Shown: in pieces, positions 1-24,000 of the stretch
Layout: the number at the start of each line of letters is the position of its first letter
Numbering within the stretch: the stretch's first letter is position 1
Source of the DNA: Vulcanimicrobium alpinum
GTDB taxonomy: Bacteria > Vulcanimicrobiota > Vulcanimicrobiia > Vulcanimicrobiales > Vulcanimicrobiaceae
Reading direction: 5' to 3'
Length of the DNA stretch: 24,000 bases
Assembly: GCF_027923555.1 (NCBI RefSeq)
Contig: NZ_AP025523.1
Span: forward strand, 1,716,484 to 1,740,483
Position numbers and translations under genes: made by a program
Notes under the pieces: generated by a model
What the model was told of the DNA's origin: nothing
What the model saw: the letters and a program-made list of their open reading frames with translations, nothing else
Databases searched by the model: none

Positions 1-220
1 ACAACTCCTCGACGACCATGCAGTGCGGCTGCGTCGCCAGCACGACCTCGCGCATCGCGTCGTGGAGCTGGACGAGCCGCGCTTCGAGCGGCGCCTTCGG
101 ATCGGGCTGCAGCACGCCGCCTTCGACAAGGCGCATCCCGCATGGCGGATCAACGTCGATCACGCCGTATCCTGTCGTGCGCAGGCCCGGATCGACGCCC
201 AGGATGCGGCGCGTCGTCAC
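1..220 (-). CDS. ruvC: Crossover junction endodeoxyribonuclease RuvC, N-terminal 73 codons only; the gene continues past the left edge of the window
   Basis: My own translation of the minus strand from GTG at 220 gives V/M-TTRRILGVDPGLRTTGYGVIDVDPPCGMRLVEGGVLQPDPKAPLEARLVQLHDAMREVVLATQPHCMVVEELF. The ILGxDPGxxxTGYGVI start and the later E-x-F match the RuvC N-terminus. The frame is open to position 1, so the ORF track does not list it. The GTG overlaps the kinase stop as GTGA. Confidence 0.75.
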   Translation of the reverse strand, partial: MTTRRILGVDPGLRTTGYGVIDVDPPCGMRLVEGGVLQPDPKAPLEARLVQLHDAMREVVLATQPHCMVVEEL

Positions 221-2313
221 GGCGCCCTCGGCGCGGCCTGCAGCACGGTGATGTTCACCGACTCGCCGGGCGTAAGCTGCATGCTCGCCTCAGGCTCGCT
301 GCGCACCACCTGCCCCGGCTGCACGTTCCCTTCGTCGGTGTAGGCGACGTTGCCGACCTTGTAACCGGCGGCCGTCAGCGTCCGCTTCGCGTCGTCGATC
401 GTCATCCCGCTGACGTCGGGGACGGAGCCGGGGACGCTGATGAAGAGCTGCACGGCGCTGCCCTTCTTCAGCTTGGCGCCGGCCGGCGGATCCTGCAGTG
501 CGACCTGCTGCGTCGCGTTGGCTCCGTCGACGTTGTAGCCGAGCTTGACCGTGAAGCCCGCGGCCTGCAGCGCCTGCTGCGCGGCGTCCGCGTCCTTCAT
601 GATGACGTTGGGGACGCTGGCCGTGCCGGGACCCGCGCTCACCACGACCGAGACGGTGCTGTTGCGCGTCACCGCCGTTTGCGGATCGGGGACCTGTGAG
701 GCGATGCGGTCGGCGGGGATCGCGTCGTTCTCGGTCGATTGGCTGACCGTCATCGTGAGCCCGGCGGATGCGAGGCGGCGCCGCGCTTGGTCGACGCTCA
801 AGTTGACGACGCTCGGCACGAGGATCGGCTTCGCGCCGAGCGAGACCGTCAGCGCGACGGTGCTGTTCTCGCGCACGCTCGCGCCGGCGCCGGGATTCAC
901 GTCGATGACCTGGCCGGGCGGCGCGTTTTCGCTGTAGACGGCGTTGGTCTTCTTCGCCCGCAGTTTCGCCGCCGCGAGCGCACGCCGTGCGTCGTCGATG
1001 CTGTAGCCTTTCACGTCCGGAATCTGCACCATCGGCAGGCCGCCGGAGACGACCAGCGTCACGACGGCGTCCTTCGCAAGCTTGGTTCCCGCCGCCGGAT
1101 CCTGGCGGATTACATGATCTTCGGTGACGTTTTCGCTCGGTTCGCTGGTCACGCTGGGACGCAGGCCCTGCGCCAAGAGATCCTGTTGCGCGACGGTCGC
1201 GCTCTTGCCGCGTTCGTCGGGGACGGCGATGTTGCGCGCCGGCGCGAACAGATCGGCGCGGACCAGCAAGAACCCGAGCGCGACGGCGAGCAGGAGCAGC
1301 AGCGGCATCACGATCCAGCGCGGATCGGGGCCGCTGCGTTCCCGCTGGTCGTCGACGGTCTCGACCGCGGCTCCGGCGGCGGCGCCCGGACGATCCGGTG
1401 CCGCAGAGCGGCGCGGGGGCGGCTTCACCGCGGTGAAGCGGCTCGTCGGGGCGTCGGCGAACGCATCGTTGCGCGGCGCGACCGCCGGCCGCTCCCGCGC
1501 CTCGCGTAGCGCGCTGGCGAGTTCCGTCGCCGACGCGAAACGGTCGGCCGGCGACTTGCGCAGCAGCCGGGCCACGATCGCGGCGACTGCCGGGCTCACG
1601 CCGGTCGCCGCCGGGTCGATCGGCGGCGGCGATTCGGCGACGTGCTTGAGCGCGACGGCGACCGGCGTCTCGCCGCTGAACGGCAGCGCGCCGGTCAACA
1701 TCTGATAGAGCACGACGCCGACCGAGTACAGATCGCTGCGCTCGTCGAGTTCGTGGTTCTGCGCCTGCTCGGGCGAGATGTACGCGACGCTCCCCATCAC
1801 CATCCCGGGCTGCGTGACGCTGGCGACGTTCTCCGAGACGACGCGCGCGATCCCGAAATCGCTGAGCTTGACGACGTCGTCCTTGGTGACCAGAATGTTC
1901 GCGGGCTTGACGTCGCGGTGCAGCAGTCCTTGGCGATGCGCGTAGGCGAGGCCGCTGGCGATCTGGATCGCGTAGTCGACCGCGACGCCTTCGGGCAGGA
2001 CGCGCTCTTCGCGCAGCAGCTCGCCCAGCGTCGAGCCGTCGACCAGCTCCATGACGATGTAGTAGGCACCATTTTCGTGCCCGAAATCGAACACGTTGAC
2101 GATATTCGGGTGCGAGAGCTTCGCCGCCGATTGCGCTTCGTTGGAGAAGCGCTTCACAAAATCGTCGTCGGAGGCGTACTGGTCGCGCAGCACCTTGATC
2201 GCGACCCGCCGGCGCAGCAGCGTATCGGTGCCGACGTAGACGATGGCCATCCCCCCGTTGCCGAGGAGGCCGTCGACGCGATACCGGTTGTTCAGCAGCT
2301 GTTGCTGTTGCAA
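217..2313 (-). CDS. pknB: Transmembrane Ser/Thr protein kinase with five extracellular PASTA repeats (PknB/PrkC type)
   Basis: 698-aa ORF with a TTG start. Hanks kinase motifs are present: GNGGMAIVY...AIKVL, HRDVKPANIL, DFGIA, SPEQ. A Pro/Ala-rich linker and one TM segment (WIVMPLLLLLAVALGFLLV) follow. Then come five repeats, each beginning VPD/IPD/VPS/VPN/VPD and ending in a V-S-G/L-G type strand, which is typical of PASTA. Confidence 0.92.
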   Translation of the reverse strand: MQQQQLLNNRYRVDGLLGNGGMAIVYVGTDTLLRRRVAIKVLRDQYASDDDFVKRFSNEAQSAAKLSHPNIVNVFDFGHENGAYYIVMELVDGSTLGELLREERVLPEGVAVDYAIQIASGLAYAHRQGLLHRDVKPANILVTKDDVVKLSDFGIARVVSENVASVTQPGMVMGSVAYISPEQAQNHELDERSDLYSVGVVLYQMLTGALPFSGETPVAVALKHVAESPPPIDPAATGVSPAVAAIVARLLRKSPADRFASATELASALREARERPAVAPRNDAFADAPTSRFTAVKPPPRRSAAPDRPGAAAGAAVETVDDQRERSGPDPRWIVMPLLLLLAVALGFLLVRADLFAPARNIAVPDERGKSATVAQQDLLAQGLRPSVTSEPSENVTEDHVIRQDPAAGTKLAKDAVVTLVVSGGLPMVQIPDVKGYSIDDARRALAAAKLRAKKTNAVYSENAPPGQVIDVNPGAGASVRENSTVALTVSLGAKPILVPSVVNLSVDQARRRLASAGLTMTVSQSTENDAIPADRIASQVPDPQTAVTRNSTVSVVVSAGPGTASVPNVIMKDADAAQQALQAAGFTVKLGYNVDGANATQQVALQDPPAGAKLKKGSAVQLFISVPGSVPDVSGMTIDDAKRTLTAAGYKVGNVAYTDEGNVQPGQVVRSEPEASMQLTPGESVNITVLQAAPRAP

Positions 2314-2341
2314 GGCTTAACGGCCCAACGCCATGACCACG

Positions 2342-3691
2342 CTAACTTCGCGAACGGGCGAGCGCGACCCGCAGAACCTCGCGTGCGATCGGCGCGGCAT
2401 AGGTTCCGCCGTACCCGACGTTCTCCACGACCACGGCGACCGCGACGCGCGGCGCACGTGCCGGCGCGAACGCGACGAACCACGCATGCGAGCGGCCGTG
2501 GGGGTTGGTCGCCGTCCCGGTCTTGCCGGCGACGGTGACGCCGGGGAGCCGCGCCGCGGTCCCGGTGCCGTGCGCCACGACCGCGATCATGAGCTCGCGC
2601 ACCTGGTGCGCGGTCTCGGCGGAGACCGGCTGAGCGAGAATCTCCGGGCGTGTCGCCAGCGCCGTCTCGCTCCCGGCGATCCGGCGGACCAGATAGGGCC
2701 GCGGGGTCGTGCCGTCGTTGGCGATCGTCGCGCCGATGAGCGCCATCCGCATCGGCGTTACCAGCAGCGACGCCTGCCCGAAGCCCAGCTGAGCGAGAAT
2801 CCCGTCATACACGTCCTTCTTCGCGGGGATCCGGTCGCGGGTCACCGGGAGGTCGAACTCCTCGCTTTGACCCAAGCCGAAACGCTGCGCGTACGCGAAC
2901 CAGCGATCGACGCCGATGCGCAGCGCGATCTGCGCGAAGTCGACGTTGGAACTCAGCGCGAACGCGCCGGTGAGATCCTGCGTCCCGGTCACCTCTTCTT
3001 CATCGTTGCGTACGGTGAAGTTGCCGATCCGCAAGCCGCCGTCGTCCTCGAACGTCGAGTCGCGCGTGATCACGCCCGAATCGAGTCCGACCGCCGCCGT
3101 GTAGATTTTGAAGGTCGAGCCCGGAGGATACAGCCCGCCCGTCGAGCGGTCGAGCAGCGGCGCCGCGCGGCTCGTGCTGAGCGCGCTCCAGCGCGCGTCG
3201 AGCGCGTTCGGATCGTACGCAGGGATCGACGCGAGCGCGAGGACCGCGCCGGTGCGCGGATCGAGGACGACCCCCGCCGCACGCGGATACTGCGCGAGAC
3301 GCGCGACGAGAGCCCGCTGGATCGTCAGATCGAGCGTCGTGACGACGTCGGCGCCGCGTGCGGCGCGCGCGCCCCCGCTGACGATCTGACGGAGCTGGGA
3401 GAGCGGGTCGACCGCATCCGCGTGCGCGGTGAGGACGGTGTCGTAGGCGTCCTCGAGCCCCGAGGTGCCGTAGCGCGACGATGCATAGCCGACCGCCTGC
3501 GCCGTCAGCGCCGCCTGCGGGTAGACCCGCCGCGCGCCGCGCGTGCGTGCGAGCGGCGCCCCATCGGAGGCGAGGATCGAGCCGCGACCGACCGCGATCG
3601 CGGCGTGTCGCGGGTTGAGCGGCCGGGCCGCAAGCGACGGGCCCTCGATCACCTGCAGCCACACCTGCCGCGCCGCGAGCAGCGCGAACAA
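2342..3691 (-). CDS. Class B penicillin-binding protein / peptidoglycan D,D-transpeptidase (PbpA/PBP2-like)
   Basis: 449-aa ORF with the transpeptidase motifs STFK (PPGSTFKIY), SSN (ALSSN) and KTG (AGKTGTA). It lies immediately upstream of the PASTA kinase, as in pbpA-pknB loci. The only canonical start (TTG at 3691) cuts into the expected membrane anchor; a CTG at 3736 would restore it (see findings). Confidence 0.85.
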   Translation of the reverse strand: MFALLAARQVWLQVIEGPSLAARPLNPRHAAIAVGRGSILASDGAPLARTRGARRVYPQAALTAQAVGYASSRYGTSGLEDAYDTVLTAHADAVDPLSQLRQIVSGGARAARGADVVTTLDLTIQRALVARLAQYPRAAGVVLDPRTGAVLALASIPAYDPNALDARWSALSTSRAAPLLDRSTGGLYPPGSTFKIYTAAVGLDSGVITRDSTFEDDGGLRIGNFTVRNDEEEVTGTQDLTGAFALSSNVDFAQIALRIGVDRWFAYAQRFGLGQSEEFDLPVTRDRIPAKKDVYDGILAQLGFGQASLLVTPMRMALIGATIANDGTTPRPYLVRRIAGSETALATRPEILAQPVSAETAHQVRELMIAVVAHGTGTAARLPGVTVAGKTGTATNPHGRSHAWFVAFAPARAPRVAVAVVVENVGYGGTYAAPIAREVLRVALARSRS

Positions 3692-3732
3692 TGCCGCGAA
3701 GAGCGCACCGAGGCGCGCGATCGCGCGGTCGG

Positions 3733-4521
3733 TCAGGCCGTCTCTCCCGCAGGAACTTCGCTGCCGCGCTCGCGCAGGAGCGTGTAGCCGCCGGCGGTGC
3801 GCACGGCGAGGTGCGCGTGTGCGGCGTCGGCGGCGATCGTCGTGTTGAGCAGGGTACGGGCGAGCGCGTCGTCGACGCCGTCGATGGCGAGGATCGCGTC
3901 GACCTTCACCTCCTCAAGCAGCGGTCCGGCGACGTACGCCGCATTGGGGAGCGTCTCGAACAGTCGCTCCTCGTACGGCGCGTCGCGCCACGGGCCCCGT
4001 TTCCCGAACACGGTCGCATGATAGTCCCACGCGCACAGGCGGCGTTCGTTCCACACGAAGTGATCGCGCACGCAGGTCCGGCGGCAGATCGCGCACTGCA
4101 CGAGCGATTCCGGTGCGTGCGTGAGCGCGTCGAGGATATCGTCGGGAAGATCGTCGACGTTGACGACGTTCTCGTCGGTGAGCGCTTCGGGGACGGCCGC
4201 TTCCCAGCCGATGCGCGCGAGCAGATCGAGTTCGCGCAACGATGAGACGAACGATCGCTCGTCGGCGGGATCGAACGTCTGATCCGTCCAGCCGGCGAGG
4301 TTGTCCGCGGCGATGCCGACGCGCTGCCAGTTCTCGCCCAAAACGACGCCGATCGGCGTCCAGGCGAGCGGGACGAGCCACGCCGTGACCTGGCGATTCT
4401 CCGGTACCAGGCTCGACGTGAATGCAAGCGTGCTCGCATTGCCGCCGAGGATGTAAGCGCGAGGATCGCTCGCCAGCTCGCCGTTCATCACTCGCGTCCG
4501 TACGTCGGACGCGCGGATCAT
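3733..4521 (-). CDS. Hypothetical protein with a C-x2-C-x3-C-x12-C cluster; function unknown
   Basis: The track ORF is 3733-4806, but its first ~95 codons are Arg-rich and lie antisense to the His-rich gene. I trimmed it to the ATG at 4521 (MIRASDVRTRVMNGELASD...); the ATG at 4488 is an alternative. The rest has coding-like composition and contains CAICRRTCVRDHFVWNERRLC. I recognise no family. Its stop overlaps the possible CTG start of the PBP. Confidence 0.5.
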   Translation of the reverse strand: MIRASDVRTRVMNGELASDPRAYILGGNASTLAFTSSLVPENRQVTAWLVPLAWTPIGVVLGENWQRVGIAADNLAGWTDQTFDPADERSFVSSLRELDLLARIGWEAAVPEALTDENVVNVDDLPDDILDALTHAPESLVQCAICRRTCVRDHFVWNERRLCAWDYHATVFGKRGPWRDAPYEERLFETLPNAAYVAGPLLEEVKVDAILAIDGVDDALARTLLNTTIAADAAHAHLAVRTAGGYTLLRERGSEVPAGETA

Positions 4522-4613
4522 CCCCCCCAGTGCAGGCAATCCGCGCCCTCGAACGATCGATGATCCGAAGCGGCGCGCCTGGGATTTCGAGAACGGTCGT
4601 CGAAGGCAAACGT

Positions 4614-4811
4614 ATGTCAGAGGAGCATCGGCATCCCCACGAACACGCGGACGGAGTCGTCCACGAGCACGGGCACTCGCACGGCGACCCGGATCATCAG
4701 CACGAACACGGCGCGCACGCGCATGAACATACCCATCCCGATGGCACGACCCACGAACACGAACACGGACACGAGCCGGAACATCAGCACGCGCACCCGC
4801 AGCCACATTAG
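4614..4811 (+). CDS. Small histidine-rich protein (65 aa, 23 His), putative metal (Ni) binding/storage protein
   Basis: The ATG at 4614 is preceded by GAAGG 8-13 nt upstream. The product is MSEEHRHPHEHADGVVHEHGHSHGDPDHQHEHGAHAHEHTHPDGTTHEHEHGHEPEHQHAHPQPH, almost entirely H-x-H / H-E-H dipeptide repeats with acidic residues. It has no signal peptide. The composition resembles Hpn-type and HypB/SlyD-tail His-rich metal binders. Confidence 0.6.
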   Translation: MSEEHRHPHEHADGVVHEHGHSHGDPDHQHEHGAHAHEHTHPDGTTHEHEHGHEPEHQHAHPQPH

Positions 4812-4841
4812 CTCGTGGGCCGCCTCAAGGGGTCCGGTGCG

Positions 4842-5144
4842 ATGGGGCCGACGCGGTCCACGCGCCTTCCGATCGCGCTCGACAAGTGGCTCGAATCGCG
4901 CCTGATGCTGCACCGCGATCGCAGCGTCAGCGACATCTTGCTGCAGCTGATTCACGGCGGCCTGCGTTTGCGCGAAGGATACATGGCGATTCATCGCCGG
5001 GCGCTCGAGGAGCTGATCGCCGGTGAACCCTGCGCCTATGATGCCTACCGCGCCTGTCTCCTCGACACTTTCGGCGTGGAGTACGTCACGCATCTGGATC
5101 GCTGGCTCGAAGCCGACGACGTGGTGAAAACGACTACGATATAG
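4842..5144 (+). CDS. Ribbon-helix-helix (CopG/Arc/MetJ-like) DNA-binding protein
   Basis: The ATG at 4842 has AAGGGG 9 nt upstream; the track's GTG at 4815 has no SD. The N-terminus PTRSTRLPIALDKWLESRLMLHRDRSVSDILLQLIHGGL fits a beta-strand/helix/helix RHH layout. It starts 31 nt after the His-rich gene on the same strand. Confidence 0.5.
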   Translation: MGPTRSTRLPIALDKWLESRLMLHRDRSVSDILLQLIHGGLRLREGYMAIHRRALEELIAGEPCAYDAYRACLLDTFGVEYVTHLDRWLEADDVVKTTTI

Positions 5145-5226
5145 ACAGTCTCCGGCGCCGGATCGACCGTTGGATCCGATGTGCTAGCGTCCTGTCGGCG
5201 CGCGCATTCGTCGGGGAGGTCGATCG

Positions 5227-7410
5227 TTGCCGCTGCTCACTGCGTTTTTCGCCGCCGTCATGGTCGCAGCGGCGGCAACGTCGCAAAGTCCGGGCGCGCC
5301 CCCGTCGCCGACCCTAAGTGCCTCCCCCTCGCCGGTCCCCAGCCCTAGCCCCTCCCCCGCAGCCTCGAACCTGCGAACGATCGGGACCGTGCAGGCGCGC
5401 GGCCGGATCGACAACCTCATCGGGGTCGCGTCGTCAGCCGCCGAGGGCTTCGTGGGTCATTCGGAACTCGAGGAACGTCCGATCCTGCGTCCTGGGGAGT
5501 TGCTCGAAACGGTGCCCGGCGTCGTGATCTCACAGCATTCCGGCGAGGGCAAGGCCAATCAATACTACTTGCGGGGCTTCAACCTCGATCACGGGACCGA
5601 CATCGCGATCACCATCGGCGGCGTCCCGGCCAACATGCGCACGCACGCGCACGGCCAGGGGTACTCCGACGTCAACTGGTTGATCCCCGAAACGGTGAAC
5701 TACGTGAACTTCCGCAAGGGGACGTACCACGCCGCCGACGGCGATTTTTCGACCGCCGGCGCGGTCGAGATGACATACTTCAACGTGTTGCCGCACGACT
5801 TGGTCAGCGTGAACGGCGGACCCTACGGTCAAGCGCGAATCCTGCTCGCACGCTCGCCGAGCGTCGGCCCGCAAACCCATCTTCTCTATGCTCTCGAATA
5901 TCAGCACGCCGACAATACGGCGCTCGAGCCGGACAACTACCGCAAATTCAACGGACTGGTGCGCTGGAGCCGTCAGGACGGGGACGCGCTCTGGGGGATC
6001 ACTGCGCAGGGATATCAGGCGAACTGGATGTCGTCAGATCAAATTCCTCTGCGCGCCGTGCAGAAAGGCCTGATCGATCGTTTCGGGCAAATCGATCCGA
6101 CGGACGGCGGTCGAACGCACCGTTACGTGCTCTCCGGCGACTATACGAGCGACGACGCTCGATCGACCACGCGCTTCGGTGCGTACGCGATGGACTACGG
6201 CCTGCACCTGTTCTCCGACTTCACCTATTTCTTGAACGATCCCGTGAATGGGGATCAGTTCAATCAAAACGATCAGCGGCTCGTGCTCGGCGCGAACCTG
6301 AGCCGCACCTGGAAAACGCCGGTCGCAGAGAACACGATCGGCTATCAGTTCCGCAACGACAATATCACCCCCGTCTCGCTGATGCTTTCGCGCGCGCAGC
6401 GCGTGATCGGGACCACCAGGATCGATCACGTCGTCGAGACCAGCAACGGCGTCTATCTTCAGACGGCGCAACATCTCTCCAAGCGCCTTCGCATGACGGC
6501 GGGCTTGCGAGCAGATGAATTCCGCTTCCGCGTCACGGACCTTCGCCCGCAGAATTCCGGCGACGTTTCCGCGTCGATTCTCAGCCCGAAGCTCGCGTTC
6601 GCCTACACGGCCGGCCGAACGATGGAATTGTACGCGGATTTCGGCACGGGTTTCCATAGCAACGACGCACGTGGGATCACCGAGCGCGTCGACCCGGGAA
6701 CCGGATCGATTACGGACCCGGGAAGCGGTCAAATCGTCGAGGGCGCGACGCCCCTGGTCCGCGCCCAAGGAGCGGAGATCGGCGCGCGTTTTGCGTTCGG
6801 TCAAAAGGTGCGTTCCACGTTTTCTCTTTGGAACTTGAACCTCGCCTCCGAACTCGTCTTTCAGGGTGATGCAGGGACCACGTCTCCGGGCCGCCCGAGC
6901 CACCGCTTCGGCGTCGAAGTTGCAAACTTTTGGGAACCTGCGCCCGGCATCACCTACGATTTCGATTACGCGTCGTCGGCGGCGAAGTTCACCAACTTCG
7001 ATCCGGTCGGCAGCCTGATCCCCGGATCGATCAAGGACGTTCTTACCATCGGCGCCACCGCAGAGGGCCGCCGGGCGTTCGGCAGCCTGCGCGTACGCTA
7101 CTTCGGCCCGCGTCCCCTGATCGAAGCCGGCACCGTGCACTCCAACCCCACCACGACCATCAACGTGCAGGCCGGGGTGAAGCCGACCGGTACGACGCGT
7201 TTCGGAATCGATGTCTTCAACCTACTCAACGCGAAGGCGAGCGACATCGACTACTATTACAACTCGTCCCTGCCGAGCGACCCGGCATACACCAAACCGG
7301 GCTATGCCGGGCCTTGTCCGATCGACCAATGCGGGGCCGGCGTCCCGGACGTGCATTTCCACCCGATCGAGCGGCGCCTGCTGCGGCTGACCTTCACGAA
7401 GACGTTCTAG
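5227..7410 (+). CDS. TonB-dependent outer-membrane receptor
   Basis: 727 aa. GGGGAGG lies 7 nt upstream of the TTG start. It has a signal peptide and a Pro/Ser-rich linker. The plug-domain motifs are present (ELLETVPGVVISQHSGEGKANQYYLRGFNLDHGTDIAITIGGVPANMRTHAHGQGYSDVNWLIPE...NFRKGTYHAADGDFSTAGAVEM). A long beta-barrel-like region of alternating residues follows, and the C-terminus LRLTFTKTF ends in an aromatic residue. Confidence 0.85.
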   Translation: MPLLTAFFAAVMVAAAATSQSPGAPPSPTLSASPSPVPSPSPSPAASNLRTIGTVQARGRIDNLIGVASSAAEGFVGHSELEERPILRPGELLETVPGVVISQHSGEGKANQYYLRGFNLDHGTDIAITIGGVPANMRTHAHGQGYSDVNWLIPETVNYVNFRKGTYHAADGDFSTAGAVEMTYFNVLPHDLVSVNGGPYGQARILLARSPSVGPQTHLLYALEYQHADNTALEPDNYRKFNGLVRWSRQDGDALWGITAQGYQANWMSSDQIPLRAVQKGLIDRFGQIDPTDGGRTHRYVLSGDYTSDDARSTTRFGAYAMDYGLHLFSDFTYFLNDPVNGDQFNQNDQRLVLGANLSRTWKTPVAENTIGYQFRNDNITPVSLMLSRAQRVIGTTRIDHVVETSNGVYLQTAQHLSKRLRMTAGLRADEFRFRVTDLRPQNSGDVSASILSPKLAFAYTAGRTMELYADFGTGFHSNDARGITERVDPGTGSITDPGSGQIVEGATPLVRAQGAEIGARFAFGQKVRSTFSLWNLNLASELVFQGDAGTTSPGRPSHRFGVEVANFWEPAPGITYDFDYASSAAKFTNFDPVGSLIPGSIKDVLTIGATAEGRRAFGSLRVRYFGPRPLIEAGTVHSNPTTTINVQAGVKPTGTTRFGIDVFNLLNAKASDIDYYYNSSLPSDPAYTKPGYAGPCPIDQCGAGVPDVHFHPIERRLLRLTFTKTF
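7407..7410. repeat. Target-site duplication CTAG, left copy, of the IS5-family insertion
   Basis: CTAG directly abuts the IS terminus at 7411. An identical CTAG abuts the other terminus at 8729-8732. The TAG of this copy is the stop codon of the TonB-dependent receptor. Confidence 0.75.
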
Positions 7411-8728
7411 CAGGCCCGTGAAAAAATCGGCGCGTGGTTCGCGAACTGCCCGTTCAGCACGGTTTTCGGGAGGTCGGCGGACCTCTCGAAGCCCGTTGCC
7501 GAGCGGTTCATCTCGAAAACGCCCCCTCGGGTCAGCATCACTTCGCATCATGTCGCGGCCCTCAGATTGCGTATCCTGATCAAGTTGTACGCCGCGGCCG
7601 TCCAGCGCACAATGTCGCCGACCAGATCAAGCCCGCGGAAATGCACCTTGCGCAATCGGCCGATCGTCTTGCCCCACCCGAAGCTCTCCTCGATCAACCT
7701 GCGCCTGCGTTGACTCACCGTGTAGCCCGGATGGCGGATGGTTCGGCGGTCGATCGCGCTGCGGCGACGGGTCGTATTTTGAGCAACGTGCGGCGTCACG
7801 TTGAGCGCTCGCAACGCCTCGACAAAGTCTTTGGTATCGTACGCCTTGTCGGCACCGAGCGTGATTCGGTTGCTTCCGCTGACCCCGCGAATCAATTCCA
7901 GCGCTGCTTCGCGTTCGGCGATCCCGGTCGCGCGAGTGGTCTTCACGCCGACTATCAAGCCGTTGCGATTCTCCATCAGAGCATGTCCGAGATAGCCGAG
8001 AATCGCCGGCGCGCCGCTGCTCTTGCGGTACAACCGCGCGTCCGGATCGGTACTCGAGACGTGCGTCTCGTTGCTGCGCGGCCGGCCACGAAAGTTCACG
8101 CCCTCGTTGCGACCGCCGCTCGAGGTCGGCGGTTCGTCGTCCGACTTGGGCCGAAAGCTCTTGTGGCTGGCCCACGCCTCGATTAGCGTCCCATCGACGG
8201 TGAAATGCTCGTTCGAGAGCAGTTCGTCGGCACGCGCCCGCTCGACCACGGCGGCGAAGAACCGCTCGGAGATTTCGCCATTCAAGAACCGATCGCGGTT
8301 CTTGCTGAACGTCGAGGGGTCCCAGATCTTGTCGTCCATGCTCAAGCCCACGAACCAACGAAAGAGCAAATTGTAACGCAACTGCTCCAGCAGCATCGGC
8401 TCGCTGCGGATCGAGTAGAACATTTGCAACAGCAAGGCTCGCAGCAGCTTCTCCGGCGCGATCGATGGCCGGCCCCGTCGGGAGTAGAGCTTGGAGAACT
8501 CCGGCGAGAGTTCGCGCAGAATTTCGTTGACCATCGCGCGCATCGGGCGCAACGGATGATCGGCGGGCACGGTGTCTTCCGGCTGCAACGTCGTCCAAAC
8601 GGATGCACGCTGCTCATCATGAGTCCGCATCGGCCTCAACCTCACCAAGGTATGAGGAGACTTGCTCTTATAATACGCGAAAAACGCCGTCACGCCAACA
8701 TCAACTCGGCCGATTTTTCATCAGCCTG
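7411..8728 (-). mobile_element. IS5-family insertion sequence (1318 bp) with imperfect terminal inverted repeats
   Basis: The termini are CAGGCCCGTGAAAAAATCGGC (7411-) and, reverse-complemented from 8728, CAGGCTGATGAAAAATCGGCC. It contains a single DDE transposase ORF, is flanked by a CTAG direct repeat, and looks locally lower in GC than its flanks. Confidence 0.85.
7548..8630 (-). CDS. IS5-family DDE transposase (InsH-type N-terminal domain plus DDE_Tnp_1 catalytic domain)
   Basis: RGRPSIAPEKLLRALLLQMFYSIRSEPMLLEQLRYNLLFRWFVGL matches the IS5 transposase N-terminal domain. The catalytic-domain sequences DGTLIEA, GADKAYD and RRRLIEESFGWGK are typical of IS4/IS5-type transposases. I prefer the ATG at 8630 (MRTHDEQ..., GGTGAGG upstream) over the track's GTG at 8693. 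Confidence 0.88.
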   Translation of the reverse strand: MRTHDEQRASVWTTLQPEDTVPADHPLRPMRAMVNEILRELSPEFSKLYSRRGRPSIAPEKLLRALLLQMFYSIRSEPMLLEQLRYNLLFRWFVGLSMDDKIWDPSTFSKNRDRFLNGEISERFFAAVVERARADELLSNEHFTVDGTLIEAWASHKSFRPKSDDEPPTSSGGRNEGVNFRGRPRSNETHVSSTDPDARLYRKSSGAPAILGYLGHALMENRNGLIVGVKTTRATGIAEREAALELIRGVSGSNRITLGADKAYDTKDFVEALRALNVTPHVAQNTTRRRSAIDRRTIRHPGYTVSQRRRRLIEESFGWGKTIGRLRKVHFRGLDLVGDIVRWTAAAYNLIRIRNLRAAT

Positions 8729-9861
8729 CTAGACGGAGCGGTCATTTCGTGCGCGCCGTGGCAGCCGTGCTGCATCGGGTGCGCGCGATCGAGCAGCCAG
8801 AGGTAGACCGCGAGCGCGCCGAACGCCAGGTTGAGCCAGAACGTGTAGTTGAACGCGAACATCGTGAGATCGTGCCGGATGTTCGGATTGGGCTTGGGGA
8901 CGAGATGCAGCGCCGAGAACGCGCCGTCCATCACGATCGCGGAGAACGCCATCGTCGTAAAGAAGATCGCGAAGATGTACAGCGCCATGCGCAGGCCGTA
9001 ATAGCGCCGGTACACGTCGAGCAGCGGGAGCACGATCAGGTCGGCGTAGAGAAATGCGAGCACGCCTCCGAACGAGATCCCGCTCGTCCACAGCACTGCG
9101 GCAAGGGGGACGTTGCCGATCGAGCAGACGAACGAGAGGATCGCGATGACCGGTCCGATGATCGCATTTCCGACGGTCTGCACCGCCGGCGGCGCGCCGT
9201 GCAGAAAGAGCCGCGTCCACGCGCCGTCGGGGACGAACGCCGCCAGCGCGCCGGCGATGAGGAACCCGCCCAGCAGATCCTTCCACAGCATCGAGACGTC
9301 CATGCTGAAGTTCTGCGCGATCGCGATCCGCGTCTCCGGACTGCGCAGCCGCTCCGCAAGCGACGCACCTTCGCCTTCCATCGAACCGTGATCGTGGCCG
9401 GTCGCTTCGTCGACGTGACGGCGCGCCTCGTCGACCAGCGCCTTCGGATAGGTGAGCTTCACCAGCACGGTCATCACGGCGATCAAGATAAGGCCGCCGA
9501 TCCACTCCGCCGCGGTGAACTGCCAGCCCATCAGCAGCCACAGCACGATCCCGAGTTCGATCACCAAGTTCGTCGAGGAGAACAGGAATGCCAGGCTCGG
9601 AACGAGCGCCGCGCCTTTCTTGAAGAGGGTCTTGCTCATCGCGGCGGCCGCATACGAACACGACGAGCTCGCCGCGCCGAACCCCGTCGCGATCGCGATC
9701 TCCCGCACGCCGGCGCGGCCGAGCAGGTTTTGCATCCGCTGCTTCGAGACCAGCGCCTGCACCGCGCCTGAGAACGCAAAGCCCAGGACGAGGCTCCAGC
9801 CGACCTGCCACGCCATTCCGAGCGCCAGCAGCAGCGCTTCGCCCAGCTTCGCGACGAGCAT
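8701..9861 (-). CDS. Polytopic membrane permease of the PF03773 / COG0701 (ArsP/YraQ-like 'predicted permease') type, with His-rich loop and tail; its last 9 codons and stop come from the IS
   Basis: 386 aa with many hydrophobic segments. Paired intramembrane Cys motifs (GAASSSCSYAAAAM and SFVCSIGNVPLAAVLW) are characteristic of this permease family as I recall it. The cytoplasmic loop reads DEATGHDHGSMEGEG and the tail reads HPMQHGCHGAHE. The ATG overlaps the csoR-like stop by 1 nt (TGATG). The 3' end (8701-8728) lies inside the IS5 terminal repeat. Confidence 0.7.
   Translation of the reverse strand: MLVAKLGEALLLALGMAWQVGWSLVLGFAFSGAVQALVSKQRMQNLLGRAGVREIAIATGFGAASSSCSYAAAAMSKTLFKKGAALVPSLAFLFSSTNLVIELGIVLWLLMGWQFTAAEWIGGLILIAVMTVLVKLTYPKALVDEARRHVDEATGHDHGSMEGEGASLAERLRSPETRIAIAQNFSMDVSMLWKDLLGGFLIAGALAAFVPDGAWTRLFLHGAPPAVQTVGNAIIGPVIAILSFVCSIGNVPLAAVLWTSGISFGGVLAFLYADLIVLPLLDVYRRYYGLRMALYIFAIFFTTMAFSAIVMDGAFSALHLVPKPNPNIRHDLTMFAFNYTFWLNLAFGALAVYLWLLDRAHPMQHGCHGAHEMTAPSSRLMKNRPS
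8729..8732. repeat. Target-site duplication CTAG, right copy, of the IS5-family insertion
   Basis: Identical to 7407-7410 and directly abutting the IS terminus at 8728. Confidence 0.75.
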
Positions 9862-10169
9862 CAGACGAGGTCTTTCTGGAAGTTCAGCGTCTCCATCAGT
9901 TCAGCGACGGCGTCGCGTCCTTCGCCCGCCCGGACCTGCTCGACGAAGCAGGTCGCGACGTGGTTCTCCAGCATGATGCGCGCGACGCGGTCCAGGCTCG
10001 CGCGCGCGGCGGAGATCTGCTTGACGACCTGCATGCAGTAGACGTTGTCGTCGACCATCCGGTAGATCCCGTCGGTGACGCCGCGGATCGTCTTGAGCCG
10101 GTTGAGTACGTCGGCTTTGCGCTGCGGATCGAGGCTGCTGGTTTTGGGACGGGAAGCTTTGCGGGGCAT
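9861..10169 (-). CDS. csoR: CsoR/RcnR-family (DUF156) metal-sensing transcriptional repressor with an x-C-H-C (CsoR-type) ligand signature
   Basis: I trimmed the track ORF to the ATG at 10169 (MPRKASRPKTSSLDPQRKADVLNRLKTIRGVTDGIYRMVDDNVYCMQVVKQISAARASLDRVARIMLENHVATCFVEQV...). Cys45, His70 and Cys74 have the same +25/+29 spacing as Cys36/His61/Cys65 of M. tuberculosis CsoR. There is no N-terminal His, which RcnR/InrS types have. Confidence 0.8.
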   Translation of the reverse strand: MPRKASRPKTSSLDPQRKADVLNRLKTIRGVTDGIYRMVDDNVYCMQVVKQISAARASLDRVARIMLENHVATCFVEQVRAGEGRDAVAELMETLNFQKDLV

Positions 10170-10179
10170 CGTACCCCGC

Positions 10180-10226
10180 ACATTACCACACCCCCACCCC
10201 CGGTGTCTACCACACCGGGGGTGGGG
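10180..10226 (-). promoter_or_regulatory. Candidate csoR-family operator (perfect 15-bp inverted repeat of G/C tracts) overlapping a candidate extended -10 promoter
   Basis: CCCCACCCCCGGTGT (10192-10206), the spacer CTACC, and ACACCGGGGGTGGGG (10212-10226) form perfect reverse complements. On the minus strand, TAGACA (10209-10204, 5/6 to TTGACA) is followed by an 18-nt spacer and then TGgTAATGT (-10 at 10185-10180). The -10 ends 10 nt before the ATG. No T-tract follows the palindrome, so it is not a typical intrinsic terminator. Confidence 0.5.
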
Positions 10227-10237
10227 TAGCGTCCGTT

Positions 10238-10871
10238 CTAGCCGAGCTTCCCGGTATAGCCTTCCATGAGGCCCCATGCGGTGTCGCCGAACTCTTTCTT
10301 CCAGCGCGCGTAGTAGTCGGCGAGCTTTGCCTTCATCGCGGCGCGATCGGCGGCGGCGACCTCGTTCACGGTCATCCCTTGGCTCTTGAGCTTCACGACG
10401 AGAGAGTCATTGAGCTTTTGAATGTCGGAGCGCTGACGCTCGGCGACCTTGACGGCGTTACGCGAGACGACGTCTTGCAAGTTCGTCGGGATTGCCTTCC
10501 ACCAGTCGCCGTTGGCGAGCAGCCAGTACCCGCCCCACATGTGGGAGCTCAGGCTGAGGTACTTCTGCACTTCGAAGAAGCGCGCGAACTCGATGTTCGC
10601 GAGCGGGTTTTCCTGACCATCGACGACGTGCGTCTGCAGCGACGTATAGAGCTCGCTGAAGTTCATCGCGACGGGCGCGGCGCCGAGCGACTTGAAGAGG
10701 TCCAGGGCGAAGCGGCTGTTCGGCGTGCGGATCTTCATCCCGGAGAGGTCGGCGAGATTGTGCACGGGTTTCCCGCCGGAGGTGATCTGGCGCATCCCGT
10801 TCTCCCAGATCTTTTCGAATGGGTGGATGTCTTTCTTCGAGATCTCGTCGCGGACGTAGGCGCCCCCCCCG
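10238..10871 (-). pseudogene. dctP: TRAP-transporter solute-binding protein (DctP family), C-terminal fragment, cut off by the IS3-family insertion
   Basis: Translation reads ...GGGAYVRDEISKKDIHPFEKIWENGMRQITSGGKPVHNLADLSGMKIRTPNSRFALDLFKSLGAAPVAMNFSELYTSLQTHVVDGQENPLANI...WGGYWLLAN..., typical of DctP. The reading frame runs straight into the IS terminus at 10872 with no start codon of its own, apart from an internal Met. Confidence 0.8.
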
Positions 10872-11013
10872 TGTCAAGATAGAGTGGTACCGGTAGCATA
10901 GGGAGTTTTTTGTACAACGTTCGTCGCAGCAGCAGAGCTGTGGATAACGGGGATACTGTGGAAAACATCCGGAACGATGCAAAGCACGCGGGGGCGAGAA
11001 AGTCCTGCAACAG

Positions 11014-11433
11014 ATGCAGTCCTCGAACGGAACCGTTTCAACGGAAATCAAGGCAACCAGTTCACCCCAAAAACCTCAGCGACGTCGGTTCTCCGCCGCC
11101 GAGAAGCTGCGCATCGTGCGCGAGGCTGATGCGCGTCCAGCCGGCACGATCGGAGCGTTTCTCCGGCGCGAAGGTATTTACTCATCGCAGCTCTATGCCT
11201 GGCGAAGGCAGCGCGATCAAGGCGACCTCGATCCAGGTGCGGTGCGCCAACGTGCAAAAGCCAAAATGCAAGCCGACGAGGTTGCGCAGCGGCTCAAAGA
11301 ACTCGAGCGGGAAAACCGGAAACTCCGTCGCCAGTTGGCGCGCGCCGAGCTCATAAACGATATCCAAAAAAAATTTGCGGGGCTCCTGGGCGTCGATCTG
11401 GAGAGCCCCGAGACGAACGAGAACGCAGAATGA
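11014..11433 (+). CDS. IS3-family transposase OrfA (HTH DNA-binding plus coiled-coil)
   Basis: RRRFSAAEKLRIVREADARPAGTIGAFLRREGIYSSQLYAWRRQ is a typical IS3 OrfA helix-turn-helix. It is followed by a leucine-zipper-like region, LKELERENRKLRRQLARAEL. Confidence 0.85.
   Translation: MQSSNGTVSTEIKATSSPQKPQRRRFSAAEKLRIVREADARPAGTIGAFLRREGIYSSQLYAWRRQRDQGDLDPGAVRQRAKAKMQADEVAQRLKELERENRKLRRQLARAELINDIQKKFAGLLGVDLESPETNENAE
11367..11373 (+). other. Programmed -1 ribosomal frameshift slippery heptamer A_AAA_AAA for the OrfAB fusion transposase
   Basis: An A8 run lies at 11366-11373. In the orfA frame the codons are caa aaa aaa ttt, so A-AAA-AAA is in X-XXY-YYZ phase. I translated the -1 frame from 11373 (ICGAPGRRSGEPRDERERRMSAAL...) and found no stop before the orfB ATG at 11430. 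Confidence 0.65.
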
Positions 11434-12434
11434 GTGCGGCGCTGGAACTTGCCCACGAGATTCCGCAGCGCGCGTTGTGCACTGCAGCGGGCATCAGCCG
11501 CTCGACGCTGCGGCGCCGCCTAAACGGCACGCCGGAACGACTTCCGTCCGTGATCTCGCGCCGGCGCTCGAGAAGAGCACTGAGCGAACACGAGCAAGCT
11601 GAGGTGCTCGCGGTGCTGCATGGCGAGCGGTTTGCCGATCGCGCGCCGGCGACGATCCACGCGACCTTGCTGGACGAAGGTATCTACCTGTGCTCGGTGA
11701 GCACGATGTACCGCCTGCTGCGAGCAAACGCGGAGGTGCGCGAACGTCGCCGTATTGCACGTCATCCGGAGTACCGTAAGCCCGAACTGGTGGCCACCGG
11801 TCCGCGTCAAGTTTTCTCGTGGGATATCACGAAGCTGCGCGGCCCGCACCCGGGTGAGTGGTTCTCGCTGCTGGTGATGCTCGACATCTTCAGCCGGTTT
11901 GTCGTCGGCTGGATGCTCGTGCATCGGGCCAACGCCGAACTCGCACGGCACTTCATCGCGCAGACGCTGGAACGTGAAGGCATCCAGCCCGGGCACGCGA
12001 TCGTTCACGCCGATCGCGGCGCGGAGATGACGGCGCAACCCGTGTGCGCCCTGATGGACAAGCTCGGCGTCGTACGTTCGCACAGCCGTCCGCACGTTAG
12101 CGACGATAACCCCTTCTCGGAGTCCCAGTTCCGCACGCTGAAGTACCATCCCGAATTCCCCGATCGATTTGGGTCGTTTGAGCACGGGCACGATTTCGTT
12201 GGTGAGTTCATGACCTGGTACAACAACGAGCACCGGCACTCCGGAATCGCGATGCTGACGCCGGCAATGGTGCATCACGGCCAGGCGGACCGCGTGCTCG
12301 CCGCCAGACACGACGTGATGCTCGCGGCTTACCGCGCCAAACCGGAACGATTCATCGGCGGATCGCCAAAGCGGATCGTGTTACCGCCCGCGGTGTGGAT
12401 AAATCCGCCCGCTCACGACGGGGTCGCCGTGTAG
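11430..12434 (+). CDS. IS3-family transposase OrfB (rve integrase-core, DDE)
   Basis: The DDE candidates lie in SWDITKL, VHADRGAEM and SRPHVSDDNPFSESQFRTLKY. The WYNNEHRHSGI motif is typical of IS3 OrfB. The ATG overlaps the orfA stop (ATGA), and the frame is -1 relative to orfA. Confidence 0.9.
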   Translation: MSAALELAHEIPQRALCTAAGISRSTLRRRLNGTPERLPSVISRRRSRRALSEHEQAEVLAVLHGERFADRAPATIHATLLDEGIYLCSVSTMYRLLRANAEVRERRRIARHPEYRKPELVATGPRQVFSWDITKLRGPHPGEWFSLLVMLDIFSRFVVGWMLVHRANAELARHFIAQTLEREGIQPGHAIVHADRGAEMTAQPVCALMDKLGVVRSHSRPHVSDDNPFSESQFRTLKYHPEFPDRFGSFEHGHDFVGEFMTWYNNEHRHSGIAMLTPAMVHHGQADRVLAARHDVMLAAYRAKPERFIGGSPKRIVLPPAVWINPPAHDGVAV

Positions 12435-12479
12435 GCGCTCACAAAAAGCAGATGACTAACAGGACCAAACACCTTGACA

Positions 12480-12878
12480 GATTCCGCCCAGCTTCCCGTC
12501 GAACGCGGCGTGCGCGATTTTCGGTTCGGCGAAGGCGAACCCGACGCTCTGAATCGCGGCGATCGGGACGACCGACTCCAGGATGCCGCCGTCGAGCGTC
12601 ATGATCTGCAGCGCGCCCGCGCGCAGCTGCTGGAGCATCTGGCTGTCGCCCCCGAGCTGATTCGGAAAGACCTGGACGTCGACTTTGCCGCCGGTCTCCT
12701 TGCGCACCGCGTCCCACAGGTCTTTCATCGCGACGCTCAGCGGATGATCGACCGGCTGATTCGTCCCGGCCTTTCCGCTGAAATCGGCGGCCTTGGCCGG
12801 CGAACGGACGATCCCGACGGAGGCGAACGCCGCCGCCGACGAGGCGAGAAAGACACCGCGTGATGACTTGCCGATCAT
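12480..12878 (-). pseudogene. dctP: TRAP-transporter solute-binding protein (DctP family), N-terminal fragment with signal peptide
   Basis: MIGKSSRGVFLASSAAAFASVGIVRSPAKA is signal-like. It is followed by GTNQPVDHPLSVAMKDLWDAVRKETGGKVDVQVFPNQLGGDSQMLQQLRAGALQIMTLDG...FAFAEPKIAHAAFDGKLGG, typical of DctP. After 12480 the frame reads IS-derived ICQGVWSC-stop. The N fragment (133 codons) plus the C fragment (~210 codons) is about full DctP length. Confidence 0.8.
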
Positions 12879-12946
12879 GCTGCCGTCTCCGTGAAAAGAT
12901 GAAGTTTGAGCCAGGAGTAGCGTGGCGCTGCGAAGATTTCCTCCGG

Positions 12947-14146
12947 ATGAGCGCGCAGCCGCCGCTCCACGGCGTTCGCGTCGTCGAGGTGGGCAACTTT
13001 ATGGCCGTCCCGTTCTGCGGAATGCAGCTCGCCGATCTCGGCGCCGACGTCGTCAAGGTCGAAAACCCGCGCGGCGGCGACCTCATGCGCGGGACGGGGC
13101 CGTTTCTCGACGGCGAGAGTTCGAACTTCGTGCGGCTGAATCGCAACAAGCGCAGCGTCGCGCTCGACCTGAAAGCCGACGCCGGCAAAACGATCTTCCG
13201 CCGTCTCGCCGACCGCGCCGACGTCGTGATCGAGAATCTGCGGCCGGGGACGATGGACTCGCTGGGCTTGGGCTATGCGTCGCTCTCGGCGGAACGGCCC
13301 GCGCTGATCTACCTCGCCGCGACAGGGTTCGGCCAGGAGGGTCCGTACGCGCAGATGGCGGGCCTCGACATCATCGCGCAGGGGATGTCGGGGCTGATGA
13401 GCATCACCGGCGAGCCCGATGCGCCGCCGGTCAAGGTCGGCGTTCCGATCGCGGACCTCACCTGCGCCCTCTACGCGACGATCGCCGTGCTGGCGGCGCT
13501 GCGTGCACGCGATCGCGACGGACGCGGTCAGTTCATCGACGTCTCGCTGCTCGAGTCGGCGGTCTCGTTCGCGGTCTGGGAGGCCGGGCGCTATTTCGCA
13601 ACCGGGACGGTCGCGTCGCCGACGGGCTCGGCGCATCAGGCAATCGCACCGTACCAAGCGGTGCGCGCGTCCGACGGCTGGTTCACCTTCGGTGCGAACT
13701 CGCAGGCGCACTGGCTCCGCTGCTGTGCGCTCTTCGGGCTCGAAGGGCTCGACGCCGACGAACGCTTTCACACGAACGAAGCACGCCTCGCGCATCGCGC
13801 GGAGCTGATCGCGGCGATCGAAGCGGTCACCACGACGCGCCCGGTCGAACACTGGACGCGCGTGCTGAGCAACGCCGGCATCCCGAGCGGTCCGATCCGG
13901 CGCTTCGATCGCGTCTTCAACGATCCGCACCTCGCGCAGCGCGGCTTCTTCACGGACGTCCCGCACGAGACGCTCGGGCTCGTGCGGCAAATCGGTTCGC
14001 CGATGCGGATGAGCGCAACGCCGGTGCGCATCGAACGTGCCGGCCCGCGGCTCGGCGTCGATACCGCCGCGGTGCTGCGGGAGCTTGGCGTCTCCGATGA
14101 CGACGCGGCCGCGCTGGCGCACAGCGGCGTCGCGGTGCCGGCGTGA
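12947..14146 (+). CDS. Family III CoA-transferase (CaiB/BaiF/Frc type)
   Basis: LHGVRVVEVGNFMAVPFCGMQLADLGADVVKVENPRGGD...NRNKRSVALDLK...DVVIENLRPGTMD...IYLAATGFGQEGPYAQMAGLDIIAQGMSGLMSITG matches the family III CoA-transferase N-terminal signature. I prefer the ATG at 12947 (MSAQPP...) to the track start at 12860. Confidence 0.85.
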   Translation: MSAQPPLHGVRVVEVGNFMAVPFCGMQLADLGADVVKVENPRGGDLMRGTGPFLDGESSNFVRLNRNKRSVALDLKADAGKTIFRRLADRADVVIENLRPGTMDSLGLGYASLSAERPALIYLAATGFGQEGPYAQMAGLDIIAQGMSGLMSITGEPDAPPVKVGVPIADLTCALYATIAVLAALRARDRDGRGQFIDVSLLESAVSFAVWEAGRYFATGTVASPTGSAHQAIAPYQAVRASDGWFTFGANSQAHWLRCCALFGLEGLDADERFHTNEARLAHRAELIAAIEAVTTTRPVEHWTRVLSNAGIPSGPIRRFDRVFNDPHLAQRGFFTDVPHETLGLVRQIGSPMRMSATPVRIERAGPRLGVDTAAVLRELGVSDDDAAALAHSGVAVPA

Positions 14147-14913
14147 TCCGGCTCGAACGCCGAACCTCGGCCATCGCGTGGGCGATCGTCGACCGACCGC
14201 AGGCGCGCAACGCGATGACGTTCGCGATGTGGGACGAGCTGCACGCGATCGCGCGCAGACTGCGCAACGACCGCGAACTGCGCGTGCTGGTGATCGCGGG
14301 CGCGGGCGGGAAGGCGTTCGTTTCAGGGACCGACATTGCTGGATTTCGCGGTTTCACCGCCGAGGACGGCGTCGCGTACGAAGCGCGGATGGACGCCGTC
14401 ATCGGTGCGGTGGAAGCGCTCGACGTTCCCGTGGTCGCCGCGGTGGCCGGCGCGTGCACGGGCGGCGGGGTCGCGCTCGCGGCGGCCTGCGACGTGCGCA
14501 TCGGCGCGAGCTCCGCGCGCGTCGGCGTCCCGATCGCGCGCACGCTCGGGAACGTGCTTTCGCTGGCCAACATCATGCGCGTCTCGGGCGTCGTCGGCAG
14601 CGACGCGGTGAAGGCGATGCTGGTCACCGCGGAGCTGCTCGATGCGGAGTCGGCGCTGCGGACCGGGTTCTTTCACGAACTCGTCGACGACGCGCAGCTC
14701 GACGCGCGGGCGGCGGAACGCGCCGAGACGATCGCGGCGCTCGCGCCGCTGACGTTGCGGCTGACGAAAGCGGGGATGCGCCGGCTGCGCGCCGCCGTAC
14801 CGATCCCCGACGACGGCGACCTGATCCGCGCCGCCTACGGCAGCGCGGATTTCGCCGAGGGCGTCGACGCCTTCATCGCTAAACGCGCGCCCCGCTGGAC
14901 CGGCTCAGGGTGA
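14143..14913 (+). CDS. Enoyl-CoA hydratase/isomerase (crotonase superfamily)
   Basis: DRPQARNAMTFAMWDELHAIARRL...RVLVIAGAGGKAFVSGTDI...PVVAAVAGACTGGGVALAAACDVRI...DFAEGVDAFIAKRAPRW are crotonase-fold motifs. The GTG start overlaps the CoA-transferase stop (GTGA). Confidence 0.88.
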   Translation: MIRLERRTSAIAWAIVDRPQARNAMTFAMWDELHAIARRLRNDRELRVLVIAGAGGKAFVSGTDIAGFRGFTAEDGVAYEARMDAVIGAVEALDVPVVAAVAGACTGGGVALAAACDVRIGASSARVGVPIARTLGNVLSLANIMRVSGVVGSDAVKAMLVTAELLDAESALRTGFFHELVDDAQLDARAAERAETIAALAPLTLRLTKAGMRRLRAAVPIPDDGDLIRAAYGSADFAEGVDAFIAKRAPRWTGSG

Positions 14914-16260
14914 GAGCGCGGCGAGTCGGGTGCGGGCGTCGTCGGCGTAGGCGGGGTGGAACGACGGGTTCAGCGCGAGCGCGCGCTGGAGTCGTGCGGC
15001 CGCCGTCGCACGGTCGCCGAAGTGCAGGGCGATGATTCCGGCGTGATAGTCGAGCAGCGCGTTCTCCGTCCGCAGACGTAACGCGCGTACGCTGCGCGCG
15101 CGCGCCTCGTCCCATTTGCCGTCCATCGCCGCCGCCCAGGCGAGTGTGTCGTCGGTGAAGATGTCGTCGCGAACGGCAAGGTCGGCGCGTGCGATTCGGT
15201 ATGCGTCGTCTGGGCGCTCGCGATGTTCCGCGTAGTAGATCGCCAGTAGACGGTCGGAGACGTGTTGGGCGTTCCCGATGCGCTCGACGGTACGGATCAG
15301 ATCGTCGGTTCGCTCTGCGGCCGCGGCGTCGCCGAGCGCGCGCTGCGCGTCCACCTCGTACCCTAGCACCTCGGGATACGGCACGACGGCCGCCGAGGCG
15401 TTGGCCGCGTCGAGGCACGCTTGCCAACGGTGCAGCGCACAGGTGACGCGCGCGAGCATCCGGTTGGCTTCGGAGTAGTCCGGAAAGATCGCGAGCGCAC
15501 GCTGTTCGTCCGCGACCGCCGCGTCGTTCTCGCCCGCTTCGAACGCCAGCTCCCCGCCGCGGAACCAGAACCAGGCGCGCTGCTGCGCAGGCTCGTCGTA
15601 GCGCGCGTCGACCGCGGCGGCCGTGCGCGCGAAACGTTCGCGCGCCCGTGCGAGGTGCCCGGTGAGCTCGTCGTAGCGTGCGAACAGCGTATCAAGGGCG
15701 ACGCGGACGTCATCCCCGCCGCGCCTTCCGTCGAGTCGGCGGAGCTGCGCGACGAGGCGCGCAGCATCGTCGTAGCGGCCGAGTTCGAGATCGATCGACG
15801 CCTCGCGGATCGCCATCGCGGGATCGCCGGGCTGCAGCCGCCCCAGGTGTTTGGTCACCGCGAGCGCGTCGCGGAACCGGTGCAGCGCGACGTATGCGGA
15901 CGCGAGCGCAACCTCCGCGTTCACGTTGCCGTAAGGCTGCGCACGCAGCGAACGCTGCGCGGCGTGCACGGCGCGGACGACGTCATCGATGTCTGCGCGC
16001 TCGCGATAGCGCTGCAGGTACTGTCCCGACAACTGCACGGGGCTGAGCATATCGCCCCGCAGGTGCTGGTCGGCAGCGCGCTCCCAGAACGCGATCGTCC
16101 GGTCGCGATCGCGGTAGTCGGCCGTCACCGGTGCGGGTCGCGGAAGCGCAGCGGCGCGCGCCGCGTTTTGGCGTGCATTGATGTACCACGGCCACGCGGC
16201 GACCGCTCCCAGAGCGATCGCCGCGATGGACCACATGAGCGCCGTCGAGTAACGGTTCAT
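14905..16260 (-). CDS. Membrane-anchored tetratricopeptide-repeat (TPR) protein
   Basis: 451 aa. An N-terminal hydrophobic anchor (ALMWSIAAIALGAVAAWPWYI) is followed by repeated ~34-aa helical units rich in A/L/Y/R (e.g. ALASAYVALHRFRDALAVTKHLGRLQPGDP, RALAIFPDYSEANRMLARV, ARLQRALALNPSFHPAY). It is the last gene of the DUF4331-like train. Confidence 0.65.
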   Translation of the reverse strand: MNRYSTALMWSIAAIALGAVAAWPWYINARQNAARAAALPRPAPVTADYRDRDRTIAFWERAADQHLRGDMLSPVQLSGQYLQRYRERADIDDVVRAVHAAQRSLRAQPYGNVNAEVALASAYVALHRFRDALAVTKHLGRLQPGDPAMAIREASIDLELGRYDDAARLVAQLRRLDGRRGGDDVRVALDTLFARYDELTGHLARARERFARTAAAVDARYDEPAQQRAWFWFRGGELAFEAGENDAAVADEQRALAIFPDYSEANRMLARVTCALHRWQACLDAANASAAVVPYPEVLGYEVDAQRALGDAAAAERTDDLIRTVERIGNAQHVSDRLLAIYYAEHRERPDDAYRIARADLAVRDDIFTDDTLAWAAAMDGKWDEARARSVRALRLRTENALLDYHAGIIALHFGDRATAAARLQRALALNPSFHPAYADDARTRLAALSP

Positions 16261-16280
16261 GCCGTGGTGCCTACCGCCCG

Positions 16281-16922
16281 TCAGTGCGGCGGGGAGAGGT
16301 ACGGGAAGGACGAGATCTTCGCCTGGCTCGGATTCTGACTAACGTTTTCCGCGCTCAGGCAGTTGTTCTCTTCGCCGTCGTCGGGTACGACCTTCAGCGC
16401 GCTCAGCGTCTTGCCGAACAGCGCGCCCAGCGAGATGTTCACGACGTCGTCGCCGATATCGCGGCCGCCGAACTTGCCGCCGGTCGCGCCGCCGGTCTCA
16501 ACGCCGAGATACGACGCGCTGTCGGTGGACGAGAGGTCGACGGTGTACTCGTTGGGATAGAGAATCGACGCCAGCGTCTTGCCGTAGTCGGTACCGAGTG
16601 CCGCATTCGGGGGACGCACGGTGTCTTCGAACTTGACGATCGCGTTGGGCAGCGGATCGGCCGCCGCGCCGGCGTACGGTTCGACGGCGTTCGTCGTCTT
16701 GTGGTCGACGAAGTTCTCGAAGACCTCTTTGATCGCCGGACGCGCGAGGAGTTCTATCTGCACGTACGACTGGGTCGATACGGTCGGGTTCGACGGGAGC
16801 GGCGACGCGAACGGGTTCGGTCCGGTGTTGAACGGCGGCGGCGTAACCGAACCGCCGTTGCACGCGGCGAGCGCGACGCAGAGGCTGCCCGCAGCGGCGA
16901 GTGTGGCGATGGACTTCTTCAT
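16281..16922 (-). CDS. Lipoprotein resembling the C-terminal half of DUF4331 proteins
   Basis: The lipobox is MKKSIATLAAAGSLCVALAAC|NGG. GGRDIGDDVVNISLGALFG and the C-terminal FPYLSPPH match what I recall as the conserved C-terminal motifs of DUF4331 (GGR-x-x-DDVVD..., FPYL-x-x-P). AGAGG lies 10 nt upstream of the ATG. Confidence 0.55.
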   Translation of the reverse strand: MKKSIATLAAAGSLCVALAACNGGSVTPPPFNTGPNPFASPLPSNPTVSTQSYVQIELLARPAIKEVFENFVDHKTTNAVEPYAGAAADPLPNAIVKFEDTVRPPNAALGTDYGKTLASILYPNEYTVDLSSTDSASYLGVETGGATGGKFGGRDIGDDVVNISLGALFGKTLSALKVVPDDGEENNCLSAENVSQNPSQAKISSFPYLSPPH

Positions 16923-16935
16923 CTGCTGTCGACCT

Positions 16936-17829
16936 CTATGATCCGGTCGACGAGTTCGTCGTCGCCCACACGTGGATGGTGGAACTGGAATATCCCGTCG
17001 TCAGCAGTGAACGCGGCACTTCGACCACGAACGCCAGGACGTTGAAGCCGCCGCCGAGATCCGTCAGCGTGTTCTGCGGTGCGTTCGTGCTGCAGGCGTA
17101 GTTGCCCAGCGCCGAACCGGCGCCCGCGGTCGTCCCCGCTTTGAAGCCGTTGAACGTCGGCTGCGCCGGGTTCGCGGACTTATCGTACGCCGGAGCAAAC
17201 GCGGCCGCGGCGCCGGCGTTGTCGCCGTTGAAAAGCGGTCCGCTCGCCGCCGGACCGGGATCGGTCTGCGAGGAGTGCGTGGCGTAGTTGCGGTCACCGA
17301 GGAACGAGAACAGGGCGAAGAGGTCGAGGTAGAACGGATCGGCGCGCGGACCGGCAAAGACCTTGATGCCGTTCGCGAGTTGCGTCGCCGTGTTGTAGTT
17401 GAACGTGCCGCCCGGGGTAACGAATGTGTTCGCTGTCCCCACTTCATTGGGCTTCGCCGGACCGTACAGCGTCAGCGTCTGCGAGGCGCCGGTCCCGTTC
17501 GCGCCGAACTGGATCACTTGATCTTCCGGCGACGCGCCGGTGCCGTGCGCGATCTTGAACTGCCACATCAGCGTGGGATCGAAGAATTTCGACGTCCCCA
17601 TCCCGGCGGGGATGAGCGGCGAAACGTCCATGACGAACACGACGTTGTTCGCGTTGGTCGGGGATGGAAACACGAAGACGTCGGTGATGTCGGCCGACGT
17701 ATTCGAACGGGTCGCGAGGTTGTAGGTGTCTTGGTGGTCGGAGCTCCGCACCGGGTGCGCGGTGTAGAGCACGGCGGCCGCGGCGACGGCCAGAACCGTC
17801 AACGAACCAAGAATCCGCCGGTTGATCAT
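16936..17829 (-). CDS. Secreted DUF4331-like protein (N-terminal/core half)
   Basis: I trimmed the ORF to the ATG at 17829, which has GAGAGGAA upstream. The signal peptide is MINRRILGSLTVLAVAAAAVLYTAHPVRS. It is followed by SDHQDT...ADITDVFVFPSP...VFAGPRADPFYLDL...GFNVLAFVVEVP. These match the SDH-x-D, D-x-TD-V-Y/F-x-F, AGPRDDPFF and NVLAIVLEVP-type motifs I associate with DUF4331. Confidence 0.6.
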   Translation of the reverse strand: MINRRILGSLTVLAVAAAAVLYTAHPVRSSDHQDTYNLATRSNTSADITDVFVFPSPTNANNVVFVMDVSPLIPAGMGTSKFFDPTLMWQFKIAHGTGASPEDQVIQFGANGTGASQTLTLYGPAKPNEVGTANTFVTPGGTFNYNTATQLANGIKVFAGPRADPFYLDLFALFSFLGDRNYATHSSQTDPGPAASGPLFNGDNAGAAAAFAPAYDKSANPAQPTFNGFKAGTTAGAGSALGNYACSTNAPQNTLTDLGGGFNVLAFVVEVPRSLLTTGYSSSTIHVWATTNSSTGS

Positions 17830-17938
17830 GCGGTGGTTCCTCTCGGGGCGATCAGGATGCAAATGAGACGTGATTCCCACGTAGTCTACATTAAAGACGA
17901 GTGTGAACTGAGGCCGGATTGCCCAGGATAGGGGTAAA

Positions 17939-18748
17939 TCACACCTTTTCCGCCGCCATCTGCTCGCTCAGCGGCTCCGCGACGCGTCGCGTCCCGACGA
18001 AAACGACGGCAAATACCGCGAGCAAGACCGCCACGAGTACCAGACTTACGACCAGATCGGAAACGGGGGAGCGCCAGCCGAGCTGTTGGGCGAGTTCGTA
18101 GGCGGCGACCGCGATCGCCAGTCCCGTGACCGAACCGATCCAGACGCGCATCACCGCGGGCAAACGGGCCGAACGGTGGGAAACCAAGCGATGGACGAGC
18201 ACGGAGTCGAGCGTGTCGGTGCAGATCATCCCGGCGGAGAACATCGCCCCGACCAGAAGCGCCCCGCCGATACCTGCGGTGCCGAAGACGAGAACGTATG
18301 CGGCGATCTGGCTGGAGGTCTCGAACCCGAACCCGAAAAGGAGTCCGATTGGCAACGCCAGCAACGCGCTCGAGCCCTCGCGCAGCCGCTTCGGCAAGAG
18401 GCGCGTTTTCGCGCCCGCTATGCGTTCGCCGCCGCGCACGAGCGTACGCACGTTCAGCGCGGCAATTGCAAGCAGGACGCCGATCGACACCCAGGTGCCG
18501 ATCGTTTCGATCAACGCTCCATGGGCGGCGAACCGCGCGCCGAGCAAACCGACAAGCACCGAGATCGAGAGGACCATGACGGAGTGTCCGCCCGCGAAGA
18601 GCGTGCCGACGAAGCGGCTTAAAAGCGGCGTCTTCACGTACGCGTTCCGCGTCACGTTGTCGATCGCCGCGATGTGATCGGGATCGGCGCCGTGGCGAAG
18701 CCCGAGCACGAACACCGTGAAAGCGCTGACTCCAAGCGCTCCGATCAT
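17939..18748 (-). CDS. Short (269 aa) HoxN/HupN/NixA-signature (NiCoT-like) nickel/cobalt permease
   Basis: I trimmed the ORF to the ATG at 18748; the upstream part of the track ORF is Arg-rich and overlaps the preceding gene. LRHGADPDHIAAIDNVTR matches the NiCoT TM-II signature H-A-x-D-A-D-H-I-x-A-I-D-N. FAGGHSVMVL matches G-H-S-x-V-V, and FGFGFETSSQIA matches L-G-F-D-T-A-T-E. About seven hydrophobic segments are visible by eye. The ATG overlaps the upstream stop (ATGA). Confidence 0.75.
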   Translation of the reverse strand: MIGALGVSAFTVFVLGLRHGADPDHIAAIDNVTRNAYVKTPLLSRFVGTLFAGGHSVMVLSISVLVGLLGARFAAHGALIETIGTWVSIGVLLAIAALNVRTLVRGGERIAGAKTRLLPKRLREGSSALLALPIGLLFGFGFETSSQIAAYVLVFGTAGIGGALLVGAMFSAGMICTDTLDSVLVHRLVSHRSARLPAVMRVWIGSVTGLAIAVAAYELAQQLGWRSPVSDLVVSLVLVAVLLAVFAVVFVGTRRVAEPLSEQMAAEKV

Positions 18749-20322
18749 GCCGATGCCTGCGCGGCAACCGGATGACGATGCCACGCGAAGCCGTAACCGA
18801 CGGCGGCGGCGAGAACCAATGCCGCGATCGCCGGAACCGGAGCGCCTACTTGCGGTCCGAGTCCCTGACCGATCATGACCGCGCCGACGGCAGCGATCAC
18901 GAACGCCGTCACCAGCGGCGCGAAGCGCGCCACCGCATCGAAGCGCGGACGACTCACGAGCCACGCGGCGCTTCGCACGACCGCGATCCCCAGCACGGTG
19001 AGCACGGCAGCGAGTCCGATGCTGAACGCGACGATCAGCGCGAGACCGTAGGCGACCTGATGCAGTGAAATTGCGGCCAGCAGCACGACCAGCGCTGCCG
19101 GGCACGGTGCGACATTTCCGCTTGCTGCCGCGATCGCTGCACTCCGGAACGTCAGCGGAGCCGTGCCGGGGATCGCGTGCGCGCGCGCGTGCGCGAGTTC
19201 GTCGAGATCCTCGTGACGGTGCGCCGGATCGCCGTGATGGTGGTGATCCGCATCTGGCGCATGCACATGTTCGTGCGCGTGAGGATGCGCGTGCGGGTGC
19301 GCGTGCGGATGTTCGTGAGCAAACGGCAAGCGCCGGCGGATCTCGCGCGCGAGCGCCCGCGCGCCAAGGACGGCGATGAAAACTCCTGAACCCAGTGTGA
19401 TCCACGAGTAGATTTGCTCGGGCACGATCCACTGCGTCGCGAAGAGCACCAGCACACCGAGCGCGAGCACGCCGGCCGTATGCGCGGCGGTGAGCGCCGT
19501 CGCGAGCACGAACGCCTGTCGGGCCGTCGCCCGCGCACCGACGAGGGAGACGGCCAGCAGCGTTTTCCCGTGGCCCGGCTCGAGCGCATGCAGGGCACCC
19601 AAAGCGATCGCCAAGAGCAAGGCGCCCACAACCACGAACGGATCTCCCGCACCCCGTGCGAGGACGTCGGACAGCGCGTTCGAGCGGGCCAGCGGCGCCG
19701 TGGACGTCGGCGTCGCGTCATCCTGACGACCGGAGATCGCGGCGAGCGTTCCGTCGGCGGCCAGGGTCGCGGTCACCGCGATCTCGGCGCGCGGAGAACC
19801 TAAGAGCGCGCTCGGATAGGAACGGAGTTCTCCGGTCGGTTCCTGCGCATCGCCGAGCACGACGTCACGCCATCCCAGCCGCCCTTCTTCCGTCGCGTCG
19901 CGGAACGTCAGCCGATGCGAACCCGCCGCCACCGCACCGTGGTACGACATCGTGGAATACAGCGTCGGCAATCCGCCTGCGCCCGCTCGCTGTTCGACCG
20001 TCACGCGCTCGGGGCGGAGCGCGACGGGGCGTCCGTCGGCTTCAAGCCTGAGGTCCGGGACGATCGCGGCGGCGTGCCGCTCGGCCCACAACTGGAGGGC
20101 CGCGTGTGTGGGCGCCCCGTGCTGATCGAGCAAGCGGTCGAGCGCGAACGTCGGGATCTCGGCTTCGTCGAGGACGTACTTCACGGTGACGGCGCCGGCT
20201 TTCGCCGTGATGCGCGTAAGATGGTTGACGGTGAAATTCCCCAGCGGGTGTGCCGACGCCGCGCCCGCACAAACGAACACGGCAGCGACGGCGATCGCGG
20301 CGACGCGAAGGAAACGACGCAT
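18745..20322 (-). CDS. Fusion of a ~200-aa periplasmic domain to a NicO/RcnA-like nickel/cobalt permease with a histidine-rich cytoplasmic loop
   Basis: I trimmed the ORF to the ATG at 20322, which has GAGGA 5 nt upstream. The signal peptide is MRRFLRVAAIAVAAVFVCAGAASA|HPLGNFTVNH. After the periplasmic domain comes the NicO signature LHALEPGHGKT, then TM segments. The loop (residues 335-382, nt 19177-19320) is HEHPHAHPHAHPHAHEHVHAPDADHHHHGDPAHRHEDLDELAHARAH, with 18 His. Confidence 0.75.
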   Translation of the reverse strand: MRRFLRVAAIAVAAVFVCAGAASAHPLGNFTVNHLTRITAKAGAVTVKYVLDEAEIPTFALDRLLDQHGAPTHAALQLWAERHAAAIVPDLRLEADGRPVALRPERVTVEQRAGAGGLPTLYSTMSYHGAVAAGSHRLTFRDATEEGRLGWRDVVLGDAQEPTGELRSYPSALLGSPRAEIAVTATLAADGTLAAISGRQDDATPTSTAPLARSNALSDVLARGAGDPFVVVGALLLAIALGALHALEPGHGKTLLAVSLVGARATARQAFVLATALTAAHTAGVLALGVLVLFATQWIVPEQIYSWITLGSGVFIAVLGARALAREIRRRLPFAHEHPHAHPHAHPHAHEHVHAPDADHHHHGDPAHRHEDLDELAHARAHAIPGTAPLTFRSAAIAAASGNVAPCPAALVVLLAAISLHQVAYGLALIVAFSIGLAAVLTVLGIAVVRSAAWLVSRPRFDAVARFAPLVTAFVIAAVGAVMIGQGLGPQVGAPVPAIAALVLAAAVGYGFAWHRHPVAAQASA

Positions 20323-20369
20323 GCTGATCCTCACGACGAACTGCGCTCTACCCCTTTCAACGGTCGTTC

Positions 20370-22610
20370 TCACGTGCCGGATTGAGCCGCGTGCGCGAGC
20401 GCGGCCTGGCCCAGCGCGAGGCCGCCGTCGTTCGGCGGCACGTCGCGGTTGAGCCACAGGCGATCGCCGAATGCCTCGACGAGCGCGCTGGTGAGGAGCG
20501 CGTTCTGAAAGACGCCGCCGGATGCCACCACCCGCCGGGCGTCGAGCGCCTCCGCGAGATCGACCACGGCGGCCGCGACCGCGCCGTGAAACGCGCGCGC
20601 GATCGCGCCGGGGTCGCGGCCCGCGAGCCGGTCAGCGACGATCGCGCGCAGGACCGGCTCCCCGTCGAAGGTTCCTCCTCGCAGCGCGAACGCATAGGCG
20701 GGGACGGCCGGGCTGCGGCGCGCGAGGTGCTCCAGCCACATCGCCGCCTGACCTTCGAACGTCTGCTCGCGAGTGAAGCCGCACAGCGCCGCGACCGCGT
20801 CGAACAGCCGTCCGATCGAACTCGTCGAGTACGCGCGCAGGCCGCTTCGCGCGACGGCCCGCGCCTGAGCGAAGCGAGGCGGAAAGGCGAACGGCGCCTG
20901 GTCGAACGCGATGTCGTCTGCGATTCCGGCGAGCGCGCCGGCCGCCGCCTGCACCGGATAACGCGCCGCGGCGTCGCCGCCCGGCAGCGTCATCGCGCGC
21001 AGATGCGTGACGCGGGCGAGCCCGCTGCGCAGTGAGCCCGCGAAGACCTCGCCGCCCCAGATCGTCCCGTCGTCGCCGTAACCGGTGCCGTCAAAGGCGA
21101 AGCCGACGACGTCCTCGTCCCACGCTGCGCGCTCCGCGAGGACGCTGGCGATGTGCGCGCGATGATGCTGAATCGCCACCGCTCTCCCGCCGAGTGCGCG
21201 CGCGTACTCGGCCGCGTAGTACTCGGGATGCAGATCGTGTGCGACCGTCAGCCCGCTCCGTTCGACGCCGTACATCGCGCACAGATCGTCGATCGTCGCG
21301 GCAAATGCGGCGCGGGTCGGCGCGTGGTCGAGATCGCCGATGTGCTGGCTCACGAAGGCTTGTCCGCCGACAATCAGCGCGATCGCGTTCTTGAGATCGC
21401 CGCCGACGGCGAGGATCGGCGTCGCGTCCGGAAACGTCGCCACCGCGCGCGGTGCGTACCCGCGCGCACGGCGCAGGACGACCGGGCCCGCCGCACCGGC
21501 GCGCACGATCGAGTCGTCGATCCGGCGCGCGATCGGCCGCTCGCCGATCAGGAACGCATCGGCGATTCCAGCCAGTGCCGTGCGCGCGTCGGCGTTGCGG
21601 TACGCGATCGGCTCGCTCGAGCGGTTCGCACTCGTCATCACGAGGGCGCGCGGCGCGCCGGCCGCGAAGAGCAGATGGTGCAGCGGCGCGTACGGCAGCA
21701 TCACGCCGAGCTCGTCGTTGTCGGGTGCGACGCCGGCGAGCCGTTCGCGCATCGGCGCCAGCACGATCGGCCGTTCGATCGCGCGCAGCAGCGTTTCGGC
21801 GCTGGCGTCGAGGATCACGAGCTCGCGCGCCGCATCGAGATCGCGCGCCATGATGGCAAACGGCCGCTCCTTGCGGAACTTCCGCTCGCGCAGCGCGCAC
21901 ACCGCTCCCGCGTCGCGCGCGTCGCAGCCCAAGTGATAGCCTCCGATCCCCTTCACGGCGACGATCGCTCCGTCGCGCAACAACGCCGCGGCGGCGTCGA
22001 CCGGATCGTCGGCGGCGACGCGTCCGTCGGCGAGTTCGAGGCGATACCGCGGCCCGCAGGCGGTGCACGCCGTCGGCTGAGCATGGAAGCGGCGGTCGCC
22101 GGGATCGTCGTATTCGCGCCGGCACGCCTCGCACATCGGCCAGCTTCGCATCGTCGTGCGCGGGCGGTCGTACGGCAGCGAGAGCACGATGCTGTAGCGC
22201 GGTCCGCAGTCCGTGCAATTGACGTACGGATACCCGTGGCGGCGGTCGGCGGGATCGGCGAGATCGCGCAGGCACGCTGCGCAGATCGGCAGATCGGGCG
22301 AGACGCGCGCCGTCGGCCGCGCACGCATCGCGCTCGCGCGGATCTCGAACGTCGCCAGCCCTTGCGGCGCCGCGGCACTGCTCGCGAACGAGACGATCCG
22401 CGCTGCCGGCGGCGGCGCCGCCTGCAGCGCAGCCAGAAACGCGTCGAGTAGGTCAGGCGGTCCTTCCGCGCGCAAGCGCACGCCGCCGTCGTCGTTGAGC
22501 ACCCAGCCGGCGATACCGTGCGCCTGCGCGGCGCGAAACACGAACGGCCGGAAACCGACGCCCTGGACGACTCCGGTGATGCACACGTCGACGGCGCTGC
22601 GCGCGGCCAA
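20370..22610 (-). CDS. hypF: [NiFe]-hydrogenase maturation carbamoyltransferase HypF
   Basis: All HypF modules are present. The acylphosphatase domain reads ITGVVQGVGFRPFVFRAA. The two zinc-finger pairs read CAACLRDLADPADRRHGYPYVNCTDCGPRYS and CEACRREYDDPGDRRFHAQPTACTACGPRY. A YrdC-like domain (AVKGIGGYHLGCDA) and a Kae1/peptidase-M22-like C-terminus follow. I trimmed the Arg-rich N-terminal extension to the TTG at 22610, 5 nt after the upstream stop, giving 746 aa. Confidence 0.92.
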   Translation of the reverse strand: MAARSAVDVCITGVVQGVGFRPFVFRAAQAHGIAGWVLNDDGGVRLRAEGPPDLLDAFLAALQAAPPPAARIVSFASSAAAPQGLATFEIRASAMRARPTARVSPDLPICAACLRDLADPADRRHGYPYVNCTDCGPRYSIVLSLPYDRPRTTMRSWPMCEACRREYDDPGDRRFHAQPTACTACGPRYRLELADGRVAADDPVDAAAALLRDGAIVAVKGIGGYHLGCDARDAGAVCALRERKFRKERPFAIMARDLDAARELVILDASAETLLRAIERPIVLAPMRERLAGVAPDNDELGVMLPYAPLHHLLFAAGAPRALVMTSANRSSEPIAYRNADARTALAGIADAFLIGERPIARRIDDSIVRAGAAGPVVLRRARGYAPRAVATFPDATPILAVGGDLKNAIALIVGGQAFVSQHIGDLDHAPTRAAFAATIDDLCAMYGVERSGLTVAHDLHPEYYAAEYARALGGRAVAIQHHRAHIASVLAERAAWDEDVVGFAFDGTGYGDDGTIWGGEVFAGSLRSGLARVTHLRAMTLPGGDAAARYPVQAAAGALAGIADDIAFDQAPFAFPPRFAQARAVARSGLRAYSTSSIGRLFDAVAALCGFTREQTFEGQAAMWLEHLARRSPAVPAYAFALRGGTFDGEPVLRAIVADRLAGRDPGAIARAFHGAVAAAVVDLAEALDARRVVASGGVFQNALLTSALVEAFGDRLWLNRDVPPNDGGLALGQAALAHAAQSGT

Positions 22611-22615
22611 TGCGA

Positions 22616-22849
22616 TTACCCCGGTCCGAGCGCGCAGCCGCGCCCGTGCCGGCCGATCTGCGCGACCTGCCCGTCCTCGACTAGGACCGGCACGAGCGCG
22701 TTGGGTCCGACCAGGGCGTGCAGGCGCGCGCGGGCCTGGGGATCGCGCTCGACGTCGTGCTCGATGACATCGCGGCCGTCGAACGCAAGGTCCTCGCGCA
22801 GATCCGCGCAATGCGGACACCCGCGCATCACGTAGAGTTCAAGCGCCAT
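22616..22849 (-). CDS. Small glutaredoxin/NrdH-like thioredoxin-fold protein (CPHC active site)
   Basis: 77 aa: MALELYVMRGCPHCADLREDL...ALVPVLVEDGQVAQIG. This shows a beta1 strand, CPxC, and the cis-Pro (VPV) region of the Grx fold. An extra Cys sits near the C-terminus (GRGCALGPG). The start overlaps the SIS gene end by 11 nt, and the stop is 5 nt before hypF. Confidence 0.7.
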   Translation of the reverse strand: MALELYVMRGCPHCADLREDLAFDGRDVIEHDVERDPQARARLHALVGPNALVPVLVEDGQVAQIGRHGRGCALGPG

Positions 22850-24000
22850 CGGCTTGCGCGAGCACGCGGCGGATCTCGTGGACGATCGCTGCCTGCGCTT
22901 CCTGGATCCGCGGGATGTCGTCGCACCGCACCACGATCGTGTGATCCGCGAGGCCGCGGCGAACGATCTCGCCGCCGTCGTATCCGAGGAGCGCGACGGT
23001 CAGCATCCCGCGCCGCCGCGCCTCGATCAACGCCGCGACGACGTTCTTCGACCCGCCGCTCGTCGAGAGCGCGAACGCGATGTCGCCGGCGCGGGCCTGC
23101 GCGATGATCTGCCGCAGAAAGATCGTCTCCATCCCGACGTCGTTGCCGATCGCCGTGACGATCGCCGGCTCGTTCGCGAGCGAGAACGCGCGCACCGGGC
23201 GCCAGCCGTGCGGCGGCTCGACGCAGTCGATCGCGAAATCGTCGGCGTCAGTCGCCGACCCGCCGTTGCCCAAGCTCAGGATCGTTGCGCCCGCGGCGAT
23301 CCGCTCGGCGATCGCGTCCGCCGCGGCGACGATCGCGGCGGCGTTCGCAGCAAGCTGCTCGCGCAAGCGCTCGGCGTCGCGCGACTTGGCGTGGATCGAC
23401 GCCGCCACGTCGCTCAGCAGCGCGGCGTCATCGTCGACCATCGCAACTCCCAGGTACGGATAGAGGAACGCGGAGGCACCGACGTCGTGACCGAGCGTGC
23501 GGCGTTCGAGGAACACGTGCACGCTTTCGTACAGCGTGTGGCCGAGCAGTTCGTTGAGCTCCTGATGGACGTGCGGATCGGCGCTCGGCGAGGCGAAGGC
23601 GAAGTCCGCATCATCGCGTTCGCCGGAGAGCGCAAGCGTGAGCGCGCCGGCATCCCGGGCCCGGCGCAGCGCGCGTCGAACCGCCGGATCGCCTTCAGGC
23701 GGCCCGAAGCCGATCGCGATGTCGCCGGACCGGATGCGTGCGCTGATCCCGCTCTCCGAACTTCCGCTCAGATCCGCGGCCGGCAACGCGCGCTTTCCGA
23801 CGATGACGGGATGAACGAACTCGACCGAGACGTGAGCCGCGTCGGTCGCGTACGCTTCGCGGCCGAACGTGCACAGCCGTCCGCCGGAGGTGAAACGCTC
23901 CGCGAGCGCTCGCGCGGCGAGCGCGATGCGCGCTCCCTCGCGGGCGAAGTACGAGCGCGCGAGCGGGCTGCGCGCGCGCAGACGTGCGGCGCACGCCGCG
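22839..24000 (-). CDS. Tandem SIS-domain protein (GmhA/DiaA-like fold), 5' end outside the window
   Basis: The track starts this ORF at 23786 (TTG). My translation shows the same frame stays open to position 24000 (...ARALAERFTSGGRLCTFGREAYATDAAHVSVEFVHPVIVGKRALPAADLSG...). The second SIS domain is canonical (ATILSLGNGGSATDADDFAIDC; DIAFALSTSGGSKNVVAALIEARRRGMLTVALLGYDGG; DIPRIQEAQAAIVHE). The first has a degenerate nucleotide/sugar-phosphate loop (FGREAYATDAAH instead of GNGGSxxDAxH). Confidence 0.75.
   Translation of the reverse strand, partial: AACAARLRARSPLARSYFAREGARIALAARALAERFTSGGRLCTFGREAYATDAAHVSVEFVHPVIVGKRALPAADLSGSSESGISARIRSGDIAIGFGPPEGDPAVRRALRRARDAGALTLALSGERDDADFAFASPSADPHVHQELNELLGHTLYESVHVFLERRTLGHDVGASAFLYPYLGVAMVDDDAALLSDVAASIHAKSRDAERLREQLAANAAAIVAAADAIAERIAAGATILSLGNGGSATDADDFAIDCVEPPHGWRPVRAFSLANEPAIVTAIGNDVGMETIFLRQIIAQARAGDIAFALSTSGGSKNVVAALIEARRRGMLTVALLGYDGGEIVRRGLADHTIVVRCDDIPRIQEAQAAIVHEIRRVLAQADGA

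Follow-up and report, generated by a model that had tools for sequence, protein, structure and literature searches.

Small, very histidine-rich cytoplasmic proteins that bind and store nickel are described from Helicobacter pylori (Hpn and Hpn-2, also called Hpn-like), and HypB of, e.g., Bradyrhizobium japonicum carries a His-rich N-terminal stretch; such sequences serve urease or hydrogenase maturation. Hpn contains poly-His runs and Cys-containing pentapeptides (EEGCC), Hpn-2 is rich in Gln, and we know of no regulator to which Hpn is coupled or fused. Nickel uptake genes such as nikABCDE, nixA and frpB4/fecA3 are controlled by the ribbon-helix-helix (RHH) nickel repressor NikR via palindromic operators with half-sites 11–16 bp apart, and H. 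pylori uses the TonB-dependent receptors FrpB4/FecA3 together with the NiCoT permease NixA for this metal. Further RHH repressors are Mnt and Arc of phage P22, of which Mnt has a C-terminal helical tetramerization domain and for which no metal connection is known to us.

In the window, i.e., the whole stretch of 24,000 nt of the Vulcanimicrobium alpinum genome that was analyzed, a gene for a small His-rich protein (His-motif protein) is followed by the genes of a 109-aa orphan protein and a TonB-dependent receptor (Table 1). The conserved unit is the pair of the first two genes and not the trio with the receptor, as had been proposed in a sequence-only reading of this DNA: the receptor gene is located downstream on the same strand in 10 loci only and is convergent, divergent or absent elsewhere. 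The pair rather probably represents an Eremiobacterota-specific control unit for the uptake of nickel (or nickel/cobalt), consisting of an orphan repressor and a metal-binding His-motif partner, with a palindromic box at the importer genes, and it looks like a previously undescribed one.

Table 1. Coordinates of the features of the locus and of the palindromic boxes discussed in the text (positions in the window)
Feature	Position	Strand	Basis
GAAGG, purine-rich Shine-Dalgarno-like element of the His-motif gene	4602..4606	+	read from sequence
His-motif protein gene	4614..4811	+	composition, orthologues, codon statistics
109-aa orphan protein, putative DNA-binding regulator	4815..5144	+	homologue alignment, AF2 model, pI
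Candidate operator GACTAC-GAT-ATAGAC, 2 mismatches	5132..5146		window scan, 25-nt matrix
GGGGAGG, Shine-Dalgarno of the TonB-dependent receptor	5213..5219	+	read from sequence
TonB-dependent outer-membrane receptor, 727 aa	5227..7410	+	Plug and barrel Pfam matches
Weaker box GTCTAC-ATT-AAAGAC	17884..17898		window scan; 16.6 bits

The two genes are tightly coupled. An orthologue of the His-motif gene directly upstream of the 109-aa gene was found in 44 of the 58 Eremiobacterota loci by a strict rule and in about 50 by eye. The stop-to-start gap is between −1 and 12 nt in 32 of the 44 loci, which is consistent with translational coupling, and three loci show longer overlaps. For the window, the gap amounts to 3 nt instead of the 31 nt given before: the conserved N-terminus MxRxKGSG of the homologues places the start of the 109-aa gene at GTG 4815 and not at ATG 4842. 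Furthermore, in-frame fusions of the His motif and the 109-aa protein exist, of which P0042, P0059 and L010 are joined at one common point and P0152 at a different one. A TonB-dependent receptor gene is often found nearby, in variable orientation.

The His-motif protein resembles Hpn in its small size (65 aa), its His content of 35% and its nickel-import/hydrogenase context. Unlike Hpn, it is free of Cys and poly-His runs, shows no sequence relationship to it, keeps a strictly spaced H-x-H...A-D-G...H-x-H motif across the phylum and is encoded by a gene coupled, and sometimes fused, to that of a putative regulator. In other lineages, the same 26-aa motif (HxHxHADGTRHxHPHGHxDPDHRHEH) is carried as a C-terminal tail by XRE-type HTH regulators (P0132, P0136, P0139–P0149), whose genes are located next to metal transport genes: they either precede CDF efflux genes by 28 nt or overlap a CzcB-like gene. 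These carriers differ from the unit described here by their HTH_3 domain, their efflux neighbors (CDF, CzcB-like) and the motif being fused instead of separate. They are uncharacterized. The reuse on XRE regulators suggests that the His motif is a portable metal-sensing module.

In a more specific version, the His-motif protein would be a detachable metal-sensing subunit; once loaded with metal, it would dock to the 109-aa protein and switch the DNA binding of the latter. The short gaps, the distinct in-frame fusions and the tails of the XRE regulators beside efflux genes all fit such a split sensor, which we nevertheless regard as a possible but rather doubtful arrangement: the His-motif gene also occurs directly beside NiCoT or receptor genes in places where the 109-aa gene is far off, lies on the opposite strand or is missing (NiCoT followed by the His gene in L063, receptor followed by the His gene in L060, His gene followed by NiCoT in L065, in each case without the regulator in between), six loci contain the 109-aa gene but no His ORF (L011, L013, L016, L041, L050 and L057), and the invariant His47, His60 and His93 of the 109-aa protein could be a sensor site of its own.

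The pair is associated with nickel/cobalt importers. A TonB-dependent receptor or a permease of the NicO/NiCoT family is encoded within 6 kb in 42 of the 58 loci, 22 loci have a permease bearing the NiCoT signature (H[AS]xDADH; H-x4-D-H in TM2, RHAVDADHISAIDN), and five have hypB, hypF or the small subunit gene of a NiFe hydrogenase. For the remaining 16 loci, some of them on short contigs, no importer was detected within 6 kb. Orthologues of the window receptor at the 71–74% level adjoin a NiCoT gene on the same strand at a distance of 54 nt in L027 and about 560 nt in L001, and in six loci receptor and NiCoT genes lie on one strand with 39–131 nt between them. As with FrpB4/FecA3 and NixA, a receptor is genetically linked to a NiCoT permease under a putative nickel regulator. 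The window itself contains hypF and NicO genes, of which NicO1 matches PF03824/TIGR00802 below the cut-off, and in about nine related loci the module is accompanied by a DUF4331/TPR/NicO cluster. The nickel-acquisition context assumed earlier is thereby supported as one of nickel/cobalt import.

The receptor was correctly recognized as TonB-dependent, with a strong Shine-Dalgarno sequence: Plug (PF07715, 7.9e-11) and barrel (PF00593, 4.1e-19) domains were matched behind a signal-peptide-like N-terminus. NCBIfam models for siderophore, haem, B12 and PqqU receptors scored 14–47 bits at cut-offs of 223–1200, and no PDB relative was found by sequence. The plug motif THAHGQGYSD is family-specific and invariant in all 26 neighboring receptors, down to 38% identity. 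NikH and other predicted nickel TonB-dependent receptors have been listed (PMC11247825). The receptors with the invariant THAHGQGYSD form a divergent subfamily, and their putative link to nickel is a genomic one, to NiCoT genes and to the box described below.

The same architecture could serve another metal, so that cobalt or zinc uptake is controlled instead of nickel uptake. NiCoT and CbiMN families are generally known to carry cobalt besides nickel, Cys-free motifs rich in His, Asp and Glu bind zinc well, and the His motif itself is not nickel-specific because its XRE fusions adjoin efflux genes of the CDF/CzcB type, which is typical of Zn/Co/Cd. Considering, on the other side, the hyp and hydrogenase genes at five loci and in the window hypF and NicO, as well as the absence of ZnuABC, ZIP, COG0523 and B12 genes among the recurrent neighbors of the pair, we judge this reading unlikely and retain nickel, or nickel/cobalt, as the probable metal of the unit.

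A 15-bp palindrome, GTCTAC-N3-GTAGAC, was identified upstream of TonB receptor, NiCoT, NicO-like and CbiMN genes. In 658 kb, nine exact sites and 10 sites with one mismatch were counted, compared to 0 and 0.35 expected from 20 dinucleotide shuffles, and 18 of these 19 sites precede a receptor, NiCoT, NicO-like or CbiM+PDGLE gene by no more than 400 nt. The window contains four sites with up to two mismatches (0.27 expected). One of them is at an operator-like position: it overlaps the last codons and the stop codon of the 109-aa gene and precedes the receptor start by 81 nt. It carries two mismatches and scores 30.1 bits on the 25-nt matrix (training sites, 19–40), a value that is partly circular because the closest relative, L006, is included in the matrix. 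The equivalent position is occupied in L006 (one mismatch), L009, L015 and L025. Due to this candidate operator of its own, the receptor gene is probably controlled separately and not simply co-transcribed with the pair, contrary to the original proposal. The weaker box is located 4 nt upstream of a DUF4331 gene (16936–17880, minus strand), downstream of the NicO genes, and the DUF4331 gene may thus belong to the box regulon.

No box was found upstream of the His-motif ORF in the window, so autoregulation of this gene is not indicated. The inverted repeats noted between 4522 and 4613 exist, but they are not more frequent than by chance (four occurrences of their shared 8-mer AACGGTCG vs. 2.3 expected), and a de novo motif search in 43 orthologous upstream regions performed no better than in control regions, which leaves the operators proposed there without support. 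The length of this divergent intergenic region, previously given as 92 nt, is 74–92 nt, since the upstream gene may start either with TTG 4539, as called, or with ATG 4521.

With a small putative regulator containing conserved His/Cys beside nickel importers and a palindrome upstream of both outer-membrane TonB receptors and inner-membrane nickel permeases, the system resembles the NikR regulon. It differs in the box, whose 6-bp half-sites are only 3 bp apart, in the separate His-motif partner protein and in the 109-aa protein itself, which has neither an RHH_1 nor a NikR_C domain and a C-terminal part that is predicted to be all-helical and not ACT-like.

The 109-aa protein is divided into a basic N-terminal half (pI 11.65 for residues 1–62) with seven invariant or near-invariant Arg and an acidic, helical C-terminal half (pI 4.10 for residues 63–109); H47, H60 and H93 are invariant and C81 nearly so. 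Its 308 homologues come from Eremiobacterota in all cases in which the source is named, and the family is considered an orphan because it comprises only 43 clusters among 1.84 billion representatives; an exhaustive hmmsearch returned only the family itself. The protein had been called an RHH regulator, and the N-terminal pattern (TRSTRLP-helix-RSVSDIL-helix) fits that of Mnt and Arc, i.e., a strand (xRSxRLP), a helix, an 'RSVS[DE]IL' helix and long C-terminal helices. This likeness is without statistical support, however. No Pfam, NCBIfam or PDB sequence match was obtained for the protein, PDB profile searches included, nor a Pfam match to NikR_C. Member-wise Pfam and PHROG scans yielded weak RHH/Arc matches for one to three of 70 family members, RHH_1 (PF01402) being matched by one of the 70 (E = 0.12) and not by the window protein. 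In hhalign comparisons with Arc, Mnt, CopG and NikR, probabilities did not exceed 2%, the match of residues 5–39 of the N-terminal alignment (about 14–48 of the 109-aa protein) to Mnt 8–41 not being significant, and a Foldseek search with the model gave no match in the PDB or BFVD. The AF2 monomer (pLDDT 76) has four helices, with residues 1–19 unstructured, helices at 20–32 and 38–70, and only helices after residue 38; it is compatible with a strand-helix-helix arrangement. The Mnt operator, a short palindrome with GTCCAC/GTGGAC-like half-sites, appears to resemble the box.

Since all loci were collected through the 109-aa gene, its link to the box is one of co-location only, and the box-binding regulator could be encoded elsewhere. 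In that case, the 109-aa protein would act together with the His-motif protein as a metallochaperone or adaptor, and the reader of the box would be an unlinked regulator such as NikR or a Fur-family protein. That neither homology to a DNA-binding family nor a matching fold was detected, and that conserved His/Cys in a helical bundle would also suit a metal-handling protein, speak for this idea. Against it stand the strongly basic, Arg-rich N-terminal half, the match in pattern and register of the N-terminus to the Arc/Mnt strand-helix-helix (not significant with hhalign) and the repeated position of the box immediately beside the 109-aa gene, so that we give it little weight. Among the consistently co-located genes, the 109-aa gene is the only candidate for a DNA binder, and we prefer to see its product as a putative DNA-binding regulator.

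The His-motif ORF is a real, conserved gene, and purifying selection acts on it in no frame but its own. As described before, it is a 65-codon ORF with a well-placed start, reading from ATG 4614 to TAG 4811, and encodes 23 His in alternating H-x-H patterns, 14 Asp/Glu and no Cys; R-A-R is enriched at −12 to −10 upstream of the start in the 44 orthologues. The core, H-x-H-x-H-[AL]-D-G-[VIT]-x-H-x-H-x-H-x-H-x-D-[HP]-[DE]-H-x-H-x-H, covers 26 residues with 12 invariant columns in the 44 orthologues (10 His, Asp and Gly) and is followed by a second, looser repeat (HxDGxxHxH). Within the gene, a 47-nt direct repeat (4636–4682/4750–4796) represents an internal duplication. No family match in Pfam or NCBIfam and, by eye, no signal peptide were found for the protein, and two of the His-motif proteins are labeled 'HypB' by JGI.

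As a short ORF very rich in His codons immediately upstream of another gene, it might be taken for a leader peptide with His-codon-dependent attenuation, or, considering its position after the receptor gene in L060, for a secreted peptide metallophore of the receptor. Both are very improbable. Asp, Gly and the spacing are kept as strictly as His, at a pN/pS of 0.30; no terminator or antiterminator, Rfam match or nearby his genes were found, and a his-operon-type leader is also disfavored by the alternation of the His residues. For a metallophore, a signal peptide and a conserved exporter or maturation gene are missing, and the fusions to a basic protein of cytoplasmic type favor a cytoplasmic location. 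That the ORF is a spurious mirror of the annotated antisense ORF is ruled out, in spite of a GC3 of 0.91 in the antisense frame vs. 0.69 in the His frame, Prodigal-type calls that chose a 63-aa antisense ORF over it on identical contigs, and alternative frames that are open in most orthologues, by the pN/pS (1.54 in the antisense frame and 0.69–1.60 across the other five frames), by the codon-position entropy (0.51/0.58/1.14), with a third position twice as variable as positions 1 and 2 in the His frame only, by the invariant columns, and by the occurrence of the motif in fusions and, independently, elsewhere.

That metal is bound, which metal it is, that the 109-aa protein is the DNA binder and in which direction it regulates are all inferred in the mechanism that follows. 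The cytoplasmic His-motif protein would bind a divalent metal. The palindrome GTCTAC-N3-GTAGAC preceding importer genes would be bound by the basic N-terminal half of the 109-aa protein, the helical C-terminal half of which would serve for oligomerization. When nickel suffices, the box would be filled either by both proteins, with metal bound, or by the 109-aa protein without its partner, and expression of the importers would be repressed: in the window that of the TonB receptor, via the candidate operator in front of it, and in other genomes that of the NiCoT, NicO-like and CbiMN importers. The His-motif protein would either pass on the imported metal or buffer it, or else serve as a detachable metal-sensing arm of the regulator.

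Three objects are missing from the annotation: the His-motif protein, the putative orphan regulator, which has no relatives outside the lineage, and the 15-bp box, which ties together four classes of nickel/cobalt importers. Gene callers miss the His-motif gene or call the wrong strand, and His-rich genes in high-GC genomes can be systematically mis-called because of the higher GC3 of the antisense frame.

Eremiobacterota are abundant in nutrient-poor soils, where many are reported to live on trace gases by means of NiFe hydrogenases, and nickel supply should therefore matter to them; to our knowledge, no account exists of their sensing or import of this metal. If the 109-aa protein binds the box in a metal-dependent manner, it would found a new family of metalloregulators, and if the His-motif protein is its sensor, the design would be a new, split type of metal sensing. 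Tentatively, the unit may even stand for a new class of metalloregulator, in which an orphan DNA binder, possibly a divergent Mnt-like RHH protein, is served in trans by a 60–70-aa His peptide whose portable motif was independently captured by XRE efflux regulators, and which through the box would govern an import regulon of TonB receptor, NiCoT, NicO-like, CbiMN and DUF4331 genes and hence the nickel for the high-affinity hydrogenases of atmospheric-H2 oxidizers.

The window has a G + C content of 67% and contains an ORF of 65 codons for a histidine-rich product (His protein; 7.5 kDa, 23 His, 14 Asp/Glu, no Cys), in which an HxH-x-DG-xx-HxHxHGH unit has been duplicated, as a 47-nt internal direct repeat shows. 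When contigs of the same sequence were annotated automatically, the gene caller chose a 63-aa antisense ORF over the His ORF, and the exact His protein is therefore missing from the protein collection. Composition is not decisive for the reality of the His ORF, since GC3 is higher in the antisense frame (0.91 vs. 0.69) and alternative frames also stay open. For the comparison, 57 genomic loci were gathered via the neighboring gene for a 109-aa protein. A His-rich ORF terminates immediately 5′ of this gene in 44 loci under strict automatic criteria, and in about 50 if fused, truncated or contig-cut copies are included. All 44 orthologues share 10 His, one Asp and one Gly without exception within a core of 26 codons. 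The codon-position entropy is 0.51/0.58/1.14, and the His frame has a pN/pS of 0.30 vs. 1.60, 1.56, 1.54, 0.69, and 1.23 in the five other frames. From these comparative data it follows that the His ORF is a true gene under purifying selection at the protein level, as the sequence-only reading had proposed. The alternative that it mirrors the antisense ORF, the frame chosen by the gene caller, fails because pN/pS is this low in the His frame only. In genomes of high GC content, an antisense frame of higher GC3 may lead to systematic miscalling of His-rich genes. A metagenome scan with the His alignment yielded only three loci, the degenerate pattern being saturated.

Features of the window and of related loci (window coordinates unless a locus, L, is named)
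Feature	Coordinates	Strand	Remarks
His ORF	ATG 4614 to TAG 4811	+	product MSEEHRHPHEHADGVVHEHGHSHGDPDHQHEHGAHAHEHTHPDGTTHEHEHGHEPEHQHAHPQPH
Direct repeat, 47 nt	4636-4682 / 4750-4796		inside His ORF
Antisense ORF, 63 aa	4617-4808; L071:2776-2967	- (window)	automatic gene calls
109-codon gene	start GTG 4815	+	3 nt past His ORF stop; conserved N-terminus
Candidate box GACTAC-GAT-ATAGAC, 2 mismatches	5132-5146		overlaps last codons of 109-aa gene, 81 nt upstream of receptor
GGGGAGG	5213-5219		in spacer upstream of receptor
Receptor, 727 aa	start TTG 5227	+	Plug and TonB-barrel domains; 82-nt spacer after 109-aa gene
Plug motif (T/S)HAHGQGY(S/T)D	5638-5667		receptor residues 138-147; 26 module-linked receptors, 38-100% identity
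DDE transposase; second mobile-element gene (rve integrase) beside DctP	7548-8693, 10238-10795, 11430-12434	-, -, +	transposase downstream of receptor
CsoR/RcnR-family repressor, ArsP_1-family permease	8701-10277	-	
NicO-NicO-DUF4331-DUF4331-TPR	14905-20457	-	His-rich loop of first NicO at ~19170-19360
Candidate box GTCTAC-ATT-AAAGAC	17884-17898		4 nt upstream of DUF4331 operon
One-mismatch box, radical-SAM gene, 401-aa HExxH protein	L009:9538-12078		just past module-linked receptor
Four tandem 15-nt repeats	L023:5727-5791		TRF period 15, 3.7 copies
XRE-family HTH with His-motif end	L058:1301-2844; L067:6001-7311 (also L068-L070)		e.g. ...FHAHEHVHADGTRHTHPHGHSDPDHRHEHGDAG

The His gene is tightly coupled to the 109-aa gene. 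The distance from the His stop to the 109-aa start is -1 in eight loci, 0-12 nt in 24 and 13-31 nt in nine, and longer overlaps occur in three. In the window, the 31-nt gap of the sequence-only reading shrinks to 3 nt: the ATG at 4842 is internal and the GTG is the start, as homologues conserve the N-terminus MxRxKGSGxMGPTRS. A shortened His motif is naturally fused in frame to the 109-aa protein in P0042, P0059 (six members on several contigs) and L010, and P0152 is a fusion with a different junction. Two distant homologues (P0157, P0162) carry caller-added N-terminal extensions rich in T-N-T/T-R-T, which resemble an upstream His-rich ORF translated in the wrong frame and suggest that the pair extends past the core family. 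Two paralogous pairs per genome are present in the MAGs CBDCCS01 (L025/L056) and CAJCIN01 (L014/L029); each copy of the former is followed by its own receptor gene, and no importer lies within 6 kb of either copy of the latter. Such paralogous pairs may reflect different metals or metallophores.

The 109-aa protein is a lineage-restricted orphan. It has 308 homologues (90% clustering), all named sources being MAGs of Eremiobacterota/Vulcanimicrobiota, and an exhaustive search of 1.84 billion representatives with its profile retrieved only 43 proteins, nearly all from its own family, one or two being borderline. The invariant residues include R14, S15, R17, L18, P19, D23, H47, G49-R53, Y56, M57, H60, R61, Y78, D84, G87, H93, and W97, and C81 is 90% conserved. 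Residues 1-62 have a pI of 11.65 and residues 63-109 one of 4.10. In the AF2 model (pLDDT 76), residues 1-19 are disordered and helices span 20-32, 38-70, 72-86, and 88-100. The protein had been labeled a ribbon-helix-helix (RHH) regulator, and its pattern 'TRSTRLP - helix - RSVSDIL helix' does resemble the Arc/Mnt strand-helix-helix. With hhalign it is set in the Arc/Mnt register, at a probability of at most 2%, against Arc, Mnt, CopG and NikR references. No match was found in Pfam, NCBIfam or PDB sequence profiles with the full length or the N-terminal 46 aa, PHROGs and Pfam scans gave at most three weak matches among 70 family members, and Foldseek against PDB and BFVD returned no structural match to the AF2 model. 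None of these searches verified the RHH label, which is plausible but unproven, with about an even chance of being right; that the protein is a DNA-binding regulator appears somewhat more probable.

A profile search from the His side found the motif as the C-terminal tail of ~110-aa XRE-family HTH regulators, the genes of which are followed after 28 nt by a CDF cation-efflux gene (L067-L070) or run into the start of a CzcB-like gene (L058). The His motif thus recurs as a part of DNA-binding proteins beside metal transporters. These XRE-His proteins appear to form a so far uncharacterised family of regulators that respond to metal. Another home of the motif are P0130, P0134, and P0138 (120-133 aa; precomputed Pfam PF26551), in which three to five tandem HTHADGTxHTH repeats precede a helical domain (LLKYMLDHNxHHAEEL). 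With no 109-aa gene in between, the His gene also follows a NiCoT gene in L063, where the 109-aa gene is convergent, follows a receptor gene in L060-62, and precedes a NiCoT gene in L065.

The TonB-dependent receptor gene of the window was found at the proposed distance from the 109-aa gene, with the expected domains and the GGGGAGG Shine-Dalgarno element in the spacer, and no intrinsic terminator was detected between the two genes. Within 6 kb of the pair, a receptor homologue is encoded in 29 of 58 loci, a NicO/NiCoT-family permease in 27, and either one in 42. The NiCoT signature RHAVDADHISAIDN is present in 22 loci. In five loci, hypB, hypF or the small subunit of a NiFe-hydrogenase is found near the pair, L045 having the order receptor-NiCoT followed by hypB. 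Receptor and NiCoT genes lie on one strand 39-131 nt apart in six loci, and orthologues of the window receptor (71-74%) adjoin NiCoT in L001 and L027. The nickel reading of the pair is thus supported by its genomic context of Ni/Co importers and hyp/hydrogenase genes; what did not hold is the trio of His protein, regulator and receptor as a unit, since the conserved unit is the pair. The receptor itself could not be assigned to the siderophore, haem, B12 or PqqU subfamilies, and no solved relative was found in the PDB by sequence. Its plug motif THAHGQGYSD is kept in all 26 neighboring receptors with an aligned plug region, even at an identity of 38%, and may, as a speculation, be a direct metal-ion site. 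The orthologues in L001, L006, and L027 carry an extra N-terminal domain that the window copy lacks, carboxypeptidase-regulatory-like by its sequence pattern (GxVxDxxGxPLPGAxVTLTG...FRFDxV).

By way of AT-rich repeats in the intergenic regions of divergent receptor and 109-aa genes (L041, L050, L057) and of the L023 repeats, a 15-bp palindrome, GTCTAC-N3-GTAGAC, was found (the box; exact copy: GTCTACGTTGTAGAC). In 658 kb of non-redundant loci plus the window, nine sites have no mismatch, 10 have one and 34 have two, vs. means of 0, 0.35, and 11.4 in 20 dinucleotide-preserving Altschul-Erickson shuffles. Among the 19 best sites, 18 precede a Ni/Co importer gene by no more than 400 nt; this gene encodes a receptor, a NiCoT or a NicO-like protein or, in the case of L032, a CbiM+PDGLE ECF component with an ABC ATPase gene after it. 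The nineteenth lies 5′ of the radical-SAM gene downstream of the L009 receptor; this gene and its HExxH neighbor may belong to the box regulon as a set for metallophores or peptide modification. In the window, four sites with at most two mismatches were counted vs. 0.27 expected. With a 25-nt matrix, the one before the receptor reaches 30 bits (training sites 19-40), a partly circular value because L006 is in the matrix; L006, L009, L015, and L025 have a site at this position as well. No box was found upstream of the His ORF of the window. In L023, the tandem repeats, each with the half-site GTAGACAAAT, sit between the divergent receptor gene and His ORF and are a direct-repeat version of the candidate operator.

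Other operator leads were discarded. The inverted repeats TTCGAG-N8-GTCGAA and CGATCG, proposed earlier in the region 4522-4613, occur at chance level, as does AACGGTCG, which this region shares with the receptor upstream region. For 43 His-ORF upstream regions, generic palindrome counting gave no lead and an EM motif reached at best 2.17 per sequence vs. 2.4-2.9 in controls, with scattered sites. 'CGAA..TTCG' mini-palindromes near -12 of the His ORF are explained by a purine-rich SD-like element, and no riboswitch or leader was found with Rfam.

Furthermore, the window holds a PASTA kinase/PBP cluster, a transposase, ArsP and CsoR-like genes, an integrase, CoA-transferase/hydratase genes, a TPR-DUF4331-DUF4331-NicO-NicO-HypF string and a SIS protein. 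The divergent gene for a 262-aa protein (3733-4521) accompanies the PASTA-kinase/PBP cluster in no more than six loci and was rejected as a module part. The NicO/DUF4331/TPR string, the first NicO of which is RcnA-like, recurs beside the module in about nine loci (including L023, L028, L037, L041, L052, and L063), and DUF4331 may belong to nickel handling. Literature on DUF4331 was not found, and a paper on the ZepA/zinc exoprotein gave no link to it. The 138-aa CsoR/RcnR-family metal-sensing repressor gene overlaps the start of the gene for the ArsP_1-family permease, which weakly resembles Cu/Zn efflux transporters; the two are a separate metal-efflux unit beside the uptake module and are also found upstream of the module in L025. 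The DDE transposase is a strain-polymorphic insertion, since it is absent from the otherwise identical L071, where ArsP directly follows the receptor. DctP, beside the rve integrase and without the first ~117 profile positions, indicates an IS-mediated rearrangement of this region.

The data are read most economically as a regulon of Eremiobacterota for the import of nickel (or of nickel and cobalt). Its Ni/Co importers would carry one common palindromic operator. Among candidate DNA binders, the 109-aa orphan alone is consistently co-located, and it is produced along with the His-motif protein, in some cases as a fusion. For this regulon, we infer the direction of regulation, the metal selectivity and DNA binding by the 109-aa protein. 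The predicted binding of divalent metal by the His-motif protein is almost certain; its role may be handling, i.e., an Hpn-like or HypB-tail-like buffering or delivery of imported nickel, or that of a sensor arm of the regulator. Literature searches found no description of the gene pair, the His motif or the palindromic box. Nickel-uptake regulons are known as a kind; new would be such a regulon of orphan parts.

What the first reader, a model, noticed from the sequence alone, without database searches (positions are those of the whole stretch)
14905..17829. Secreted DUF4331-like protein, separate lipoprotein resembling the DUF4331 C-terminal half, and a membrane-anchored TPR protein as one operon next to the Ni permeases
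Seen in sequence:
- Three co-directional genes are separated by 13 and 20 nt.
- The first has a Sec signal and the N-terminal/core motifs I associate with DUF4331 (SDHQD, DITDVFVF, AGPRADPFYLDL, NVLAFVVEVP).
- The second has its own lipobox (LAAC) and the C-terminal motifs (GGRDIGDDVVNISL, FPYLSPPH).
- So what is often one polypeptide seems to be delivered here as two separately exported proteins, one soluble and one lipid-anchored. A TM-anchored TPR scaffold follows.
- A 109-nt AT-richer gap (17830-17938) separates this operon from the NiCoT-like gene.

Established knowledge: DUF4331 has no assigned function as far as I know.

Inference: given the position between Ni permeases/hypF and the conserved His/Asp-rich motifs, this could be a periplasmic metal-capture or envelope module of unknown mechanism.
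Basis: partly seen in the sequence, partly recalled or inferred. Interest (0 to 1): 0.7.

Follow-up and report, generated by a model that had tools for sequence, protein, structure and literature searches.

The report
Split periplasmic DUF4331 metal-handling gene cluster
An uncharacterised exported protein (DUF4331) is made here as two separately exported pieces, one soluble and one lipid-anchored. These sit in a conserved five-gene cluster with two nickel-type membrane transporters and a helical-repeat (TPR) protein, which points to a new kind of periplasmic metal-delivery system.

Summary
On the minus strand, A (16936-17829), B (16281-16922) and C (14905-16260) are separated by 13 and 20 nt. 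A matches the N-terminal part of Pfam DUF4331 (best stretch profile 122-237) and B matches positions 250-421. Together they are colinear with single-chain homologues. B's extra 52 residues are a lipoprotein signal plus a Pro-rich tether.

The organism is Vulcanimicrobium alpinum (Eremiobacterota). The split is conserved in 67-76 related loci, so it is not a pseudogene.

The real unit is larger: promoter-like motif, N2 (RcnA-like permease with a periplasmic domain), N1 (NicO permease), A, B, C. hypF is not part of it.

Related DUF4331 + TPR + NicO/RcnA-type or HupE/UreJ permease clusters occur in Nostoc, Streptomyces and Proteobacteria. In some Eremiobacterota-type contigs N1 and DUF4331 are one polypeptide.

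Every DUF4331 N-terminus examined is predicted to begin NH2-X-X-His, an ATCUN-type Ni(II)/Cu(II) motif. Every partner permease is predicted to begin with His1.

Best reading (inferred, about 0.5): A and B reassemble into a membrane-tethered periplasmic Ni(II) (possibly Cu) binding protein serving the permeases. The direction of transport and the metal are untested. No paper was found and no solved structure matches.

The parts
20360..20384 (-). Promoter-like motif CAATCC-N16-CGTT, 38-62 nt upstream of the N2 start. It overlaps the hypF stop codon.
   Evidence: Three matches in the window against 0.17 expected. The same motif lies upstream of 37 of 66 N2 orthologues and of first-in-cluster fused DUF4331 genes.
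18745..20322 (-). N2: 525-aa permease. It has a signal peptide (residues 1-24, ...ASA|H), a roughly 200-aa periplasmic domain starting at His25 (HPLGNFTVNH), and an RcnA-like membrane domain (HALEPGHGK, APCPAA) with a His-rich loop.
   Evidence: Pfam NicO 40.7 bits. NCBIfam PRK10019 nickel/cobalt efflux transporter 122.7 bits, below its cut-off of 195. AxA|HPLGNFTxNH is invariant in orthologues. Orthologues in Nostoc (31% identity, 3e-69) and Streptomyces (28%, 7e-32).
17939..18748 (-). N1: 269-aa NicO-family permease with the NiCoT-type signature RHGADPDHIAAIDN. Its start overlaps the N2 stop (ATGA).
   Evidence: Pfam NicO 68.9 bits. TIGR00802 72.8 bits, far below its cut-off of 333. 62% identical to the N-terminal half of the N1::DUF4331 fusion protein P0504. 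The overlap is shown.
17897..17921 (-). Second copy of the CAATCC-N16-CGT motif, inside the 109-nt N1-A gap and 68-92 nt upstream of the A start.
   Evidence: The same motif sits upstream of A in 11 loci of the window's clade.
16936..17829 (-). A: the N-terminal, beta-rich half of DUF4331, predicted to be soluble in the periplasm. The signal peptide is residues 1-29 (17743-17829). The predicted mature N-terminus is Ser30-Asp31-His32 (17734-17742).
   Evidence: PF14224, best stretch profile 122-237. 100% identical to WPS_17790 of Vulcanimicrobium alpinum. S30, D31, H32 and D34 are invariant in 77 sequences. (S/A)DHx(D/E) preceded by (V/A)-x-(S/G/A) occurs in 316 of 384 homologues.
16281..16922 (-). 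B: the C-terminal, mostly helical half of DUF4331, made as a lipoprotein. The signal peptide plus lipobox Cys21 is 16860-16922. The Pro-rich tether is residues 22-52 (16767-16859). The homologous domain starts at Tyr53 (YVQIELLARP).
   Evidence: PF14224 profile 250-421. Colinear with fused proteins. Lipobox in at least 117 of 120 homologues, the +2 residue is never Asp, and the median tether is 29 aa. In the AF2 model the first structured element of B is a strand at chimera residues 329-335.
14905..16260 (-). C: a TPR protein with an N-terminal signal or anchor. It is a specific family that accompanies DUF4331.
   Evidence: TPR_19/TPR_2 hits. 43% identical (2e-98) to the TPR gene next to DUF4331 in Nostoc and 28% (2e-15) to the one in Streptomyces. 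It is present after B in nearly all loci. Its orthologues carry signal peptides or N-in anchors.

Best explanation
Shown:
- Window 14905-20384 (minus strand) is one conserved cluster: promoter-like motif, N2, N1, a second promoter-like motif, A, B, C.
- A and B are the two halves of a DUF4331 protein produced by a gene fission conserved across Eremiobacterota.
- B has gained its own lipoprotein signal peptide and a roughly 30-residue Pro-rich tether.

Inferred:
1. After export, signal peptidase I leaves A with a free NH2-Ser-Asp-His end. This is an ATCUN-type site that binds Ni(II) or Cu(II).
2. B is lipidated at Cys21. Its first beta-strand (YVQIELL) and helical domain pack onto A's beta-sandwich and rebuild the DUF4331 fold. 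The result is a membrane-tethered, two-chain periplasmic metal-binding protein.
3. The fission may allow tethering without blocking the metal-binding N-terminus, because B supplies a second N-terminus for the lipid anchor.
4. The complex exchanges metal with the NicO-family permeases: N2, whose periplasmic domain is predicted to start at His1, and N1, which carries the NiCoT HX4DH signature.
5. The periplasmic TPR protein C acts as a docking or assembly factor.
6. Ni(II) uptake is the most likely function. Neither the direction of transport nor the metal has been demonstrated.
7. Expression probably depends on a dedicated ECF-type sigma factor.
For: - Split and colinearity.
- Conservation of the split, the lipobox and the tight A-B spacing.
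- AF2 model of the A+B chimera has pTM 0.80 and B starts with a strand.
- The order N2-N1-A-B-C is conserved down to 39% identity of A.
- N1::DUF4331 single-chain proteins occur in five 90%-identity clusters, inside an N2 / fusion / TPR cluster.
- In other phyla DUF4331 sits next to a TPR protein and a Ni-type permease. These are Nostoc (N2 orthologue), Streptomyces ('nickel transporter' = N2 orthologue), and Pseudoalteromonas, Comamonadaceae and Marinobacter (HupE/UreJ). In Rhizobium only DUF4331 and HupE/UreJ are adjacent..
- NH2-X-X-His is general among those examined: SDH in 316 of 384 relatives, A|SSHREAP in 5 of 5 canonical exported forms, and (M)S-x-H in 4 of 4 signal-less forms.
- Partner permeases all read AxA|His1.
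- The host is diderm and has a group 1h [NiFe]-hydrogenase, so it has both a periplasm and a nickel demand: PMC9758169.
- Dedicated promoter motif, plus an ECF sigma/anti-sigma pair next to related clusters.
- Established knowledge (from memory): ATCUN sites bind Cu(II)/Ni(II). Coordination through the N-terminal amine is typical of Ni proteins such as RcnR, HypA and NiSOD. HupE/UreJ and NiCoT are nickel permeases.
Against: - No metal-binding, transport or expression data exist for any DUF4331 protein (0 papers).
- Signal-peptidase cleavage sites were inferred from the -3/-1 rule only. No dedicated predictor or N-terminal sequencing was used.
- The A-B interface comes from a linked-chimera AF2 model driven by fused homologues, not from a two-chain prediction. 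Coordinates and PAE were not available.
- N2's closest named family is an efflux pump (RcnA), and it has the same His-rich loop. Export is therefore a real alternative.
- ATCUN sites and N-terminal His sites are at least as typical of Cu(II) as of Ni(II).
- N1 and N2 both score far below the curated cut-offs of their families.
- Some fused DUF4331+TPR pairs have no permease nearby.
- DUF4331 has many invariant Asp/Glu/Arg residues and a Gly-rich loop, which could mark an enzyme active site.
Confidence: 0.5

Rival explanations
1. Export or resistance. N2 is an RcnA-type Ni/Co exporter. DUF4331 (A+B) and the TPR protein are periplasmic accessories that receive, buffer or sense exported metal, much as RcnB does for RcnA. 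The cluster is switched on by an envelope-stress ECF sigma factor.
For: - N2 and its Nostoc orthologue hit only the 'nickel/cobalt efflux transporter' model PRK10019. Both carry RcnA motifs and a His-rich loop.
- ECF sigma/anti-sigma pairs flank related clusters.
- The conserved motif looks like an ECF-type promoter.
Against: - N1 carries the importer-type NiCoT signature and is translationally fused to DUF4331 in some lineages.
- In other phyla the partner is HupE/UreJ, which is known as an uptake permease.
- A second NicO-type permease gene with NiCoT-like sequence follows C in a second lineage, and plug-like TonB-receptor sequence was seen downstream in 9 loci. These identifications were made by eye, not by a model search.
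- N2 scores below the family cut-off and has an extra periplasmic domain that RcnA lacks.
Confidence: 0.22
2. Copper rather than nickel. The NH2-X-X-His end of A and the NH2-His1...His10 end of N2's periplasmic domain are Cu(II) sites, of the ATCUN type and the histidine-brace type seen in CopC/YcnI. The cluster would then acquire or detoxify periplasmic copper.
For: - The motifs themselves.
- Established chemistry (from memory): ATCUN and N-terminal His-brace sites have very high Cu(II) affinity.
- YcnI and CopC/YcnJ offer a precedent for a periplasmic N-terminal-His protein working with a permease.
Against: - All the partner permeases belong to families whose characterised members carry Ni/Co (NicO/RcnA, NiCoT signature, HupE/UreJ).
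- No CopC, CopD, multicopper oxidase or P-type ATPase gene is annotated in the eight plasmid contexts or among the Pfam-annotated genes of loci L081-L089. The 80 genome loci were screened only with the window's own proteins.
Confidence: 0.18
3. DUF4331 is a periplasmic enzyme or a non-metal envelope factor. The permeases would either supply its cofactor or carry an unrelated substrate, and the conserved N-terminus would be structural.
For: - Many invariant acidic and basic residues, plus an invariant Gly-rich loop (YLGVETGGATGxKFGGR), are reminiscent of active sites.
- No structural or sequence relative of known function was found.
- Some DUF4331 genes stand alone or with TPR only.
Against: - It does not explain why His stays exactly at position 3 of the predicted mature chain in exported and signal-less forms alike.
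- It does not explain the recurrent pairing with two different Ni-type permease families, or the N1 fusion.
Confidence: 0.08
4. A and B are the remains of a frameshifted or otherwise broken DUF4331 gene, or an assembly artefact.
For: In the window alone, two adjacent ORFs covering successive parts of one Pfam model is the typical signature of a frameshift.
Against: - The split is conserved in 67-76 loci from independent assemblies, with A identity falling to about 40%.
- B has an added 52-residue lipoprotein signal and tether that fused proteins lack. Its lipobox is conserved in at least 117 of 120 homologues.
- Each gene has its own Shine-Dalgarno-like sequence.
Confidence: 0.01

Closest known systems
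Single-chain DUF4331 (PF14224) clusters annotated in cultured bacteria, e.g. Nostoc punctiforme pNPUN01 NPUN_RS34965-34955 and Streptomyces anulatus OHA57_RS38715-38725
   Same: - Same three families in one operon: DUF4331, a specific TPR protein (43% and 28% identical to C), and an N2-type permease whose mature chain starts A|HPLGNF and which has a His-rich loop.
- The same predicted NH2-X-X-His start on DUF4331.
   Different: - In those clusters DUF4331 is one chain of 424-549 aa with no lipid anchor.
- There is no N1 permease.
- None of these clusters has been studied experimentally.
HupE/UreJ and NiCoT (HoxN/NixA) secondary nickel permeases
   Same: - N1 has the NiCoT HX4DH-type signature.
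- In Proteobacteria, HupE/UreJ proteins occupy N2's place in DUF4331 clusters.
- These permeases also have a signal peptide followed by His1.
   Different: - To my knowledge (from memory) the characterised permeases act alone, without a periplasmic partner.
- N1 is short (269 aa) and scores 72.8 bits against a cut-off of 333 for TIGR00802.
- N2 has an extra periplasmic domain of about 200 aa.
E. coli RcnA-RcnB (NicO-family Ni/Co exporter plus periplasmic accessory protein)
   Same: - N2's membrane domain carries RcnA's motifs and His-rich loop.
- A periplasmic protein is encoded alongside the permease.
   Different: - DUF4331 and RcnB gave no shared family hit.
- N2 scores below the PRK10019 cut-off (122.7 against 195).
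- The cluster also contains an importer-like N1 and a TPR protein.
- The direction of transport is unknown.
Periplasmic metallochaperone-plus-permease pairs that use an N-terminal His, such as YcnI/CopC-YcnJ, and proteins that bind Ni through the N-terminal amine (RcnR, HypA, the NiSOD Ni-hook); all cited from memory
   Same: A metal site created at the very N-terminus by removing the signal peptide or the initiator Met, with a permease partner encoded alongside.
   Different: - There is no sequence or fold relationship.
- Here the motif is NH2-X-X-His on a roughly 430-residue beta-sandwich plus helical protein.
- That protein is split into two chains, one of them lipidated.

Membership tests
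Pfam DUF4331 (PF14224) | Match above the gathering score (27 bits) | tested here: met
   A scores 82.7 bits and B scores 42.2 bits.
Pfam DUF4331 (PF14224) | One polypeptide spanning the whole 421-position model | tested here: not met
   A's best stretch covers profile 122-237 (a second stretch lies further towards the N-terminus). B covers 250-421. Fused relatives of 400-450 aa cover both parts.
Pfam DUF4331 (PF14224) | Conserved His at position 3 of the predicted mature chain (A|SSHREAP, A|SDH, or (M)S-x-H) | tested here: met
   A reads VRS|SDHQD. S30, D31 and H32 are invariant in 77 sequences. The motif is present in 316 of 384 relatives and in 9 of 9 plasmid-borne members outside this subfamily, plus Nostoc SDH.
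ATCUN (amino-terminal Cu/Ni) motif proteins | Free alpha-amino group at residue 1 of the mature protein | not testable with these tools
   The cleavage site was inferred from the -3/-1 rule and its conservation. It needs N-terminal sequencing or mass spectrometry.
ATCUN (amino-terminal Cu/Ni) motif proteins | His at position 3 and no Pro at position 2 | tested here: met
   Ser-Asp-His if cleavage occurs before S30.
ATCUN (amino-terminal Cu/Ni) motif proteins | Square-planar Cu(II)/Ni(II) binding | not testable with these tools
   This requires spectroscopy or ICP-MS.
Bacterial lipoproteins (protein B) | Positively charged n-region, hydrophobic h-region, and lipobox [LVI][ASTVI][GAS]C | tested here: met
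   MKKSIATLAAAGSLCVALAAC. The lipobox is present in at least 117 of 120 homologues.
Bacterial lipoproteins (protein B) | Lgt/LspA processing and membrane destination | not testable with these tools
   The +2 residue is Asn and is never Asp in the family. The sorting rules of Eremiobacterota are unknown.
NiCoT (HoxN/HupN/NixA, TIGR00802), protein N1 | HX4DH signature in a transmembrane helix | tested here: met
   RHGADPDHIAAIDN at residues 18-31.
NiCoT (HoxN/HupN/NixA, TIGR00802), protein N1 | Score above the curated cut-off and the eight-helix architecture | tested here: not met
   72.8 bits against a cut-off of 333. The protein is 269 aa with about 6-7 hydrophobic segments.
RcnA-type NicO exporters (PRK10019), protein N2 | Score above the curated cut-off | tested here: not met
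   122.7 bits against a cut-off of 195.
RcnA-type NicO exporters (PRK10019), protein N2 | HxLEPGHxK and PCP motifs and a His-rich loop | tested here: met
   LHALEPGHGKT, APCPAALVVLL and HEHPHAHPHAHPHAHEHVH...HHHH are read directly from the sequence. The comparison with E. coli RcnA is from memory.
TPR proteins (protein C) | TPR repeats detected by profile | tested here: met
   TPR_19 scores 25.5 bits against a cut-off of 25, with several sub-threshold TPR models. The Nostoc orthologue scores clearly (TPR_2, 56 bits).

The most novel reading that the evidence does not exclude
DUF4331 is a previously unrecognised family of extracytoplasmic nickel (or copper) chaperones. Its metal site would be the free NH2-X-X-His end created by signal-peptide removal, and it would hand metal to the His1 end of a LysE-superfamily permease with help from a dedicated TPR protein.

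In Eremiobacterota the gene was split so that the protein could be lipid-anchored through a second N-terminus while the metal-binding N-terminus stays free. The result is a two-chain, membrane-tethered chaperone held together by strand complementation and controlled by its own ECF sigma factor.
Probability: 0.25. Interest if true: 0.8.

Novelty: new variant of a known kind. Interest (0 to 1): 0.64.

Why it matters
- **Gap in transport biology.** Secondary nickel permeases (NiCoT, HupE/UreJ, NicO) are generally treated as stand-alone transporters. Here they are consistently paired, across at least four phyla, with an exported protein family of unknown function and a specific TPR protein.
- **A testable hypothesis for DUF4331.** The NH2-X-X-His hallmark gives this widespread family a concrete metal-binding hypothesis where none existed.
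- **Ecological relevance.** The phylum depends on trace-gas [NiFe]-hydrogenases in oligotrophic soils. Nickel acquisition is plausibly limiting there.
- **Protein evolution.** The conserved fission is a clean natural example of a protein divided at a strand boundary, with one half turned into a lipoprotein. It bears on how proteins are tethered when their N-terminus must stay free.

Tried and rejected
**Searches that found nothing**
- Literature searches for 'DUF4331' and 'PF14224' returned no papers. 'COG2215' returned nothing useful.
- PDB by sequence, both single proteins and a 77-sequence profile: no relatives.
- Foldseek of the AF2 model against the PDB: best E = 0.18, so no fold assignment.
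- Rfam on the whole window: no hits.
- Sigma-70 promoter and terminator scan: nothing above chance.

**Tools unavailable or results unusable**
The single-sequence run gave pLDDT 48.6 and is unusable.
- Clustering of flanking ORFs was noisy because high GC produces many spurious ORFs. Only a second NicO-type permease, a plug-like TonB-receptor sequence and a ferritin-like gene recurred.
- A first attempt to build an N-half HMM from alignment A1 was mis-trimmed and was redone.

**Unresolved**
- On a crude NJ tree without support values, split and fused forms interleave. The number of fission events is therefore unresolved.

**Readings rejected**
- Frameshift or pseudogene: rejected on conservation and the added lipoprotein signal.
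- Stop-codon read-through: rejected because B is in a different frame.
- A functional link to hypF: rejected because HypF is absent from the 80 related loci and the promoter motif lies downstream of it.

**Side question left open**
- I checked whether the motif matches the known SigK/RskA promoter consensus. The paper I read does not give the consensus, so the ECF group is unassigned.

Full report
**1. What is in the window**

The three genes are on the minus strand. A is 16936-17829 (297 aa), B is 16281-16922 (213 aa) and C is 14905-16260 (451 aa). The spacers are 13 and 20 nt, and each gene is preceded by a GAGG-like ribosome-binding site. B is in a different frame from A, which excludes read-through.

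A matches Pfam DUF4331 (PF14224) at 82.7 bits in two stretches, the best covering profile positions 122-237 of 421. B matches the same model at 42.2 bits over positions 250-421. C gives TPR hits.

A begins with a signal peptide. B begins MKKSIATLAAAGSLCVALAAC, a lipoprotein signal with Cys21. C has a single N-terminal hydrophobic segment.

The 109-nt gap between the upstream permease gene and A has 53% GC, against 67% for the window.

**2. Organism**

Protein A is 100% identical to WPS_17790 of Vulcanimicrobium alpinum. This is the first cultured member of Eremiobacterota (WPS-2). The description paper reports a Gram-negative envelope with an outer membrane, and a group 1h [NiFe]-hydrogenase (PMC9758169). 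A periplasm, lipoprotein sorting and a cellular nickel demand all exist in this host.

**3. The split is a real and conserved gene fission**

- An exhaustive search with A found 685 relatives. They are a mixture of proteins of about 230-300 aa and proteins of 400-450 aa.
- An HMM of the B family hits the C-terminal part of 22 of the 150 best representatives.
- A+B concatenated aligns colinearly with these single-chain proteins. The break lies exactly between '...VWATT(N/S)' at the end of A and 'Y-x-Q-x-E-x-x-A-R-P' at B residue 53.
- B's first 52 residues are absent from the fused proteins. They comprise the lipoprotein signal plus the tether NGGSVTPPPFNTGPNPFASPLPSNPTVSTQS.
- A homologues of 291-308 aa and B homologues of 192-226 aa are found throughout Eremiobacterota metagenome-assembled genomes.
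- In the 80 genome loci retrieved, 67-76 carry the split pair. The A-stop to B-start spacing has a median of 11 nt and a range of -4 to 16.
- The lipobox is present in at least 117 of 120 B homologues. The +2 residue is N, G or S and never D. The median tether is 29 residues.

A frameshift or assembly artefact is excluded.

On a crude neighbour-joining tree, split and fused Eremiobacterota forms interleave. Whether there was one fission or several is unresolved.

**4. Structure**

I modelled A fused to B residues 22-213 with AlphaFold2, using 76 fused homologues as the alignment. The model has mean pLDDT 76.7 and pTM 0.80.
- A forms a beta-rich domain (strands 48-163 and 262-294).
- B starts with a beta-strand (chimera residues 329-335, YVQIELL) followed by helices.
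- The N-terminal arm around SDH, an insert in A (181-219), the tether, and the invariant Gly-rich loop YLGVETGGATGGKFGGR are all low-confidence.

The fission point lies between two conserved strands, and pTM is high for a chain that is 19% disordered. This fits reassembly of one fold by strand complementation. It is still a linked-chain model guided by fused homologues, not an independent two-chain prediction.

**5. The real unit is a five-gene cluster**

Directly upstream on the same strand lie two permease genes.
- N1 (17939-18748, 269 aa) is a NicO-family protein carrying the NiCoT-type signature RHGADPDHIAAIDN.
- N2 (18745-20322, 525 aa) has an RcnA-like membrane domain with HALEPGHGK, APCPAA and a His-rich loop. 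This domain is preceded by a signal peptide and a periplasmic domain of about 200 aa.
- The N2 stop and the N1 start overlap (ATGA).

Searching the 80 related loci with the window's proteins shows the order N2-N1-A-B-C in one lineage. In a second lineage the order is N2-A-B-C followed by a more distant NicO-type permease. Both hold down to 39% identity of A. HypF was found in none of these loci, so its adjacency in V. alpinum is incidental.

**6. Rosetta-stone and cross-phylum evidence**

Five 90%-identity clusters of 675-705-aa proteins consist of an N1-type NicO domain, one hydrophobic segment, and a complete DUF4331.
- The NicO domain is 62% identical to N1.
- One such gene lies between an N2-like gene and a TPR gene.
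- The junction retains a small-residue -3/-1 site before SDH, so the chain may still be cleaved there.

Outside the phylum the following contexts were found.
- Nostoc punctiforme plasmid pNPUN01 encodes fused DUF4331, then a TPR protein 43% identical to C (2e-98), then an N2 orthologue (31%, 3e-69).
- Streptomyces anulatus encodes DUF4331, a TPR protein, a 'nickel transporter' that is an N2 orthologue, and a second DUF4331.
- Pseudoalteromonas encodes an ECF sigma factor, an anti-sigma factor, DUF4331, an Ig-like lipoprotein, a CDC27/TPR protein and HupE/UreJ.
- Comamonadaceae and Marinobacter encode DUF4331, a small lipoprotein, a protein of about 400 aa, and HupE/UreJ.
- Rhizobium encodes a short DUF4331 next to HupE/UreJ.

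Some DUF4331+TPR pairs, and some short DUF4331 genes, lack a nearby permease.

The partner permease is thus drawn from two different families whose characterised members carry nickel or cobalt. This is the strongest argument that the module handles that kind of metal.

**7. A family-wide N-terminal motif**

- In A and its relatives, (S/A)-D-H-x-(D/E) sits at about position 31 and is preceded by (V/A)-x-(S/G/A). This is a signal peptidase I site. The pattern is present in 316 of 384 N-terminally complete homologues.
- S30, D31, H32 and D34 are invariant in the 77-sequence alignment.
- Canonical exported DUF4331 proteins read ...A|SSHREAP (5 of 5 examined).
- Signal-less short forms start (M)S-x-H (4 of 4), which gives X-X-His after Met removal.

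The predicted mature N-terminus is therefore always NH2-X-X-His, the definition of an ATCUN Cu(II)/Ni(II) site.

Every partner permease is predicted to mature to an N-terminal His. N2 orthologues read AxA|HPLGNFTxNH, which is invariant. The HupE/UreJ partners read A|HQ.., A|HK.. and A|HT...

These cleavage sites are inferred and have not been measured.

**8. Regulation (noticed while examining the 109-nt gap)**

A motif CAATCC-N16-CGT(T) occurs three times on the minus strand of the window, against 0.17 expected.
- One copy lies 38-62 nt upstream of N2 and overlaps the hypF stop codon.
- One copy lies in the N1-A gap.
- One copy lies inside a disrupted DctP gene.

In the related loci the motif precedes 37 of 66 N2 genes and 11 split-A genes of the window's clade. 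It also precedes the fused DUF4331 genes that lead their clusters. In total, 54 of 91 occurrences with a downstream ORF precede N2 or DUF4331.

Its layout resembles ECF-sigma promoters. ECF sigma plus anti-sigma genes flank related clusters. The pair is RskA-type in locus L089, and a second pair occurs in Pseudoalteromonas.

hypF lies outside the unit.

**9. Mechanism proposed**

Shown: the fission, its conservation, the added lipoprotein signal, the five-gene unit, the fusions, and the cross-phylum pairing.

Inferred:
1. A is released into the periplasm with a free Ser-Asp-His end that binds Ni(II) or possibly Cu(II).
2. B is lipidated and, through its first strand and helical domain, completes the DUF4331 fold. 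This tethers the complex to a membrane.
3. The complex exchanges metal with the His1-bearing periplasmic domain of N2 and/or with N1.
4. C is periplasmic, as judged from the signal peptides or N-in anchors of its orthologues. It would serve as a docking or assembly factor.

One possible reason for the fission is that lipidating the N-terminus of an intact DUF4331 would destroy the metal site. Splitting provides a second N-terminus for the anchor. In Proteobacteria a separate small lipoprotein follows DUF4331, which hints at a recurrent need for tethering.

Uptake is favoured by three points: the NiCoT signature of N1, the HupE/UreJ partners, and plug-like TonB-receptor sequence seen downstream in 9 loci. 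Export remains a serious rival because N2 resembles RcnA. Copper cannot be excluded on motif chemistry.

**10. Novelty and verdict**

No paper mentions DUF4331 and no structure is related. The general kind of system, a periplasmic metal-binding partner working with a secondary permease, is known. The protein family, its N-terminal motif, the TPR partner and the lipoprotein-generating fission have not been described.

I rate this a new variant of a known kind, with interest 0.64.

Noticed in passing
window 20360-20384, 17897-17921 and 10470-10494 (all minus strand); also loci L001-L088: A conserved motif CAATCC-N16-CGT(T) resembling an ECF-sigma promoter. It occurs 3 times in the window against 0.17 expected. 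It precedes 37 of 66 N2 genes, 11 split-A genes and several fused DUF4331 genes. The third window copy lies inside a DctP fragment and is unexplained.
   Followed up: partly
window 10238-12878: A TRAP-type DctP solute-binding gene is broken in two. The C-terminal part is 10238-10795 (minus strand, profile 118-286). The N-terminal part is 12456-12878 (minus strand, profile 3-96). An insertion element with an rve integrase (11430-12434, plus strand) lies between them.
   Followed up: partly
window 5227-9861: A TonB-dependent receptor (5227-7410, plus strand), a DDE transposase with DUF772 and DDE_Tnp_1 domains (7548-8693, minus strand), and an ArsP-type permease (8701-9861, minus strand). This is a second mobile element in the same 24 kb.
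   Followed up: no
P0495, P0503, P0504, P0510, P0513; locus L081 8001-10028: Single ORFs encode an N1-type NicO permease, one hydrophobic segment, and a complete DUF4331 (675-705 aa). The junction keeps a signal-peptidase-like site before SDH, so the polyprotein might be cleaved after membrane insertion.
   Followed up: partly
L039 2276-7810; L089 6001-12394; L088: In some Eremiobacterota a fused DUF4331 gene sits upstream of N2-N1. At the usual A-B position between N1 and the TPR gene, L039 holds only a B fragment and L089 has about 1.4 kb with no called gene. This suggests that a fused paralogue has replaced the split pair. In L088 the TPR gene itself is called as two pieces (287 + 158 aa).
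   Followed up: no
L021, L024, L025, L027, L028 (downstream of C); L004/L005 16.2-19.9 kb; L041, L063, L066, L071: Extra paralogues are present. Some loci have a second, divergent split A-B pair directly after C. Others have a fused DUF4331 with its own C-like TPR gene a few kb away. The family is expanded within single genomes; Candidatus Eremiobacter antarcticus has at least three loci.
   Followed up: no
L016 about 7.7 kb, L017, L020 (just upstream of N2); L014 12864-13367 and 8 other loci (downstream): In the Lustribacter lineage a secreted ferritin-like protein (Pfam Ferritin_2) with its own copy of the promoter motif precedes N2. Sequence resembling a TonB-dependent receptor plug, identified by eye only, follows the cluster in 9 loci.
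   Followed up: partly
L094 7536-8054; L097 7508-7813; L098 7440-7685: In proteobacterial DUF4331 clusters a small lipoprotein follows the full-length DUF4331 gene. The lipoboxes are LAGC or LTAC and the proteins are 81-172 aa. They are unrelated in sequence to B. They may be a functional counterpart of the lipid anchor that B provides here.
   Followed up: no
window 16936-17829, A residues about 181-250: A carries an Ala/Gly/Pro/Asn-rich insert relative to most fused homologues. AF2 models it with low confidence (pLDDT below 50 for residues 181-219). Its role is unknown.
   Followed up: no
window 14905-14913: The 3' end of C overlaps by 9 nt the 3' end of a convergent enoyl-CoA hydratase gene (14143-14913, plus strand). 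That gene follows a family III CoA-transferase (12860-14146, plus strand). No terminator-like structure was detected between the convergent genes.
   Followed up: no

Follow-up and report, generated by a model that had tools for sequence, protein, structure and literature searches.

In Vulcanimicrobium alpinum, genes A (18745..20322) and B (17939..18748) open a conserved cluster of five putative metal-handling genes, which hundreds of species of soil bacteria share. The conserved unit is gene A, with or without gene B, together with DUF4331 and a TPR protein. The window, the whole 24,000-nucleotide stretch of DNA that was analyzed, carries the five genes on the minus strand, the strand of every feature given below. 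The system reaches at least 537 species and ∼2,400 clusters at 50% identity. In our main reading, to which we give a probability of roughly 45%, A, B, the N-terminal and C-terminal halves of DUF4331 and the TPR protein form an envelope metal-handling operon for net metal acquisition, with B as an accessory. Most likely, the system would capture Ni(II)/Co(II), or possibly Cu, outside the cytoplasm and import it.

Gene A encodes a 525 aa protein in which a signal peptide and a periplasmic domain with a predicted N-terminal histidine (His1) precede an RcnA-like NicO permease. The signal peptide MRRFLRVAAIAVAAVFVCAGAASA (residues 1–24, 20251..20322) ends in A-S-A and is followed by HPLGNF, and the −1/−3 rule (AxA|H) predicts cleavage at ASA|H, which would make His25 (20248..20250) the first residue of the mature protein. 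This histidine is invariant in alignments A1, A2 and A3. The soluble region comprises residues 25–200 (∼175 aa), modeled as a beta-sandwich (19723..20250), and a flexible linker of 25 residues, DDATPTSTAPLARSNALSDVLARGA (19648..19722, pLDDT 38–58), joins it to the first transmembrane helix (TM1). TM1 of the NicO domain contains the motif HALEPGHGKT (residues 245–254, 19561..19590), and the loop between TM3 and TM4 has 18 histidines in 55 residues (331–385, 19168..19332). The preliminary description had noted the ASA|HP signal peptide, soluble domain, NicO motif and 18-His loop, and all of them are present. More than 120 full-length homologs are 57–79% identical to gene A. Of the 137 sequences that represent the clusters of the family, 135 have the pattern AxA|HP[LM]GNF, and mature residues H1, P2, L3, G4, N5, F6, N9 and H10 are invariant among 36 Eremiobacterota sequences. 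Because the signal peptide and His1 motif are so widely kept, these features are not due to chance. P249, G250, H251, G252 and K253 of the permease do not vary from phylum to phylum.

The N-terminal domain of gene A, for which 2437 cluster representatives were found at E≤1e-3, matched no Pfam family at E≤0.01 or even at E≤10, and this includes the DUF1007-type (COG3683) domain that had been suggested as a periplasmic partner. Nothing relevant came from searching PDB sequences with gene B, DUF4331-N, the A3 profile or the N-terminal and transmembrane domains of A. An AF2 model of the N-terminal domain (pLDDT 77.8, pTM 0.73) gave Cu-bound Ang-1 (9GCE) as its best Foldseek match (E 1.8e-5, probability 1.0), and 9GCE was the top match from two independent models of the domain. 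The modeled fold match is modest (TM-score 0.41–0.50, rmsd 8 Å), and neither phmmer nor a profile search of PDB sequences with the N-terminal domain retrieved 9GCE.

Ang-1 and Ang-2 belong to the anglerases, His1 domains tethered to HupE/UreJ-2 permeases and proposed to act in metal capture and uptake; a mono-histidine brace lets Ang-1 bind Cu (Kd 74 nM) more tightly than Ni (220 nM), and the published anglerases come from Pseudomonadota and Actinomycetota (Franco Cairo et al., Nat Commun 2025, PMC12537917, PDB 9GCE). Gene A shares with them the predicted His1, an extracytoplasmic domain of ∼170 aa modeled as a beta-sandwich, a flexible linker and a multi-helix permease from the world of nickel transport. 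It differs in that its permease is of the NicO/RcnA type (PF03824) instead of HupE/UreJ-2 (PF13795), in the absence of sequence similarity to Ang-1, in its occurrence in Eremiobacterota, Acidobacteriota, Chloroflexota and other phyla, and in having DUF4331, the TPR protein and a second NicO module as neighbors that the anglerase paper (PMC12537917) does not mention. The second conserved histidine (H10) and the D/E residues of YVxDxAEIP are specific to the gene A family. By analogy with the Ang-1 fold, the earlier suggestion that an N-terminal histidine captures metal has a structural precedent. The CopC-CopD and YcnJ + YcnI systems also have an N-terminal histidine brace domain fused or coupled to a permease, plus a His1 accessory protein; neither their folds nor their permease families are related to those of gene A, they are specific for copper, and the likeness is one of analogy only. 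ZrgA/PA4063 (PDB 8EZW, PMC9820375) was rejected as a close relative: its fold match is weak, its mature protein starts at Asp22 and lacks His1, and it is a free, zinc-specific protein that serves an ABC transporter.

Downstream of B are the two halves of DUF4331. The N-terminal half (16936..17829, 297 aa) is secreted and matches PF14224 (E 4e-23, 82.7 bits) over profile positions 122–237; the C-terminal half (16281..16922), a predicted lipoprotein with the lipobox LAAC, matches positions 250–421 (E 8.5e-11, 42.2 bits). Both scores exceed the gathering threshold of 27. The membrane-anchored TPR protein (14905..16260, 451 aa) has matches to TPR_19 and TPR_2. DUF4331 is present in 64 of the 82 gene A loci surveyed and adjoins A/B in all close relatives, a TPR homolog lies beside gene A on the same strand in 67/82, and the association of both with gene A spans about 9 phyla. 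The preliminary description had missed these two conserved partners directly downstream of A/B. A literature search for DUF4331 (PF14224) and the motifs SSHREAP and HPLGNF found nothing relevant. After the signal peptide of DUF4331-N, predicted cleavage at VRS|SDH would expose the mature start S-D-H (17734..17742), an X-X-His motif of the ATCUN type, defined as a free N-terminus with histidine at position 3 and a residue other than proline at position 2. Among 62 DUF4331 N-termini, 61 have [SA][SD]H following a putative cleavage site that complies with the −1/−3 rule. As is well established, both Ni(II) and Cu(II) bind to X-X-His motifs.

The metal carried by this system is most probably nickel or cobalt, and we consider it possible, if on the unlikely side, that the same architecture serves the acquisition or handling of copper. 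Ang-1, the nearest relative by structure, binds Cu in preference to Ni, the X-X-His motifs would accept Cu(II), and in relatives a Met-rich secreted ORF of 108–127 aa lies just upstream of gene A. The preference of Ang-1 and the Met-rich ORF are pointers to copper and away from the Ni/Co reading. Against copper, the two permease modules are members of the Ni/Co NicO/NiCoT family, with the HX4DH signature, the Ni/Co importer NikMN-Q-O adjoins gene A in 5 loci, and the window lacks the Met-rich ORF.

The membrane domain of gene A is, by sequence, closest to the RcnA efflux subfamily, with a score below the family cut-off. It matches PF03824 (NicO) over residues 233–485 with 40.7 bits (gathering cut-off 27.7), and no match to HupE_UreJ_2 (PF13795) was found in the permease. 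Its best subfamily model is the RcnA-like nickel/cobalt efflux model NF007454 (E 1.6e-35), of whose 283 positions residues 238–487 cover 20–277, at 122.7 bits against a curated cut-off of 195. Gene A shares the six-helix core, the xPGHxKT helix, the cytoplasmic His-rich loop and the PCPxA helix with RcnA, the Ni/Co efflux pump of E. coli, and has a seventh hydrophobic segment beyond that core. Unlike RcnA, it has an extra periplasmic His1 domain of ∼200 aa, and it sits within the DUF4331/TPR cluster, coupled to a NiCoT-like gene. The database name of its relatives, 'nickel/cobalt exporter', was assigned automatically, and automatic annotations within the NicO family range from 'nickel/cobalt exporter' and 'RcnA' even to 'sulfite exporter TauE/SafE'.

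These likenesses raise the alternative that the cluster serves efflux and homeostasis: A would be an RcnA-type Ni/Co exporter, the N-terminal domain, DUF4331 and the TPR protein would accept or buffer the metal on its way out, in the manner of RcnB with RcnA in E. coli, and B would be an importer co-expressed to balance the flux. We regard this as unlikely. The subfamily match, the resemblance of the His-rich loops and, for what an automatic name conveys, the exporter annotation speak for efflux, as do the ECF sigma genes (20 loci) and RskA-type anti-sigma genes (7 loci) that flank the cluster, an arrangement also seen with metal-resistance determinants. On the other side are the score below the NF007454 cut-off and the extracytoplasmic His1 and X-X-His motifs, which would suit high-affinity capture and whose closest precedent, by analogy, was proposed for uptake. 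The partner modules, moreover, carry the importer-type HX4DH signature and appear to be fused in the same orientation.

Gene B, identical (100%) to WPS_17800 of V. alpinum, encodes a 269 aa NiCoT-like protein with the N-terminal sequence MIGALGVSAFTVFVLGLRHGADPDH. Its start overlaps the stop of gene A in the ATGA of GCATCGGCATGATCGG (18745..18748). A 497-aa ORF call for gene B with a GTG start was discarded as a spurious extension into the gene A coding region. The motifs RHGADPDH (residues 18–25), GGHS (53–56), FGFETSSQ (140–147) and GMICTDTLD (173–181) occur in the same order as the HX4DH, GHS, (F/L)G(F)(D/E)T and GMxxxDTxD motifs of HoxN, NixA and NicT, and the first of them, in the first helix (18674..18697), aligns with RHAVDADH of a canonical NiCoT. 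Gene B scores 68.9 bits against PF03824, above the 27.7 threshold, while its scores against the HoxN/NixA model TIGR00802 (E 3e-20, 72.8 bits, cut-off 333) and the NicT model NF052500 (71.8 bits, cut-off 450) both lie far below the cut-offs; its residues 10–190 cover positions 2–209 of the 281 of TIGR00802. Aligned with a canonical 8-TM NiCoT it shows 33% identity, and the alignment begins at NiCoT residue 36; TM1 is thus missing, and the N-terminus is therefore predicted to lie outside. In agreement, hydropathy indicates ∼7 segments instead of the eight of NiCoTs, the first being the signature helix that is TM2 in NiCoT. Gene B also departs from HoxN, NixA and NicT in its shorter central loop and in always following gene A. 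The ATGA overlap and the TM1-less NiCoT-like protein reported in the preliminary description are borne out by the sequence and the NiCoT alignment. A simple split gene is ruled out: A and B each cover most of their own subfamily model and have no similarity to each other by BLASTP. The two architectures are distinct as claimed, but both belong to PF03824, and to speak of 'two different families' would therefore be an overstatement.

The pair recurs across genomes, as the preliminary description anticipated: A followed by B with the identical 4-nt overlap is kept in 8/8 gene-called Eremiobacterota relatives, and in the loci examined B-type proteins were never seen without gene A. Among the 82 loci, gene A is C-terminally fused to a second HX4DH six-helix module in 19 and directly followed by a separate HX4DH module in 5; these arrangements occur in Acidobacteriota and other phyla. 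A canonical NiCoT importer lies within the cluster in 8 further loci. Of the Eremiobacterota loci, seven have their canonical NiCoT elsewhere in the cluster, apart from gene A. Fusions are abundant in Acidobacteriota, where the best 120 matches listed are 55–100% identical to a fusion query of 780 aa, and only four of these align over less than 92% of it. The AF2 model of the natural fusion P0174 (pLDDT 71.7) and the hydropathy of A and B predict that the modules are equally oriented with both His loops in the cytoplasm. By their sequences, the natural fusions argue for a physical or functional coupling of A and the second module into a two-module permease. The coupling claimed earlier is favored by the fusions and adjacent modules and falls short as a general rule: the second module is absent in about half of the gene A loci, and B is therefore accessory and not obligatory.

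The same loci bear on the reading that A and B are independent transporters that are co-transcribed and form no complex. The many loci with no second module and the seven with a NiCoT apart from gene A would fit such independence, and the fusion model has no confident inter-domain packing; its pTM of 0.37 therefore lends no support to packing of the modules. We think this reading improbable in view of the overlap kept in every gene-called relative, the recurrence of C-terminal A-HX4DH fusions in several phyla and the absence of B-type proteins on their own.

Upstream of A in V. alpinum (Eremiobacterota) are genes for a SIS protein, a glutaredoxin and HypF. The hypF gene (20370..22610, 746 aa, five HypF Pfam domains) is a neighbor outside the conserved module; gene A starts 47 nt downstream of its stop codon (20370–20372), and no terminator-like site was seen between them. 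A tblastn search with HypF and SIS found HypF near gene A in only 2/82 loci, the window and locus L029. Five relatives with long contigs have an Fe-ADH gene upstream of A, in four of them with a D-Tyr deacylase gene, and no hypF. A promoter-like element, AATCCG-N16-CGTT (20359..20383), overlaps the hypF stop codon and is retained within the hypF 3′ end. At least 10 loci of Eremiobacterota keep this putative promoter at a distance of 61–73 nt upstream of the A start, amid sequence that otherwise varies. A scan for sigma-70 promoters and terminators gave nothing above expectation, and an Rfam search of the window and 8 loci for NiCo and cobalamin riboswitches gave rRNA matches only. Nearby IS elements, together with a DctP gene that is truncated, indicate local rearrangement. 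The position of A next to hypF is such a local rearrangement, which is compatible with, and not evidence for, nickel supply to hydrogenase. A link to hyp and hydrogenase genes, as proposed in the preliminary description, is ruled out as a conserved feature, and dedicated nickel uptake feeding [NiFe]-hydrogenase maturation is very unlikely despite the proximity of hypF and the Ni/Co chemistry of the family, given the rarity of HypF at gene A loci, the other upstream genes in relatives, the promoter-like element and the rearranged surroundings.

For the envelope metal-handling operon that we favor, the following path may be drawn. The operon would be transcribed from its own promoter upstream of A. 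Outside the cytoplasm, the secreted or lipid-anchored DUF4331, with its predicted X-X-His N-terminus, would bind a divalent metal, most probably Ni(II) or Co(II) and possibly Cu(II), as would the His1 beta-sandwich domain of gene A on its flexible linker. The tethered domain may then hand the metal to the RcnA-like six/seven-helix NicO domain with its HALEPGHGK helix, which would work beside B, the TM1-less NiCoT-like module with the HX4DH site, and the cytoplasmic 18-His loop would take up the ion. More speculatively, and with considerable doubt on our part, the cluster could represent an undescribed broad pathway in which ATCUN DUF4331 passes Ni(II)/Cu(II) to a His1 'anglerase-like' domain on a two-module NicO permease, RcnA-like and HX4DH-type, encoded by overlapping genes or fused, with the TPR protein as organizer. 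Such a pathway could be the main nickel route to high-affinity [NiFe]-hydrogenases in trace-gas-oxidizing soil phyla.

To our knowledge, no NicO member with a periplasmic domain of the gene A type has been studied. The case of gene A shows that RcnA-like sequence is an unsafe predictor of efflux. If the acquisition reading is true, tethered capture by an N-terminal histidine, which in 2025 was described for HupE/UreJ-2 permeases alone, would reach a second family of permeases, and DUF4331 and its TPR partner would gain their first functional context. The cluster would then be a testable candidate for the way in which abundant soil phyla, Eremiobacterota, Acidobacteriota, Chloroflexota and Actinomycetota among them, obtain the scarce metals Ni, Co or Cu for [NiFe]-hydrogenases and other enzymes.

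Gene A (18745-20322, minus strand) encodes a 525-aa protein that starts MRRFLRVAAIAVAAVFVCAGAASA^HPLGNF (signal peptide; caret, predicted cleavage site), followed by a soluble region (residues 25-200), a 25-residue linker, and a membrane NicO domain with HALEPGHGKT at residues 245-254 and a loop containing 18 histidines (residues 331-385). Its stop codon overlaps the start of gene B (17939-18748, minus strand, 269 aa) in the sequence ATGA. Gene B opens straight at the helix LGLRHGADPDH and contains the further NiCoT motifs GGHS, FGFETSSQ, and GMICTDTLD, so that each of these features is as the preliminary description had it. Its claim of two distinct permease types holds in NCBIfam, which separates A (RcnA-type efflux model, E = 1.6e-35) from B (HoxN/NixA and NicT importer models, E about 1e-20), all matches being below the curated cut-offs, but not in Pfam, where both belong to one family, NicO (PF03824; A 40.7 bits, B 68.9 bits). 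We rejected A and B as halves of a split gene, because they exhibit no BLASTP similarity to each other and each accounts for the greater part of its own model. The alignment of B with a canonical 8-helix NiCoT (33% identity) starts at residue 36 of the latter; the missing first helix of B is therefore real. A 497-aa ORF with a GTG start (17939-19432, minus strand) is a spurious extension of B into the A coding region. Antisense ORFs over A, the TPR gene, and hypF are also spurious; such long ORFs arise from the high G+C of the window, where ORF length alone misleads.

The sequence of B is that of WPS_17800 of Vulcanimicrobium alpinum (100% identity), and the source-named homologs of A and B are mostly from Eremiobacterota (WPS-2). 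Eight gene-called relatives have the order A, B, DUF4331, DUF4331, TPR, then ECH and CoA-transferase genes, matching the window, and A and B overlap by 4 nt in these eight, so the pair does co-occur across genomes, as its proposed coupling would predict. Among the clustered ORFs of the 82 A-bearing loci compared (L001-L082), a TPR homolog occurs in 67 of 82, on the same strand as A and outside Eremiobacterota usually directly upstream of it, a DUF4331 protein in 64 of 82, and HypF in 2 of 82; DUF4331, TPR, and A therefore make up the conserved core. In most phyla DUF4331 is one protein of ~440 aa, but in Eremiobacterota it is split between two adjacent genes. At a threshold of E ≤ 1e-3, the N-terminal domain of A alone matched 2,437 cluster representatives, of which nearly all start AxA^HP(L/M)GNF, and 57 of 72 long representatives carry NicO. 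When one genome was scanned for each species, at least 537 species had an A-like protein, from taxa including Eremiobacterota, Acidobacteriota, Actinomycetota, Chloroflexota, Cyanobacteria, Planctomycetota, Ignavibacteria, Firmicutes, and Binatia.

In the window the stop codon of hypF is 47 nt ahead of A, and the pair had on this basis been linked to hydrogenase maturation. The low HypF count argues against this link, as does the absence of hypF upstream of A from 5 of 5 long-contig relatives; these have Fe-ADH upstream of A, with D-Tyr deacylase too in four. SIS, glutaredoxin, and HypF genes ahead of A are found on V. alpinum contigs only. Within window positions 20370-23786 (minus strand), hypF comes after a SIS-domain gene and a glutaredoxin-like gene (77 aa as called in locus L088), and the hyp region seems to run past the window edge. 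A small secreted Met-rich ORF is present just ahead of A in four of the five long-contig relatives. Such ORFs of relatives (L001 7532-7879, L002 7504-7851, L083 6553-6879, L084 6445-6828, and L087 2978-3325) encode proteins of 108-127 aa with two conserved Cys and no Pfam match; the ORF is missing from the window, where hypF occupies its place. Two IS transposase genes (DDE_Tnp_1 type, 7548-8693, minus strand; rve integrase type, 11430-12434, plus strand) and a DctP solute-binding gene (10238-10795, minus strand) truncated to profile positions 118-285 are consistent with local, recent rearrangement near the cluster. A TonB-dependent receptor gene (5227-7410, plus strand) and an ArsP-type permease gene (8701-9861, minus strand) are found a few kb away from the cluster, with the IS elements between.

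At least 10 Eremiobacterota loci share the element AATCCG-N15/16-CGTT, which stands in otherwise variable surroundings 61-73 nt ahead of the A start. In the window it takes the form AATCCG-N16-CGTT (20359-20383, minus strand), 61 nt ahead of A, and overlaps the stop codon of hypF. Given this conservation, A appears to retain its own promoter, which would make the hypF adjacency incidental. The spacing of the element resembles that of an ECF-sigma-type promoter. ECF sigma genes occur ~0.1-6 kb from A in 20 loci (e.g., L026, L030, L044, L048, L070, L071), 7 of which additionally have an RskA-type anti-sigma gene. No riboswitch was found.

The DUF4331 protein is split in the window (16281-17829, minus strand): its N-terminal half is secreted, and its C-terminal half has the lipobox LAAC. 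After the signal peptide of the N-terminal half comes VRS^SDH, placing the predicted mature start SDH at 17734-17742 (minus strand). Across L001-L082, [SA][SD]H follows a -1/-3-compliant site in 61 of 62 DUF4331 N-termini (SSH 32, SDH 18, ADH 9, ASH 3), and the predicted mature N-terminus is therefore X-X-His. We infer from sequence that this would be a classical amino-terminal Cu(II)/Ni(II) motif (ATCUN-type). We found no literature on DUF4331.

The periplasmic domain of A matches no Pfam family even at E ≤ 10, nor in particular the DUF1007 type named in the preliminary description, and has no PDB sequence match. Its AF2 model is a beta-sandwich (pLDDT 77.8, pTM 0.73). Below E 1e-3, Foldseek matches this model to 9GCE alone (E = 1.8e-5, probability 1.0, TM-score 0.41-0.50), which is also the top match for the model of an acidobacterial homolog. 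The structure 9GCE shows the Ang-1 domain, with Cu bound, from a HupE/UreJ-2 protein (PMC12537917). Ang-1 and Ang-2 were named "anglerases" in 2025: domains with histidine as first mature residue, connected through a flexible linker to HupE/UreJ-2 permeases. They bind Cu and Ni by a mono-histidine brace, and their proposed role is to catch metal for import (PMC12537917). NicO, RcnA, DUF4331, and TPR partners go unmentioned in that paper. As modelled, the A domain is an anglerase analogue at the level of fold and of permease-tethered architecture, but on a different permease family, NicO, and without sequence similarity to Ang-1.

About half of the loci contain, besides A, a second NicO-superfamily module, which takes three forms. 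The B type, with 7 helices and NiCoT motifs directly after A, is found in Eremiobacterota only. The second is a canonical 8-helix NiCoT (PF03824, E = 1.6e-100); in seven loci it follows the TPR gene, and in one it lies 0.7 kb downstream of A. The third is a six-helix (HX4DH) module with KHAxEADH, GHT, a His loop, and GLAGSAA, whose NicO and DsbD_2 matches are both sub-threshold. In 5 loci it is encoded separately, directly after A; in 19 it is joined to the C-terminus of A in one protein (L020, L022, L025, L027, L031-L033, L036, L040, L049, L052-L054, L063, L071, L073, L076, L077, L080; 720-855 aa). The fused proteins, labelled in their sources PF03824+PF13386 or "sulfite exporter TauE/SafE", are abundant in Acidobacteriota; the best 120 matches listed for a 780-aa fusion query are 55-100% identical to it, over at least 92% of its length in all but four. 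Judged from the helices in the fusion model and, for A and B, from hydropathy, both modules are predicted to share one orientation, with the N-terminus outside and the His loops cytoplasmic, which matches B having lost TM1. The AF2 model of a natural fusion has good local confidence and a pTM of 0.37, and is therefore uninformative on module packing. The natural fusions and the conserved A-B overlap support functional coupling of A to an HX4DH module, and physical coupling is probable. The second module is dispensable, since some loci have A alone.

Nickel or cobalt is a candidate substrate of the cluster based on the NicO/NiCoT family assignment and HX4DH signature, the hypF gene adjoining A in V. 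alpinum alone, and an ECF-type Ni/Co importer (NikMN-Q-O) beside A on the opposite strand in five loci (L028, L035, L051, L075, L079), comprising CbiM-PDGLE (NikMN), a Q component, and an ATPase with a His-rich tail; in these five, A has no second NicO module. Copper is also a candidate: Ang-1 prefers Cu (PMC12537917), and the Met-rich secreted ORF ahead of A in relatives may hint at the same metal. Uptake as the direction of transport is suggested by the predicted capture-type N-terminal motifs on two extracytoplasmic proteins and by importer-type partner modules. The candidate for the opposite direction, efflux, draws on the RcnA model as best match of A and on the ECF sigma and anti-sigma neighbours.

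Of the coupled nickel device for hydrogenase proposed earlier, the A-B pair itself stands: it is real and conserved, and its members probably cooperate. The pair is, however, part of a larger DUF4331/TPR cluster without a tie to hydrogenase maturation. The cluster is best described as a candidate extension of the recently described principle of tethered-histidine capture plus permease to a widespread, uncharacterised family.
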